A DNA stretch of 64,000 nucleotides from the NCBI GenBank assembly GCA_948560265.1, contig CAOXTD010000002.1, positions 93,580-157,579 on the forward strand, read 5' to 3'. The notes beneath the pieces are model-generated. The model searched no databases. It saw nothing but the letters and a program-made list of their open reading frames with translations, and had not been told where the DNA came from. Position numbers and translations under genes: made by a program. Source of the stretch: an uncultured Clostridia bacterium (GTDB lineage: Bacteria; Bacillota; Clostridia; TANB77; CAG-508). Position 1 is the stretch's first letter. Every line of letters starts with the position of its first letter. Shown piece by piece: positions 1 through 64,000 of the stretch.

Positions 1-354
1 ACTATTTTCTGATAATGCTTTTGCTATTTTTAATTTTGTTTCTTCTCCTCCTGATAGATTATTACCTTCTACATTATGAACATTTAATTTACCTAATATA
101 GATTTATCTTCTATGTTGGTTATATCTATTTGCTCTAATTGTGGAATATATGATATTTTTCCATAAGTTTTAATCTCTGCTGTTTTTAATTCTATTTGTC
201 CTAATAAGACTTTTAATAATGTTGTTTTGCCACTACCATTTTTTCCTACTATTCCGATTTTATCATAGTTATATATTTCTAAATTATCAATATTTAAAAT
301 TTGTCTTCCATTATATTCTAAATCTATATTTTTTGCTTTTACTATTAAATCCAT
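1..354 (-). CDS. ABC-F family ATPase, N-terminal part (gene continues beyond the window start); resembles the Vga/Lsa/Msr-type ARE ABC-F N-terminus
   Basis: Reverse-strand translation MDLIVKAKNIDLEYNGRQILNIDNLEIYNYDKIGIVGKNGSGKTTLL... has Walker A GKNGSGKTT and the LSGGE signature. The ATG at 354-352 is preceded by an AAAGGAG ribosome-binding site (RBS). The gene is shorter than the 60-aa ORF-track cutoff because it is partial. Confidence 0.6.
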   Translation of the reverse strand, partial: MDLIVKAKNIDLEYNGRQILNIDNLEIYNYDKIGIVGKNGSGKTTLLKVLLGQIELKTAEIKTYGKISYIPQLEQIDITNIEDKSILGKLNVHNVEGNNLSGGEETKLKIAKALSENS

Positions 355-560
355 TTATTTACTCCTTTATTACATTTCGTATTTTTATACGAGTTACTGT
401 AATAATGTTCTTATCACGAAATAACTCGTGATCTTACCATATTCTTGGTATCATATTTATCTCTCCTCTACAACTTACTAATTGATGTTACTATTATATA
501 ATAAAAGACTGACATTATCAACTAATTATTAGCCCTATATATTGTAATTTTTCGAGATGA

Positions 561-1421
561 TTATCTAATTGAATCTTGAACTTGCTCTAATCCTTGTTTA
601 TCTGTTTTCTTTATTGCAATAAGCATAGTATTTGCAAATATTGATTCTATGTTATCTTCAGCGATATTATTTGTATATTGAAAAGTAAACTCATAATTAT
701 TTTCTTTTTCAACAGTATTTGCTAAACTTCTTTGTACTTTGACCGTTTTTACTTCTTCATCTTGAAATTTCCTAATTGTTAAGTATAAGTAATTTTCATC
801 ATTACTGTCAGCTACATTTACTACATTATATGTTTTTGTAAAAGTATAGCTTTCTGCTATACTATTTATTTCATTAGTTTTATTTTGAGAAATAATATTA
901 TTGATTGTTTCTAAATCTTCTGTTGAAATTGTCGCTTGTTTATCTCCTTTTTGTATTTCTTTGCAAGATTCTTTAATATAATAAATATCCTTATTTAATA
1001 TTATCTTGTGAGTATTTATTCCATTGCATATTTCTCCATTATATTTTGAATTTAATAATATATTTTCTATAATTCCTATATCTTTTATATCTGTAATAGT
1101 AATTGTTTGTCCTTCATATTCAATTTCAATAATATCAGCTTTTGGTAATTCATATTTCATAAACCAATTTCCCATTTTTACACCAATATTGCTTTCATAA
1201 GGCTCGTTTGGAGATACTCCAACATAACGAACTACTTTATAACCTAATCCCCAATAAGTTACTTTACTTCCATCATTGCTAACTACCTTTATGCAACACT
1301 TTGGCTCGTGTCCTGTTGTTACTCTAGCACTATCTGAATAATTTGTAATAATCCCTGCAACTATAAGTACAATTACCAATATTCCTATACTAATACCTAT
1401 TTTCTTTTTCATACGATACAT
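561..1421 (-). CDS. hypothetical membrane-anchored/secreted protein (N-terminal TM/signal)
   Basis: 286-aa ORF with an N-terminal hydrophobic segment KKIGISIGILVIVLIVAGII. No motif recognised. Confidence 0.45.
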   Translation of the reverse strand: MYRMKKKIGISIGILVIVLIVAGIITNYSDSARVTTGHEPKCCIKVVSNDGSKVTYWGLGYKVVRYVGVSPNEPYESNIGVKMGNWFMKYELPKADIIEIEYEGQTITITDIKDIGIIENILLNSKYNGEICNGINTHKIILNKDIYYIKESCKEIQKGDKQATISTEDLETINNIISQNKTNEINSIAESYTFTKTYNVVNVADSNDENYLYLTIRKFQDEEVKTVKVQRSLANTVEKENNYEFTFQYTNNIAEDNIESIFANTMLIAIKKTDKQGLEQVQDSIR

Positions 1422-1948
1422 CTCCCCACAATAATTTTTAATCTCAGCGATAACTTACTATTTATCGCTATCATTATAGCATATTATCAATAATTATTCC
1501 ATATACTTACACGAATTTTAATTCTAATTATCAAACTTCCAATTTTACGATTTTTTCTCTTATTTTTATTGTCTTTTTGCTATTTTTCGTAAAGCATATT
1601 TCTTATATTTTCCTCAAATTTTATAAAAAAACTATTATAAAAGCTAGTATTATAAATACATTGAAGGAATTTTACAAAAAAATGGAAGATAGTTACATAT
1701 TGCGACAGACATTTTAAATACTTATATGTATAATCTCCTTGAAATTTGTCTGTTGGATTTTGTAGTGATAATAAAATTCAATTAAACTAATAATTCCACT
1801 CTTTATTCGTACCAATTATATGACATAGAGTTTTATTAGTAGGCAAATTGTTTGTATTAAAGGAGGGTAGTTTTTTATTTATTTTGGGCCTAACTTCAAA
1901 ATTTCAATTAGGACAAGTTTCTAATTTAGAAATTTGGAGGTTATGTCT

Positions 1949-2434
1949 ATGAAAGACTATTTAAAAGATTCTTTATCTGATGAGGAGGAAAGATATATTT
2001 ATGGAATAATAAACAAAACCATTCTGAAATATTTTAGAAAAACAAATAAATTAGAAAAAGAAAGCATCTCTATAGATGATGATGATTTTCCAGAGGAGCT
2101 GTTGGCAACAGAAGATAAATACAACTTTGTTAATAAAAAACTTGAAACAAAAATACTAAGGGATATTTGTGCCTCAAAACCTTACTCTAAAGATGAAATG
2201 AAAGAAATTGTTGATACATTAGAAAATATAGCAGTAGAATTGGGACTTTCTATGTTTATAACACCATTGACTTTTAATGAAAAGTTAGTGGTGTTTTTAT
2301 TATATCTGAAAAAGTATCAGGTTAATCAAATTGCATTTTTGCTAGATGTAAATAGAAGAACAATTTGTAATAGGGTTAATTCATTCAAAAAGAAAGTAAG
2401 TGATGTAAAGGAGAATTTAAAAAATGGAAGATAA
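1949..2434 (+). CDS. sigma-70 region-4-like / HTH regulator (Tn916 Orf7-like position)
   Basis: C-terminal HTH QIAFLLDVNRRTICNRVNSFKKK. GGAGG RBS lies 8 nt upstream of the ATG at 1949 (the track ORF starts at a TTG at 1934). The gene precedes the xis-int module. Confidence 0.5.
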   Translation: MKDYLKDSLSDEEERYIYGIINKTILKYFRKTNKLEKESISIDDDDFPEELLATEDKYNFVNKKLETKILRDICASKPYSKDEMKEIVDTLENIAVELGLSMFITPLTFNEKLVVFLLYLKKYQVNQIAFLLDVNRRTICNRVNSFKKKVSDVKENLKNGR

Positions 2435-2612
2435 TAAATTTAATAATTACAATTTAACTAATGATGAAGTTAGCAAAATACTAATTGACTTTGAAAATAT
2501 AATTAAGTCAAAAGCATCAAAACTGGGAAAATATAAAGAAGATTGCGAGCAAGAAATAAAAATGCAAATATGTAAAGCACTTACTAAAAATAGAAAAAAA
2601 GAAAAAAATTAA
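2424..2612 (+). CDS. small hypothetical protein, overlapping the upstream gene (Orf8-like position)
   Basis: 62-aa ORF that overlaps the preceding gene by 11 nt. Coding status uncertain. Confidence 0.3.
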   Translation: MEDNKFNNYNLTNDEVSKILIDFENIIKSKASKLGKYKEDCEQEIKMQICKALTKNRKKEKN

Positions 2613-3123
2613 AAAAATTTTAAAAAACTTTCCCATTTTGGTTTTATATTGGAACTTATCTAGTAGAGGGGAAAAATAACAACTCAAATTTAAAAAGAAA
2701 GTGAGGTAAGTTCCAATGTGTTTTAAACTATTTATTTGTTATGCTGTTATTGCTTTTGAACATTTGCGAAAAGAATGTAGAATAAATAAAACGAAAATGA
2801 CAGCAAAAAAACTAGCAGATACAATTTGGCTTATGTACTATGTATATGACAAAAGAAAAATCAAAGAAATGGCTACAAATATTTTGAACAATTTGGAATT
2901 AACAGAATTATGAAAATATTTATATCATTTTTAATAATTTGTTGTGCAATTTTAAATGTTTTAGCAATAATTAATACAATTCGTTTTAAAAGGTTGAAAA
3001 TTAAAACTAGAAAAAAAGTTTATCATACACCAAGATTATCAGATTTACATGGAAAGGATTTTACAAACTATATAGATTATCTTACAGAAGGATTAAAGTG
3101 ATTTCTGTAGTTATCTATATGGA

Positions 3124-3621
3124 TTGTCATGTCAAAAAAGTGTTAGTAGATTTTTGCATTTTGGAGGTATGGAATTGAATAAAAGTAAGTTCAACAGAAA
3201 TGAAGAAATTTATAAATTATACTTTTACAGTAAAATGACATTTTCAGAGATTTCAAAAGTAGTTAACATTTCTATTAGTCAAGTTAGTAGAATTGTTAGA
3301 AAAAATGAAAATTATATAGATGAAAAAGCAAAAAGAATAAATGAAAATAAATTAAAAAACAAAGAATTTACAAAACAATTTATGAAGAAAAAAAGAAAAT
3401 CACAAACTATTGGAAATAGAGATGAAAAAGCTATTTTAGATTATTCGCACAATCAAGCAAGTTGTGAATTGTCTGGAAAGAGAACAATTAATAATCGAGC
3501 TTTTAGAAACTGGAACAGTAGTATCTATGAATTTCATCAAAAAACAAAGGAATACAGACTAAAAGAAGAATTTAAAAACAAAACTTCTTATGCTGTACCT
3601 AAAAAGATCAAATGGAATTGA
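3124..3621 (+). CDS. HTH DNA-binding protein (sigma region 4-like)
   Basis: MTFSEISKVVNISISQVSRIVRKNE is a helix-turn-helix motif. Basic C-terminus. Confidence 0.45.
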   Translation: MSCQKSVSRFLHFGGMELNKSKFNRNEEIYKLYFYSKMTFSEISKVVNISISQVSRIVRKNENYIDEKAKRINENKLKNKEFTKQFMKKKRKSQTIGNRDEKAILDYSHNQASCELSGKRTINNRAFRNWNSSIYEFHQKTKEYRLKEEFKNKTSYAVPKKIKWN

Positions 3622-3630
3622 GGGATTTTT

Positions 3631-4542
3631 ATGGGAGATATGAAAATATATGTTGTTTTAAATATTGATAATTTCAAAAAATTATGTGAGGAAAAACTAG
3701 GAGAAAACATAACTGCTGATGATTTTATTGCATTGGAAAGTTTAAAAAAAGAACAGGTACATTTAGTGCCTAAATTTAAAGCACTTATCGAAAAATACTA
3801 TATACGAGCTAATTCAGAAGAAAAGTCAGATTATGATATTTATATAAAAATAAAGGGTAACTGGTTTAAAAAAAATTTGATAGAGATTACAGAAAGAGAT
3901 ATTAAAGAATTACAAGATAATAACACTATAGAGGATCTAGAAGAATATGAATCTTGGAAAAATACTTTTGCTTATAAAATTATAGATGAAGATAAATTTA
4001 ATGATAGTATTTTACCTAAATTAACAGATGAAGAGATAATAGCATATTCTTCTATATTAAGCAGATTTAATAATGAAAATAATGATATTTTTCTTATTAA
4101 TTACAATGATAGATTTAAAATATTTGTACGTGATGCCAAAATTAATCAACTTCAATTAATGCCCTATACTACACTTAATAAAGAAGATTTATTAGATTTC
4201 ATAAAGAGGGATATTATTCAATATAGCAAATGTAGAATAAATGAAGAAAAAAGTCTAATTAAATTAGATGAAAATACTTATTTTTATACATTAAGTAGAA
4301 GATTCGCTTATGGAAATAGATTTTTAAGACAGATAAGAGATGGAAAGTATGTAGCAAGAGCTTTCTGTAATGATAAATTTAATAATAAAAGAGTTATACA
4401 TGCTTTTGGAGAAACAGAAAGAGAGGCAAAGGAAAAACTTAGAGAAAAAATATGTTTAATTATGGGACATAGAGCAGAAGATACAAAGAAAACAATGAAA
4501 GTATATGAAGAACTTATGGATAAAGATGATTATGATATATAG
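3631..4542 (+). CDS. hypothetical protein
   Basis: 303-aa ORF, operonic with the upstream HTH gene (9-nt gap). Confidence 0.45.
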   Translation: MGDMKIYVVLNIDNFKKLCEEKLGENITADDFIALESLKKEQVHLVPKFKALIEKYYIRANSEEKSDYDIYIKIKGNWFKKNLIEITERDIKELQDNNTIEDLEEYESWKNTFAYKIIDEDKFNDSILPKLTDEEIIAYSSILSRFNNENNDIFLINYNDRFKIFVRDAKINQLQLMPYTTLNKEDLLDFIKRDIIQYSKCRINEEKSLIKLDENTYFYTLSRRFAYGNRFLRQIRDGKYVARAFCNDKFNNKRVIHAFGETEREAKEKLREKICLIMGHRAEDTKKTMKVYEELMDKDDYDI

Positions 4543-4594
4543 CAGCTAAGATAAAAGGTTAAAATAATGTTTTTTATAGATAGGAGTGTAAAAG

Positions 4595-4786
4595 GTGGTT
4601 TCTACAGATGAAAAAATTGGTCTGAATATAAAAGAGGCAAGTAGATTAATGGGAATTAATGAGAAATTAATGTCAGAATTAACTCATGTAAAAGGATTCC
4701 CTTGTATAAAGTTCAAACGAAGAATTGTAATTAATAAATTGAGGTTACAAGAATGGTTTGATAAGAATAGTGGTAGATATTTTTAG
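4595..4786 (+). CDS. xis: excisionase (Xis-Tn-like, MerR-type HTH)
   Basis: 63 aa, KEASRLMGINEKLMSELTHVKGFPCIKFKRRIVINKLRLQEWF, immediately upstream of an integrase. This is the classic xis-int arrangement of Tn916-family elements. Confidence 0.7.
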   Translation: MVSTDEKIGLNIKEASRLMGINEKLMSELTHVKGFPCIKFKRRIVINKLRLQEWFDKNSGRYF

Positions 4787-4907
4787 TATCTATCATTATT
4801 TTTTTGCTCCTGGGGCTGACTTATTTTTTTGAGCACGTTATAATTAAGGAAAATCATTATATTTTGACTTATTCTGTTTTTCCTTAATTGGAGGGAGGAA
4901 AAATTTA

Positions 4908-6425
4908 ATGGTAAAACAGAATATAAATAATGATCAAGATAAAAATAAAGGAACTAGAAAGAAAAATGGTGAAGGTAACTTTAGAAAAAAAGGTAACAAA
5001 TGGGAAGGCAGAATATCAGTAAAGATAAATGGTCGTTCTGTTCAGAAATCAGTAAGTGGTGATACTGAAAGAGAGGCTAGAGATAAAGCCAAAGCATTAA
5101 AAAAGTTTTACGAAGAAAAAGAAAAAAAGTATGCTTATTTAAGAATAAAACAGTCTGAGGTAATATTAGAAGAATGGATTAAAATATGGGTAAAAGATTA
5201 TAAAAGATTAACTATTGCAGAATCCACTTTAGCAGGATATATATCTAAAATCAACTCATATATTAGACCTTATTTTAAAAATCGTAAAATTCAAGAAATC
5301 ACTAAACATGATATACAATTATTCATAAACCACTTATCCACTACAAAGGGGAAACAATCAAAAGATTTCTTATCTTTAAAAACAATTAAAGATACTGTAA
5401 AGATATTAAGAATGATTTTTGCTGATGCTGAGGAGGAAATGGAATTAATACCAACAAATCCAGTAAAGAAACCAAAATACCCTAAAAAACCAGCACCAAA
5501 AGAAAAAGAAATACTAAGTGTAGAAGAACAACTAGCAGTTACAAATATCTTATTATCAGAATATAATGGAATAGCTTTCTTAACATTATTTGTTTTAGGT
5601 GTTAGAGCAAGTGAATTATCAGGATTTTTATGGAAAGACTTAGATGACATTGTAAATGGAATACATGTAGAGAGAGGATTTCAAATCATAGATATTTATG
5701 ATGATGACTTGAATAAAGTTAGAGCAGAAAGAAAATATACTGAACTAAAATCTGAAACAAGTAATAGAATAGTACCAGTTATGCCTATATTAAAAGTAGC
5801 ATTAGAAAATTACAAAGCTGAAGTAATGAAACAATTAGGGATAACAGATGAAAGTATTTTAGACAATGAAAGTATGTTTAAAACTAAAAACGGAAATAAT
5901 ATTACAGCAGATTATCTAAGACATAGATTACATTATGTTTTAGACAAATATGGATATACCAAACACATTACAGTACACGAACTAAGACACACATTTGCAA
6001 CTCGTTGCCTAGAGGCTGGTGTTGATATGAAAACACTACAAACATTTTTAGGACATGCAGATTACAAATTGACTGCAAACACATACTCTCATGTATTAAG
6101 ACAAACAAAGAATAATCAAATACTAAAATACAATACTTATTTAACAGATACTATTCAAAAGAGTTTAGATGATGTTATGAATATAACAGAAGAAACTATA
6201 AAAGATCCAAAATTAAGACAAAAGGCTATTGATAATATGAAAAAGAATTTTGAATTATTAGTAGAGGCTAAACTAAGAGAAAGAGAAGAACAATTAAAAG
6301 AACAAAAAGAAGAAACAACAAGTGCTGAAAAAATTGCAGATACAAATATTGATAATAATGTTCAAAAAGAAAATGCAAAAAGATATATAGCAAAAAGAAC
6401 TATCAAAAGGAAAATACCTGCATAA
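4908..6425 (+). CDS. int: tyrosine recombinase / integrase (phage integrase family) with a K/E-rich C-terminal extension
   Basis: Catalytic region HELRHTFATRCLEAGVDMKTLQTFLGHADYKLTANTYSHV (R...HxxR...Y). 505 aa. Confidence 0.85.
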   Translation: MVKQNINNDQDKNKGTRKKNGEGNFRKKGNKWEGRISVKINGRSVQKSVSGDTEREARDKAKALKKFYEEKEKKYAYLRIKQSEVILEEWIKIWVKDYKRLTIAESTLAGYISKINSYIRPYFKNRKIQEITKHDIQLFINHLSTTKGKQSKDFLSLKTIKDTVKILRMIFADAEEEMELIPTNPVKKPKYPKKPAPKEKEILSVEEQLAVTNILLSEYNGIAFLTLFVLGVRASELSGFLWKDLDDIVNGIHVERGFQIIDIYDDDLNKVRAERKYTELKSETSNRIVPVMPILKVALENYKAEVMKQLGITDESILDNESMFKTKNGNNITADYLRHRLHYVLDKYGYTKHITVHELRHTFATRCLEAGVDMKTLQTFLGHADYKLTANTYSHVLRQTKNNQILKYNTYLTDTIQKSLDDVMNITEETIKDPKLRQKAIDNMKKNFELLVEAKLREREEQLKEQKEETTSAEKIADTNIDNNVQKENAKRYIAKRTIKRKIPA

Positions 6426-6577
6426 TTGGTCTTGACATATTCCAGTTTTACTGATAAAATAACTATAACATTAGCGGGGAATACTTAGGTTGTAATCTTT
6501 TAACAATTAGGGAAAAATTAGGGAAGATAATAAAATATCTTAGCAAACCCTATTGAAATAAGCAGTTTGAAAAATAT

Positions 6578-6632
6578 GCTCGTTGGGCTCATAACCCGAA
6601 GGTCGTAAGTTCGAGTCTTACCCCCGCAACCA
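6578..6632 (+). other. 3' fragment of tRNA-Met (anticodon arm CAT, variable loop, T-arm, acceptor 3' strand plus CCA) with no 5' half; candidate att site
   Basis: Sequence ...ttgggCTCATAAcccgaaggtcGTAAGTTCGAGTCTTACccccgcaACCA gives an anticodon stem TTGGG/CCCGA with loop CTCATAA, a T-arm GTAAG-TTCGAGT-CTTAC and a CCA end. No matching 5' acceptor strand (TGCGGGG) occurs upstream. Confidence 0.7.
6588..6603 (+). repeat. 16-bp core direct repeat CTCATAACCCGAAGGT (left copy, inside the tRNA fragment)
   Basis: Identical 16-mer at 27415-27430. The flanks also match: aaaaa(t)atgct upstream and TAAGTT downstream. Confidence 0.7.
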
Positions 6633-6643
6633 CAAATTTTATT

Positions 6644-6677
6644 AGAGTCGCAAGAGATTGTGGACTCTTATTTTTTT
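6644..6677 (+). terminator. rho-independent terminator downstream of the tRNA fragment
   Basis: Hairpin AGAGTC-gcaagagattgtg-GACTCT followed by a T9 run. Confidence 0.6.
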
Positions 6678-6808
6678 GACCTTGACGTAATTTTGACGTA
6701 AATGGGGACAGCTTGGGGACACAGGCTGTCAAAACCCTTTGAAATAGACTAAAACACGTCTTGTGGTTTTAAAAAAGCAACTTTTGTAATCATATTGAAA
6801 AAGAGTAA

Positions 6809-8011
6809 TTAGTTTTTATCTACCAATAAATTTTGCAAGACTATACCTGCACTTCTATTATGAGAAGCTAGGGGATGGACATAGAAATTGAATGTTGTAC
6901 TTATTTGAGCATGTCCTAATCTTGCTGCTACAACTGCTACATCTACATTTTGTGAAATAAGAAGAGTAGCATTTGTATGCCTGATACCATGAAAATTAAT
7001 TACAGGTAGTCCAATTCTTTTAATAAATTTACCAAACCATTTACTTACTGTATCTGGGTGCATAGGTTTTCCGTTATCTTGAACAAATAATCTATTAGAA
7101 TCGTGCCAGAATTCACCACAAAGTTCTTTTTGATTATCATACCATAACTTATATTCTTCTAACATTTCAACCACTGAATCAGGTATAGAAACATTTCTAT
7201 ATGAACTTGATGTTTTCGGTTCTTTTGTATATATACCTTTTTCAGGAAGATATTGGCTTGCTTTATTTATAGCAATTTCTTTATTCTTGAAATCAATATC
7301 ATTCCATTCAAGTCCCATTAATTCTCCAAGTCTTGCTCCTGTAAAAACATCTAAAATGATTGCAACTTTATACTTTATTTCATTTTCTTGAAGTGTATTC
7401 AAGTTATTTAAAAGAACTTTACATTGCTCATCATCATAGAATTTACGTTTTGCTCTAGAAGCTCTTGGCGGTTGAACTCTTTCAGCAGGGTTAAATGGTA
7501 TTAGTTGCCAATATACAGCTTTGTGTAGCATAGAACTTATTAATCTATGATGTTCTAGAATAGTTTTCTTAGATAATGGTTTTAAAGTTCTTTCTCCATT
7601 ATTTTTAGCAAGTCTTCTTATTTGTGTATCCTGTTCTAGCATATCATATAATTTCATAAGATCTGTTGGTTTGATTTTTTCTAAAGTAAAAGAACCTAAA
7701 TATGGTAAAATTCGAGTTTCTAGCATTCTTACATATCTTTTATATGTTGAAGGTGCTAATTCTTTTTCACCATAATTTATTTGCCATACATGAAAGAATT
7801 CTTCAAATGTTATAGGCTTTCCTTCTGGAATAAGTCCATGATTTGCTTCAGTTACAAATTCAGCTAATGCTATTTCTGCATCTTTGCGAGAACCATGAAT
7901 TGTTTTTGTTCTTTTAGCTCTAGAACCATCTAAATTCTTACCAGTTGATACTATTAACCTGTAAGTATTTTCACCTCTTTTTTCAATACTCCCAGCCATT
8001 GCCTTTTTCAC
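6809..8011 (-). CDS. int: tyrosine recombinase / integrase
   Basis: C-terminal HGIRHTNATLLISQNVDVAVVAARLGHAQISTTFNFYVHP (HxxR...Y). The N-terminal region looks like an SAM-like arm/core-binding domain. 400 aa. Confidence 0.85.
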   Translation of the reverse strand: MKKAMAGSIEKRGENTYRLIVSTGKNLDGSRAKRTKTIHGSRKDAEIALAEFVTEANHGLIPEGKPITFEEFFHVWQINYGEKELAPSTYKRYVRMLETRILPYLGSFTLEKIKPTDLMKLYDMLEQDTQIRRLAKNNGERTLKPLSKKTILEHHRLISSMLHKAVYWQLIPFNPAERVQPPRASRAKRKFYDDEQCKVLLNNLNTLQENEIKYKVAIILDVFTGARLGELMGLEWNDIDFKNKEIAINKASQYLPEKGIYTKEPKTSSSYRNVSIPDSVVEMLEEYKLWYDNQKELCGEFWHDSNRLFVQDNGKPMHPDTVSKWFGKFIKRIGLPVINFHGIRHTNATLLISQNVDVAVVAARLGHAQISTTFNFYVHPLASHNRSAGIVLQNLLVDKN

Positions 8012-8058
8012 CTCCTTTCGGCATAACTATGGGTGGGAGAGGATATGTATATATTTAT

Positions 8059-9198
8059 TTAAATATTTTTTTCATCGTATGTATCAAATTTATCAATACT
8101 TTTCTTCATCCATTCGTTTAATTCACTTTCAGTTGTTTTTCCTTTTTTATATTTTTTTAAGTTTTGTTGAGAAGATTGTTTCCATTGAGCAAAATATTTT
8201 GCTTTTTCGCTATAAGGATTTATTTTTCCTCTTTGAATTTGCATTAATATTCTTTGATATGTCTTCTTGTATAGCTTATAAGCTTCTACATCTCCAATAC
8301 TTTTTTTAAATGTTTCAGCAGCACCTATAACCCTACAAGATTTTTCATCCTTATAATAAACAATATCACAATATATTTCAGATTCTTTTGATGTAGGAAT
8401 AAAGTATTTACCACAATTTTGACATTTTTTAATAGTAACATATGTATTCATTGCAATTTCATTTAAAGAAACAAATATCATATTAGATAAGTATGATGAG
8501 TGATAAATGTGACTTGTTTTATAGCTTAGTTTTCCATCTTTGATACTTTTTCTAATTTTACTTGGATTAGCTAAGTTTGGACTTAATCCATCTGTTCCAT
8601 TAACAAATAAGGTATTAAAATATATATTTGTTTGTCTAGTATAATTGTATAAATCATTTCTTAAAGCATATGATAAAAACTTAATATGAGATAGTTCGTC
8701 CTTATAAGAATCGGAATTATCTAAATTATATACAAAGTTAATACACTCTTTAATTTTCTCTTGTAATTCTATAATCCTTTCTTTTGATTGCTCAAAAATT
8801 TCAGTATAATATTTAAAAAATTCACTAGGAATTTCACAAGATTTTGCTTTAGATATGTTAGTTACATATTCTTTTAATAGTTCAATTCCATAAAAACCAA
8901 AGAAAGTATTATAAGATGTTAGAGAATTTGAAAAGTCAGCATTTAAGAATCTAATTAGAAACATACCATATTTTTCTTCTAATGGATGAAAATAATCTCT
9001 TTTAACTAAAGTACAATTGGTGTTAGGAAATTTATATGTAGTATGTTCTAATAATATTTCTTTATATGTATTATTTATCTTTTTATTAAATGTTAAATTA
9101 CAATTCATTAAAGGTGTTACATAGAACTCCTTTTTTTCTTTTTTATTAAACCATATGACAAAACCATTATCAGTTGGTATTTCGGGGTTTTTAAACAT
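8059..9198 (-). CDS. hypothetical protein with a C-terminal zinc-ribbon-like CxxC...C motif
   Basis: 379 aa with CQNCGKYFIPTSKESEIYCD. Downstream of and operonic with int on the minus strand. Confidence 0.5.
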   Translation of the reverse strand: MFKNPEIPTDNGFVIWFNKKEKKEFYVTPLMNCNLTFNKKINNTYKEILLEHTTYKFPNTNCTLVKRDYFHPLEEKYGMFLIRFLNADFSNSLTSYNTFFGFYGIELLKEYVTNISKAKSCEIPSEFFKYYTEIFEQSKERIIELQEKIKECINFVYNLDNSDSYKDELSHIKFLSYALRNDLYNYTRQTNIYFNTLFVNGTDGLSPNLANPSKIRKSIKDGKLSYKTSHIYHSSYLSNMIFVSLNEIAMNTYVTIKKCQNCGKYFIPTSKESEIYCDIVYYKDEKSCRVIGAAETFKKSIGDVEAYKLYKKTYQRILMQIQRGKINPYSEKAKYFAQWKQSSQQNLKKYKKGKTTESELNEWMKKSIDKFDTYDEKNI

Positions 9199-9257
9199 TA
9201 CTTGTCAACTCCTTAGTATATTCTGTGAGAAATTTAAAATATATTTTATGAATTTTC

Positions 9258-9287
9258 TTGACTTTTAATAAAAAGGTATATATAATG
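9258..9287 (+). promoter_or_regulatory. sigma-A-type promoter (TTGACT, 17 bp spacer, TATAAT) for the xis-like/replication operon
   Basis: ttgacttttaataaaaaggtatatataat lies in the divergent intergenic region. Confidence 0.45.
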
Positions 9288-9431
9288 TGAATGTAAAAAA
9301 TCAAAAACATCTAATGTGAATTTCTCACAAAACTATTTTACAATAAATAAAATAAAAAATCAATAGATATCATGATTTTTTACAAAAGTTTTCAATTAAA
9401 TATGAATTTATAGGAAAGGGGGAATCTATCA

Positions 9432-9626
9432 GTGGTACAGGAAGTAAAAAGGACAACATTAACAATGAAAGAAGCAGCTGATTATTTAGGAATATCATAT
9501 TGGCTCATTAATCAATTAGCAAAAAGAAAGCAAATTCCTTGTTCTAAAGTCGGCGGAAAGTATTTATTCAGAGTGAAAGTATTAGATGAATATCTAACAC
9601 AAAAAGAAGAAGCATCGGTACAATAG
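9432..9626 (+). CDS. excisionase-family / HTH DNA-binding protein
   Basis: 64 aa, MKEAADYLGISYWLINQLAKRKQIPCSKVGGKYLFRVKVLDEYL, typical of Xis/AlpA-like HTH proteins. Confidence 0.6.
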   Translation: MVQEVKRTTLTMKEAADYLGISYWLINQLAKRKQIPCSKVGGKYLFRVKVLDEYLTQKEEASVQ

Positions 9627-9641
9627 GAAGGAGGTAAGAAG

Positions 9642-10139
9642 ATGGTACAAGTCCAGTGGCTAAAAGTTTACACAGATATTTTTGATAATGAGAAAATGAA
9701 GAAATTACTCAGAAATAGAGATGGGGACACTTATTTTAGAGTATGGATTCAACTTTTAACATTAGCAGCAAAAAGTAATCAACATGGAGCTATCTTACTT
9801 GGAGAAAATATTCCAATGTCAAAAGAAGATCTGGCTAAGGTTATGCACAAAACTTTGAATAAATTGGAAAAGATTATACAAGATTTACACAAACTTGACA
9901 TGATTATTGTTGAAAAAGATACAATCTGTATAAAAAATTGGGATATGTACCAAAGTGCCGATGAGTTAGAAAAGCTCCGAGAATCAAACAGAAGAAGACA
10001 ACAGAAATATAGAGAAAAACAGAAAGATAGTAACGTTATAGTAACATCAAGTAACACTGAAGATAAGAATAGAGAAGAAAAAAATAAGAATAGACAAGAT
10101 ATAAGTAATTTAGAAAATGAAAGTGGTTTTAAAGAGTAA
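9642..10139 (+). CDS. phage replisome organizer N-terminal domain protein (replication initiation)
   Basis: N-terminus MVQVQWLKVYTDIFDNEKMKKLLRNRDGDTYFRVWIQLLTLAAKSNQHGAILL matches the conserved replisome-organizer N-domain. Confidence 0.6.
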   Translation: MVQVQWLKVYTDIFDNEKMKKLLRNRDGDTYFRVWIQLLTLAAKSNQHGAILLGENIPMSKEDLAKVMHKTLNKLEKIIQDLHKLDMIIVEKDTICIKNWDMYQSADELEKLRESNRRRQQKYREKQKDSNVIVTSSNTEDKNREEKNKNRQDISNLENESGFKE

Positions 10140-10185
10140 AGAAGTAATTAATTTGAAAAAGAAAATTAGAATGGAAGGAGGAAAT

Positions 10186-10998
10186 ATGGTTCAGACAACA
10201 ACTTTAAATAAAGTAAATTGCAAATTTTGTGGTAAAGAGTTACAACAAAAAGAAGTGGTATTTGAATTAAATAATAGACAATTTTCAATAAAAGGACAAG
10301 CTGAAAGATGCAATTGTGAAGAGTCTAAAATATACTGGGAAAAGATTGATTATGAAAAAAAGCAAAAAGAAATCAAGGCAGAAATACAAAGAAAAAACGA
10401 TGTAATTAATAAATTATACAATAATAGCAAGATGAATATTAGATTAAAATCGTATAGTTTTAATAATTATAAAGTTACTTCTGAAAATAAAAAAGCTCTT
10501 AATAAAGCAAAAGAATATGCAGAAAATTATATTAAAAAAATAGAAAAAGGTAGCTTGTTTATAACAGGTGGAGTTGGAACTGGAAAAACACATTTAGCAG
10601 CAAGTATTGCTAATGAATTAATAAAAAATGAAATACCAGTTGTATTCGGAACATTAATTAATTTGTTAAATGATATTAAAGATAGTTATAGTTCAGATGG
10701 TGAAAAAGAAGGATATATTATTGAAAGATATTCCAAAGTGAACATGTTAATAATAGATGATTTAGGAAAAGAAAGACCAAGTGAATGGACACTAGAAAAG
10801 TTATTTACAATTATAAATAATCGTTATGAAAATAATTTACCAGTAATAATAACTACAAATTATAATCGAGATAAATTGAGAGAAAGGCTTTCAAATAATA
10901 AAAATTATGAGATTGCAGATTCAATAATTTCAAGATTATACGAGATGTGTAAAGGCATTGCTATTTATGGAAATGATAAAAGAAAAGAGTTAGTATAA
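10186..10998 (+). CDS. DnaC/IstB-like AAA+ helicase loader with N-terminal CxxC zinc-binding region
   Basis: Walker A GGVGTGKTHL, Walker B MLIIDDLG and sensor IITTNY. GGAAGGAGG RBS before the ATG at 10186. Confidence 0.7.
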   Translation: MVQTTTLNKVNCKFCGKELQQKEVVFELNNRQFSIKGQAERCNCEESKIYWEKIDYEKKQKEIKAEIQRKNDVINKLYNNSKMNIRLKSYSFNNYKVTSENKKALNKAKEYAENYIKKIEKGSLFITGGVGTGKTHLAASIANELIKNEIPVVFGTLINLLNDIKDSYSSDGEKEGYIIERYSKVNMLIIDDLGKERPSEWTLEKLFTIINNRYENNLPVIITTNYNRDKLRERLSNNKNYEIADSIISRLYEMCKGIAIYGNDKRKELV

Positions 10999-11189
10999 GT
11001 CTGCAAAACTAAAAATACTAACCCAATATTTATAAATATATTTTAATATAAAAGATAAAAAAAGTAAATAGAAATGACTAGAAAAGTACTTGGATTTTAA
11101 CAAAAAAAGTCCAAGTATTTTTCAAAATAGAGAATATATTTAATGAAAATAAGTACCAATTTAGGTACATATATTAGTGAATAATTGTA

Positions 11190-11265
11190 TTAGCAAGCAA
11201 TGAATTTCGTCAGCTCGAAATTCTATATGGGGAAAATCCCCAATCCCCTTTTTTAATGTGAAAGC
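11190..11265. promoter_or_regulatory. candidate oriT / regulatory region: clustered inverted repeats upstream of the relaxase gene
   Basis: GTACCaatttaGGTAC, GAATTTCGtcagcTCGAAATTC (8-bp perfect inverted repeat) and GGGGAaaaTCCCC lie within 80 bp of the relaxase start. Confidence 0.4.
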
Positions 11266-11268
11266 GAG

Positions 11269-12651
11269 GTGAAATTTAGAATGGCGACAACGAGTTTATG
11301 GAAGGTAGAAAGTAGAATAGATCATGTTGTAGATTATGCTACTGATAAAGATAAAACTAAAAATAAATATTATAATCAATTTAATAATTTTTCTAGTGTA
11401 AGAGATTTACTTTCGTACGCTACTAATCCAGATAAAACTGAAAAACAATTTTTTACAACAGGAATTAATTGCAAAGTAGAAGATGCAGTTAAGCAAATGG
11501 AACTTGTAAAAACATTATATGGAAAAGAAGATGGAATACTTGCTTTTCATGGTTACCAATCTTTTGATAAAGGAGAAGTTACTCCAGAAATTGCTCATGA
11601 AATAGGAGTTAGACTTGCTGAAGAAATGTGGGGAGATAGATTTCAAGTTGTAGTCTCAACTCATTTAAATACGGATCATATTCATAATCATTTTGTAGTA
11701 AATTCAGTTTCATTTAAAGATGGGCTTAAATACTATAGTGATTTAACTAATACAGCTTTACTAAGAAAAACATCAGACGATTTATGTGATGAATATGGAT
11801 TAAGAGTGCTAGAAGAAAAGACATGCAAATCTGGAATTAATTTTGAAAACTTTTATAAAAAATCTATTAGAGAATCGGATTATTATAAATTTGCAAAAGA
11901 AGATTTAGACTATGCAATAAAACATTCTTATACTCAAAAAGAATTCCATCAGTATTTATCATCAATGGAATATAGTTATTATTATAGAGCAAATAAATTA
12001 TGCATAAGGAGAGAACCGTATAAAAGAAATATCAGAGTTGAAAGAGCTTTTGGAGAAGAATATTCTGTAGAAAATATTAGACAAAGAATAATAGCAAATG
12101 ATTTTATTCCAAAAGAGAAAATAATTCCATATAAAAGAACTACTTTAAAGTTCTATGTAAGGAAAAGTGTTTTTAGAAAGGCATATAAACCTAAAGGAAT
12201 AATTGCTTTATATTATTACTATAGATTTTTATTGGGATTGCATAAAAGAAATAATGTGCAACATAAACTGACTCCAAAAATGAGAGAAGAAGTAAAAAAG
12301 ATGGATAGGTATTCAGAAAGAATAAGATTCTTGTGTAAATATAAATTAGAAACAATTGATAATGTAGATGAACTGAAAACAAAGAAGTTAAGAGAAAAGC
12401 AAGATATACTAAATACTAGAAATAGATTATATTATAAAAGAGGCAAAGTAGATAATGAAACAGAGAAAAATGAGATTACAAAACAAATAATTGCAGTTAC
12501 AACTGAGCTAAAAAGGGTAAAAAAGGAAATTAGAATGTGTGATGAAGTTACAGATAGTGTTTCTGGTATGAAGGAACAAATAAGAGAAACTGAAGAAAAA
12601 TCAAGGGAAAAGGAAAAACAAAAGAAGAAAGATAGAAAATATGAAAGATAG
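11269..12651 (+). CDS. relaxase / mobilization nuclease (MobA/VirD2-like, 3-His motif)
   Basis: HLNTDHIHNHFVVNSV is an HxDxxHxH-type metal-binding motif. The K/E-rich C-terminal coiled region is typical of Mob proteins. Confidence 0.7.
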   Translation: MKFRMATTSLWKVESRIDHVVDYATDKDKTKNKYYNQFNNFSSVRDLLSYATNPDKTEKQFFTTGINCKVEDAVKQMELVKTLYGKEDGILAFHGYQSFDKGEVTPEIAHEIGVRLAEEMWGDRFQVVVSTHLNTDHIHNHFVVNSVSFKDGLKYYSDLTNTALLRKTSDDLCDEYGLRVLEEKTCKSGINFENFYKKSIRESDYYKFAKEDLDYAIKHSYTQKEFHQYLSSMEYSYYYRANKLCIRREPYKRNIRVERAFGEEYSVENIRQRIIANDFIPKEKIIPYKRTTLKFYVRKSVFRKAYKPKGIIALYYYYRFLLGLHKRNNVQHKLTPKMREEVKKMDRYSERIRFLCKYKLETIDNVDELKTKKLREKQDILNTRNRLYYKRGKVDNETEKNEITKQIIAVTTELKRVKKEIRMCDEVTDSVSGMKEQIRETEEKSREKEKQKKKDRKYER

Positions 12652-12814
12652 TAATTAAATCTATTTCTCGAAATTTATATGTTTTGAGGAATAGATTTTT
12701 TTGTCGAAAAAAGTAGAAATAATTATAAGATTAAATTGTCGAATAATGTTGTGAAATTTATGGTTTTATGATATAAAATATACTAGAGAATTTATATTTA
12801 AAAGGAGCAGTATT

Positions 12815-14368
12815 ATGATAAATAACAGAGAAAGAGAAGAACTACATAAAGCAATATGGTCAATAGCAGATGATTTAAGAGGTTCAGTAGATGGATGGGA
12901 TTTTAAACAATATATTTTAGGTATAATGTTTTATAGATATATTTCAGAAAATATAACAAATTATATAAATGAGGGAGAAAGAAAAGCAGGAGATATATCT
13001 TTTGATTATGCTAAATTAAAAGATAATGAAGCAGAGACTGAAAGAGATAATCTTGTTAAAGAAAAAGGGTTCTTTATTCTACCATCAGAATTATTTGCAA
13101 ATGTAGTAAAAAGAGCAAGAGATGATGAAAATTTAAACGAAACATTAGAAAAGATATTTAATAATATAGAAAATTCCGCAAAAGGTGCTGAAAGTGAAGA
13201 TGACTTTTCAGGTCTATTTGACGATATAGATGTAAATAGTAATAAGTTAGGAGCTACAGTTACAAAAAGAAATGAGAAACTTGTAAAAATACTAGAAGGA
13301 ATAGCAAGTATCAATTTAGGAAATTATCAAGATAACCAAATCGATGCATTTGGAGATGCTTATGAATTTTTAATGAGTATGTATGCATCGAATGCAGGAA
13401 AATCAGGGGGAGAATTTTATACACCACAAGAAGTTAGTGAACTTTTAACTAAACTTGCTATTGTTGGGAAAACATCAGTAAATAAAGTATATGATCCTGC
13501 TTGTGGTTCAGGTTCATTACTATTAAAGTCTGCAAAGATATTAGGAAAAGAAAATGTTAGAAATGGTTTTTATGGACAAGAGATAAATTTAACTACATAT
13601 AATCTTTGCAGAATAAATATGTTCTTACATGATATTGGATATGATAAATTTAATATTGCATGTGAAGATACATTAGTTTCTCCACAACATTGGGACGATG
13701 AACCTTTTGAAGTAATAGTTTCAAATCCACCATATTCAATTAAGTGGGCGGGAGATGATAATGCAGTTTTAATAAATGACCCGAGATATTCACCAGCAGG
13801 TGTACTAGCTCCAAAATCAAAAGCAGATTTTGCATTCATTATGCATTCTCTTTCATGGTTAGCAACAAATGGTACTGCATCAATAGTATGTTTTCCTGGT
13901 ATTCTTTATAGAGGCGGATCAGAACAAAAAATAAGAAAATACTTAATTGATAATAACTTTGTTGATTGTATTATTCAATTACCTGATAATTTATTCTTTG
14001 GAACAAGTATTGCAACTTGTATAATGGTATTAAAGAAAAGCAAAAAAGATAATAGCACCTTATTTATAGATGCAACAAATGAGTGTGTTAAGGTAACAAA
14101 TAATAATAAATTAACTGATGATAATATAAATAATATTATAGAGATATTTAAAAATAGAGTAGATAAGGAACATATTGCAAAAATAGTATTGAATGAAGAA
14201 ATTGCCAAAAATGATTATAATTTATCAGTTGCAACTTATGTAGAAAAAGAAGATACAAGAGAAAAAATCGATATTATTGAATTAAATAAAGAAATAGATG
14301 AAATCGTTGAGAGAGAAAATAAACTTCGTATTGAAATAGCTAAAATAATTGCAGATATAGAGGTGTAA
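12815..14368 (+). CDS. hsdM: type I restriction-modification system methyltransferase subunit HsdM
   Basis: N6-adenine methyltransferase motif IV VSNPPYS, SAM-binding DPACGSGS and an HsdM N-terminal domain. 517 aa. Confidence 0.9.
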   Translation: MINNREREELHKAIWSIADDLRGSVDGWDFKQYILGIMFYRYISENITNYINEGERKAGDISFDYAKLKDNEAETERDNLVKEKGFFILPSELFANVVKRARDDENLNETLEKIFNNIENSAKGAESEDDFSGLFDDIDVNSNKLGATVTKRNEKLVKILEGIASINLGNYQDNQIDAFGDAYEFLMSMYASNAGKSGGEFYTPQEVSELLTKLAIVGKTSVNKVYDPACGSGSLLLKSAKILGKENVRNGFYGQEINLTTYNLCRINMFLHDIGYDKFNIACEDTLVSPQHWDDEPFEVIVSNPPYSIKWAGDDNAVLINDPRYSPAGVLAPKSKADFAFIMHSLSWLATNGTASIVCFPGILYRGGSEQKIRKYLIDNNFVDCIIQLPDNLFFGTSIATCIMVLKKSKKDNSTLFIDATNECVKVTNNNKLTDDNINNIIEIFKNRVDKEHIAKIVLNEEIAKNDYNLSVATYVEKEDTREKIDIIELNKEIDEIVERENKLRIEIAKIIADIEV

Positions 14369-14369
14369 A

Positions 14370-15617
<1,248 letters not shown>

Positions 15618-15627
15618 GGGGAAGAAA

Positions 15628-18600
15628 ATGAGTAAATATAATGTAGTAATTGAAACAAGTAATTCTACTGTTGTAGCTGAATATGAGCCTTTAAAAAGAA
15701 AATCGGATAGTTATCAAAGTGAAGCTGCACTTGAAAAAGAATTTATAAGAATGCTAACTGAACAGGGATATGATTATTTAGAAATTCACGAACAAGATGC
15801 TTTAGTTACAAATCTTCGTAAACAATTAGAATTATTAAATGATTATAAATTTACTGAAAGCGAATGGGAAAGATTTTTTAATAATAACATAGCAAATAAT
15901 AATGATGGTATTGTAGAAAAAACTAGAAAAATTCAAGAGGATCATATTCAAGTATTAAAAAAAGATGATGGAACAAGTAAAAACATTTATCTTTTAGATA
16001 AAAAGAATATTCATAACAATAGATTACAAGTCATAAATCAGTATGTTGAAAATAATGGGAACTATGATAATAGATATGATGTTACTATTCTTGTAAATGG
16101 AATTCCCTTAGTTCATGTTGAATTAAAAAGAAGAGGTGTTGCTTTAAAAGAAGCATTCAATCAAATAAATAGATATCAAAGAGACAGTTTTTGGGCAGGT
16201 AGTGGGCTTTATGAATATATACAGATATTTGTTATATCAAATGGAACAAATACAAAATATTATTCTAATACTACAAGAGAAAGCCATATAAAAGAACAGA
16301 GTAAAACTAGAAATAAGAGTAAAAAAACAAGTAATAGTTTTGAATTTACAAGTTATTGGGCAGATGCAAATAATAAAGTAATAAATGATTTAGTTGATTT
16401 TACTAGAACTTTTTTATCAAAACATACTATTTTGAATGTATTAACAAAATATTGTGTATTTACTTCTGAAGAACTTTTATTAGTAATGAGACCTTATCAA
16501 ATTGTCGCAACAGAAAGAATACTTAATAAAATAGAAGTATCTACTAATTATAAAAAAATGGGAACCATTGATGCGGGAGGATATATTTGGCATACAACAG
16601 GGTCTGGTAAAACACTAACATCTTTTAAGACAGCACAACTTGCAACTAATTTAGAATATATTGATAAGGTATTATTTGTGGTTGATAGAAAAGACTTAGA
16701 TTATCAGACAATGAAAGAATATGATAGATTTGAGAAAGGTGCAGCTAACGGTAATAGGAGTACAAAAGTACTTCAAAAACAATTAGAAGATACAACTTCA
16801 AAAATAATTGTTACAACTATTCAAAAATTAAGTGAATTTGTAAAAAGAAATCCAAGTCATCCAGTATTTCAAAAGCATTTAGTATTGATATTTGACGAAT
16901 GTCATCGTTCTCAATTTGGTGATATGCACAAAATGATAGTTAAGAACTTTAAAAATTACCATTTATTTGGGTTTACAGGAACACCTATATTTGCTAAAAA
17001 TGCCACTAATAAGTCTAATCCTGATTTTTGCACAACTGAGCAGGCTTTTGGAGATAAATTACATACATATACAATAGTTGATGCTATAAATGATGGAAAT
17101 GTACTTCCATTTAGAATTGATTATATAAATACAATTAAGAAAAAAGAAGGAATGACAGACAAAGAAGTACAAGCTATAAATACTGAAGAAGCTTTATCTT
17201 CTTATGAAAGAGTTAGCAATGTAGTAAGTTATATAATTGAACATTTTGATCAAAAAACAAAAAGAAATTCATTTTATGATTTAAAAGGACAAAGATTAAA
17301 TGGCTTCAATTCAATTTTTGCAGTAGCATCAATACCAATGGCAAAGAAATATTATTTAGAATTAAAAAAGCAATTAGAAGAAAAACATAAGGATTTGACT
17401 ATTGCAACGATATATTCTTTTGCAGCAAATGAAGAAGATACTACTGATGGAATATTAGATGATGAGGGATTTGAAACAGAATTATTAGACCAAAGTTCAA
17501 GAGAGTTTTTAGATTTTGCAATAGATGAATATAATAAAAAATTTAAAACAAACTTTTCGTCAGAGGGTAATGGTTTTCAAGATTATTATAAAGACTTATC
17601 AGATAGAGTTAAGAAGAGAGAAGTTGATTTGCTTATAGTTGTAAATATGTTTTTAACAGGTTTTGATGCTACAACATTAAATACATTATGGGTAGATAAA
17701 AACTTAAAACAACATGGACTAATACAAGCATATTCAAGAACTAATCGTATCTTAAACTCAGTAAAATCTTATGGCAATATAGTTTGTTTTAGAGATTTAC
17801 AAGAACAAACAAATGATGCAATTGCATTATTTGGAGATAAGGATGCATCAGGAATAGTTTTATTAAAATCTTATGAAGATTATTATTACGGGTATGAAGA
17901 TGATAAAGGTAAAAAACAAAAAGGATATGAAGAAAGAATAGCAGAGTTACTTCAAAAATATCCATTAGGAGAACAAATAGTAGGAGAACAAGCTCAAAAA
18001 GACTTTATTGTTTCTATGGGAAATATTTTAAGACTTAAAAATATATTATCTTCATTTGATAGATTTGAAGGAAATGAAATACTTTCTGAAAGAGATTTCC
18101 AAGACTACATAGGAACTTATACGGATTTATATGAAGAATTTAAATCCAGAAAAGATAATGGAGAAGTAGAAAGTATAAAAGATGATGTAGTATTTGAGAT
18201 GGAACTTGTAAAACAAGTAGAAGTAAATATTGATTATATATTGATGTTAGTTGCAAAATATCATCAATCAAATTGCACAGATAAAGAAATATTAGGTTCA
18301 ATTGATAAAGCAATAAAATCAAGTTTAGCACTTCGTTCTAAAAAAGAACTTATTGAAACATTTATATCAAAAATAAATACAAATACAGATGTAATGAGTG
18401 ATTGGACTAAATTTGTTAAAGAACAAGAAGAAATTGACCTAAGAAATTTAATTGAAGAAGAAAACTTGAATGATGAAGAAACAAGAAAATTTATAGATAA
18501 TGCATTTAGAGATGGACAAGTTAAAACAACAGGGACAGATATTGAAAAAATATTACCACCAATGAGAAGATTCGGCGGAGGTAATAGGGCAGAAAGAAAA

Positions 18601-18759
18601 GAATCAATAATTGAGAAAATAAAGAAATTCTTTGAAAAATATTTTGGAATTTGGAGTTCAAATAATAACGAAGATACTATAGTATATGATATTACAGAAG
18701 ATGATACTGAAAGCTTAGCAATGGTAGCTGAAGAAGGAGAAGAATATAAGCATGAATAA
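15628..18759 (+). CDS. hsdR: type I RM restriction subunit HsdR (SF2 helicase/endonuclease)
   Basis: 1043 aa with Walker A TTGSGKTLT, DEAH-like FDECHRSQ, an N-terminal nuclease domain and an HsdR C-terminal domain. Confidence 0.9.
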   Translation: MSKYNVVIETSNSTVVAEYEPLKRKSDSYQSEAALEKEFIRMLTEQGYDYLEIHEQDALVTNLRKQLELLNDYKFTESEWERFFNNNIANNNDGIVEKTRKIQEDHIQVLKKDDGTSKNIYLLDKKNIHNNRLQVINQYVENNGNYDNRYDVTILVNGIPLVHVELKRRGVALKEAFNQINRYQRDSFWAGSGLYEYIQIFVISNGTNTKYYSNTTRESHIKEQSKTRNKSKKTSNSFEFTSYWADANNKVINDLVDFTRTFLSKHTILNVLTKYCVFTSEELLLVMRPYQIVATERILNKIEVSTNYKKMGTIDAGGYIWHTTGSGKTLTSFKTAQLATNLEYIDKVLFVVDRKDLDYQTMKEYDRFEKGAANGNRSTKVLQKQLEDTTSKIIVTTIQKLSEFVKRNPSHPVFQKHLVLIFDECHRSQFGDMHKMIVKNFKNYHLFGFTGTPIFAKNATNKSNPDFCTTEQAFGDKLHTYTIVDAINDGNVLPFRIDYINTIKKKEGMTDKEVQAINTEEALSSYERVSNVVSYIIEHFDQKTKRNSFYDLKGQRLNGFNSIFAVASIPMAKKYYLELKKQLEEKHKDLTIATIYSFAANEEDTTDGILDDEGFETELLDQSSREFLDFAIDEYNKKFKTNFSSEGNGFQDYYKDLSDRVKKREVDLLIVVNMFLTGFDATTLNTLWVDKNLKQHGLIQAYSRTNRILNSVKSYGNIVCFRDLQEQTNDAIALFGDKDASGIVLLKSYEDYYYGYEDDKGKKQKGYEERIAELLQKYPLGEQIVGEQAQKDFIVSMGNILRLKNILSSFDRFEGNEILSERDFQDYIGTYTDLYEEFKSRKDNGEVESIKDDVVFEMELVKQVEVNIDYILMLVAKYHQSNCTDKEILGSIDKAIKSSLALRSKKELIETFISKINTNTDVMSDWTKFVKEQEEIDLRNLIEEENLNDEETRKFIDNAFRDGQVKTTGTDIEKILPPMRRFGGGNRAERKESIIEKIKKFFEKYFGIWSSNNNEDTIVYDITEDDTESLAMVAEEGEEYKHE

Positions 18760-18935
18760 AGAAGAATTATTGCCGTTTGTAAAATTTATAACAGAAATGG
18801 ATAAGAAAATGGTGGATGAGGATAGACAACATAATTTATCTAAAGAACAAAAAGAGATGATAAAACAATTTTTAGATCAATGTTATGAAAATTTTAAAAA
18901 TAGTAATTAAAGGAAGAATTATAAGATTTAAATAA

Positions 18936-18975
18936 GCAGACTCCAATGAGCCTGCTTTACCTTTATTATTTTTTC
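18936..18975. terminator. bidirectional rho-independent terminator between hsdR and the convergent small gene
   Basis: AAGCAG-actccaatgagc-CTGCTT followed by a T-rich run. Confidence 0.5.
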
Positions 18976-19109
18976 TTATGTGTATGTTTTGGTTGCCTTT
19001 GAGATAAAGCAGAACCAGCTACAGATTTTGTAGTTTTAGAAGTTCTACCATCTTTCAAAAGTTTTGATGCTTTTGAAGCAACACTTGAACTTGTTTTTTT
19101 ACAAGCCAT
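18966..19109 (-). CDS. small basic Lys/Ser/Thr-rich protein (47 aa), unknown function
   Basis: MACKKTSSSVASKASKLLKDGRTSKTTKSVAGSALSQRQPKHTHKKK with an AGGCGGTGA RBS. Below the 60-aa cutoff of the ORF track. Confidence 0.35.
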   Translation of the reverse strand: MACKKTSSSVASKASKLLKDGRTSKTTKSVAGSALSQRQPKHTHKKK

Positions 19110-19244
19110 AAGAATCACCGCCTTTCTGGGATAAAATTTTTCCTCCTTTGATTTTCATTAGAAAACTGATAACAATAAAATAATAGCAAAGCCCAAATAA
19201 AAGTCAACATTTTTGAATAATGAAACGGGACTGTAAAGGTCCCG

Positions 19245-19511
19245 TTATTGTAAATTTTCAGAAATCCAGTCCCATTGTTTTTGATTCAACCAACCTTTTA
19301 TAGGTTTGGTAACTTTGGTGATTATCATAGCATCATTCCCATCGAGATGAGATACGCATTTATCAGAAACTGTTTTTAAATCAGAAGAAGTTGAGATTAG
19401 GAATGTTGTAGTTAGATATTTGCACCATGTTCCAAAAGACTTAATATCATTTTCAACATTCTCCCTATTTTGTGTAGGTGAGTGTAAGTCATAAGATATC
19501 ATATAAATCAT
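19245..19511 (-). CDS. hypothetical 88-aa protein (beta-strand start MISYDL resembles Cas2/ferredoxin-like folds; unassigned)
   Basis: Internal Met of the 165-aa track ORF, with a GGAAGGAG RBS 8 nt upstream. The track ORF's N-terminal 77 aa overlap promoter DNA and are rejected. Confidence 0.45.
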   Translation of the reverse strand: MIYMISYDLHSPTQNRENVENDIKSFGTWCKYLTTTFLISTSSDLKTVSDKCVSHLDGNDAMIITKVTKPIKGWLNQKQWDWISENLQ

Positions 19512-19723
19512 AAGAAATTCTCCTTCCCATTCCAAAGAAGTCAAAAAGTGTTGACTGCTAACAATAGAAAGTGTTATAATACTTCTAATAATACTTTTGC
19601 GAGAAGTTATTAAGAAGCATTTCATGTTGTTTATAACACTTGGAATGCTTTTTATTGTTAAAGAGATTATACAACTTAGAAAATATAAAGTCAATATATT
19701 TTTAAAAAAATGTCCCAAAATTA

Positions 19724-19752
19724 TTGACATTTGTCCCAACAAAAAATATAAT
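19724..19752 (+). promoter_or_regulatory. consensus sigma-A promoter (TTGACA, 17 bp spacer, TATAAT) upstream of the AAA ATPase gene
   Basis: ttgacatttgtcccaacaaaaaatataat. Copies of TGTCCCAA flank the -35 element. Confidence 0.6.
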
Positions 19753-19768
19753 ATAGTAGGGTGATAAA

Positions 19769-20806
19769 ATGAAAAAGAAAAATGTATTAAATTTAATTAA
19801 ATATTATTCAGAAAAAAATGATGAAGCATTCAGAAATGAAGCGTATGAGATAGCTAGAGAATTTGATGAAACTGGAGATTTTCAATTATCTGAATATATA
19901 ATGGCATTACTGTCTAATGTTAATACTTTTGTACCACAAGGTAAAAATTACGATTTATCCTTTTTTATAAAAGTAGAACCAAGTCAATCATCTTTACCAT
20001 TACCAGAAAAGATAAAAGAAGATATTATAGGTATTATAAATGCTGTAGGGCATAATGCTGGAGTAAATAAATTTTTATTTGAAGGGGCTCCAGGTACAGG
20101 TAAAACTGAAACTGTAAAACAATTGGCACGCATATTAGAAAGAGATTTGTTTTCAGTAGAATTTGATACTGTAATAGATAGCAAATTAGGACAGACATCT
20201 AAAAATATTTCAGAACTATTTAAAGAAATACAAAATTTATCACATCCAGAAAAAATAATTATTTTATTTGATGAAATAGATTCAATTGCATTAGATAGAA
20301 TTAATAAAAATGATCTTAGAGAAATGGGAAGAGCAACTTCTGCAATTTTGAAAGGATTAGATACACTAAATGAAAATATTGTTTTTATAGCCACAACAAA
20401 TTTATATGAATCATTTGATAAAGCATTAGTTAGAAGATTTGACTCTGTAATTAATTTTAATAGATATGAAAAAGAAGATTTAATAGAAATATCGGAATAT
20501 TTATTAAATGAAGCATTAGATAAATTTAAATTTGCAGGACGAAATGTTAAATTATTTAGAAAAATAATGAATATGATGGAAGACATACCTTATCCAGGAG
20601 AATTAAAGAATATTATAAGAAGCTCAATAGCATTTAGCAATCCTAATGATGAATATGATTATTTGAAGAGATTATTTACATTGGTGAATAAAAATAGTAA
20701 TGGTAATCTGAAAGAATTACAAGACATAGGATTAACTGTTAGAGAAATTGAAATATTAACAGGAATTTCTAAAAGTCAAGTTTCAAGGGAAATAAAGGGT
20801 GAGTAA
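19769..20806 (+). CDS. AAA+ ATPase (IetA-like partner of an S8 peptidase)
   Basis: Walker A GAPGTGKTE, Walker B ILFDEID, sensor FIATTN and arginine finger RRFD. Overlaps the downstream S8 gene by 8 nt. Confidence 0.75.
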   Translation: MKKKNVLNLIKYYSEKNDEAFRNEAYEIAREFDETGDFQLSEYIMALLSNVNTFVPQGKNYDLSFFIKVEPSQSSLPLPEKIKEDIIGIINAVGHNAGVNKFLFEGAPGTGKTETVKQLARILERDLFSVEFDTVIDSKLGQTSKNISELFKEIQNLSHPEKIIILFDEIDSIALDRINKNDLREMGRATSAILKGLDTLNENIVFIATTNLYESFDKALVRRFDSVINFNRYEKEDLIEISEYLLNEALDKFKFAGRNVKLFRKIMNMMEDIPYPGELKNIIRSSIAFSNPNDEYDYLKRLFTLVNKNSNGNLKELQDIGLTVREIEILTGISKSQVSREIKGE

Positions 20807-23027
20807 AATGAATGAATTATTACAATTAAAAGGAAAATTTTTTCAAAAGTCAAATAATTCTAAGCCAGGACCATCAAATCTTCCTAAGGGGGAATATGTT
20901 AAAATTGATCACTTAAAAAACTTAGAAAAACAGTTATTAGATTTGCGAGAATTTTGGAATGATGAAAAATATCTAAATGGGGCATTGATAAGTGTATTTT
21001 ATAAAGATGTTGTAGCAAAAAGTAGAAGAGTTAAAGGATTTCTTTCAAAGGGAGTTAAAACAGCCAATAGTTCAATAGTTGGTGCAAAATTTACAGATGG
21101 AGATAAAAGAAAACATATTATAACACATTATATAACAAAGGAAGTATTAGAAGAAACAATTAATAGAATAAGTGAGTCGATAAAAATTATATCTGAAAAA
21201 TTTGGCAATGAAATTAATTATTATAATATAGAGCAAATAAACAAAAAGAATATTAATATAGAAAAATATGATATTGGCAGAAATAATTTTGTTAATATTG
21301 TAGTTGATTCATTTTATGTTGAAAAATTTTCAATTTTAGAGGAGAAAGATGATATAAATCAAAATTCACTTATTACAATATATAAGACAGATATTGATAC
21401 CAAAGAATTGTTAGAAAAAATAGGAATAAATATATTCTCATCAAGAATATTAGACGAAACGACTATATTTTTAACACCAGATCAATTAAAAATATTAAAA
21501 AATAATGCACCATATTTAATAGCAATGAAAGTGAGTGATTTATCTAATTATAATTATGAAGATTTTTTTGCAGTAGAAGATTTGAAACCAATCTCAATCC
21601 CAGAGCCAACTAATGAACCTATAATAGGAGTAATAGATACATTATTTGATAAAAGAGTTTATTTTTCAGATTGGGTAGAGTTTGTTGATAAAACAGATGT
21701 TAATATACCTATAGAAAATAAGGACTATGAACATGGAACGGAAGTAACATCAATTATAGTAGATGGACCACAAATTAATCCAGAAATGGATGATGGATGT
21801 GGGAGATTTAGAGTTAAACATTTTGGAGTAGCTAGAGCAACTCAAATGAGTTCATTTTCAATTTTGAAAGCAATAGAAGAAATTATTTCAAAAAATAAAG
21901 ATATACATGTTTGGAATTTATCTTTAGGATCTTCATTAGAAGTAAATTCTAACTTTATATCTCCAGAAGCTGCTTATTTGGATAAGATACAATATGAAAA
22001 TAATGTGATATTTGTTATTGCAGGAACAAATAAAACAAGAGAAGATATAGAGAGAATAGGTGCACCTGCAGACTCAATAAATTCTTTAGTTGTTAATTCA
22101 GTTAATATGAGAGGTGAACCAGCTACATATGCAAGAAAAGGTATAGTTTTATCTTTTTTTAACAAACCTGATATTAGCTACTATGGTGGAGATGAAGACA
22201 AATATATGAGAGTATGTGGACCGACTGGTGAAGGTAGGGTTACAGGAACATCATTTGCAGCACCTTGGATTGCTAGAAAGATGGCATATTTGATTGAGAT
22301 ATTAGGATTTCCTAGAGAAGTTGCAAAAGCATTACTTATAGATTCTGCAACTGGATGGAATGAGCAAAATTCAAATGAATTATCATGTTTAATCGGTTAT
22401 GGAATTGTACCTAAAAGAATTGAGGACATATTAAAGACATCTAATGATGAAATAAAATTTATTTTATCTGGCGAATCAGAAAAATATGATACATATAATT
22501 ACAATATTCCTGTACCAATATATGGAGATAAACATCCATTTATTGCTAAAGCTACAATGTGCTATTTTCCTAACTGTTCTAGAAATCAAGGGGTAGATTA
22601 CACTAATACAGAATTAGACATATATTTTGGGAGAATAGGAGAAAAAGGAATACAGTCTATAAATGAAAATACGCAATCAATAGAAGGAGAACATTACTTG
22701 AGAGAAGAAAATGCAAGAAAGTATTATAGAAAATGGGATAATGTAAAACATATTAGACAAGTATATAAAGAAGGAATAAGACCTAAAAAAGCTTATGGAA
22801 ACGGTATATGGGGAATTAGTATAAAAACTAAAGAAAGATTAGAAAAAAGAGATGGAGAAGGCATTAAATTTGGAGTTGTTGTAACTCTTAAAGAAATAAA
22901 TGGAGTAAATAGAATAGATGAATTTATCAATCTGTGTTCACTGAGAGGATGGCTAGTGAATAAGGTAAATGTAGAAAATCAAATCGATATATATAATAAA
23001 GCAGAAGAAGATATTGAATTTGAATAA
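20799..23027 (+). CDS. S8 family subtilisin-like serine peptidase (IetS-like), 742 aa with long N- and C-terminal extensions
   Basis: Catalytic triad in order Asp (VIDTLFD), His (HGTEVTSII), Ser (GTSFAAPWIA); Asn-containing segment AGTN. Confidence 0.75.
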   Translation: MSKMNELLQLKGKFFQKSNNSKPGPSNLPKGEYVKIDHLKNLEKQLLDLREFWNDEKYLNGALISVFYKDVVAKSRRVKGFLSKGVKTANSSIVGAKFTDGDKRKHIITHYITKEVLEETINRISESIKIISEKFGNEINYYNIEQINKKNINIEKYDIGRNNFVNIVVDSFYVEKFSILEEKDDINQNSLITIYKTDIDTKELLEKIGINIFSSRILDETTIFLTPDQLKILKNNAPYLIAMKVSDLSNYNYEDFFAVEDLKPISIPEPTNEPIIGVIDTLFDKRVYFSDWVEFVDKTDVNIPIENKDYEHGTEVTSIIVDGPQINPEMDDGCGRFRVKHFGVARATQMSSFSILKAIEEIISKNKDIHVWNLSLGSSLEVNSNFISPEAAYLDKIQYENNVIFVIAGTNKTREDIERIGAPADSINSLVVNSVNMRGEPATYARKGIVLSFFNKPDISYYGGDEDKYMRVCGPTGEGRVTGTSFAAPWIARKMAYLIEILGFPREVAKALLIDSATGWNEQNSNELSCLIGYGIVPKRIEDILKTSNDEIKFILSGESEKYDTYNYNIPVPIYGDKHPFIAKATMCYFPNCSRNQGVDYTNTELDIYFGRIGEKGIQSINENTQSIEGEHYLREENARKYYRKWDNVKHIRQVYKEGIRPKKAYGNGIWGISIKTKERLEKRDGEGIKFGVVVTLKEINGVNRIDEFINLCSLRGWLVNKVNVENQIDIYNKAEEDIEFE

Positions 23028-23054
23028 TACTAAAATTTGTGATAGGAGAAGAGA

Positions 23055-23624
23055 ATGAACAAAATAGATAATGTAGAATTTTATAAAGATTTATATTTGT
23101 TTGAAATTGCTAGAAAAGAAAATTTAAATTCTAAAATATCAACTTATATAGGACTTTTAACAGTGCTTGGAGGAATTGTTGTCTTTGAATTAGAGAATTT
23201 GTATCAAAATTTAAATGTTAATCCTATAATACAATTTGAACTTATAGTATTGATAATGATAATTTTAGGAATTAATATATATAACTTATATAAGGCTAAT
23301 CATGGTAAAGAATATAAATATTTAGATAATTCTATAGAAGTAAAAAAAGCATTTGTTGAATTGGAAAGATATTATCAGCAATATTATGAATATTTTAAAA
23401 ATGGAGAAGAAACAATAGATTCTTTAATAGAAAGAAAAAAGAAAGAAAAGCTAATAGAAATGTATATTCAATGTAGTGAAGAAAATGCTAGAGTAAATGA
23501 TATTAGGAATGAAGAAACTATGAGATTTATAAATTTTTTTATAATTTCTCTAATTATAGTAGGTATTATAGGAATATATTGTATAACTGTAAAGAAGCCT
23601 ATAGATATTAATATTTTATACTAG
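23055..23624 (+). CDS. membrane protein (2-3 TM helices), unknown function
   Basis: Hydrophobic segments LLTVLGGIVVF, LIVLIMIILGI and FIISLIIVGIIGIYCI. Confidence 0.5.
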   Translation: MNKIDNVEFYKDLYLFEIARKENLNSKISTYIGLLTVLGGIVVFELENLYQNLNVNPIIQFELIVLIMIILGINIYNLYKANHGKEYKYLDNSIEVKKAFVELERYYQQYYEYFKNGEETIDSLIERKKKEKLIEMYIQCSEENARVNDIRNEETMRFINFFIISLIIVGIIGIYCITVKKPIDINILY

Positions 23625-23838
23625 GAGGTGAATTATTATGTCAGATAGTGATACAAAAAAAGAAGTGGATAAAGTTACTCCACCACCAGAACCACAATTA
23701 CCAACTAAGACTTTATGCGAGAGTTTTTCAAAGAAAAACTCTAAAAATACAGAGAAAAGATAGTTAAAAATATAGATATTATTAAATGTAATTGAATAGT
23801 ATAAAATTTAACTAATAAATACAAAATAATTATAATAT

Positions 23839-23880
23839 TAAAGTGCAATTTTTACACTTAAAGTGCAAAAATTGCACTTT
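23839..23880. promoter_or_regulatory. tandem palindromic operator-like sites (AAGTGCA-N5-TGCACTT, twice) overlapping the promoter of the fic gene
   Basis: aaagtgcaatttttacactt followed by aaagtgcaaaaattgcacttt, immediately downstream of a TATAAT at 23831. Confidence 0.55.
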
Positions 23881-23936
23881 AAATATTGATATTATATCTT
23901 ACAACTGATATAATATATATGTAGGAGGTATTTCTA

Positions 23937-25007
23937 ATGGATAAGAAAAAAGATTGGAATTTAGAATTATCAGAATATATTAAACAGGGTGAGCCAAATC
24001 GAGTAGAAAAGACCAAAACATGGGAAACAGCAATAGGTTTGCAAGATGTAGATGGATTAAAACCTTCAAAATACTTAATAAAAACTGCAAAAGAACACAT
24101 TGAAGGAACAATAGATATCGAAGAAGTAAAAACAAGAATAGATGAATACTATGAAGTTCAAGGCAGTAGAAAAAACTTTGAAAAAGAAAACGAAGAAGCT
24201 GATAAAGTTGCAGTAAGAATAACAGAAATATTAAGTGAAAAAGCATTTAATTTTTCACCAACAGAACTATTAAATATTCATAAAAGATTATTCAAAAATA
24301 TATTTGATGGAGCAGGAGTATATAGAGATTATAATTTTACTAAAAAAGAATGGGTATTAAATGGAGATACAGTAATATATGCACCATTTGATACAATAAA
24401 AGAAACATTAGAATACGATTTTGAACAAGAGAAAACCTTTTCATATAAAGGATTAAGCTTAGATGAATCTATAAAACATCTATGTAAATTCACATCAAAT
24501 ATATGGCAAGTACATCCATTTTGCGAAGGAAATACAAGAACAACAGCAGTATTTATAATTAAGTATTTAAGAACTTTTGGATTTAATATTAATGATGAAG
24601 TATTTGCTGAAAACTCATGGTATTTTAGAAATTCATTAGTAAGAGCAAATTACAAAAATTTTGAAAAAAATGTATTTGAAGATACATCATTTTTGGAAAA
24701 GTTCTTTTATAACTTGCTAACAAATGCTAACAATGAATTAAAAAATAGATATACACATATAGATAATATTCAAAGTGCAAATGAAAATAATTTAAAGGGT
24801 AATAATTACACTTTAGAAGAACAGGCAATTATAAACATATTAGAAAATAATCCAGCAACTACTCAAGAAGAAATAGCAAAGCAAATTAATAAATCTTTGA
24901 GAACCATTAAAACATATATGGCAGAAATGCAAGATAAAGGACTGATAGAAAGAAAAAATGGAAAAAAGAATGGTGAATGGATAGTGAAAGGTATAACATT
25001 TAAGTAA
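23937..25007 (+). CDS. Fic/DOC family protein with degenerate active-site motif and C-terminal winged-HTH
   Basis: HPFCEGNTRTTAV versus canonical HxFx(D/E)GNGRxxR. The C-terminal wHTH is LEEQAIINILENNPATTQEEIAKQINKSLRTIKTYMAEMQDKGLI. Confidence 0.7.
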   Translation: MDKKKDWNLELSEYIKQGEPNRVEKTKTWETAIGLQDVDGLKPSKYLIKTAKEHIEGTIDIEEVKTRIDEYYEVQGSRKNFEKENEEADKVAVRITEILSEKAFNFSPTELLNIHKRLFKNIFDGAGVYRDYNFTKKEWVLNGDTVIYAPFDTIKETLEYDFEQEKTFSYKGLSLDESIKHLCKFTSNIWQVHPFCEGNTRTTAVFIIKYLRTFGFNINDEVFAENSWYFRNSLVRANYKNFEKNVFEDTSFLEKFFYNLLTNANNELKNRYTHIDNIQSANENNLKGNNYTLEEQAIINILENNPATTQEEIAKQINKSLRTIKTYMAEMQDKGLIERKNGKKNGEWIVKGITFK

Positions 25008-25052
25008 ATATAATAAATACTAAAAATAGATTCAGTAGAAGGAGAAAATCAA

Positions 25053-26477
25053 ATGGAAAAGAAAGTCGAACATCCAAGAGTATTTATATCTTACTCATGG
25101 TCAAGTAAAGAATATGAAGAAAAAGTCATGGATTTAGCAGTGAAATTACAAGGAGATGGAATTGAAGTTATTATTGACAAATGGATTATGCAACCTGGTA
25201 ATGATACAATAAATTTTATGGAGAAGTGTGTTAAAGATCCTGAAGTTAATTTTGTTTTGATGTTATTAGATAAAAAATATACTGAAAAAGCAGATAGCAG
25301 AAGTGGAGGAGTAGGAATAGAAACTCAAATTATTTCAAATGAAGTATATAATAATGTTGAACAAAGTAAATTTATACCTATTGTTTTTGATAGAGATGAT
25401 GAAGGAAAAATATATGTACCAATTTATCTAAAGAGTAAATTTCACTATGATTTAACACAAGATAATTCTGATGAAGAATATGTAAAGTTAGTAAAACAAA
25501 TATATGGAAGACAAATATATTATAAACCAGAGCTAGGAAATAAACCTAGTTGGGTTGATGAAAGTTTAAATAGTCCGAGTGCTTTAAAATTAAAAATATT
25601 ACAAAATAAGAATAATAAGAGTAGCTTCAATTCTTTGGAAGAAGAGATAAAAAAATCATCTTTAGGTGAAGATGAAACTGAGATTATAGAAAAAGCAGAA
25701 AAAAATAGAGTAATTATAGAAAAATACAATAATTCGATAGAATATAGGAATGCATTAATAGAGATATTTTTTAATAAATATACAGAAGATAATTTTATTG
25801 ATGAAACTTGTGATTTTTATGAGAATATTAAAAACTGGAATAAGCAAAATAGTGGTATAAAACAAGAAATATGGGATGCTTTTATCCATGAAACCTTTAT
25901 ATATTTAATAGCAGTTTTATTAAAAATGAAACAATATAGAACAATAAATATATTTATTACTAAAAGCTATTTTCAACAAGGATATGAGGATAACATTACA
26001 AGTTCTAATAAGTATTTTTATAGTCATAATTATGATATTATCCAAGAATCAAAATGTGAGTTAGATGATAAAAAATATTATAGTGGAATGGCACAAATAT
26101 GGATAGAAAATATTTATGAACCTAAAATAACGAAACAAGAGTTTACCCAGGCAGATGTATTAATTTACAATTTAAATATATTATTATTAAATAAAGAAGA
26201 TTGGTATTGGTTTCCAATTACTTATGTATATAATGGAAATTTTGGATTTAATAGTTCTTTAAAAGATTTTAGCATAAGACTAAAATCTAAATATGAAGTG
26301 AATAAGATGAAAGAATTATTTGGAGTTAACACAATAGAAGAATTAAAAAAATTATTTGATGCAATGAAACCATTTATAGAAAATAGACAAGAAAGGTATA
26401 GATATATAACAGCTTTTGAATATGCAGATTTAATTACAGATTATGTAAAAGTAAATGAAATTGGTATGTTAAATTAA
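25053..26477 (+). CDS. TIR-like (DUF1863/SEFIR-type) N-terminal domain protein with ~340-aa uncharacterised C-terminal region
   Basis: N-terminus RVFISYSWSSKEYEEKVMDLAVKLQGDGIEVIIDKW matches the FISYS TIR-like signature. 45-nt gap after fic, with a GAAGGAG RBS. Confidence 0.55.
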   Translation: MEKKVEHPRVFISYSWSSKEYEEKVMDLAVKLQGDGIEVIIDKWIMQPGNDTINFMEKCVKDPEVNFVLMLLDKKYTEKADSRSGGVGIETQIISNEVYNNVEQSKFIPIVFDRDDEGKIYVPIYLKSKFHYDLTQDNSDEEYVKLVKQIYGRQIYYKPELGNKPSWVDESLNSPSALKLKILQNKNNKSSFNSLEEEIKKSSLGEDETEIIEKAEKNRVIIEKYNNSIEYRNALIEIFFNKYTEDNFIDETCDFYENIKNWNKQNSGIKQEIWDAFIHETFIYLIAVLLKMKQYRTINIFITKSYFQQGYEDNITSSNKYFYSHNYDIIQESKCELDDKKYYSGMAQIWIENIYEPKITKQEFTQADVLIYNLNILLLNKEDWYWFPITYVYNGNFGFNSSLKDFSIRLKSKYEVNKMKELFGVNTIEELKKLFDAMKPFIENRQERYRYITAFEYADLITDYVKVNEIGMLN

Positions 26478-26489
26478 AAAAATATATAA

Positions 26490-26520
26490 ATAAAGTCCGA
26501 ATTATTCGGACTTTATTTAT
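26490..26520. terminator. bidirectional terminator
   Basis: AAAGTCCGAAT/ATTCGGACTTT perfect hairpin flanked by A/T runs. Confidence 0.6.
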
Positions 26521-26522
26521 TG

Positions 26523-26819
26523 CTATTCCTCAAAACATCCCATAACTAACTGAGAACCATCCACAAATCCATTTCTATAATACTTTTCAGTAATATAAGT
26601 CAAATACCTCATAAAATCATCATAAAGAAGATCAAGTTGTTTCTCTACATAAGTTCTATTCTGTTTAGGAATATTCTTCAAAATATTCTCCTTAAAAAAA
26701 TCAAATTTAAATTCATTTTCTCTATCTTGTTTATCTGCATAACACAAACAAGTTTCTTCTCTAAAATCAAACCATTCTTTCAAAATATCATTTTCATTAA
26801 CATTTCTAAAATTAACCAT
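26523..26819 (-). CDS. hypothetical protein co-located with TnpV (TnpW-like position)
   Basis: 98 aa, directly downstream of the TnpV-like gene on the minus strand. Confidence 0.4.
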   Translation of the reverse strand: MVNFRNVNENDILKEWFDFREETCLCYADKQDRENEFKFDFFKENILKNIPKQNRTYVEKQLDLLYDDFMRYLTYITEKYYRNGFVDGSQLVMGCFEE

Positions 26820-26831
26820 ATCTAATTCCTC

Positions 26832-27185
26832 CTACATATATAAAATCTCATTAAAAACAATTTCCTCAGCTCTATTTTTAATATTATTCATAGCCTGAAC
26901 CCATTCCATTTGATGATGCTCTTTTAAATTTTCATCAATATGTTCAAGTTCAGCAAATTGTTTTATAAGTTGATTTACTTTGTCAGTAGTACTTTTATCT
27001 ATCTCAATTAAATGTTGCTTTAAAGTACCGCTTATAAGCAATTCAGTATATAGACCTTTCTTAAAATCTTTTAAATAGTTTAATCTTAACCTTCCATATT
27101 TACCAATACTTCCTTTAGGTTGCTTAGGTAAATATAAGTCAGGAATTAAATAATCTCCTTCTCTGTGATAAATAATTTCATTCAT
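26832..27185 (-). CDS. TnpV-like transposon-encoded protein
   Basis: MNEIIYHREGDYLIPDLYLPKQP resembles the TnpV N-terminus (xYxxVGDYLLPDLxLP). GGAGG RBS before the ATG at 27185; the longer track ORF start is rejected. Confidence 0.6.
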   Translation of the reverse strand: MNEIIYHREGDYLIPDLYLPKQPKGSIGKYGRLRLNYLKDFKKGLYTELLISGTLKQHLIEIDKSTTDKVNQLIKQFAELEHIDENLKEHHQMEWVQAMNNIKNRAEEIVFNEILYM

Positions 27186-27414
27186 TTTCAAAACCTCCAA
27201 ATTATAAAAAATTAAAATGTCCCCAATTTGCAAATGCTATTTTGAATCTATTGTGATACAAGGCTTTTCAGACCTTGGGGACACAATGGGGACAAAAGCA
27301 CCAAAAAATGTCCTAAAAACGCACAAAAGTTCTATAAATTAAAATAGCTACAAACGTTGATATTTAGATAAAAACTTAACTTTTCATTAAATTACAAAAA
27401 ATGCTGCTTAAATC

Positions 27415-27430
27415 CTCATAACCCGAAGGT
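27415..27430 (+). repeat. 16-bp core direct repeat CTCATAACCCGAAGGT (right copy); its right flank is a degenerate tRNA T-arm-like sequence
   Basis: Perfect match to 6588-6603. The surrounding ~45 bp is an imperfect copy of the tRNA-Met 3' region (tttaagttgaaattc vs cgtaagttcgagtc). Confidence 0.7.
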
Positions 27431-27616
27431 TTTAAGTTGAAATTCAACTAATACCCTTAAAAATCAGGAAAATCTAAAAAATATTACAATATTCATTTTT
27501 AATATTTTCCCCATCACTACAATATTTCTACAAACAGTATTTATTTCTCTAGGTAAGAATGATATAATAGTAGAAATCGATTTTATGCAACAAAAAACAA
27601 AGGAAAAAAGAAGTAA

Positions 27617-30316
27617 ATGGATATACATAAATATTTAATAAGGATAAAAGAGGAAGATAAAACGGAAGAAGTTTCCAACTATAGTGTAGACAATGAATAT
27701 GCACATATTAACTTTAAGAATAGTGAAATATCATATACGTATTTAAAGAAAGACATCCAAATCTATAAAAATCCAATAGAAATAGATACTCAGAAATATA
27801 AATTAATGATTAGTCATGGCTATGTATATAATGTTATCAAAGTAATTAAATTTGATTTATATTATAGGATCTTTTTCCAAGATGGCACCTCAATTGTAAT
27901 CCAGGAAGATGAGTTGCAACTAATAGAAAACAATAATACGCAAGCATTATCTATGAATAAATTTGACTATTACAAAGAAATATCCGATATAGTTAGTGTG
28001 AAAACAGAAGAAGGAAACTCAATACTTACTAATGAATATAAAAAGATTAATTTTATATCCAAAAATACAGCCTTATATAAATATTTAAATCCAAAATTCT
28101 CAAATCATAAAATAGGTTTCAATTTCAATAATACTATTTTCCCATTTGGAGCAAATAAATCGCAGTTTAAAGCAGTAAAATGTGCTATGGCTAGTCAAAT
28201 TAGTATTATAGAAGGGCCACCTGGCACAGGAAAAACGCAAACAATATTAAATATCATAGCTAATATTATTAGAAATGGTCAAACAGTAGCGGTAGTATCT
28301 AATAACAATGCTGCAACAGAGAATGTCTATGAAAAATTACAAAAATATCATTTAGATTATTTATGCGCGAAATTAGGCAAAAGAGATAATAAAGAAGAGT
28401 TTATTCAAAATCAAACAGGTCAATATCCTAAATTTTCAGGGGAATTAGCAAATGAAGAGCTAATACAAAATCAGATTATAACTCTAAATCGAGATATGAA
28501 TAGTATATTTGAAATTCAGAATAAGATAGCTAAAATGAGAGAGGAATTAAGTGAAATTAAAACACAACATGAATATTTTAATAAACAACAAAGAGAAGAT
28601 GAAATAATTGTGCCAAAAATTAGAGACGTTAATAAAATTGCTTCAGATGATATTATGAAATTAAAAGTAGAGATTGAAGAAATATCAAAAGTAAATCTTT
28701 GGTTCAAAATAAAGTCGCAATTCTTATATGGAATAGGAAATAGAAAATTTTACAAAAGGACGAAACAAGATGTTATTCAAAGCTATAATAAGTTATTTCT
28801 TATGATAAAAGAAATGGAATTAGAACAAGAAATAAAAAGCAATGAACGAAAATTAAAATCATTAGGAAATAATAGATTAGATTTATTAACAGAAAATTCC
28901 ATGAAATTATTAAATGAACATTTGAGAAAAAAATATGGTCAAAGAACAGAAAGGAAAATATATAAAGCATCAGATTTATATAATGCATCAACAAACTTTA
29001 ATTCTGAGTATCCAATTGTGTTTAGTACAACCTATTCCATTAAAAAATGTTTAAATGAAAATTACAAATTTGATTATATTATTATGGATGAAGCATCACA
29101 AGTGGATCTAATTACAGGAGTTTTAGCTTTATCAGTTGCAAAAAATGCAGTAATAGTAGGAGATTTGAAACAATTACCAAATGTTATTACAACAGAAAAT
29201 AAAAAACTAATAGAAGAGATTTCAAAGAAATATCAAATAGAAAGTAAATATGATTATTTACAACATAGTTTTTTATCATCAGTAAGTCAAACTGTAACTG
29301 ATGCACCAAGAACGCTACTACAAGAACATTATAGATGCCATCCAAAAATCATACAATTTTGCAACAAAAAATTTTATGATGATAAACTCGTTATTATGAC
29401 AGAAGATCAAGGAGAAAAAGATGTGCTTAAAGCATATATAACAACAAAAGGCAATCATGCAAGAGATCATGTTAATTATAGGCAAATTGATGTCATAGAA
29501 AAAGAAATTATGTCAGAGCTCACAAAAGAAATTGATATCAATGATATAGGAGTGATCTCCCCATACAGAGATCAGAAAAAGGAGTTAGATAAGAAATTCA
29601 ATTCCAAATTGAAAATTGATACGATTCATAAATTTCAGGGGAGAGAAGAAGAAGCAATTATCATAACAACTGTAGATAATGAAATAGGGAAATTTGTTGA
29701 CGACCCTAAAATGTTAAATGTTGCAGTAACGAGAGCGAAAAGATATTTACGACTAGTGGTATCAGATAATGAAAAAAATCAAGGAACGAATATAGATGAC
29801 TTATTAAAATATATACAATATAATAATTTTGAGATAGTGAAAAGTAAAACAAAATCTATTTATGATTTACTATATAAAGAAAATAGACAAAAACGTATGG
29901 AGTATTTAAAAAACAAAAAAAGAGTTTCAGATTATGATTCTGAAAATTTAACCTATCATCTAATAGAGAACATTCTAAAAGAAAATGGATACAACAACTT
30001 AGATGTAGCTGTTCATGTTCCTTTGATAGATATTATAGAGACAGATGAGCTTTTAAATGAAGAAGAAAAGAAATTTGTTAGTAATAAATGGACTCATATT
30101 GATTTTGCTATTTTTAATAAAATGGATAAAAGACTAGTTATTGCAGTAGAAGTAGATGGATATTATTTTCATAAAGAAGGAACAAAACAGCAAGAAAGAG
30201 ACAATATTAAAGGAAGGATTTTGAAAAAATATGAAATTCCACTAGTGAGACTTAACACTACTGGAAGTGAAGAAAAGAAAATACTAGAAGAAAAGATTAA
30301 GGAAATTTTCACTTAA
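27617..30316 (+). CDS. SF1 (Upf1/DNA2-like) helicase fused to a C-terminal DUF559/Vsr-like restriction-endonuclease-fold domain
   Basis: Walker A GPPGTGKTQ, motif II IIMDEASQ, VGDLKQLPNV and motif VI NVAVTRAKRY. The C-terminus THIDFAIFNKMDKRLVIAVEVDGYYFHK is a DUF559-like PD-(D/E)xK. Confidence 0.7.
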   Translation: MDIHKYLIRIKEEDKTEEVSNYSVDNEYAHINFKNSEISYTYLKKDIQIYKNPIEIDTQKYKLMISHGYVYNVIKVIKFDLYYRIFFQDGTSIVIQEDELQLIENNNTQALSMNKFDYYKEISDIVSVKTEEGNSILTNEYKKINFISKNTALYKYLNPKFSNHKIGFNFNNTIFPFGANKSQFKAVKCAMASQISIIEGPPGTGKTQTILNIIANIIRNGQTVAVVSNNNAATENVYEKLQKYHLDYLCAKLGKRDNKEEFIQNQTGQYPKFSGELANEELIQNQIITLNRDMNSIFEIQNKIAKMREELSEIKTQHEYFNKQQREDEIIVPKIRDVNKIASDDIMKLKVEIEEISKVNLWFKIKSQFLYGIGNRKFYKRTKQDVIQSYNKLFLMIKEMELEQEIKSNERKLKSLGNNRLDLLTENSMKLLNEHLRKKYGQRTERKIYKASDLYNASTNFNSEYPIVFSTTYSIKKCLNENYKFDYIIMDEASQVDLITGVLALSVAKNAVIVGDLKQLPNVITTENKKLIEEISKKYQIESKYDYLQHSFLSSVSQTVTDAPRTLLQEHYRCHPKIIQFCNKKFYDDKLVIMTEDQGEKDVLKAYITTKGNHARDHVNYRQIDVIEKEIMSELTKEIDINDIGVISPYRDQKKELDKKFNSKLKIDTIHKFQGREEEAIIITTVDNEIGKFVDDPKMLNVAVTRAKRYLRLVVSDNEKNQGTNIDDLLKYIQYNNFEIVKSKTKSIYDLLYKENRQKRMEYLKNKKRVSDYDSENLTYHLIENILKENGYNNLDVAVHVPLIDIIETDELLNEEEKKFVSNKWTHIDFAIFNKMDKRLVIAVEVDGYYFHKEGTKQQERDNIKGRILKKYEIPLVRLNTTGSEEKKILEEKIKEIFT

Positions 30317-30349
30317 AATTAAATTAAAATAATATAAGGAGATAATATT

Positions 30350-30703
30350 ATGAAAAATATATTAATAGAATACCCAAAATGTTCGACATGTCAAAAAGCA
30401 AAAAAGTGGTTAGAAGCCAATAATATTGCATTTGTAGATAGAAACATTATAACAGAAACGCCATCTATAGAGGAGCTAACAGAATGGATAGAGAAAAGTG
30501 GACAAGAAATAAGAAAGTGGTTTAATACCAGCGGACTAAAATATAAAGAATTAAACTTAAAAGAAAAACTGCCAACTATGTCTGACAAGGAAAAAATAGA
30601 ATTACTAGCAAGTGATGGAATGCTCATAAAAAGGCCAATATTCATATCAAATAAAGGAATAGTAAACGGCTTTCAAGAAGCAAAATGGAAGGAAACAATA
30701 TAA
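30350..30703 (+). CDS. ArsC/Spx family protein (CxxC thiol-disulfide redox fold)
   Basis: MKNILIEYPKCSTCQKAKKWLEANNIAFVDRNI...GMLIKRPIFI is Spx/YffB-like. 117 aa. Confidence 0.7.
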   Translation: MKNILIEYPKCSTCQKAKKWLEANNIAFVDRNIITETPSIEELTEWIEKSGQEIRKWFNTSGLKYKELNLKEKLPTMSDKEKIELLASDGMLIKRPIFISNKGIVNGFQEAKWKETI

Positions 30704-31293
30704 TGCAACAAGAAACAGAAGAATTGACTCACCTTTATAATCAATGCCTAACAGAACTTGCTTCCATAGGAATTGACATAAACAATAAAGAAATAATTGG
30801 GACAATTGATATTAAGCTAGCAAAAAGAGCAAGCAAAAGATATGGTTGTTGCAAACAGGAAAATCCAGATGAAAAATATAAAATCATACAAAAAAGAGGA
30901 TATCATAAAATAATCAAATACGAAAAATTTCAGAGCCATCATATTGAAATTAGCAATTGGGTTATGAAGTTAAACAATGATATCATTAAAAATACAATTA
31001 TGCATGAACTAATACATTGCATTCCTTTTTGCAATAACCATGGAAAAGAGTTCAAGAAATATGCTAAATATATTAATCAAAAATTAGGATATCATATTAC
31101 TACCAAAGGAAATATAGAGGAAGATTATAAAGCAAGCCAACTAGAATATGTGGAACAAAATGACTACAAATATAAGATTCAATGCCAAAATTGTGGTCAA
31201 GTTATTTATCGAAAAAGATTGAATCCTAGTTTGATAAAAAGATATCGTTGTGGAAAATGTAAAGGAAAGCTAAAATTAATAGAAGAAAAATAG
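30703..31293 (+). CDS. SprT-like zinc metalloprotease domain protein with C-terminal zinc ribbon
   Basis: HELIHC (HExxH) plus CQNCG...CGKCKG. The start overlaps the upstream stop (TAATG). Confidence 0.65.
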   Translation: MQQETEELTHLYNQCLTELASIGIDINNKEIIGTIDIKLAKRASKRYGCCKQENPDEKYKIIQKRGYHKIIKYEKFQSHHIEISNWVMKLNNDIIKNTIMHELIHCIPFCNNHGKEFKKYAKYINQKLGYHITTKGNIEEDYKASQLEYVEQNDYKYKIQCQNCGQVIYRKRLNPSLIKRYRCGKCKGKLKLIEEK

Positions 31294-31330
31294 CAAGGGT
31301 AGAAGAAAATATGCTCTTGCTATTTTTGAA
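31294..31330 (+). terminator. rho-independent terminator
   Basis: AGCAAG-ggtagaagaaaatatgct-CTTGCT followed by ATTTTTG. Confidence 0.5.
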
Positions 31331-31666
31331 AAAAATCTTGATAAGAATAAGTTTTGGATAAAATTTAATTAGGGAACTTATTTTATCTATTAACATAATT
31401 ATATCACTAAAGTAAGGTCGAAATTTGTAGAAATTGGTCAACAGACTACAAAAAGATAAAAAACATGATAAATACTATAACGAACACTAAAAAAATGTCA
31501 AAAAAAGTAGAAAATTGACGAAAATAAGTAAATGAACAAACTAGGTGAAACAAAATTTACAAAAGTGCTTGCAAAAGCAAATACAATTCGTTACAATAAT
31601 ATTATTATTTCAATTGATTTATTTCAAAAAATTATTTCAAAAAACAATCCAAAGGAGAAATTTAAA

Positions 31667-33205
31667 ATGTTATCTATTACAAAATCTATGACCTTGCATG
31701 GACTACAAGGCTTTTTAATTGACGTGCAAGTAGATGTTTCAGCAGGAATGCCAGCATGGGATGTTGTAGGACTCCCCGATACCAGCGTAAGAGAAGCTAA
31801 GGAAAGAGTTAGGACAGCTATTAAAAATTCAGGATATGAATTATTTAGTAGAAAAATTGTAGTTAACTTAGCACCAGCAGATATCAAAAAAGAAGGCTCT
31901 ACTTTTGATTTGCCAATTGCAGTTGGGATATTAATGAGTTTAGAAATTATCTATGGCAAAGGAAATCAAGACACTTTATTAATAGGAGAACTATCTTTAA
32001 ATGGAAACCTTAATCCAATTGAAGGCGCATTACCAATTTGTATTGAAGCTAAAAAGTTAGGAATTAAGAAAGTAATTTTACCACAAGCGAATGCAAAAGA
32101 AGCGTCTATCATAGAAGGGATAGAAATATTAGGAGCCTATGACTTAACAGAAGTAGTAAATTATTTTAATGGAGATAGTAAAATACAAAGTTATCATACA
32201 GACTGGAAAGAATGTACAAAAAATAGGCAACAAGAGTCATTAGACTTTGCAGATGTCAAAGGACAAGAAAATGTTAAAAGAGCAGTAGAGGTTGCTGCTG
32301 CAGGAGGGCATAATTGTTTACTTATTCGGAAGCCCAGGTTCCCGGAAAAACAATGATAGCTAAAAGAATTCCATCCATATTACCAGATTTGAGTTTTGAA
32401 GAAGCCTTAGAAATTACTAAAATTCATAGTATAGCAGGAATTTTAAAATCAGAAATTCCAATCATTACAACTAGACCATTTCGTTCACCTCATCATACTA
32501 TTTCAGCCACCTCGTTAATAGGAGGTGGAAGAATTCCAAAACCAGGAGAAATTAGTTTATCACATTATGGTGTTTTATTCTTAGACGAACTCCCAGAATT
32601 TAATCAACATACTTTAGAAGTCCTGCGAGGACCATTAGAAGATGGAACAGTCACAATTAGTAGAGTAAATGCTAGCTTTACATATCCTTGTGAGTTTATG
32701 TTTGTTGCATCCATGAATCCATGTCCTTGTGGATATTATGGTTCACCAGATAAAGAATGTTCTTGCAACCCGCAAACAATCAGTAAATATATGGGAAAGA
32801 TAAGTCGGACCTTTATTAGATAGAATTGATATTCAAATAGAAGTAAGCCCCGTCAAATATGAAAAATTAGGCAAAGAAGAAAAGACAGAAACCTCACAAG
32901 AAATTAAGAAAAAGGTGAATCAAGCAAGAGAGATTCAGAGGAAGAGATATAAGGAAGAAGCAATTTTCTCTAATGCAGCTTTAACTCCAAAACTAATAGA
33001 GAAATATTGTAAATTAGATGAAGAAAGCAAGAAAATACTAGAAATAGCCTTTGAAAAATTAGGACTTAGTGCTAGAGCTTATGGACGTATTTTAAAAGTA
33101 GCAAGGACTATTGCAGATTTAGTTGGTTCAGAGCAAATACAAAAAAATCACATAGCAGAAGCTATACAATATAGAAGTTTAGATAAAAAATATAGGAGGA
33201 ATTAG
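31667..33205 (+). pseudogene. comM: comM/yifB (Mg-chelatase-like AAA+ competence protein) disrupted by three +1 frameshifts
   Basis: Three ORFs (31667-32356, 32314-32823, 32915-33205) together encode a YifB/ComM-like protein. The Walker A region reads LLI|R...PGKTMIAK instead of LLIGSPGSGKT. Single extra C before GGA at ~32328, ~32343 and ~32806. Confidence 0.75.
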
Positions 33206-33206
33206 T

Positions 33207-33255
33207 GTCAGATTGGGGACGTTCCTTTTTCTGACACTTTTGTCAGATTGGGGAC
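33207..33255 (+). repeat. two direct copies of GTCAGATTGGGGACG, 19 bp apart, between comM and dprA
   Basis: Copies at 33207-33221 and 33241-33255. The first is part of a GTCAGA...TCTGAC hairpin. Confidence 0.7.
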
Positions 33256-33280
33256 GCACCTTACAGCACAAAAAAAGAAA

Positions 33281-34126
33281 ATGGAAATTATAATACGAAG
33301 GGATGAGTACTATCCAAAACGACTATTACAAATACAGAATCCGCCAGAAAGGCTATATGTAGAAGGAGATAAAAAATTATTAAATCAAGACGCTATTGCC
33401 ATTGTAGGGACAAGAAACTATACAAAGTATGGGGAAAAATATGCCAGCAAGTTTGCAAGAGAATTATCCCAAAAAGGCATTAGTATTGTCAGTGGGCTAG
33501 CTAGAGGTATTGATTCTATTGCTCATATCAATTCCATGGAACAAGAAGGGAAAACAATTGCAGTATTAGGAAGCGGATTCAATCATATTTATCCAGAAGA
33601 AAATAGATATTTATATCAAAAGATTATAGAAAATGGAGGCTGCATTGTGACAGAATATCCGCCAGAAACACTAGTAGATAAAGCAAAATTTCCTAAAAGA
33701 AATAGAATTATTAGTGGGCTAGCCATGGGAGTTTTAGTAATAGAAGCAAGGTATAGAAGCGGGACTTCTATTACAGCTAAACATGCTATTAGTCAACACA
33801 AAGAGGTATTCTGCATACCACATCCACTAGATACTCCAACAGGATATATACCTAATTTGCTAATTCAACAAGGAGCTCAAATAGTTACTTCAGGAAGTGA
33901 CATTTTGCAATACTATAACGAAGACGAAAAATATCAGGGACAAGAAGTGTCACAAGAATATCAAGAAGTATATAACTTAATTGGGAAATTACCAATTTCA
34001 GCCAATAATATTGCTAGAATGCTAAATATAGAGATAGCAAGAGTAACAGAAGCTTTATTTATGTTAGAATTAGACGGATTTATCAAGCAATTGCCAGGAA
34101 ATGTATATATTAGAAACTATAAATAG
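33281..34126 (+). CDS. dprA: DNA processing protein DprA (Smf)
   Basis: IAIVGTRNYTKYGEKYASKFARELSQKGISIVSGLARGIDSIAH is the DprA Rossmann-like motif. The ATG at 33281 is preferred over the TTG at 33248. Confidence 0.85.
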   Translation: MEIIIRRDEYYPKRLLQIQNPPERLYVEGDKKLLNQDAIAIVGTRNYTKYGEKYASKFARELSQKGISIVSGLARGIDSIAHINSMEQEGKTIAVLGSGFNHIYPEENRYLYQKIIENGGCIVTEYPPETLVDKAKFPKRNRIISGLAMGVLVIEARYRSGTSITAKHAISQHKEVFCIPHPLDTPTGYIPNLLIQQGAQIVTSGSDILQYYNEDEKYQGQEVSQEYQEVYNLIGKLPISANNIARMLNIEIARVTEALFMLELDGFIKQLPGNVYIRNYK

Positions 34127-34141
34127 AAAAGGAAAAATGAC

Positions 34142-34495
34142 ATGTATGAAAGACACGAATTAGGCAGAGAAGGAGAAGAAACTGCAACAAAATATTTAGA
34201 AAAACAAGGTTATCAAATCATCCAAAGGAACTTTTCATGTAAACAAGGAGAAATTGATATTATTGCAAAAGACAAGAATGAATATGTATTTATTGAAGTG
34301 AAGACACGACAAAATACACATTATGGTATGCCATGTGAAGCAGTACATAGTCGAAAGCAAAAACATATCTGGTATGCAACGAAATATTACCTGTATCTTC
34401 ATAAGTTAGAAAGTCAATATATTCGATTTGATGTGGTAGAAGTGTATAAGAAAAAGGGTGAGTTTTATATTAATCACATTAAGCAGATTAAGTAA
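34142..34495 (+). CDS. yraN: YraN family (UPF0102) endonuclease-like protein
   Basis: GREGEETATKYLEKQGYQIIQRNFSCKQGEIDIIAKDKNEYVFIEVKTR. Confidence 0.75.
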   Translation: MYERHELGREGEETATKYLEKQGYQIIQRNFSCKQGEIDIIAKDKNEYVFIEVKTRQNTHYGMPCEAVHSRKQKHIWYATKYYLYLHKLESQYIRFDVVEVYKKKGEFYINHIKQIK

Positions 34496-34641
34496 AAATA
34501 AAACAATTCGAAAAAATATGAGGGGAAAACAAAAAAGTATGCTAAAATTAAATCTTAATATAGATATATTAGAAAAATCCATTAACCATTTCCAACAAAA
34601 CCGTATACAATATATCAAACAAAAAATAAAGGAGGACAAAT

Positions 34642-35601
34642 ATGCTAGGAACAATAGGAAACACACCACTAATTAAAATTAAATACCAATATAAACAAAA
34701 AACAAACTACATATATGCGAAATTAGAAAGCTATAACTTAACAGGAAGCATCAAAGACAGAACAGCTTATTACATTATTACAAAGGCCAAGCAAAGAGGA
34801 ACTCTAAAAGAAGGAATGCCCATTATAGAAGCAACAAGTGGCAACACTGGAATTTCGTTATCAGCCTTAGGAAAATATTATCATCATCCAGTATATATTT
34901 TTATGCCCAATTGGGTAAGCAAGGAAAGAATACAATTAATGAAAAGTTATGGGGCACAAGTCACCACATTTTCACATGAGCAGGGAGGCTTCAAAAGGTG
35001 TATCCAAGAAGCACAGAAATTAGCAAAAAGAATCAATGGTTTTCTAGCCAACCAATTTGCTAATCAAGATAATTTATTAGCACAATATGAAACAACAGGA
35101 CAAGAAATTGTTAATCAAGTGCCAGAAGATATTGGTGGATTTGTGTCAGGAGTAGGAACTGGTGGAACTCTCATGGGAATAGGAAAAAAGATAAGAAGGA
35201 GTTATCCAGAAGCAAAGGTGGTTGCTATTGAGCCAGATAGTATGCCATTAATTTCTAAAAATAGAATCATAGGACCACATAAAATAGAAGGAATAGGTGA
35301 TGACTTTATTCCCGCCTTAATTGACAAAAACGAAATAGATAAAGTCATTTTAATTCATGATATGGACGCCATTAATATGTCAAGAAAGCTATCAACTGAC
35401 TTAGGACTAGGAGTTGGAATTTCCTCAGGAGCTAACTTTTTAGGTTGTATTCTATTACAAAACGAAATAAAAACGCCAGTCGTTACAGTCTTTGCAGATG
35501 ACAACAAAAAGTATTTAAGCACAGATTTAAGCAAACCAATAGACGAAAACGAGAAATATATTTCAAATCAAGTAAAATTAATAACATATGAAGTGTGCTA
35601 A
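34642..35601 (+). CDS. PLP-dependent cysteine synthase family protein (CysK/CysM-like)
   Basis: PLP-lysine motif SIKDR, TSGNTG and the glycine loop GTGGT. Confidence 0.75.
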   Translation: MLGTIGNTPLIKIKYQYKQKTNYIYAKLESYNLTGSIKDRTAYYIITKAKQRGTLKEGMPIIEATSGNTGISLSALGKYYHHPVYIFMPNWVSKERIQLMKSYGAQVTTFSHEQGGFKRCIQEAQKLAKRINGFLANQFANQDNLLAQYETTGQEIVNQVPEDIGGFVSGVGTGGTLMGIGKKIRRSYPEAKVVAIEPDSMPLISKNRIIGPHKIEGIGDDFIPALIDKNEIDKVILIHDMDAINMSRKLSTDLGLGVGISSGANFLGCILLQNEIKTPVVTVFADDNKKYLSTDLSKPIDENEKYISNQVKLITYEVC

Positions 35602-35658
35602 TCACATAAATAAGCTTCTCTCATAAGATATATAAAACTTATGAAAGGAGCTTTTTTT

Positions 35659-36900
35659 ATGGTACAAAGAAAAATAAAAGAAATATTTATCATTTTAGTA
35701 TGTTTTAGTTTTTTATTCTATGTATTACCAACTACATCTCAAGCATTTGGTCCGTCAGATGATGTCCTTTATGAAGGAATAGATGTCAGTAACTATCAAG
35801 GTGAAATTGATTTCAAGAAAGTGAAAGAAGCTGGCATTCAAGTAGTATATATTAAAGCAAGCGAAGGCACCTATTACATAGACCCATATTTAGAAAGAAA
35901 CTATCAAAAAGCAAAAGAAAATGGCTTAAAAGTTGGGCTATACCATTATGTTGTAGCAAGAACAGAAGAAGAAGCAAAAAGAGAAGCAAGATTTTTTGTA
36001 GCACGAGCCTCAGGAAAAGACTTAGATTGCAAGTTAGCCATGGATTTTGAAACATTTGGAAGTCTAAATAAAACAGAAATTAATAAAATAGGAATTACAT
36101 TTTTAAGAGAAGTAGAGAGACTAAGCGGAAAACAAGCAATTTTATATAGTAATGCATACACAGCAAGTAATATATGGTCAGGTGAAAACACGAAATATCC
36201 TTTATGGGTAGCAGAATATGGAGCAGAGCGACCAAGCAATAGTGGTACTTGGAAGAGTTGGGCAGGGTGGCAATATGCTGATAATGGAAGAATAAATGGA
36301 ATTAGGGGATATGTGGATAGAGATAAATTCACAAAAGAAGTATTCTTAGGCGACAACTCTACCATTCCACCAGTAGATCCGCCAGATGATGGAGGAGGAA
36401 ATGAGCCAACGCCAGAAAAAACAAAAAAGATTACCATTAAGTGGGGAGATACTTTATCAGAACTTGCTGTAAAATACAATACTACAGTATCAGAATTAGT
36501 CAAGCTAAATAATATTGCAAATCCAAATCTCATTTATGCAGGTAATACCTTAATTGTACCAGTGAAAAATACAGGTGGAAGTTCTGGAGGAATAGAAATA
36601 TATACCATACAAAAAGGGGATACTTTATCCCATATTGCACAAAGATATAATACAACAGTCCAACAAATAGCATCAGACAACAATATTCAAAACATTCACT
36701 TAATTCATTCTGGACAAAAACTACAAATACGAACTAGCTGTTACGGTGATTGTGGACATAGACTTTATACTGTTAGAAAAGGAGACACATTATGGAGCAT
36801 CGCAAGAAGATTTAACACAAGTATTGCCAATATTGTAAGAATTAATCATATCCAAAATCCAAACCGAATTCACCCAGGGCAAATGTTTAGAATAAGGTAG
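35659..36900 (+). CDS. GH25 family lysozyme (muramidase) with N-terminal signal peptide and three C-terminal LysM domains
   Basis: GIDVSNYQGEIDFKKVKEAGIQVVYIKASEG is the GH25 motif. Three ~45-aa LysM repeats (GDTL...I...NNI). Confidence 0.8.
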   Translation: MVQRKIKEIFIILVCFSFLFYVLPTTSQAFGPSDDVLYEGIDVSNYQGEIDFKKVKEAGIQVVYIKASEGTYYIDPYLERNYQKAKENGLKVGLYHYVVARTEEEAKREARFFVARASGKDLDCKLAMDFETFGSLNKTEINKIGITFLREVERLSGKQAILYSNAYTASNIWSGENTKYPLWVAEYGAERPSNSGTWKSWAGWQYADNGRINGIRGYVDRDKFTKEVFLGDNSTIPPVDPPDDGGGNEPTPEKTKKITIKWGDTLSELAVKYNTTVSELVKLNNIANPNLIYAGNTLIVPVKNTGGSSGGIEIYTIQKGDTLSHIAQRYNTTVQQIASDNNIQNIHLIHSGQKLQIRTSCYGDCGHRLYTVRKGDTLWSIARRFNTSIANIVRINHIQNPNRIHPGQMFRIR

Positions 36901-36961
36901 CACAAAATTATGTAACCTTTCATAAAATACAATATGATGAATTTAAAACTAGGAGGTACTT

Positions 36962-37705
36962 ATGAAAGAAGTATTAAAACTAAAGAAAGTAAGCAAAAGG
37001 TACCAAGCGAAAAATGGAGAAGTAGAAGCTTTATCTAATATCAGTTTTTCCGTTAAAGAAGGAGAATTTGTCAGCATTATTGGCCCAAGTGGATGTGGAA
37101 AATCAACACTCCTTTCCATTATTGCAGGATTAGAACCGAAAACAGAAGGGGATATCCAAATAGATGGAAACACAGGGTATATGCTTCAAAAAGATAGTTT
37201 ATTAGAATGGAGAAGCATTTATGACAATGTTTTATTTGGCTTAGAAATAGGTCATAAGAAAACAAAAGAAAATGAAGCATATGTATTAGAACTACTCAAA
37301 AAATATGGACTCTATGAATTCAAGGACAAATATCCAACCCAACTTTCAGGAGGAATGAGGCAAAGAGCAGCACTCATTAGAACACTTGCTATCAAGCCGA
37401 ATATACTATTGTTAGACGAAGCCTTTTCCGCATTAGATTATCAAACTAGAATTATGGTTACCAATGATATCTTTCAAATATTGAAAAATGAAAATATAAC
37501 AGCTGTCATAGTAACACACGACATATCAGAAGCAATCAGTATGTCAGACAGAGTAGTAGTGCTATCGAAAAGACCAGCAACAGTTAAAAGCATACACAAT
37601 ATTGAATTTGAAATGGATAACAGAAACCCTATCAACTGTAGAGAAAGCCCTAAATTTAGCAAATACTTTGACACAATATGGAAGGAGCTAGATGTACATG
37701 CGTGA
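36962..37705 (+). CDS. ABC transporter ATP-binding protein (nitrate/sulfonate/taurine family)
   Basis: Walker A GPSGCGKST, signature LSGGMRQR and Walker B LLLDEAF. Confidence 0.8.
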   Translation: MKEVLKLKKVSKRYQAKNGEVEALSNISFSVKEGEFVSIIGPSGCGKSTLLSIIAGLEPKTEGDIQIDGNTGYMLQKDSLLEWRSIYDNVLFGLEIGHKKTKENEAYVLELLKKYGLYEFKDKYPTQLSGGMRQRAALIRTLAIKPNILLLDEAFSALDYQTRIMVTNDIFQILKNENITAVIVTHDISEAISMSDRVVVLSKRPATVKSIHNIEFEMDNRNPINCRESPKFSKYFDTIWKELDVHA

Positions 37706-38510
37706 AAAAAACATATCAGAAGATAGAAAAAAATACTTAAGAAAAGTAAAAAAAGGAAAAATAGCAGTAATTGTTACCCAATTACTCATTCTACTCCTAT
37801 TTATAATAGGGTGGGAAATCCTTGCAAATCAAGGAATAATCGACAGTTTCATCACAAGCCAACCTTCTAGAATTTTAAACACATTTTTAAATTTATCATC
37901 CAATGGCTTATTAGAACATTTAGGAGTAACTTTAACCGAAACCTTAATTGGCTTTATTTCTGGTGTTCTCTTAGGAATTGCTATTGCCATTTGCTTATGG
38001 TGGTCCCCTTTTCTATCAAAGGTGTCAGAACCATATTTAGTAGTATTAAATAGCTTACCAAAAGTAGCACTTGGTCCAGTTATTATTATCTGGGTAGGAG
38101 CAGGAATGGGAGCTATTATTACAATGGGGCTCGCAATTTCTTTAATCGTAACCGTGTTGGAAATTTTAAATGGCTTTTTAAATACAGACAAAGAATTAAT
38201 CAAAATGGCACAAACTTTTGGAGCAAGCAAGCTTCAAATTTTAACCAAAATTGTTATTCCTGCTAATATTACCACCTTTTTTAACTCATTAAAAGTTAAC
38301 ATTGGTTTATCATTAGTAGGAGTAATTACAGGAGAATTCCTAGTATCTAAAGCAGGTTTAGGATACCTAATTGTCTATGGTGGTCAGGTATTCCAACTAG
38401 ACCTAGTTATGACAGGTGTGATTATTCTAGCCATTATGGCTGCTGTTATTTATGAAGCAATTATACTTCTAGAAAAATTTGTGATGAAGAAAATGTCAAA
38501 GAGAGGATGA
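37692..38510 (+). CDS. ABC transporter permease (SsuC/TauC-like)
   Basis: About 6 TM helices and the EAA-like loop region. Confidence 0.75.
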   Translation: MYMREKNISEDRKKYLRKVKKGKIAVIVTQLLILLLFIIGWEILANQGIIDSFITSQPSRILNTFLNLSSNGLLEHLGVTLTETLIGFISGVLLGIAIAICLWWSPFLSKVSEPYLVVLNSLPKVALGPVIIIWVGAGMGAIITMGLAISLIVTVLEILNGFLNTDKELIKMAQTFGASKLQILTKIVIPANITTFFNSLKVNIGLSLVGVITGEFLVSKAGLGYLIVYGGQVFQLDLVMTGVIILAIMAAVIYEAIILLEKFVMKKMSKRG

Positions 38511-39532
38511 AAAACTTGAAAAAATATTTAATTACTATTTTAGTTATTGCAGTAGTAGCAGTTGTAATGACAACTTGTATACTATTGAATAAAAAGGAAG
38601 AAACAGTAGATTTAAAAACAATTCGTGTAAATGAAGTAACACGTTCTGTATTCTATGCTCCACAATATGTAGCTATTAATAATGGTTACTTTGAAGAAGA
38701 GGGGCTAAAAATAGAATTAACAACTGGTCAAGGTGCTGACAAGGTAATGACAGCAGTATTAGCAGGTCAAAGTGATATAGGATTTGCTGGACCAGAAGCT
38801 TCTATTTATGTATATAACGAAGGAAAAGAAGATTATACACAAGTATTTGCACAAATGACACAAAAAGATGGCTCCTTCTTAGTAAGTAAAGAGAAAACAG
38901 ACAAATTTAGTTGGCAAGACTTAAAAGGAAAAACCGTTATTCCAGGAAGAAAAGGCGGAGTTCCTTATATGACTTTTGAATATGTACTTAAGAAAAATGG
39001 GTTAAATCCACAAAAAGATTTAGTATTAGACGACAGTATTAAATTCGACTTAATGGCAGGAGCATTTGCAGGTGGAGACGCAGAATATGTAACTCTATTT
39101 GAACCAACAGCATCCATGACAGAAGCAGCAGGAAAAGGTTATGTAGTAGCATCAGTAGGAGAGGCATCAGGAGAAATTCCATATACAGCCTATTTCGCAA
39201 AGAAAAGCTATATGGAACAAAATCCAGAAGTCATCCAAGGATTTACAAATGCCATTTATAAAGGAGAAAAATGGGTAAAAGAACATACGGCAGCAGAAAT
39301 TGTAGAAGTGATTAAAGACTTTTTCCCAGATACAGATGTAAAAATGCTTGAAGCAGCTGTTCAAAGCTATATGGACATTGACGCTTGGAAAAGCGATCCT
39401 ATTTTAAAGAAAGAATCTTTTGATTTACTACAAACAGTTATGAAAGAAGCAGGAGAATTAGAAAAAGAAGGAGACTATGACAAAATAGTTAATAATAGTT
39501 ATGCAGAAAAGGCAATTAAAGAAGTAAAATAG
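38507..39532 (+). CDS. ABC transporter substrate-binding protein (NMT1/SsuA-like), membrane-anchored
   Basis: N-terminal TM/signal, NMT1-like fold, operonic with the ATPase and permease. Confidence 0.7.
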   Translation: MKNLKKYLITILVIAVVAVVMTTCILLNKKEETVDLKTIRVNEVTRSVFYAPQYVAINNGYFEEEGLKIELTTGQGADKVMTAVLAGQSDIGFAGPEASIYVYNEGKEDYTQVFAQMTQKDGSFLVSKEKTDKFSWQDLKGKTVIPGRKGGVPYMTFEYVLKKNGLNPQKDLVLDDSIKFDLMAGAFAGGDAEYVTLFEPTASMTEAAGKGYVVASVGEASGEIPYTAYFAKKSYMEQNPEVIQGFTNAIYKGEKWVKEHTAAEIVEVIKDFFPDTDVKMLEAAVQSYMDIDAWKSDPILKKESFDLLQTVMKEAGELEKEGDYDKIVNNSYAEKAIKEVK

Positions 39533-39544
39533 GAAATTATAGTT

Positions 39545-39590
39545 CGTCGACCTATGATAGTGCAAAAACACTGGGAGGTCGACGAATTTT
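39545..39590 (+). terminator. rho-independent terminator
   Basis: TTCGTCGACC-loop-GGTCGACGAA followed by TTTTC. Confidence 0.6.
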
Positions 39591-39886
39591 CAAATGTGCC
39601 TGTGGAGAGCATTTTAGGAAGAAGTTAGAATTTTTATATATTAGAGTTTAAATTCACATTATGAAAAAATACTAGAGGACGTAAAAGAATTTCAATTTAA
39701 ATATATTAGAACCAAAACTTAGAAAATACAGAATCTTTAGTGCTAAAAGAATAATATATTTAATAAAAAAACACTGGAAAATTTCTAACAAATTTCTTGC
39801 AATTTCGACTAAAGAAAATTATAATAAAGATATCAAAAAGAGAGAAAGTCCCAAAACAAAAATAAAAAAATAAGGGGAAATAAAAT

Positions 39887-42058
39887 TTGCAAGTAATCAA
39901 AAGAGATGGAAGAGTAGTTGAATTTAATATAGAAAGAATAGTTAAGGCGGTAACAAAAGCTATGGCGCAAACACCAGAAGGAATAGATATCGACTTAGCT
40001 AACAAAATAGCGATATCTGTACAAAAACAATTTGAAGACAAGCCACAAACTACGGTTTATGAAATTCAAGACGCTGTAGAAAAAAAGCTAATGGCATCTT
40101 CTAGAAAAGAAGTAGCTCAAAGTTATATTACATATCGCTATAACCGAGATGTAGCAAGAAAATCCAAAACAAAAGAAGTATTTTTAGATATCATTAGTGC
40201 CAAAGCAAATGAAGGAAAGAAAGAGACATTCAGTAGAAATACAGATACTCCTACTGGTATGATGATGAAATTTGCATCAGAAACAACAAAGCCATTTGTA
40301 GATGACTTTTTATTATCTCGCGAAGCAAGAGAAGCAGTAAAAAATAATTACATTTTTGTTCATAACGAAGACTATTACCCAACTAAATCTTTAACTTGTC
40401 TACAACACCCCCTAAACAAAATATTAGAAAATGGATTTAATATAGGAACAAGTAGTTCAAGACCAGCGCAAAGAATTGAAGCAGCATGTGCACTGGCATT
40501 TATCACTATGGGAATCGTTCAAAACGAAATGCATGGGGGACAAGCTATACCAGCATTTGACTATTATTTAGCACCATATGTTAAAATGACTTTCTGCGAA
40601 GAAGTAGAAAAAATTGCAAATTTATTAGGAAAGGATTTATCAGACCTATTAGATTATCAACCAGAAGAATATATTACTAAAGATTTAAATAAATTAACAG
40701 GAAAACAAAGAGACTTACAAGCAGCAATTAATAATACAGTATTTCGTGTACATCAAGCAATAGAGGGTTTTATTCATAATATGAACACTATCCATTCAAA
40801 AGGTGGAAATCAGGTAGTAGATAGTAGTATTAATTATGGAACAGACACTTCTCCAGAAGGAAGATGTATCATTAGGGAATTGTTACTCTCTACAGAGCAA
40901 GGGATAGGCAACCAAGAAACACCAACTTATCCAACTCAAATTTGGAAGAAAAAGAGAGGAATTAATTATTTACCACAAGATAAAAACTATGATTTATATC
41001 AATTAGCCTGCCAAATTGCAAGTAAACGCTACATGCCAAACTTTTTAAACTTAGACGCGAGTTTTAATCAAAACGAAAATTGGCAAGAGAAAGACAACAA
41101 CAGATATCAATACGAATGTGCAGTCATGAGAGGGAGAACAAGAGTATTTGAAAATAGACATGGTGAAAAGACAGCTATAGGAAGAGGAAATCTTTCTTAC
41201 ACAACAATTAATTTACCAAAAATTGCCATAAAATCAGCCATAGAGGCACAAGGAAAATTAGGAGTTTCCTTTGAACTAGGAAAAGTGGAAAACAAAGTAA
41301 TACCAGATTCTTACAATAAGACTGTAAAAAAGATTTTTATACAAAAATTAGAAGAATATGCAGAAATAGCAGGAAAGCAATTATACGAAAGATACAATTT
41401 CCAATGTACAGCAATTGCTAAACAATTTCCTCTTCTTATGTCAGGGCTATGGCAAGAAAGTGAAAAATTGAAAGCATTCGACAAAACTGCCGCTGTTTTA
41501 AAACATGGAACTTTAAGTATCGGCTATATAGGACTAGCAGAATGCCTAACTGCATTGACAGGAAAACACCATGGAGAAACGAAAGAAGCCCAAGAACTAG
41601 GCATAGAAATAATTACAGATTTAGAAGAAATAGCAATGCAACTATCAGAAAAATATAACTTAAATTATAATATACTTGCTACTTCACATTCAAAATTACA
41701 AGAAAAGTTTTTAAAAAGAGATCAAAATAAATTTGGAATGATTATAGGAGTAACAGATAAAGAAGCATATACCAATGGAAATTCCTTACCAGCAGATTAT
41801 AATGGAACACTAGAAGAAAAAGCTAAAATAGAAGGGCCATATCATAAGCTAACCAAAGGAGGAAATAAGTTTTGGGCAATAATGGAAGCACAAGACATAG
41901 AAAATCCAGAAAGCTTACAGAAATTAGCAAATATAATAGAACAATATGATATCGGTTATACTAGCGTTCAAGTAAAGAAAATCAAATGCTCACATTGTGG
42001 CTATGAAAGTACTAATTTTCAACTAGAAAATTGCCCGAAATGTGGAAGCAATCTCTAA
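39887..42058 (+). CDS. nrdD: anaerobic ribonucleoside-triphosphate reductase NrdD-like (ATP-cone N-terminus, C-terminal Cys4 zinc ribbon); TTG start
   Basis: ATP-cone VIKRDGRVVEFNIERIVKAV, class III RNR core and C-terminal CSHCGY...CPKCGS. Confidence 0.7.
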   Translation: MQVIKRDGRVVEFNIERIVKAVTKAMAQTPEGIDIDLANKIAISVQKQFEDKPQTTVYEIQDAVEKKLMASSRKEVAQSYITYRYNRDVARKSKTKEVFLDIISAKANEGKKETFSRNTDTPTGMMMKFASETTKPFVDDFLLSREAREAVKNNYIFVHNEDYYPTKSLTCLQHPLNKILENGFNIGTSSSRPAQRIEAACALAFITMGIVQNEMHGGQAIPAFDYYLAPYVKMTFCEEVEKIANLLGKDLSDLLDYQPEEYITKDLNKLTGKQRDLQAAINNTVFRVHQAIEGFIHNMNTIHSKGGNQVVDSSINYGTDTSPEGRCIIRELLLSTEQGIGNQETPTYPTQIWKKKRGINYLPQDKNYDLYQLACQIASKRYMPNFLNLDASFNQNENWQEKDNNRYQYECAVMRGRTRVFENRHGEKTAIGRGNLSYTTINLPKIAIKSAIEAQGKLGVSFELGKVENKVIPDSYNKTVKKIFIQKLEEYAEIAGKQLYERYNFQCTAIAKQFPLLMSGLWQESEKLKAFDKTAAVLKHGTLSIGYIGLAECLTALTGKHHGETKEAQELGIEIITDLEEIAMQLSEKYNLNYNILATSHSKLQEKFLKRDQNKFGMIIGVTDKEAYTNGNSLPADYNGTLEEKAKIEGPYHKLTKGGNKFWAIMEAQDIENPESLQKLANIIEQYDIGYTSVQVKKIKCSHCGYESTNFQLENCPKCGSNL

Positions 42059-42111
42059 TTTCATAAAAAATTATAATCTATAATTTAAAATAAAAATGGG
42101 AGGAAAAAAGA

Positions 42112-43059
42112 ATGAATCAAATTAAAGTTTTTGCTTGTCCAACAGCTGAAGAATTTACAAAAGAAGTTTGTGAAAGTCTAGGATTACCAATGGGAAAGAT
42201 AGAGTGTTACAAATTTGCGAATGATAACAATTTTGTACAATACAAAGAGACTGTCAGAGAACAAGATATTTACTTAATTCAAACTACTCAGCCACCAGTT
42301 AATGAAAGAATTATGGAACTACTCATCATGGTAGATGCTGCTAAAAGAGCATCAGCAGGAAGAATTAATGTAGTATTACCATATTTTATCTACTCTAGAT
42401 CAGATAAAAAGGATCAGCCACGTATACCAGTAACAGCAAGACTATTGGCAGAATTATTAGAAGCAGCAGGAGTAGACAGAGTAATCACATGTGACTTGCA
42501 CAATCCAGCCATTCAAGCATACTTTAATATTCCTTGTGATCGTTTAACAGGACAACATTTGTTACAATCTTATTTTGATGCTAAAAATATTGAAAACAAA
42601 GTGGTTATTGCAACAGACGCAGGAAGTTCTAAAAAAGCCTATAAATATTCTACATATTTCAAATGTCCAATGGCTCTTATTGACAAAAGGAGAGCAGGAA
42701 ATGATGATAAAGCAGTCGCAGCCAATATTATAGGAGAGGTAAAAGACCAAACAGCTCTTATCTTTGATGATGAAGTTAGCACAGCAGGAACTATGGTAGA
42801 GGCAGCAAGAATTTTAAAAGAAAATGGAGCAAACGAAATTTATGCAGCTTGTACGCATGGAATCTTATGTGGACCAGCAATTGAAAGAATACAAAACTCA
42901 CCAATCAAAGAATTAGTAATAACCAATACAGTACCATTAACAGAGAAGAAACAAATAGAAAAGATAAAAGTATTGTCTATAGCGCCATTATTTGCAGAAG
43001 CAATCAAAAGGATAAACGAAGCAAAACCATTAGGAGATTTATTTGAATTTGATAAATAA
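42112..43059 (+). CDS. prs: ribose-phosphate pyrophosphokinase (PRPP synthetase)
   Basis: Prs family with the PRPP-binding loop. Confidence 0.85.
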   Translation: MNQIKVFACPTAEEFTKEVCESLGLPMGKIECYKFANDNNFVQYKETVREQDIYLIQTTQPPVNERIMELLIMVDAAKRASAGRINVVLPYFIYSRSDKKDQPRIPVTARLLAELLEAAGVDRVITCDLHNPAIQAYFNIPCDRLTGQHLLQSYFDAKNIENKVVIATDAGSSKKAYKYSTYFKCPMALIDKRRAGNDDKAVAANIIGEVKDQTALIFDDEVSTAGTMVEAARILKENGANEIYAACTHGILCGPAIERIQNSPIKELVITNTVPLTEKKQIEKIKVLSIAPLFAEAIKRINEAKPLGDLFEFDK

Positions 43060-43082
43060 AGCTAGACAACCTATTGACAAAA

Positions 43083-43111
43083 TTCATGGATAAAGGTATA
43101 ATATGTAACGT
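43083..43111 (+). promoter_or_regulatory. sigma-A promoter (TTGACA, 17 bp spacer, TATAAT) for rpsU
   Basis: ttgacaaaattcatggataaaggtataat. Confidence 0.55.
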
Positions 43112-43189
43112 ACGAAAGTTTAAAAATATCGTGCAACAAGAAAATCCCACACGTAAGAGTGTAATTACTGAAGGGAGGGGAATAAAATT

Positions 43190-43360
43190 ATGTCAGAAGT
43201 TAAAGTTAATAATGGAAATATAGAAGATGCCTTAAAAAGATTTAAAAGACAATGCGCAAGAAATGGAGTATTGCAAGAAGTTAGAAAAAGAGAACATTAT
43301 GAAAAACCAAGCGTAAAAAGAAAAAAGAAATCAGAGGCAGCTAGAAAAAGAAAATTCTAA
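43190..43360 (+). CDS. rpsU: 30S ribosomal protein S21
   Basis: [56 protein letters not shown]. 56 aa, below the ORF-track cutoff. Confidence 0.9.
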
Positions 43361-43429
43361 GAAAAAATGGGAGGGTTGAAAGTTAGATAAATAATTTTCA
43401 ACCCTTTTTTGAAAAAAGGAGAGAAAAGT

Positions 43430-43870
43430 ATGCTAAAAGAAAAATTATTAGAAGACTTAAAAGAATCTATGAAAGACAAAAATGTAACTCGTAAAAATGT
43501 AGTGCAAATGGTAAGAGCAGCAGTTTTGCAAGTAGAAAAAGACAAGCAAATAGAAGTAACAGATGAACAAATTGTAGAAATTATTGCAAAAGAAGCTAAA
43601 AAAAGAAGAGACTCCATACCAGACTATGAAAAAAGTGGAAGAGAAGACTTATTAAAACAAATTAATGAAGAGATTGCTATTTTAGAAGAATACTTACCGG
43701 AGCAATTATCACAAGAAGAAATAGAACAAAAAGTAAAAGAAATTATACAAGAAGTAGGTGCTAGTTCTATAAAAGATATGGGAATGGTAATGAAAACAGC
43801 AAAAGAAAGATTAGGGCTATCCGCCGATGGAAAAGCAATCAATGATGCAGCTAAAAAAATGCTAAGTTAA
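43430..43870 (+). CDS. yqeY: GatB/YqeY domain protein
   Basis: YqeY-like sequence and the conserved rpsU-yqeY neighbourhood. Confidence 0.75.
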   Translation: MLKEKLLEDLKESMKDKNVTRKNVVQMVRAAVLQVEKDKQIEVTDEQIVEIIAKEAKKRRDSIPDYEKSGREDLLKQINEEIAILEEYLPEQLSQEEIEQKVKEIIQEVGASSIKDMGMVMKTAKERLGLSADGKAINDAAKKMLS

Positions 43871-43881
43871 TAAAAATGAGA

Positions 43882-43915
43882 AATGTGAAATCAGCAATGA
43901 TTTTACATTTTTTGC
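43882..43915 (+). terminator. rho-independent terminator
   Basis: ATGTGAAATCA-gcaa-TGATTTTACAT followed by TTTTT. Confidence 0.5.
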
Positions 43916-44040
43916 ATTTAAGAAGAATGTAGAAAATTTACTCTAATTTTTCATAAATCAACTTGTATAAATTTACAAAAATAGATTATAATGTAAATAT
44001 GCGTTAGCAAAATCAAAGATAAAAGAAAAGAGGAAAAAAC

Positions 44041-45315
44041 ATGAATTATCAAAAAGAAGAAATCAAACAAGGAATTACTCTTCATCAAATTCATACAGAA
44101 AACTTTAAAACTAATTTATATGCCATCTTCTTAGCGATTCCATTAGAAAGAGAAAAGGTTACTTTAGATGCATTAATAGGAGCTGTGTTAAGACGAGGAA
44201 CACAAAGATTTCAAACTCAAGAAGCTATTAGTAAAGAATTAGAGAGAATGTATGGAGCTAGCTTCAACTGCGGAATTGAAAAAACAGGAGATAACCATAT
44301 ACTAAAATTCTATTTAGAAACATTAAGTGAAGAATTTTTACCAGAGCCAGAAAAGCTAAATGAAAAATGCTTATCCATTCTTTTTGATATAGCATTCAAC
44401 CCTTTAACGGTAAATGGAGCTTTCAAGCCAGAATATGTGGAAGGTGAAAAGAAAAATTTAAAACAAATTATTGAGTCAAAAATAGACAATAAAGCGAAAT
44501 ATGCTTATGATAGATGTATTGAAGAAATGTACAAAAATGAGCCATATGGATTATATAAATTTGGTTATATAGAAGATATAGATAGTATTACATCAGAATT
44601 ATTGTATCAACGCTATCAAGAATTAATTGCAAAATGTAAAGTGGATATCTTTTGTTCAGGAAGGTTAAATGAACAAGAAACCATAAAGCAAATCAAAGAA
44701 AACAAAAATATTCAAAAATTACAGGAAAGAAAACCACAATATGTAATTAATAACGAAATCACAGAAGGCAAAAAAGAAGTTCAACCAAACAACATAGAAG
44801 AAAGCATGCAAATAATACAAGGAAAGCTAGTAATAGGATTAGACATTTTAAATACGCAAGAAAACTCTCGCTTTATAGCATCTGTTTATAATGCTATCTT
44901 AGGTGGAGGAGCTAATTCAAAATTATTCCAGAATGTACGCGAAAAACAAAGTCTAGCATATACAGCAGGATCCAACTACTTAAGAACTAAAAACAGCATT
45001 TTTATTCGTTGCGGTATAGAAATTGCAAATTACCAAAAAGCATTAGAAACGATAAAAGAACAGTTAACAGATATCGCAAATGGAGAATTTTCAGAAGAAG
45101 ACCTAGAAAATGCCAAAAGACTAATTGTTTCTTCAGTAGATGCTATTTCAGAAGAACAAGATACAGAAATTACGTATTATTATGGGCAAGAACTATCAGA
45201 TAGATTTATGAGTATAGAAGACTACAAAAAACAAATTTTAGAAGCTACAAAAGGGCAAGTAATAGAACTTGCAAAAGACGTTAAAATTAACACAATTTAC
45301 TTTTTAAAGGATTAG
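44041..45315 (+). CDS. M16 family peptidase-like protein (insulinase family, non-catalytic partner; no HxxEH)
   Basis: M16 domain architecture, paired with a downstream M16 gene that does carry HxxEH. Confidence 0.65.
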   Translation: MNYQKEEIKQGITLHQIHTENFKTNLYAIFLAIPLEREKVTLDALIGAVLRRGTQRFQTQEAISKELERMYGASFNCGIEKTGDNHILKFYLETLSEEFLPEPEKLNEKCLSILFDIAFNPLTVNGAFKPEYVEGEKKNLKQIIESKIDNKAKYAYDRCIEEMYKNEPYGLYKFGYIEDIDSITSELLYQRYQELIAKCKVDIFCSGRLNEQETIKQIKENKNIQKLQERKPQYVINNEITEGKKEVQPNNIEESMQIIQGKLVIGLDILNTQENSRFIASVYNAILGGGANSKLFQNVREKQSLAYTAGSNYLRTKNSIFIRCGIEIANYQKALETIKEQLTDIANGEFSEEDLENAKRLIVSSVDAISEEQDTEITYYYGQELSDRFMSIEDYKKQILEATKGQVIELAKDVKINTIYFLKD

Positions 45316-45333
45316 TGAAAGGAAATAAAGTAG

Positions 45334-46611
45334 ATGAAAATCATAGAAAGTTCAAAAATAAAAGAAAAAGCTTATATTGAAAAATTAGAAAATGGAATGA
45401 CAGTCATCATTATTCCAAGAAAAAATACAAAAAAGAAATACATTATTTGGGGCACACATTTTGGATCAATTGATAATCACTTCATCATGCCACAAACAGG
45501 AGAAGAAGTATATATTCCAGATGGAGTAGCACACTTTTTAGAACATAAAATGTTCGAACAAGCGAATGGAACAAATAGCTTAGACACATTAATGGCATTA
45601 GGAATAGACGCAAATGCCTATACGACGAATGATCATACAGCATATCTATTTGAATGTACAGAACATTTTTATGAAGGACTAGATGAATTAATGGATTATG
45701 TACAAAATCCATACTTCACAGACGAAAATGTAGAAAAAGAAAAAGGAATTATTGGGCAAGAAATTAAAATGTATGATGATGAACCAGCATGGCAATTGTA
45801 CATGAATGCACTAGACTGTATGTATCGTGAAAATCCTATTAAAATTGATATAGCAGGAACAGTAGAATCTATTAGCGAAATAACACCAGATGTACTATAT
45901 AAATGCTATAACATTTTTTATCACCCATCTAATATGGCAATGGCAATATGTGGAAACTTTGAACCAGAAGAAATACTAAAGGAAGTAAAGAAACGTTTAA
46001 TTACTAAAGAAAATCAAGGAGAAATAAAAAGAATTTATCCAGTACAAGAAGATAAAATAAACAAGAAAGAAAAAACAGTGCAAATGGAAGTGAGTCTTCC
46101 AATGTTTATGATAGGATATAAGGATGTAGAAAATAGCCAAGAAAATAGAATTCAAAAGCATATTGCAATTGAAATATTACTAAATATGATAATTGGGAAA
46201 AGTTCAGATTTATATCAAGAATTATACGAAAAAGGAATACTACTTAGCCAGCCAGACCTAGACTATGAATTTGCAGACCAATATGCACATATATGTATAT
46301 CTGGTTTTACAAAAGAGCCACGATTAGTAAAAGAAAGAATAGACCAAACAGTAAAGCAAATGCAAGAAAATGGTATAGATGAAGAACATTTTAATCGCAT
46401 CAAAAAGAAAATCTATGGAGATTATGTAGTAGAATATAACAGTACTTCTGAAACAGCAAGAATGTTTTTAGCAGATAATATGAAACAAATAAATAGTTTT
46501 GACTATATTGAAGAATTTGAAACCGTAACAAAAGACTATACACAGACTGTGTTAAACAATATCTTCAAAGAAGAAAATGAAGTTCTTTCTATAGTAGAGC
46601 CAAATAAATGA
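45334..46611 (+). CDS. M16 family zinc peptidase (HxxEH motif)
   Basis: HFLEHKMFE inverted zincin motif. Confidence 0.75.
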   Translation: MKIIESSKIKEKAYIEKLENGMTVIIIPRKNTKKKYIIWGTHFGSIDNHFIMPQTGEEVYIPDGVAHFLEHKMFEQANGTNSLDTLMALGIDANAYTTNDHTAYLFECTEHFYEGLDELMDYVQNPYFTDENVEKEKGIIGQEIKMYDDEPAWQLYMNALDCMYRENPIKIDIAGTVESISEITPDVLYKCYNIFYHPSNMAMAICGNFEPEEILKEVKKRLITKENQGEIKRIYPVQEDKINKKEKTVQMEVSLPMFMIGYKDVENSQENRIQKHIAIEILLNMIIGKSSDLYQELYEKGILLSQPDLDYEFADQYAHICISGFTKEPRLVKERIDQTVKQMQENGIDEEHFNRIKKKIYGDYVVEYNSTSETARMFLADNMKQINSFDYIEEFETVTKDYTQTVLNNIFKEENEVLSIVEPNK

Positions 46612-46617
46612 TAAGAT

Positions 46618-46657
46618 AAGACAAAACCAAGCCTAATGCACTAGGCTTGGTTTATTT
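46618..46657 (+). terminator. rho-independent terminator
   Basis: AACCAAGCCTA-atgca-CTAGGCTTGGTT followed by TATTTATT. Confidence 0.65.
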
Positions 46658-46877
46658 ATTAAATAGCGGTTAATTTTGAAATTTAGTGTCATCAAAAATC
46701 AAACAAAATCGAAAGAGAAAAAATACTGTCGAAAAAAATAAAAAAAAGAAGAAAAATGTCATACGAAAATCACTGAAAATACTACAAAATGAGTGAAAAC
46801 TAATTGACTAATATGTAAAAATATGGTATTTTAAATATATACTAAAGACGAAAAAACAAAAAAGAGGAGTGATTCAT

Positions 46878-47072
46878 ATGTTAAATGAAGAAATTTGTAA
46901 ATTAAGGGAAAAACTAAATGACAGCATACTAAATGAACCAGATTACAATATCACTTATCAAATCAGTGTGGAGCTAGATCAATTAATAGCACAATATTAT
47001 AGCTCACAAATGAAACTAGCAACACAAACAAATGGAAAACAAAGGGAAAAACAAATGGTAACAAAAAAGTAA
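46878..47072 (+). CDS. Spo0E-like sporulation regulatory protein (aspartyl-phosphate phosphatase family)
   Basis: MLNEEICKLREKLNDSIL...ISVELDQLIAQYY. GAGGAG RBS 8 nt before the ATG at 46878. Confidence 0.6.
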   Translation: MLNEEICKLREKLNDSILNEPDYNITYQISVELDQLIAQYYSSQMKLATQTNGKQREKQMVTKK

Positions 47073-47295
47073 ATGAATGATGCAGACATGCAGAATATAG
47101 AAAAAAGCAATTAGGATAAAATTTATCCTAGTTGCTTTTCTGCATAATAGAAAATTATTACAAAAACATGACGTTTTTATGACATTTATGTAACAATAGA
47201 GAAAAAACTAAAAAGATATGCTATGATAAAAGTACTTGAAAACAAATAAAAAGTAAGGTATAATAAGAAACAATGTCAAAAGAAAAGGAAGAAAA

Positions 47296-47670
47296 ATGAT
47301 TAAGAAAAAAAGCTTATTTATTATAGTTATCTTAATATTAGGTTTTATGATGTTTTTTCCAAGTACTATAACAGCAATTAGTGACCCAATTACAGATCCA
47401 AATGCATATAAACCAGGTAGCATTAATACAAGTGATGCAAATGTAGTGGCTCAAAAAGGAGGAATAATATTTAATATTATATCTACGCTTGGTATTATTG
47501 TTGCAGTAATTACGATTATTGTAATTGGAATTAAGTATATGGTTGGAAGTGTTCAGGAAAAAGCAGAATACAAAAAAACAATGATTCCATATTTGGTGGG
47601 AGTTGTTATGATAATAGGAGTTAGCGGAATTTTAAAACTAATAGCAAAATTAGCAACTAATATTGAATAA
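47296..47670 (+). CDS. pilin-like small membrane protein (VirB2/TrbC-like candidate), paralog 1
   Basis: Signal peptide plus two hydrophobic helices separated by KYMVGSVQEKAEYKKTMIPY. Confidence 0.5.
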   Translation: MIKKKSLFIIVILILGFMMFFPSTITAISDPITDPNAYKPGSINTSDANVVAQKGGIIFNIISTLGIIVAVITIIVIGIKYMVGSVQEKAEYKKTMIPYLVGVVMIIGVSGILKLIAKLATNIE

Positions 47671-47756
47671 AAAAACATAAAATATTGAAAAATAAACAAA
47701 TATATTGTATAATAATATACAAAAATAAAGAATTAAAAGAAAGGATAGTAATAAAA

Positions 47757-48149
47757 ATGAAAATTTGGAAATACTTTGCTGTAATTTTAATAGCCACATT
47801 TTTATTATTGTCATTTTCTATGAGTTATTCTCATACTAATGCAGCAGCACTTAGTAATATAGTATCAGGAGCAGACAGTTTCATACAAAATGGACAAGGT
47901 AATTCTAAGATTGATAATGAAGACATTCATAATTTATCAGACTCCATTTACAATATTTTATTAATAATTGGAACAATTGTAGCCATGATTGTAGGAGTAG
48001 TCTTAGGTATTCAATTTATTACAGGAAGTGTAGAAGCGAAAAGCAAGGTAAAAGAATCTTTAATACCATATGTAGCAGGCTGTGTTGTTATTTTTGGAGC
48101 ATTTGGTATTTGGAAATTAGTAATCACTATCTTACAGGGGCTTAATTAA
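47757..48149 (+). CDS. pilin-like small membrane protein, paralog 2
   Basis: Same architecture, with the conserved loop FITGSVEAKSKVKESLIPY. Confidence 0.5.
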   Translation: MKIWKYFAVILIATFLLLSFSMSYSHTNAAALSNIVSGADSFIQNGQGNSKIDNEDIHNLSDSIYNILLIIGTIVAMIVGVVLGIQFITGSVEAKSKVKESLIPYVAGCVVIFGAFGIWKLVITILQGLN

Positions 48150-48245
48150 TTTATAGTTAAACTAAAAAATAAAAAGATTTTAATATTATTCCAAAAATTA
48201 TTGGAATAAATCAAATAAATATAAAAATAAAGGGAGGAAAAAACT

Positions 48246-48608
48246 ATGCAAAAAACAATGAAACTAATTAGTATTTTATTAATGGTTGTAATGATTTGCT
48301 TTACATTAAGTACAGTTGCTAAAGCAGCTCCTAATGTTGATAGTATCGTAGGAATAATGGATAACCAAACTGCTAATGGTGCAGAAAATGTTGCATCAAT
48401 TGGTGGACAAATTGCTGATATTATTACAACAGTAGGAATCGTTGTAGCTGTTATTGTTATATTAATTTTAGGTATTAAATACATGATGGGAAGTGCATCA
48501 GAAAAAGCAGAATACAAGAAAACAATGATTCCATATGTAGTTGGAGCTATGCTAATTTTAGGTGGATCAGCTATTGTAAAAATTTTATTTTCAATTCAAA
48601 TTGTTTAA
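48246..48608 (+). CDS. pilin-like small membrane protein, paralog 3
   Basis: Same architecture, with the loop KYMMGSASEKAEYKKTMIPY. Confidence 0.5.
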   Translation: MQKTMKLISILLMVVMICFTLSTVAKAAPNVDSIVGIMDNQTANGAENVASIGGQIADIITTVGIVVAVIVILILGIKYMMGSASEKAEYKKTMIPYVVGAMLILGGSAIVKILFSIQIV

Positions 48609-48640
48609 TAATATTACAAAAACATTACGAATATATTACA

Positions 48641-48670
48641 AATATATTAAAAGTGCACAAAAAGTGCACT
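48641..48670 (+). terminator. rho-independent terminator after the pilin-like genes
   Basis: AAAGTGCAC-aaa-AAGTGCACTTT followed by T8. Confidence 0.65.
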
Positions 48671-48784
48671 TTTTTTTGCTTTTTAGTTACAATTTTCGTG
48701 TTTATTTGCTATAATATATGATAAGCATAAATAGAATTATGAAAAACAAAAGAGACTTGAGAAACAAAGGAGGACAAGCAGCTT

Positions 48785-49129
48785 ATGGGCACATATAATT
48801 TACCCAGAAATGTAAAAGGTGAAGGCAGAATTTTATTTATTTTTACCACTAAAAGTTTAATATATTCTGTAATAGCAGCAGCCATAGGTCTACCATTTTA
48901 TTTTATCTTCTCTAGCTTTGGAATGACAATGGTTGGAATTGCCTGCGTAGCTATTTTCGCAGTAATTGGGTTTACAATAGGAACTCTAAAAATGCCAGAG
49001 TTAGGAAAGTTTGAGTTTTCTAAAAAAACAGGTGGAGAAAATTTGGATGATATTATCAAAAGAGCAATTACTTTCAAAATGAAAGGAAAGAAAGTATATA
49101 TCTACAAGGAGGGTGAAAATAATGATTGA
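48785..49129 (+). CDS. VirB3/PrgI-like conjugal transfer membrane protein
   Basis: ~114 aa with 2 TM helices, immediately upstream of the T4SS ATPase region. Confidence 0.5.
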   Translation: MGTYNLPRNVKGEGRILFIFTTKSLIYSVIAAAIGLPFYFIFSSFGMTMVGIACVAIFAVIGFTIGTLKMPELGKFEFSKKTGGENLDDIIKRAITFKMKGKKVYIYKEGENND

Positions 49130-50357
49130 AATGATTACAATAATATTAGCAATTGTATTAATTGCCATGGTAATGCTACTTGCCGTCCTTTGCATGTTAT
49201 ACTTTAAATCGAAAAATAAACAACCAGAAACAGCTAAAAGTACTTCAACAATTTCAAATAAAAAAGAAATTAAAACCAGTAAAAACTATTCAGTAGAATC
49301 TGCTTTTGATTTTATGGAATTTGATACTGTAGAAGATAATATGATTTCTACAAAAAATGGTGGAAAATATGTCATGGTAGTAGAATGTCAAGGTATTAAC
49401 TATGACTTGATGTCAGAAGTAGAAAAAAATGCAGTAGAAGAAGGATTTATTCAATTTTTAAATACCCTAAGACATCCTATTCAAATTTACACACAAACGA
49501 GAACAATTAACCTAGAAAGCAGTATTCAAACATATCGTGATAAAGTAAAAGAAATAGAAGAAGAATTAGAAAAAGAAAAAAGAAAATATGAGCAAATGGT
49601 TAATTCAGGCAATTATACTAACGAACAACTAAATGCAGCATTTTATGATTTAACCAAAACTACTAATCTATATGAATATGGAAAAGATATTATCTATACC
49701 ACTGAAAAGATGAGCTTAAATAAGAATGTACTAAATCAAAAATATTACATCATCATTCCATATTACCCAGAAGAACTAGGAGAAAACAACTTTGATAAGC
49801 AAGAAATTAGAAATTTAGCTTTTTCAGAATTGTACACAAGAGCACAATCTATTGTTAGAACTTTATCCGTATGTGGTATTACAGGAAAAGTGCTAGACTC
49901 TAATGAATTAGTAGATTTACTATACATAGCATACAACAGAGATGATGCAGAAATCTATGGAATTGACAAAGCAATTGAAGCAGGATATAACGAACTATAT
50001 TCTACAGCACCAGATGTAGTAGATAAGAAAATGAAAGCACTAAATGAACAAATTGAAAAAGCAGCTTTTGAAAAAGCAAATCAAAAAGTAATAGAAGCAA
50101 AAACAGAAAAGCAAAAAGCTTTTGAACAAAAACAAGAGAATCAGGAGGATCTAATAGCACAATTAGCTTCCATCATTGTAGAGCAAAATAGAGGCGCTAT
50201 TGGAAATGATATTGCAGATAATGCTATTGAAAAAATTCAAGAAGAAAAACAAAAGAGAAGAGGAAGGCCTAAAAAACAAACTTCAGAAAGTACAGAAGAA
50301 GGAGGCGTAGGAGCAAATGAGAAAGAAGGAAGAGATAGAAGTACAAAAACAGCATAA
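49113..50357 (+). CDS. T4SS-associated membrane-anchored protein (N-terminal TM, coiled-coil), unknown role
   Basis: N-terminal TM helix. Position in the cluster between the VirB3-like and VirB4 genes. Confidence 0.45.
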   Translation: MKIMIEMITIILAIVLIAMVMLLAVLCMLYFKSKNKQPETAKSTSTISNKKEIKTSKNYSVESAFDFMEFDTVEDNMISTKNGGKYVMVVECQGINYDLMSEVEKNAVEEGFIQFLNTLRHPIQIYTQTRTINLESSIQTYRDKVKEIEEELEKEKRKYEQMVNSGNYTNEQLNAAFYDLTKTTNLYEYGKDIIYTTEKMSLNKNVLNQKYYIIIPYYPEELGENNFDKQEIRNLAFSELYTRAQSIVRTLSVCGITGKVLDSNELVDLLYIAYNRDDAEIYGIDKAIEAGYNELYSTAPDVVDKKMKALNEQIEKAAFEKANQKVIEAKTEKQKAFEQKQENQEDLIAQLASIIVEQNRGAIGNDIADNAIEKIQEEKQKRRGRPKKQTSESTEEGGVGANEKEGRDRSTKTA

Positions 50358-52287
50358 TGATTACACAAAACCAAATGAATATAAAATTTTGAAGAAAAAA
50401 ACGATTAAAGAATTAATCTCACCAGCAGGAATAGACACAAGTAATATTGACCATTTAGAAATTATTTCTAATGTCACAAGGTATGCAAGAAGCTTCTTTG
50501 TATCAGCACTTCCTAGAATGTGTACCTTCCCTGAATTATTTAGAGATATGTATTTATTCGGAGATATTAATACCTCTATTTATATTAATCCAATTCAAGA
50601 ATCTAGATCACAAAACGAATTAAATAGAGTTATCAACGAATTGGAAACAGAAAGAATTGTAGCAGCAGACAAAGGAAATATTAATAGAGAAAGTACATTG
50701 GGTCAAAAAAGATTAGAAGCAGAACAATTGAGAGATGAAATTGCAGCAGGATTTAACAAACTGTATGAAGCATCCATTGTTGCAACTTTATTTGCCTATA
50801 GCTTAGAAGACCTAGATAAATACACAAAATTATTAGCAACCGAAATGTCAAAATCATTAGTAAATATTAAAACTGCATGGGGAATGCAAGAAGAAGCATT
50901 TAAGTCCAATTTACCTTTAATGGAAGATAAAATTAAAAAGACACATACTTTTGATAGACGTTCTATGGGAACAGTTTTCCCATTCACAACATCAGAAGTA
51001 GGACATCCAACTGGAATTCCTCTAGGAATCAATAAACAAACAGGAGTGCCAATTCTTTTTGATAACTTCCATAACTCACTTACTAACTACAATATGGTTA
51101 TTTTCGCTAAATCTGGTGCTGGTAAATCAGTAACTATGAAAACTTTAATTTCTCGCAGCGCAGTGTTAATGGGAATTCAAAGTTTAGCACTAGACGCTGA
51201 AGGTGAGTATAGTATTGTAGCAGAGAGTCTAGGAGGTATTAACGTTGTTTTATCACCTACTTCAAAAACAATTATCAATATATTTGATATTGAAACAGAG
51301 GTAGTAAAAGATGAAATTACAGGAAAAGAAAGACTAGTATTAAATGTAGAAAATAAGGTGGAAGACGTAACACAAGCATTGCTTACTATGGCAAGAGGAA
51401 GTACTAGAAGTCAAGAAGTAAACGAACTTACGAAACAAATCATAGCCGAATCAGTAGCAGAAGAATATATAGCACATGGAATTAACAGTGATCCTAACAG
51501 CTTATACGATGCAACCTCTGGTTTAGCAAATGGAAATATGCTAGGAAGAGAAAGAAAACAAATGCCCACCATTGGTTCTTGGTACAAAAGAATTCAAGCA
51601 AAAGCAGCAGCAAATACAAATCAAGATTATAGCTTCCATTATAGTTATTTACTAAAGGTTATGAAACAATATATCAGAGAGTATGATGGACAAATGGCAT
51701 ACTTTGATGGACAATCTACCTTTGATTTATTAGATGGAACACTATTTATTAACTTAGATATTTCGCAACTAGAAGAAAGATTTGCAAGACCTTTAGCACA
51801 ACAAATTCTACTTGCTTGGATTTGGGAAAAGTATGTTAAGAAAAATAGTGAAGATAGATCAAAAGCTTCTAAGAAAAGAGTTTTAGTAGATGAAGCATGG
51901 ATGTTATTACCATATCCAGAGGCAGTAGATTTCCTAAACACCATGGCAAGACGTGCCAGAAAAAGAAATGTATCTTTAGCTATTATTTCTCAAAGATTTC
52001 AAGACTTTTATGAGAAACCAGAAGCGCAAGCGGTACTAACTTCTTCAGACACAAAGTTATTCTTAGCACAAGATAAATCAGAAATTCAATACTTAAAAGA
52101 GGTATTCAAATTAAGTGAAGGGGAATCAAGCTTTTTAATTACTTGTTTCAAAGGAGAAGGACTATTAAAAGTAGGAGCAGATAGCGCTATTATTCAAATA
52201 CAGCCAACTGCAAAAGAATTCGAATTCGTAGAAACAAACTTAAATAAATTAGCACAGAAGAAAAATAAACAAGCAATAAATTATTAG
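50317..52287 (+). CDS. VirB4/TraE/PrgJ-family T4SS ATPase
   Basis: Walker A FAKSGAGKS and Walker B VLVDEAWML. Confidence 0.8.
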   Translation: MRKKEEIEVQKQHNDYTKPNEYKILKKKTIKELISPAGIDTSNIDHLEIISNVTRYARSFFVSALPRMCTFPELFRDMYLFGDINTSIYINPIQESRSQNELNRVINELETERIVAADKGNINRESTLGQKRLEAEQLRDEIAAGFNKLYEASIVATLFAYSLEDLDKYTKLLATEMSKSLVNIKTAWGMQEEAFKSNLPLMEDKIKKTHTFDRRSMGTVFPFTTSEVGHPTGIPLGINKQTGVPILFDNFHNSLTNYNMVIFAKSGAGKSVTMKTLISRSAVLMGIQSLALDAEGEYSIVAESLGGINVVLSPTSKTIINIFDIETEVVKDEITGKERLVLNVENKVEDVTQALLTMARGSTRSQEVNELTKQIIAESVAEEYIAHGINSDPNSLYDATSGLANGNMLGRERKQMPTIGSWYKRIQAKAAANTNQDYSFHYSYLLKVMKQYIREYDGQMAYFDGQSTFDLLDGTLFINLDISQLEERFARPLAQQILLAWIWEKYVKKNSEDRSKASKKRVLVDEAWMLLPYPEAVDFLNTMARRARKRNVSLAIISQRFQDFYEKPEAQAVLTSSDTKLFLAQDKSEIQYLKEVFKLSEGESSFLITCFKGEGLLKVGADSAIIQIQPTAKEFEFVETNLNKLAQKKNKQAINY

Positions 52288-52295
52288 GGGGAATT

Positions 52296-52667
52296 ATGGA
52301 GAAATTAATGGCAAACCATAAGTTAACACAAAAGATATTTCTATCAATAATCGTAGTGTTATTGCTTAGTTTTGCTGTGCCCGTAAGATCACAAGCAGGA
52401 ATAGGAGGAATCTTACTAGATCCGCTCTTTGACTTGGTAGGAACTATATTAGATGTTTTCGTAGGAGCACTGCAAGCATTCTTAGTAGATGGAGAATTCA
52501 ATAATAGTGAAGATTCAAGTGGATTGAACTTTTACTTAGCAGACAAAGATGATTTTATGTCGAAGATAGATGATGAATATAAAGAATTTAAATATTCTAC
52601 TGGAAACGGAGAGGCACAAATTACAATCAATGCCGATGAGTTAGATAAAAGTATTTGGCGGAAATAG
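52296..52667 (+). CDS. small secreted/membrane protein of the T4SS cluster
   Basis: N-terminal signal/TM IFLSIIVVLLLSFAVPV. Confidence 0.4.
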   Translation: MEKLMANHKLTQKIFLSIIVVLLLSFAVPVRSQAGIGGILLDPLFDLVGTILDVFVGALQAFLVDGEFNNSEDSSGLNFYLADKDDFMSKIDDEYKEFKYSTGNGEAQITINADELDKSIWRK

Positions 52668-52686
52668 TACATATGCAATTCCAGTT

Positions 52687-54984
52687 ATGAGATATTCACC
52701 AGAAAAGATTTTCTCAGGGAAAATTCCAGCTCTAGATATTAACTTTGTTGATCCAGTTGACTGGGAAGATGATGACATGAATGAACGTTCTATTACACAA
52801 GCACTACATAGTACCATTGCTTCTTGGTACGTATCATTAAGAAATTTAGCAGTAGTAGCATTAATGCTAGTATTAGTATATGTAGGTATTAGAATTGTTA
52901 TTAGTAGTACAGCATCAGACAAAGCAAAATATAAGCAAATGTTAATAGATTGGCTTATTGCTCTATGTATTCTATTTTGTTTACATTATATCATGACATT
53001 TACAACAACGATTGTAAATGAAATTACAGGAGCAATCACAGGAGCCCAAGATAGCAATGGAAATAATGTAGCAGTTAAAGTAGAAGGAGATTCAGATGGG
53101 ACAGTAGAATTTAATACAGATTTGATGGGATTGATTCGTTTCAAAATGCAAGCACCAAATGTATCAGGCAAGATTTTGTATTTGATTTTATACTTAGCAA
53201 TGGTAATTTACACATTCATGTTTACTTTTTACTATTTAAAAAGGGTACTTACAATTGCATTTTTAACACTAATTTCTCCATTAGTAGCAATGACGTATCC
53301 AATAGACAAAATAAGAGATGGAAAAGCGCAAGCTTTTGATATGTGGTTAAAAGAATATGTATTTAATGCATTGTTGCAACCATTTCATTTAATTATTTAT
53401 AGTATTTTTGTAGGCTCTGCAATTGATTTGGCAGCTAAAAATCCATTATTTGCAATTGTTGCGCTAGCCTTTATCACACCAGCTGAAAAGATACTACGTA
53501 AATTCTTCGGATTTGAAAAGGCAAGCACAGCGGGAGCATTAGGAGCTGTTGCCAGCGCAGCAGGTGGAGCTGCTGTTATGAATCATATGAGAAATCTTAT
53601 GGCACCTAAAAAAGGTGGTGGCGGTGGTAGCGGAAATAAAGGTATCAAAACTAAAAATAAACCAGAAGGTGCTGCACCATCTTTAGAAGAAGCATTTGGT
53701 AATGGAAGTAGTGGAGATAGCTCAAATACGTCAAGCGATACACAATCTCCAAGGGAAGCTAATCAACCAACATTAGGAGGAGGACAAGACTGGGACCAAA
53801 ATGGAGGTGGCGGAGGAGAAAGTTCAAATACACATGAACCGACACAAACACCTTCAGGAGGAGAAAATGGAGGACAAGGAGGAAATCCTCCACCAGAACC
53901 AACGCCTCCACCAGAACCACCAGATTCAGGTTCGGGTTCAGATGGCATCCATTTAAAAGATACTGCTTTTGAATGGTCTGATAATGATACAAGAGGAGCA
54001 GGAGCATATCTAGGAGGAATTGCAAGATCAGGTGCTTCGTGGGCAGGTAACAAAATTGCCAATTCAGCTGCGGGACAAGGAGCCATAAGATTTGGTAGAA
54101 GTGTCGCGGGTAGTGCAAGAAGCGTAAGAGATATGGCTGCTGCAAGAGCACGTCAAGTAGGTGCATTAGCATCAGCAGGAGCTCATAAGGTAGGAGATTT
54201 CGGAAGAACTTATATACCAAAGCCTATTAGAAATTCAGCAGGTACTTTAGCAAGAGCAACAGGACATGCAGCAGTAGGCGCAGCAAAAGCAGCAGGACAT
54301 GCAGCTTTAGGTGCAGGAAATGTAGCGTTACAAACAGGCGTGACAGCAGGAAAGGCAGCACTAAAAGCAGCACCTGGAGCAATACTAGGTATGGCAGCAG
54401 GTATTGCAAGTGATGACTTAAGCGACATTGGAAAATACACATTAGCAGGAGCAGCATTAAGTAGTACAATAGGATCAAGTGCAGTAGCACAAGCAGGTTC
54501 TTTTGTAGCAGACAGTTATAGACAAGGCTCTGGAAGAGCTTATGAAGCAGCACTAAAACAAAGAAAAGAAAGCTACGTACAAGATAATGAAGAATTGTAT
54601 AAGCAGAAATATCCAGATGCTTCTAAGAAAGAATTAAAAGCGAAGTTGGAACAAGGAGCATACTATGACAGTATTGGAATTGAAGGAAAAGACACTTTAA
54701 AAGCTGTAAAATTAGAAGATAAAATAAAGAAAGAAATGGCTCAAGCAGGAGTAGCCGAAGAGGAGGCAAACAGAAGAGCACAAGCGCAAACAGCAGCGAT
54801 TATGAAAGAAGTAAAAGATTATAGTGCAAAAGACTTAAGAGAAGAAAGTACGGTAAGAGATTTAAGAACAGACCTATCAAAACGATTAGAAAGTCAAGGA
54901 TTAACAGGAAATGAAAAAATGAAAACAGTTGATATGATTGTAAGAGAAATGAAATCTGTTCGAGGAGTTAAAAACGATTTTTAA
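52687..54984 (+). CDS. VirB6/TrbL/TcpH-like polytopic membrane protein with G/S/P/A-rich low-complexity region and coiled-coil C-terminus
   Basis: Multiple TM helices in the N-terminal half, then a low-complexity region (GGGGGSGNKG...PPPEPTPPPEPP). Confidence 0.6.
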   Translation: MRYSPEKIFSGKIPALDINFVDPVDWEDDDMNERSITQALHSTIASWYVSLRNLAVVALMLVLVYVGIRIVISSTASDKAKYKQMLIDWLIALCILFCLHYIMTFTTTIVNEITGAITGAQDSNGNNVAVKVEGDSDGTVEFNTDLMGLIRFKMQAPNVSGKILYLILYLAMVIYTFMFTFYYLKRVLTIAFLTLISPLVAMTYPIDKIRDGKAQAFDMWLKEYVFNALLQPFHLIIYSIFVGSAIDLAAKNPLFAIVALAFITPAEKILRKFFGFEKASTAGALGAVASAAGGAAVMNHMRNLMAPKKGGGGGSGNKGIKTKNKPEGAAPSLEEAFGNGSSGDSSNTSSDTQSPREANQPTLGGGQDWDQNGGGGGESSNTHEPTQTPSGGENGGQGGNPPPEPTPPPEPPDSGSGSDGIHLKDTAFEWSDNDTRGAGAYLGGIARSGASWAGNKIANSAAGQGAIRFGRSVAGSARSVRDMAAARARQVGALASAGAHKVGDFGRTYIPKPIRNSAGTLARATGHAAVGAAKAAGHAALGAGNVALQTGVTAGKAALKAAPGAILGMAAGIASDDLSDIGKYTLAGAALSSTIGSSAVAQAGSFVADSYRQGSGRAYEAALKQRKESYVQDNEELYKQKYPDASKKELKAKLEQGAYYDSIGIEGKDTLKAVKLEDKIKKEMAQAGVAEEEANRRAQAQTAAIMKEVKDYSAKDLREESTVRDLRTDLSKRLESQGLTGNEKMKTVDMIVREMKSVRGVKNDF

Positions 54985-55007
54985 AATAACAAAGGAGAGC
55001 TATAACA

Positions 55008-55958
55008 ATGATTAAGTTATTAAGATACTGGAACCAAAACAAAAGAAAGACATTAATAACGATTGCAGTTATAGCTCTCATTATTATTGTCATACAAATA
55101 GCAAATAGTGTAATAAAAAGGCGAAATGAAAGAGATAAGAATGAAATAAAACAAAGTACAGTAGCAAATGATATTACAAAACCAAATGAATCTATTATAT
55201 CGCAAGATAAATTAACAGAAAAAGAAACAAAAGAAAACTCAGATTTTATAGAACAGTTTGTCAGCTTTTGCAATCAAAAAAAAGCGGATGATGCTTATAG
55301 TTTATTATCAGATGATTGTAAAAATGAATTATATCCAACAAAAGAATTATTTGTTAATAATTATATGAATCAAATTTTTGAAGAAACAGTCAACTATGAA
55401 TTACAATTATGGTATACAGTCTCCAACTGTTATACATACCGCATTACATATAATAAAGGAAATTTATTGCAAACAGGTGGACAAGGTAATAGTAGCAACT
55501 TTTTAGATTATATTACTTTGCTAAAACAAAATGGAGAATATAAATTAAACATTAATAAATTTATTCGTAGGCAAACATTAAGTAAGCAAGGTGGCAGTAA
55601 TGGAATCAATATTACTATTAATAGTAAATGTATTTATGTAGATTATGAAATTTATAACATGACTGTACAAAACAATACACAAAATACCATTTTATTAAAT
55701 GATGGAACAAATGCCAATAATTTTAGCTTAATAGGCAGAAATAATAGTACTTTCTCTTCTGTTATTTCTGAATTACCAATGAGTAGTTTAACACTAGATT
55801 CACAATATAGAAAAACAATAAATATAAAATTCAATAAAATCTATATGACACGAAGTGAACTAGATGCTATGCAAATGGCCAATATCTATTTAAATAAACA
55901 ACAATATGATATAAAACAAGAAAATGCAGAAAAAATCACAATAAAAATAAATCTATAA
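55008..55958 (+). CDS. membrane-anchored T4SS component (VirB8/TcpC-like candidate)
   Basis: N-terminal TM helix plus a ~280-aa extracytoplasmic domain. Size and position fit VirB8-like proteins. Confidence 0.4.
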   Translation: MIKLLRYWNQNKRKTLITIAVIALIIIVIQIANSVIKRRNERDKNEIKQSTVANDITKPNESIISQDKLTEKETKENSDFIEQFVSFCNQKKADDAYSLLSDDCKNELYPTKELFVNNYMNQIFEETVNYELQLWYTVSNCYTYRITYNKGNLLQTGGQGNSSNFLDYITLLKQNGEYKLNINKFIRRQTLSKQGGSNGINITINSKCIYVDYEIYNMTVQNNTQNTILLNDGTNANNFSLIGRNNSTFSSVISELPMSSLTLDSQYRKTINIKFNKIYMTRSELDAMQMANIYLNKQQYDIKQENAEKITIKINL

Positions 55959-55990
55959 AAGTAAAAAGCAAAGGAAGGTGAGGCGATTGA

Positions 55991-56308
55991 ATGACGAAGT
56001 TAGGAGATAAACTAAAACAAGCAGGAAAAGAAGAGATAAAGAATAAAACAAAATCCACAATCAAAAAACTTTTAATCAAAGCGATACCATTTATTGCCAT
56101 AATTTTAGTAGGGCTTATGGTAGCATCTTGCCTTATTGCTTTAGTAAATATTATCAAAGAAACAGCACAAGGGATTATTAATGCCATTGTAGACTTTTTT
56201 AAAGGACCTCAAACTGTAATCGAAATTAGTGATGAACAATTAGACCAACTCATAGCCGTCATAGAGGCTACGGGAATAGATTTAGAAGATCTGGAATTAC
56301 TGCGGTGA
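55991..56308 (+). CDS. small membrane protein of the T4SS cluster
   Basis: One TM helix, LIKAIPFIAIILVGLMVASCLIALV. Confidence 0.4.
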   Translation: MTKLGDKLKQAGKEEIKNKTKSTIKKLLIKAIPFIAIILVGLMVASCLIALVNIIKETAQGIINAIVDFFKGPQTVIEISDEQLDQLIAVIEATGIDLEDLELLR

Positions 56309-56372
56309 TATCGATTATGAAGCACCAGACAGAGAAGAGGAAATAAAAAAAGCAAAAAGAAAATATATTAGA

Positions 56373-58778
56373 ATGTTTTTCGAAGCACAAATTATGACAC
56401 AAGAATTAAAAAGAGGAAATGACAATCTAGATAAACAAGGACGTGTATTCTTGTATCCAGAATCAACATTAGGACAAGATAATCTTACTCCTTATCAAAC
56501 GCTAACTTATATTAAGTACCAATCAGATGATGCAAGTGAAAATACATTCAAAAAGAAATTAGAAGCAAACGCAAAGGATATACAAAATTATTTCTCTGTC
56601 AATGATAATGGAGAATTAGTTTTAGCGACTTTACAAACAACAGTAGTCAAAACAGAAAGTAAAACAGATGGAGACTGGTTTGCTGATAAAGATACTACTA
56701 CAACATATTTTGCAACAGAAGTAACCGTAGATTACAAAAGCATGATTTCACAATATGCAACACCAATGAACTTCTTTTTAGAATTAGGAATGGTAGTAAG
56801 AAATCCAGAGTTTTTAGCAGCAGTAGTAGATTTGGTAAAAAGCAAAACAAATATACAACTAACAGTTTTAAATACAACATCTGTAGATGTTACTACACAA
56901 GTAGACAAAACAACCACTCATGTGCGTACAAGAACAATTGTTACAGATCCAACAGGTCAAGCACCAGATACACCAGTGGAAACTAGTTCAGATAAAACAA
57001 CGACAACAACTACTACTACAACAGTAACAACCGTTTCGCCAGTAGTTAGAGTAACTTCTGTAGATACATGGCTATGCAGCCAAAAAATTACATATAGTAA
57101 AATTCCAGGAACAGCAATAGAAGACGACTATCTCATTCCGCAAGAAAGCGAAGATGCAAAATCATTAGGTGATGACGAAACAGTGGAAGAATCAGTTTCT
57201 TGGATAACAAGAGAAGATTCTACGGTACATACATCCATTACTAGAGATACATATGATTCTGGTATTGCATCAGACTATACAGACAATACAGACGAATTCA
57301 TTAAACTATTAGATATTAAATATAGAATTCCAAATTCAAAAGAGAAAAGAACAGCAGGTGAATACTTAAAAACAGATGCAGAACTATTTTTCCAATTACT
57401 AAGCCAAAATCCAGAGACACAAGGCATGGAATTAGTCATGAGATATATCATGCAAAAATATACTGGTAAAGACTATGGTGCAGGAGACTTTAATTTTGGT
57501 ATATTTGATGTAGTTTATCCAATGGGAGGAGGCGGAGTATCTCCTTTTGGATCAACTTTAGAAAGAGAAGAATTTATTCGACTAGCACAAGCATATAGTA
57601 ATGATAGTGACTATGTGAAATACATGGCAAAATATGCAGGAGATTTCTATGATATTTGTACCAAATACAATATTAACCCTGCTTTGGCTTATGCACACGC
57701 CTGTCTAGAAACTGGAAATGGAAGCAGTAGTGGATGCAAAAACAATAAAAACTATTTTGGGTATGCTCATTATAATAACTCAAGCAGTGGAAAAGGCTAC
57801 AGTAGTGTAAAAGAATCTATAGAAGATTATTGTAGATGGATTATCAGTAACTCTACGCCAGGAAATAGCGCTTATGCAGAAAATGTAAAAAGAGCGGCAG
57901 AATATGCTACTGGCAATGCAAAATTAAAAGGAACACCAGATAAAAATATTTATGTATTATACTGTAGATATGCTTATTTAGGTGATACACATATTGCAAA
58001 TGAGCCAAGCTTTGCGAGTCCAGCAGGTATAGACTATTATATATCACATGGAAGCAACTGGGGAACTGGTGGTCGTATTTACACTTACTACATGTATGAA
58101 AAAGGTGGATTATATACAGGAGAATATAGTACAAGATGTGGACATCCCAATGGTTCAGACCCAACTACTATTGCAGAAAGAGCAGATTATGCAGTATATT
58201 CATGTAATCAAAGAATTAATATTGCAAAAGCTATCTTTGGTGACAACTGTTTTGTAGGAAGTGGAGGAACTTTAGTAGAAGCAGCTTATGAAGTTGCAGA
58301 CCATTTCTTGAATTCAGGTGTAACAGTACATTATGCAGGAAGCAGTGTACTAGAGGCTACTAACAATGGAAGATATTGCATATTTAATGACATACAAGGT
58401 GCATGGGATAAGCCAATTCAAGATCCAAGCCGATATGGTGTTGTTTGTGCAACTTATGTAAGCTTAGCAATATGGAAAGCAGGATTAATAGATGAAGCAA
58501 CAATTAACCAATATGCATATAATGGTTGTTCAGGAGTAAAAAGCATGCTAGAAAACAGTTCTTATGCAAGCCAATGGCAAAGAATAACAAATACAGGGGA
58601 CTTGCAAGAAGGAGATATTGTTTTCATTGATGGCCATGTATATATCTATATGGAAGGCGGAAAATGTTTAGACCAAAATTACTGTGTAGTAAGTAGTAGC
58701 GGAAGTGACAATAGAGGCACATTATTAAATGCAAGTTTAGGAAGCTTCCAAGTAGCATTTAGATATACAGGGGGCTAA
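56373..58778 (+). CDS. VirB1-like bifunctional peptidoglycan hydrolase (GH73-type glucosaminidase plus C-terminal CHAP/NlpC-P60-like domain), PrgK/TcpG/Orf14-like
   Basis: Central YAHACLETGNGSS resembles a GH73 domain. The C-terminus has Cys...His (CATYVSLAIW...DGHVYIY). Thr-rich linker TTTTTTTTVTTV. Confidence 0.65.
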   Translation: MFFEAQIMTQELKRGNDNLDKQGRVFLYPESTLGQDNLTPYQTLTYIKYQSDDASENTFKKKLEANAKDIQNYFSVNDNGELVLATLQTTVVKTESKTDGDWFADKDTTTTYFATEVTVDYKSMISQYATPMNFFLELGMVVRNPEFLAAVVDLVKSKTNIQLTVLNTTSVDVTTQVDKTTTHVRTRTIVTDPTGQAPDTPVETSSDKTTTTTTTTTVTTVSPVVRVTSVDTWLCSQKITYSKIPGTAIEDDYLIPQESEDAKSLGDDETVEESVSWITREDSTVHTSITRDTYDSGIASDYTDNTDEFIKLLDIKYRIPNSKEKRTAGEYLKTDAELFFQLLSQNPETQGMELVMRYIMQKYTGKDYGAGDFNFGIFDVVYPMGGGGVSPFGSTLEREEFIRLAQAYSNDSDYVKYMAKYAGDFYDICTKYNINPALAYAHACLETGNGSSSGCKNNKNYFGYAHYNNSSSGKGYSSVKESIEDYCRWIISNSTPGNSAYAENVKRAAEYATGNAKLKGTPDKNIYVLYCRYAYLGDTHIANEPSFASPAGIDYYISHGSNWGTGGRIYTYYMYEKGGLYTGEYSTRCGHPNGSDPTTIAERADYAVYSCNQRINIAKAIFGDNCFVGSGGTLVEAAYEVADHFLNSGVTVHYAGSSVLEATNNGRYCIFNDIQGAWDKPIQDPSRYGVVCATYVSLAIWKAGLIDEATINQYAYNGCSGVKSMLENSSYASQWQRITNTGDLQEGDIVFIDGHVYIYMEGGKCLDQNYCVVSSSGSDNRGTLLNASLGSFQVAFRYTGG

Positions 58779-58796
58779 AAAATAAGGAGGGATTAG

Positions 58797-60176
58797 ATGA
58801 AAAAAGGAATTATCATATTAACAGTCTTATCTATTATAGTAGCAATCGTTTTAATAGTCCTTTTTGTTCAAAAGGGTAATATAGAAAATAAACTTCAACA
58901 GAATACTACTGTAAGCGAAATAGAGAATCCCTCCGAAAAAGAGGAAATCAATCAATTAGAAGTTGTTTCAGTAAGAAGTGAATTTTTATTAGTAGAAAAT
59001 TGCATCAAAACTTTTTATCAAAATTATGCAGCTATTAATAGTTCAGGAGAACAACTTGAGAGAGTATACAATTTACTAGATAACGATTATATACAAGAAT
59101 TTAATATCACAAAAGAAAACTTAATTGGTAAATACGGAAATAGTAAAACAATAGAAGTAGATGTTACAAAAATATATGGTATGGCTTTAGAAAGTAATCA
59201 ACATATTTATTTTGCATATGGATACTTAAGAGATACCAGTTCATCTCAAATAGCAGACTTAGCAATTGCCATTAGAATAGACAATAGTAATCAAACATTT
59301 TCAGTATTACCATATGAATATTTACAAAAGAACAACTATCTAAATGTAACAGAACAAAGCAAAATAGAGATAAACAAAACAGAAAAAATTGAAAATAAAA
59401 CATATAATGTATATGAAAATAAGTATCAAAGTGAAGAAGACTATGTAACAAAACTATTTGAAAATTATATGAATAGAGCTTTGTATCATACAGAACTTGC
59501 TTATCAGTCCTTAAATACACAATATAGTCAAAAAAGGTTTGGAAATTTACAAAATTACAAAAACTTTGTAGAAAAAAATAGAGAATTATACTTATCTTAT
59601 AGTATGACAAATGCGAAAAAGCCAGAAGAATTTAGCAATATGCAAGAATACTTAATGTATTTAGATACTTATCAAACTGTTAAATTAAAATCTTACCAAG
59701 TAAGTAGACAAAATAATATTACACAATATGTATGTATTGATAACCAAGACAACTATTATATTTTTCAAGAAACAGCACCAATGCAATACAATGTTATCTT
59801 AGATACTTATACTATTGACCTACCAGAATTCATAGAAAAATATAATAATATGACAGAAGAGCAAAAGGTATTATTTAATATTCAAAAGTTCTTTGAAGCA
59901 ATTAATGGGCAAGACTACCAATATGCATACAACAAACTAGATGTAACTTTTAGAAATAATAATTTCGGAAGCCTAGCAGAATTTGAAGCATATGCCAAAA
60001 AGAATTTCTTTAGCGAGAATGCATTAGCAGCAGGAAAGGCAGAAAAGCAAGGAAACCTTTATTTATATGATATTACGATTAGTGATGCTAGTAAGAAAGA
60101 TACCAGTACAAAGAAAAAGAATTTTGTTATGCAATTAAAAGAGGGAACAGACTTTATAATGTCCTTTGGAATTTAA
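58797..60176 (+). CDS. membrane-anchored protein of the T4SS cluster, unknown function
   Basis: N-terminal TM helix GIIILTVLSIIVAIVLIVLFV. Confidence 0.4.
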   Translation: MKKGIIILTVLSIIVAIVLIVLFVQKGNIENKLQQNTTVSEIENPSEKEEINQLEVVSVRSEFLLVENCIKTFYQNYAAINSSGEQLERVYNLLDNDYIQEFNITKENLIGKYGNSKTIEVDVTKIYGMALESNQHIYFAYGYLRDTSSSQIADLAIAIRIDNSNQTFSVLPYEYLQKNNYLNVTEQSKIEINKTEKIENKTYNVYENKYQSEEDYVTKLFENYMNRALYHTELAYQSLNTQYSQKRFGNLQNYKNFVEKNRELYLSYSMTNAKKPEEFSNMQEYLMYLDTYQTVKLKSYQVSRQNNITQYVCIDNQDNYYIFQETAPMQYNVILDTYTIDLPEFIEKYNNMTEEQKVLFNIQKFFEAINGQDYQYAYNKLDVTFRNNNFGSLAEFEAYAKKNFFSENALAAGKAEKQGNLYLYDITISDASKKDTSTKKKNFVMQLKEGTDFIMSFGI

Positions 60177-60188
60177 GGGGGCGAGAAA

Positions 60189-61526
60189 ATGCCAGAAAAT
60201 AAACAACAAGATACATTAAAAAAAATGTTAGAAATAGGAGATCTAATTGAACAAGGAAGAGAGAATGAGGACACACAAGTAGGAACTATCAATTATTATA
60301 AAGATTTTATTTTTCAAGGGAGCAATTTAGCTGAAACAGATATCTTTGTAGCCAAAATAGAAAATATAAAAGAAAATACAAATACATATGAGCTATATTC
60401 TGGTAAAACAAATACTTTAATTGCGACTGTAGATGAACAAGGAAAATTACATTTCATGCCAGAATATATAGAAAGTTTAAAACAGATTGATGAAGGACTT
60501 ACACAAATGCTTCATTTAGAAGACCTAGATTTTCAGCTTCCAGAGGAACTAGAAAAAGAAGATAAGGTATTAACGAGAGAAGAAAGAATACATCTTTCTT
60601 CTCAAAAAATGAAAACAACAAAAGAAGGAAAGACAAAAGGAGAAAACGGTACAAAAGAATTAGAAAAAGAAGAACAAGGAAAATCTCCAGAAGAAGAACA
60701 AAAACAGCGAATAGCAAAAGCAAAAAAAGTCCCAAGTCATAACATATTAATGATAAGAGAAAATAGCAATTTTTATAAAGATCACCCAAATCTAGAACCA
60801 AACCTATACTTCTATCGTGATACACAAGGTGTAGTAAAAGCTGAATACATTGACGGTAATGGACAACCTCAGCCTTCCAAATATTTTGAAGTTTCTACTA
60901 CTTCACTAAGACAAGAAACCGTTAGTATTGGAAATGACGGAAACCCTGTTACTAAAGAAGTACCTCATCAAGTCATGAAAACAAAAGGACTTAATAATGT
61001 AGACAAAGACATTAGAGATATTAGAATTAATATTAAAATTGATAGTTATGGTTATTTAGATATTGAAGAAGCAAGACAAGGGCAAAACGGAGATTGGTTA
61101 TCACATGATATAGAAACAAAAGGAAGAAACTATAATTCACATGCAGTCAATCAAACCACTTCTATTCGTACAAGAGCAGCTGACCCAGATAGACAAACCG
61201 AAGCCTATGAAAAAGCAGCCAATACAGGACTAAAAGAAGACGGAATAGAATATAGCGAAATGTATTTAATTCAGCATCCAAATGAATTTATCGAAAGTTT
61301 AATACAAGAAGGATATCAGAAACCAGAAGCAGTACAGATTTTAAATTATATGGTAGGACAAGAAGGCTTAAACTTAGACCAGGCAAAACAAAGAGTAAAT
61401 GAAGAAATTGAACAAGGAAAATTTGAAAAGGAAGAGCAAAAGGAGAAAGAGCCAATAGAGCAAGGAGATGAAGAAGAAGGAAGAACACCATGGGGAGATG
61501 CAGAAGACAGAAGAAGTAGAAGATAA
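60189..61526 (+). CDS. hypothetical E/K-rich soluble protein
   Basis: 445 aa with charged low-complexity stretches. Confidence 0.4.
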   Translation: MPENKQQDTLKKMLEIGDLIEQGRENEDTQVGTINYYKDFIFQGSNLAETDIFVAKIENIKENTNTYELYSGKTNTLIATVDEQGKLHFMPEYIESLKQIDEGLTQMLHLEDLDFQLPEELEKEDKVLTREERIHLSSQKMKTTKEGKTKGENGTKELEKEEQGKSPEEEQKQRIAKAKKVPSHNILMIRENSNFYKDHPNLEPNLYFYRDTQGVVKAEYIDGNGQPQPSKYFEVSTTSLRQETVSIGNDGNPVTKEVPHQVMKTKGLNNVDKDIRDIRINIKIDSYGYLDIEEARQGQNGDWLSHDIETKGRNYNSHAVNQTTSIRTRAADPDRQTEAYEKAANTGLKEDGIEYSEMYLIQHPNEFIESLIQEGYQKPEAVQILNYMVGQEGLNLDQAKQRVNEEIEQGKFEKEEQKEKEPIEQGDEEEGRTPWGDAEDRRSRR

Positions 61527-61601
61527 GCAGCAGAACGAAAAATAAAATAAAATTACGTATAAAAATCACTTTTTAAAATATAATTTAAAAGGTGATTTTT
61601 T

Positions 61602-64000: not shown

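Follow-up and report, generated by a model that had tools for sequence, protein, structure and literature searches.

The stretch of DNA analysed here (the window, 64,000 nucleotides of a contig from an uncultured Clostridia bacterium) carries three small tandem genes, P1, P2 and P3, at the head of a T4SS cluster (Table 1). The first-pass annotation had described three consecutive paralogs of about 120 aa, followed by a strong terminator and then by VirB3-like and VirB4 genes, and this layout holds: three open reading frames of 124, 130 and 120 aa are present and related by BLASTP, a 10-bp stem (48649-48673) runs into a T-run, and PrgI, TrsD-like and VirB4 genes lie downstream.

Table 1. Features of the pilin genes and the T4SS cluster, in window coordinates
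Feature	Position	Strand	Basis or remark
Promoter-like site TTGAAA-17-TATAAT, 5' of pilin 1	47236..47264	+	11/12 consensus matches
P1 pilin paralog, p1 class, 124 aa	47296..47670	+	Pfam T4SS_pilin 32.8 bits, TrbC 25.0 bits
Promoter-like site TTGAAA-17-TATAAT, 5' of pilin 2	47685..47713	+	11/12 consensus matches
P2 pilin paralog, p2 class, 130 aa	47757..48149	+	Pfam T4SS_pilin 31.4 bits, TrbC 27.2 bits
P3 pilin paralog, p3 class, 120 aa	48246..48608	+	Pfam TrbC/VirB2 40.1 bits, T4SS_pilin 26.7 bits
Predicted intrinsic terminator or attenuator ending the pilin unit, AAAAGTGCAC-AAAAA-GTGCACTTTT + T-run	48649..48681	+	hairpin prediction
PrgI-family protein (VirB3 analogue), 114 aa, two TM segments	48785..49129	+	Pfam PrgI 36.1 bits (GA 27)
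TrsD/TraC-like protein, 414 aa, N-terminal TM and VirB4-N-like domain	49113..50357	+	NCBIfam TrsD E 3e-5
VirB4 ATPase, 656 aa	50317..52287	+	Pfam P-loop_TraG, AAA_10, DUF87
123-aa membrane protein	52296..52667	+	fused to next gene in other species
Extended VirB6/TrbL-like polytopic protein, 765 aa	52687..54984	+	Pfam TrbL_4 19.8 bits, under GA
316-aa bitopic protein	55008..55958	+	one N-terminal TM segment
105-aa membrane protein, no family assigned	55991..56308	+	
Cell-wall hydrolase, 801 aa, VirB1/TrsG/PrgK analogue	56373..58778	+	Pfam Glucosaminidase 53.2 bits; NlpC/P60 19.8, under GA
459-aa bitopic protein, hypervariable between strains	58797..60176	+	no family match
445-aa acidic soluble protein, last conserved cluster gene, no family	60189..61526	+	without Walker A motif

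Layout of the pilin genes and the cluster behind them

Identity between the paralogs is 45% for P1 and P3 (E 4e-23), 34% for P1 and P2 (E 4e-18) and 29% for P2 and P3 (E 5e-13); the length of P2 is counted from an ATG with a ribosome-binding site, a longer alternative beginning at a TTG at 47685. P3 has the strongest ribosome-binding site of the three (GGGAGG) and is the candidate for the major pilin. The two promoter-like sites are consensus matches only, in a region that is not enriched for them (24 such sites against 18.9 expected), while terminator-like sites number 4 in the region against 0.6 expected from shuffled sequence. Of 73 related loci, 64 have a hairpin with a T-run 3' of their last pilin gene; in some of them both arms of the stem have changed, and in others the hairpin is an unrelated one.

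Behind the hairpin, the TrsD/TraC-like protein also matches the N-terminal part of VirB4_plasma (E 6e-6), with both of its NCBIfam matches far under the cut-offs, and its orthologs have a precomputed match to PF26593 (TraC-like). VirB4, which reaches 200 bits with the CD1110-type VirB4 model of NCBIfam (under the 325-bit cut-off), is the sole P-loop ATPase of the cluster: in the eight loci checked, no other large open reading frame 3' of VirB4 has a credible Walker A motif, the lone match, in the frame at the hydrolase position, looking like chance. In a related locus (L005) a single 909-aa frame spans the counterparts of the 123-aa membrane protein and the VirB6-like protein. The latter has five TM-like segments, a C-terminal half rich in Gly, Ser, Pro and Ala, sub-threshold matches to the NCBIfam families Mbov_0396 and pLS20_p028, and an N-terminal hairpin that itself resembles a pilin (T4SS_pilin 24.8 bits at aa 39-102, under GA). 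The 316-aa bitopic protein has counterparts, about 33% identical, in 70 of 80 loci and matches nothing in Pfam or PHROG; our guess that it is VirB8-like comes from position and topology only. The 459-aa protein sits at the same position in 62 of the 66 loci with enough downstream sequence, at no more than 44% identity even to a relative at 96% ANI (L079).

Three old classes of VirB2/TrbC-type pilin

The first-pass annotation had taken the three proteins for VirB2-type pilins, each with a signal peptide and two hydrophobic helices, and both parts of that description are upheld. Judged by whole-protein HMM score, all three reach the gathering threshold of Pfam T4SS_pilin (PF18895; 26.6 bits), P3 by a narrow margin (26.7), and P3 clears that of TrbC/VirB2 (PF04956; 27.9 bits), with P2 and P1 slightly under it. 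The NCBIfam 'pilin-like conjugal transfer protein' (Mbov_0395) is the best match for each of them, under its cut-off, and one public source labels the exact P3 sequence 'VirB2 component (pilin)'. A profile search of the PDB gave seven matches in total, three of them T4SS pilins in register, all weak (TrwL at E 0.26, two VirB2 at 4.4 and 4.8). Each N-terminal hydrophobic leader ends in an AxA-like site (ITA/IS; TNA/AA or AAA/LS; AKA/AP), the predicted cleavage points being placed by heuristic only, and alignment and the AF2 models of P3 show the helices: the full-length model has a hairpin of helices 46-81 and 84-116, and the model of mature P3 (pLDDT 79) has helices 4-13, 17-54 and 57-91. Foldseek, run against the PDB with both models, returned nothing better than E 2 and no VirB2 structure; we do not count this against the pilin reading, since helical hairpins are uninformative for that method. 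Of the charged loop that had been described as common to all three, alignment confirms GIKYM(V/M)GS..EKAEYKKTMIPY in P1 and P3, and P2 has instead a diverged version, GIQFITGSVEAKSKVKESLIPY (for the p2 class, GSVEAKSKVKESLIPY).

Scores of 25-40 bits against pilin models are modest, and hydrophobic hairpins do draw spurious matches; the top hit of the PDB profile search was a designed coiled-coil protein, and Foldseek cannot help here. One could therefore take P1-P3 for small membrane proteins of another kind, perhaps holins, immunity proteins for bacteriocins or simply any proteins with two TM segments, whose likeness to pilins comes from hydrophobic composition alone. We find this scarcely credible: curated thresholds are reached with two independent pilin models, the NCBIfam pilin-like family comes out on top for all three even if under its cut-off, no holin or immunity family in Pfam or PHROGs matches the pilins (PHROGs scans of the pilins and of the cluster proteins without a family gave no holin and no useful match), and the genes stand directly 5' of the VirB3 and VirB4 analogues in all species loci with enough upstream sequence and in the outgroup systems as well. 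Nor do they resemble type IV pilins of the Tad/Flp or Com kind: their leaders are ordinary Sec-type ones, none of the three matches an Flp or type IV pilin family in Pfam, and no cluster gene matches T2SSE or T2SSF. A predicted cleavable leader, a hydrophobic hairpin whose two helices flank a short polar loop, and a place beside virB3 and virB4 analogues in a T4SS cluster together support the assignment of P1, P2 and P3 to the VirB2/TrbC-type T4SS pilins.

Relatives show how the array has been kept. Exactly three pilin genes are found in 53 of 80 related species loci, with four to six in several, and the best match of a gene in another species is usually to its own class (p2 to p2 in 92% of comparisons, p3 to p3 in 90%, p1 to p1 in 64%). 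Motifs at the mature N-terminus, of the type DPxxNPxxYxP in p1 and SGADxFIxxG in p2, each occur in 30 of 53 orthologs of their own class and in 0-1 of 53 elsewhere. The p1 class evolves fastest, p2 is the most divergent and p3 the best conserved; column conservation is 0.88-0.91 in the loop and 0.26-0.39 in the mature N-terminus. A sister lineage, with VirB4 64-66% identical, has three TrbC-positive pilins as well, which in L093 score 32.4, 29.1 and 41.1 bits, above the TrbC/VirB2 threshold. With three positionally orthologous classes, each with its own N-terminal signature, the sequences indicate an ancient and stable triplication and not a recent amplification. The earlier suggestion that triplication reflects diversification thus stands for the variable N-terminal segment of the mature proteins, and falls insofar as the triplication is old and stable.

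Chromosomal setting and inheritance of the cluster

At least 80 species of uncultured gut Clostridia, with mice, humans, rabbits and ruminants as hosts, carry the locus, and two related MAGs are closed chromosomes of 1.6-1.7 Mb. The same flanks (NrdD, rpsU, two M16 peptidases and a Spo0E-like gene) recur in a human-gut species whose pilins are no more than 50-56% identical, and 46 of the 55 loci whose flank is long enough have M16b upstream. Across 44 species, VirB4 identity follows that of M16b closely (Spearman 0.86; Mantel r 0.87, with 0 of 999 permutations as high). VirB4 is 82-100% identical across 80 species loci, a conservation comparable to that of PRPP synthase and one that may be somewhat inflated, as these loci were picked by VirB4 similarity; mean pairwise identity is 0.87 for VirB4, 0.69 for M16b and 0.50 for P3. 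We considered recent horizontal sweeps as the cause of the high VirB4 identity and rejected them: divergence is far greater in the pilins, VirB6 and other genes of the cluster, and VirB4 distances follow those of a housekeeping gene. Searches of the PLSDB plasmids with P3 (tblastn) and with the cluster (megablast) found no match, a low-complexity filter perhaps hiding weak ones, so the pilin subfamily appears not to be on known plasmids. Taken together, sequence comparison points to a machine that is fixed in the chromosome of these uncultured low-GC gut Clostridia and inherited vertically.

The window does hold the makings of a mobile element, at some distance. An IME-like island of about 1.9-30.3 kb, with a GC content of 25-27%, contains a MobA/VirD2-type relaxase (11269-12651, 36 kb 5' of the pilins), integrases, a replication organiser and loader, and defence cargo, and is without a VirB4 or T4CP of its own; an exact look-up of the window protein at 14370-15617 gave no record. 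The island and the pilins are about 17 kb apart, a gap filled by conserved housekeeping genes. The first-pass annotation had implied an ICE context for the pilins, and the idea that they are the mating-pair-formation module of such an element (MPF_FATA/FA type), serving its own transfer, has its attractions: PrgI, TrsD-like, VirB4 and VirB6-like proteins and a hydrolase are components typical of monoderm conjugation, the nearest plasmid-borne VirB4 (41% identity) is on Clostridium botulinum and C. beijerinckii plasmids with an identical gene order behind one pilin-like gene, and a relaxase and two integrases lie at 4.9-12.7 kb of the same window. The ICE context is nevertheless not supported, and we regard this reading as very improbable, being largely refuted already. 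Within the cluster and about 8 kb beyond the window there is no T4CP, relaxase or integrase, no T4CP occurs anywhere in the window, and no relaxase and T4CP accompany the MPF genes within the window and 8 kb beyond; the sequence inspected comprised the whole 64-kb window, some 8 kb past it and, in related loci, 10 kb to each side of VirB4, and the remainder of the genome could still hold a T4CP or relaxase. An ICE would moreover be recognised by an integrase and att sites, a variable insertion site and a phylogeny incongruent with that of the host; here the T4SS has neither an integrase nor any other recombination gene beside it, the flanks are the same across species, and VirB4 co-diverges with the adjacent housekeeping gene (the Mantel correlation above) while being better conserved than it. 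The housekeeping genes that part the island from the pilins are syntenic with the T4SS in other species, and the far greater divergence of the pilins than of VirB4 argues against recent horizontal spread. A single ICE spanning 2-62 kb was likewise rejected, in view of the intervening housekeeping genes, the differing GC content and the synteny kept in other species.

A resident helper T4SS would account for the island in another way: the locus might move DNA, either mobilising IMEs such as the one 17 kb upstream or exporting or importing chromosomal DNA, with the three pilins forming a mating pilus. In favour of this, the same window holds an IME-like island with a relaxase and without VirB4 or T4CP, and relaxase-less chromosomal DNA importers derived from T4SSs exist in Ced and ComB (PMC9905601; PMC12857230). 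At the same time, no T4CP was found in the stretches inspected to link a relaxosome with the channel, the island is absent from the conserved neighbourhood in L005, and VirB4 is under strong purifying selection in many species, which suggests a benefit to the host and not service to a parasitic element. We consider a DNA-moving helper unlikely, if less so than an ICE.

A probable machine for contact or uptake, and its relatives

Overall, we believe it probable that three ancient classes of VirB2/TrbC-type pilin head a fixed chromosomal machine derived from a T4SS, and not the apparatus of an ICE, with a role in contact or uptake likely. We infer the processing, polymerisation, subunit roles and substrate of the pilins as follows. 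The pilin genes would form a transcription unit (or units) of their own, ended by the conserved terminator. The prepilins would be inserted by Sec and cut by signal peptidase I, leaving mature two-helix hairpins of about 93-100 aa in the membrane, from which VirB4, with PrgI and the TrsD-like protein, would extract them for polymerisation on a VirB6-like platform whose N-terminus resembles the pilin hairpin. The resulting filament or conduit would cross the cell wall through a gap made by the hydrolase, its lumen perhaps lined by the nearly invariant charged loop and its outside decorated by the variable, class-specific N-terminal segment, with P3 as the putative major subunit and P1 and P2 as specialised minor ones. 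Such a structure would serve contact-dependent interaction with other cells, or uptake of DNA or other macromolecules from them, and not self-transfer. In our judgement the machine is most likely a domesticated one that builds a pilus or conduit, by which the cell makes contact with others or takes up material, and by analogy its role is likely akin to those of the relaxase-less T4SS of Patescibacteria, archaeal Ced and Helicobacter ComB.

The closest published analogue is the Patescibacteria T4SS with VirB2 arrays, for example that of Ca. Southlakia epibionticum; these relaxase-less chromosomal systems have TrsD, PrgI, VirB4, VirB6 and 2-11 VirB2 genes (Quinonero-Coronel et al. 2025, PMC12102498). 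The two have in common monoderm hosts with small genomes, a chromosomal and mostly vertically inherited cluster without a relaxase, TrsD, PrgI/VirB3, VirB4, VirB6 and peptidoglycan hydrolases, and tandem, sequence-divergent VirB2-like pilins that match PF18895 and PF04956, so that by gene content the locus has the Patescibacteria-type layout. The host here, however, is a bona fide Firmicute (class Clostridia), and its set is a stable one of three orthologous classes in place of 2-11 highly variable copies. We make no claim of kinship with Patescibacteria, because the nearest named VirB4 relatives, in a comparison with Patescibacteria sequences outside it, are Firmicutes at 33-41% identity (Heliorestis 37%, Clostridium plasmids 41%); VirB4 sequence similarity suggests a separate branch of MPF_FATA.

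Agrobacterium VirB2, RP4 TrbC and R388 TrwL (PF04956) offer the classical comparison. There too the prepilin measures about 120 aa and begins with a long signal peptide, the mature form is a hydrophobic hairpin of two helices and a short charged loop, and the gene stands directly 5' of the virB3/virB4 analogues. The Clostridial cluster differs from those systems in having three paralogs instead of one, a longer mature protein whose N-terminal 25-35 aa or so are variable, and no VirB5, VirB11 or outer-membrane core (VirB7, VirB9, VirB10), the absence of the core complex being explained by the monoderm host. No cyclase (TraF) is found in the cluster, and a TraX acetylase homologue adjoins the pilin array in the sister lineage L093 only. 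The Bartonella Trw system, which has no T4CP and several tandem VirB2/TrwL paralogs and is thought to act mainly via a surface filament (PMC12857230), shares the missing coupling protein and the tandem pilins. Bartonella is, however, a diderm with a Trw derived from R388, and its copies are recent, lineage-specific amplifications read as antigenic or host-range variation, whereas those here are ancient and positionally orthologous.

With the MPF_FATA systems (pGO1 Trs, pCF10 Prg, CTn2 and Mycoplasma ICE) the cluster shares homologous PrgI, TrsD, VirB4 and VirB6-like proteins and a large hydrolase, and the pilins, VirB6-like protein and VirB4 match NCBIfam Mbov_0395, Mbov_0396 and Mbov_0397, respectively, all under cut-off. 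Those systems are mobile, with T4CP and relaxase, and are described as being without VirB2 homologues (PMC4027160); this one is an immobile core-genome machine with three clear VirB2-type genes. Related Clostridial plasmid and chromosomal systems have one small pilin-like gene at the same position, and such single, sub-threshold genes at the head of their clusters suggest that VirB2 homologues in MPF_FATA have been overlooked and are not absent. The 'conserved pilin' cluster published for the order TANB77 was considered as the same locus and set aside, since it proved to be a Tad/Flp-type system (Kim et al. 2024, PMC11680825, which makes no mention of T4SS or VirB2). Both are sets of pilus-type genes conserved in uncultured, small-genome, low-GC gut Clostridia; the Tad/Flp machine is unrelated, with TadZ/CpaE, CpaF, TadB/C and type IV (Flp/TadE-like) pilins.

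Reviews describe Gram-positive T4SSs as lacking VirB2 pilins and those of Patescibacteria as unique among monoderms in their potential for conjugative-type pili (PMC4027160; PMC12857230), in agreement with the first-pass annotation, which had called such pilins uncommon in Firmicute systems. The locus is a second, phylogenetically separate case beside Patescibacteria; it provides a concrete place to ask whether Gram-positive bacteria build T4SS pili and what use gut commensals with reduced genomes make of a domesticated T4SS, and it bears on the origin of the Patescibacterial pilin arrays. If the lineage is TANB77, abundant surface proteins of this kind would also be candidates for recognition by the host immune system. 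A bolder proposal, which we put forward tentatively and think rather doubtful, is that the cluster encodes a core and possibly indispensable T4SS organelle, lineage-wide, with a true VirB2-type pilus of three specialised pilins, for a dependent or contact-based lifestyle parallel to that of Patescibacteria. If true, a conjugative-type pilus would be on record for the first time in a Gram-positive bacterium outside the CPR, and it would let its owner take up material from, or interact with, neighbouring bacteria or host cells; Firmicute MPF_FATA systems would then carry VirB2 homologues, and the CPR pilin arrays could have come from them.

The pilin genes and their family

Overall, sequence comparison supports assigning the three genes at the head of the T4SS cluster (P1, P2 and P3) to a known family, the VirB2/TrbC-type T4SS pilins, as the first-pass annotation had proposed. 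All three proteins reach the 26.6-bit threshold of PF18895 (T4SS_pilin; P1 32.8, P2 31.4, P3 26.7), and P3 also passes that of PF04956 (TrbC/VirB2; 40.1 against 27.9 bits), with P2 (27.2) and P1 (25.0) just under it. The top NCBIfam match of each, below cut-off, is the Mycoplasma-ICE 'pilin-like conjugal transfer protein' model, and P3 also touches the VirB2 model PRK13857. A 55-member family profile compared with all PDB sequences gave seven matches in total, three of them T4SS pilins in register, all weak (TrwL E 0.26; VirB2 E 4.4 and 4.8). AF2 models (pLDDT 78-79) predict a leader helix, a short helix and then a long helix-loop-helix hairpin; Foldseek comparison of these models with the PDB was uninformative. 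A holin or immunity family, the alternative named in the annotation, was sought in Pfam and PHROGs without a match. The family comprises at least 3,337 matching proteins in the public collection, and among the 120 matches listed, precomputed PF04956 is present on all 120 and PF18895 on most. In one source, a sequence identical to P3 is labelled 'type IV secretory pathway VirB2 component (pilin)'; the NCBI name for a 91%-identical P3 ortholog is hypothetical protein.

The tandem arrangement is likewise borne out. Three consecutive plus-strand ORFs lie at 47296-48670, and on BLASTP evidence their products are clearly paralogs (P1/P3 45% identity, E 4e-23; P1/P2 34%, E 4e-18; P2/P3 29%, E 5e-13). 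A longer TTG start for P2, at 47685, is mechanically possible. All have the same architecture, in which a hydrophobic leader bearing an AxA-like site is followed by a hydrophilic stretch and two long hydrophobic helices, with a charged loop. The loop motif quoted for all three, GIKYM(V/M)GS..EKAEYKKTMIPY, holds for P1 and P3; P2 carries GIQFITGSVEAKSKVKESLIPY in its place. Promoter-like sites 5' of P1 and of P2 each match 11 of 12 consensus positions, a consensus match only. Terminator-like sites in the region number 4, against 0.6 expected from shuffles, and a hairpin 3' of the last pilin gene is kept in 64 of 73 related loci, often with the same GTGCA(C/T) stem, with variants altered on both arms, and sometimes as an unrelated hairpin. 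The Spo0E-like gene retains its position upstream of the array in 49 related loci.

Coordinates of features in the window and in related loci (L-numbers; loci around VirB4 homologues in other genomes)
Feature	Position	Strand	Details
Terminator hairpin	46624-46653		bidirectional; 3' of second M16 peptidase gene
Spo0E-like phosphatase gene	46869-47072		67 aa; directly upstream of pilin array
P1	47296-47670	+	124 aa
P2	47757-48149	+	130 aa, counted from ATG with AAAGGA in front
P3	48246-48608	+	120 aa; strongest ribosome-binding site of the three (GGGAGG)
Terminator hairpin 3' of P3	48649-48681		10-bp stem and T-run
Island tyrosine integrase	4908-6425	+	
Island tyrosine integrase	6809-8011	-	
Island DUF6076 protein			
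Island phage replisome organiser	9642-10998		with DnaC/IstB-like loader
Island MobA/VirD2 relaxase	11269-12651		
Island type I R-M hsdMSR	12815-18759		cargo
Island AAA ATPase with subtilase	19769-23027		cargo
Island TIR/SEFIR protein	25053-26477		cargo
Island SF1 helicase-DUF2726 protein	27617-30316		cargo
Island Fic-HTH; TnpV			cargo
Pilins with leader-hairpin insertion	L071 6220-7245; L058 6335-7351; L066 6592-7584; L052 6878-7819; L054 5962-6942		
Pilins with C-terminal extension instead	L012 7026-7838; L082 759-1427		
Two pilin hairpins fused in one ORF	L085 426-1154		C-terminal CxxC...CxxC motif

The secretion cluster and its single-pilin relatives

As the annotation had it, the terminator is followed by VirB3-like and VirB4 genes, in the order PrgI (the VirB3 analogue), a TrsD/TraC-like protein and VirB4. 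Beyond VirB4 lie a 123-aa membrane protein, an extended VirB6/TrbL-like protein (765 aa) with an N-terminus similar to a pilin hairpin (aa 39-102 score 24.8 bits against T4SS_pilin), two membrane proteins (316 and 105 aa), a glucosaminidase/NlpC-P60 hydrolase (801 aa) and two proteins without family assignment (459 and 445 aa). No P-loop ATPase other than VirB4 is encoded in the cluster: the large ORFs 3' of it hold no credible Walker A motif in the window or in eight related loci, and the single match, in the hydrolase-position ORF, looks like chance. The C-terminal half of the VirB6/TrbL-like protein is of low complexity, rich in Gly, Ser, Pro and Ala. At 52296-54984 its ORF is separate from the 123-aa upstream ORF and in a differing reading frame; the two counterparts in L005 (12030-14759), from a human-gut relative, make up a single 909-aa ORF. 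Segment 57512-59785, which takes in the C-terminal end of the hydrolase and the 459-aa ORF, has no nucleotide alignment to L079, a relative ~96% identical elsewhere, and no ortholog of the 459-aa protein exceeds 44% identity; this suggests that a bitopic, probably surface-exposed component of the cluster undergoes cassette replacement at strain level or diversifying selection.

Compared with 1.84 billion representative proteins, VirB4 stands in an isolated clade, with one sister representative at 66% and the next at ~41% or less. Its nearest named relatives all come from Firmicutes, namely plasmids of Clostridium botulinum and C. beijerinckii (41%), Heliorestis (37%) and a Peptostreptococcaceae MAG (33%). 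A common gene order of small membrane protein, PrgI, TrsD-like, VirB4, VirB6-like and hydrolase is found in the nearest plasmid systems and in the chromosomal outgroups (Heliorestis and L095), with one small gene at the head of each. These single head genes match the family profile (hhalign E 1e-4 to 2e-4) and score below threshold against pilin models (T4SS_pilin 18.2 and 25.5 bits), which probably accounts for survey reports that MPF_FATA systems have no VirB2 homologue (PMC4027160). In Heliorestis acidaminivorans (L094 16454-21727) and L095 (18897-22019), the single-pilin cluster runs straight into Tad-like pilus genes, which include T2SSE and T2SSF at both loci and, at L094, an A24 prepilin peptidase; the T4SS module is thus in physical linkage with a Tad module at these loci.

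A probable core chromosomal locus

Exactly three tandem pilin ORFs are present in 53 of 80 loci; several have four to six, and most of the remainder are interrupted by contig ends. Cross-species best matches fall within class in 92% of comparisons for p2, 90% for p3 and 64% for p1, with a further 30% of p1 matches going to p3, its closest paralog, indicating by sequence that orthology of the classes is positional. Mature N-termini bear a signature specific to each class, with [DN]Pxx[YWF]x[PG] in 30/53 p1 proteins and G[AG][DE]xF[ILVM] in 30/53 p2 proteins, each occurring in 0-1/53 of the other classes. Conservation peaks around the loop (0.88-0.91 in p3); the least conserved parts are the N-terminal segment of the mature protein (0.26-0.39) and the C-terminal tail. 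Some species have p1- or p2-class pilins in which signal peptide and hairpin are separated by an extra 130-220 aa, made up of Ser/Gly/Asn-rich linkers and coiled-coil-like stretches. Three TrbC-positive pilins are likewise encoded in the sister lineage (VirB4 64-66% identical), where a gene of the TraX pilin acetylase family lies nearby. In L093, from a sister lineage (GCA_037193465.1, GC 27.7%), the TraX-family gene (F-pilin acetylase family; Pfam 89.6 bits) is found together with an SSB gene immediately 5' of the array (3571-4389; 5968-7674), whose third gene is a 236-aa double hairpin. No TraX homologue was found in the window.

The ICE context implied by the first-pass annotation is not supported. 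No gene for a coupling protein, relaxase or integrase is present in the cluster or in the following 8 kb, where a small amidase, a 2,699-aa GH94 protein and a response regulator are encoded. Upstream lie housekeeping genes (GH25-LysM, ABC transporter, NrdD, PRPP synthase, rpsU, YqeY, two M16 peptidases and the Spo0E-like protein), and a human-gut species with pilins only 50-56% identical has the same flanks and the same cluster. With one genome scanned per species, relatives of this VirB4 turned up in 454 genomes; the best 80 of the 454 (82-100% identical) are without exception uncultured Clostridia MAGs or 'Clostridium sp. CAG' genomes of mouse, human, rabbit and ruminant gut origin, among them closed chromosomes of 1.57 and 1.70 Mb. 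The window itself is ~96% identical in nucleotides to MGBC166183. Median amino-acid identities of window proteins to the 80 loci are 86.5% for VirB4 (maybe slightly inflated, since loci were picked by VirB4 similarity), 85% for PRPP synthase, 71% and 61% for the M16 peptidases M16b and M16a, 63% for PrgI, 60% for TrsD-like, 43-50% for the pilins, 46% for VirB6-like and 33% for the 316-aa protein. Across 44 species, pairwise VirB4 identity tracks that of neighbouring M16b (Spearman 0.86; Mantel r 0.87; 0 of 999 permutations as high), which indicates, from protein identities, that the locus has co-diverged with its host while the ATPase is under strong purifying selection. This is the opposite of what is expected of a mobile element, and the T4SS is best read as a core chromosomal locus rather than an ICE. 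In the same species (L088 11110-19209), the GH94/glycoamylase-type protein, cyclic beta-1,2-glucan synthase-like and unusually large for a ~1.6 Mb genome, lies ~1.5 kb past the cluster end.

Proposed mechanism and function

We infer the following mechanism, from processing to transcript balance. Prepilins would be inserted by Sec and cleaved by signal peptidase I to hairpins of ~93-100 aa, which VirB4, with PrgI and the TrsD-like protein, would dislocate from the membrane, an activity that PMC4027160, citing Kerr and Christie 2010, describes as established in Agrobacterium. The VirB6-like platform would be the stacking site, with a path through a cell-wall breach opened by the hydrolase. By analogy with the solved F and T pili, the charged, conserved loop would point into the lumen, with the variable termini exposed on the outside, an arrangement consistent with the conservation profile and with the leader-hairpin insertions in p1 and p2 pilins. 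P3, being best conserved and having the strongest ribosome-binding site, is the candidate major subunit, and the terminator would let pilin transcripts outnumber those of the machinery.

The closest systems in kind are the chromosomal T4SSs of Patescibacteria with pilin arrays; unlike these, the Clostridial system occurs in true Firmicutes and has a fixed three-class array. Recent reviews describe VirB2 as missing from Gram-positive T4SSs, Patescibacteria excepted (PMC4027160, PMC12857230), and we found no paper describing this pilin-headed system. A paper on a 'conserved pilin' of TANB77, probably the order of this organism, was ruled out as a prior description, its subject being a Tad/Flp cluster (PMC11680825).

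Self-transfer is probably not the function, because the cluster lacks a T4CP (type IV coupling protein) and a relaxase. A less likely possibility is that the T4SS mobilises relaxase-bearing islands such as the low-GC (25-27%) one at 1900-30320 (1.9-30.3 kb), which resembles an integrative mobilizable element and contains neither VirB4 nor T4CP; that this island is a client of the resident T4SS is speculative. By analogy, we favour contact-dependent interaction or uptake as the function, with ComB as a further parallel. Such a role has been proposed for the T4SS of Patescibacteria (PMC12102498, PMC12857230), and Ced is a cited parallel for it (PMC9905601).
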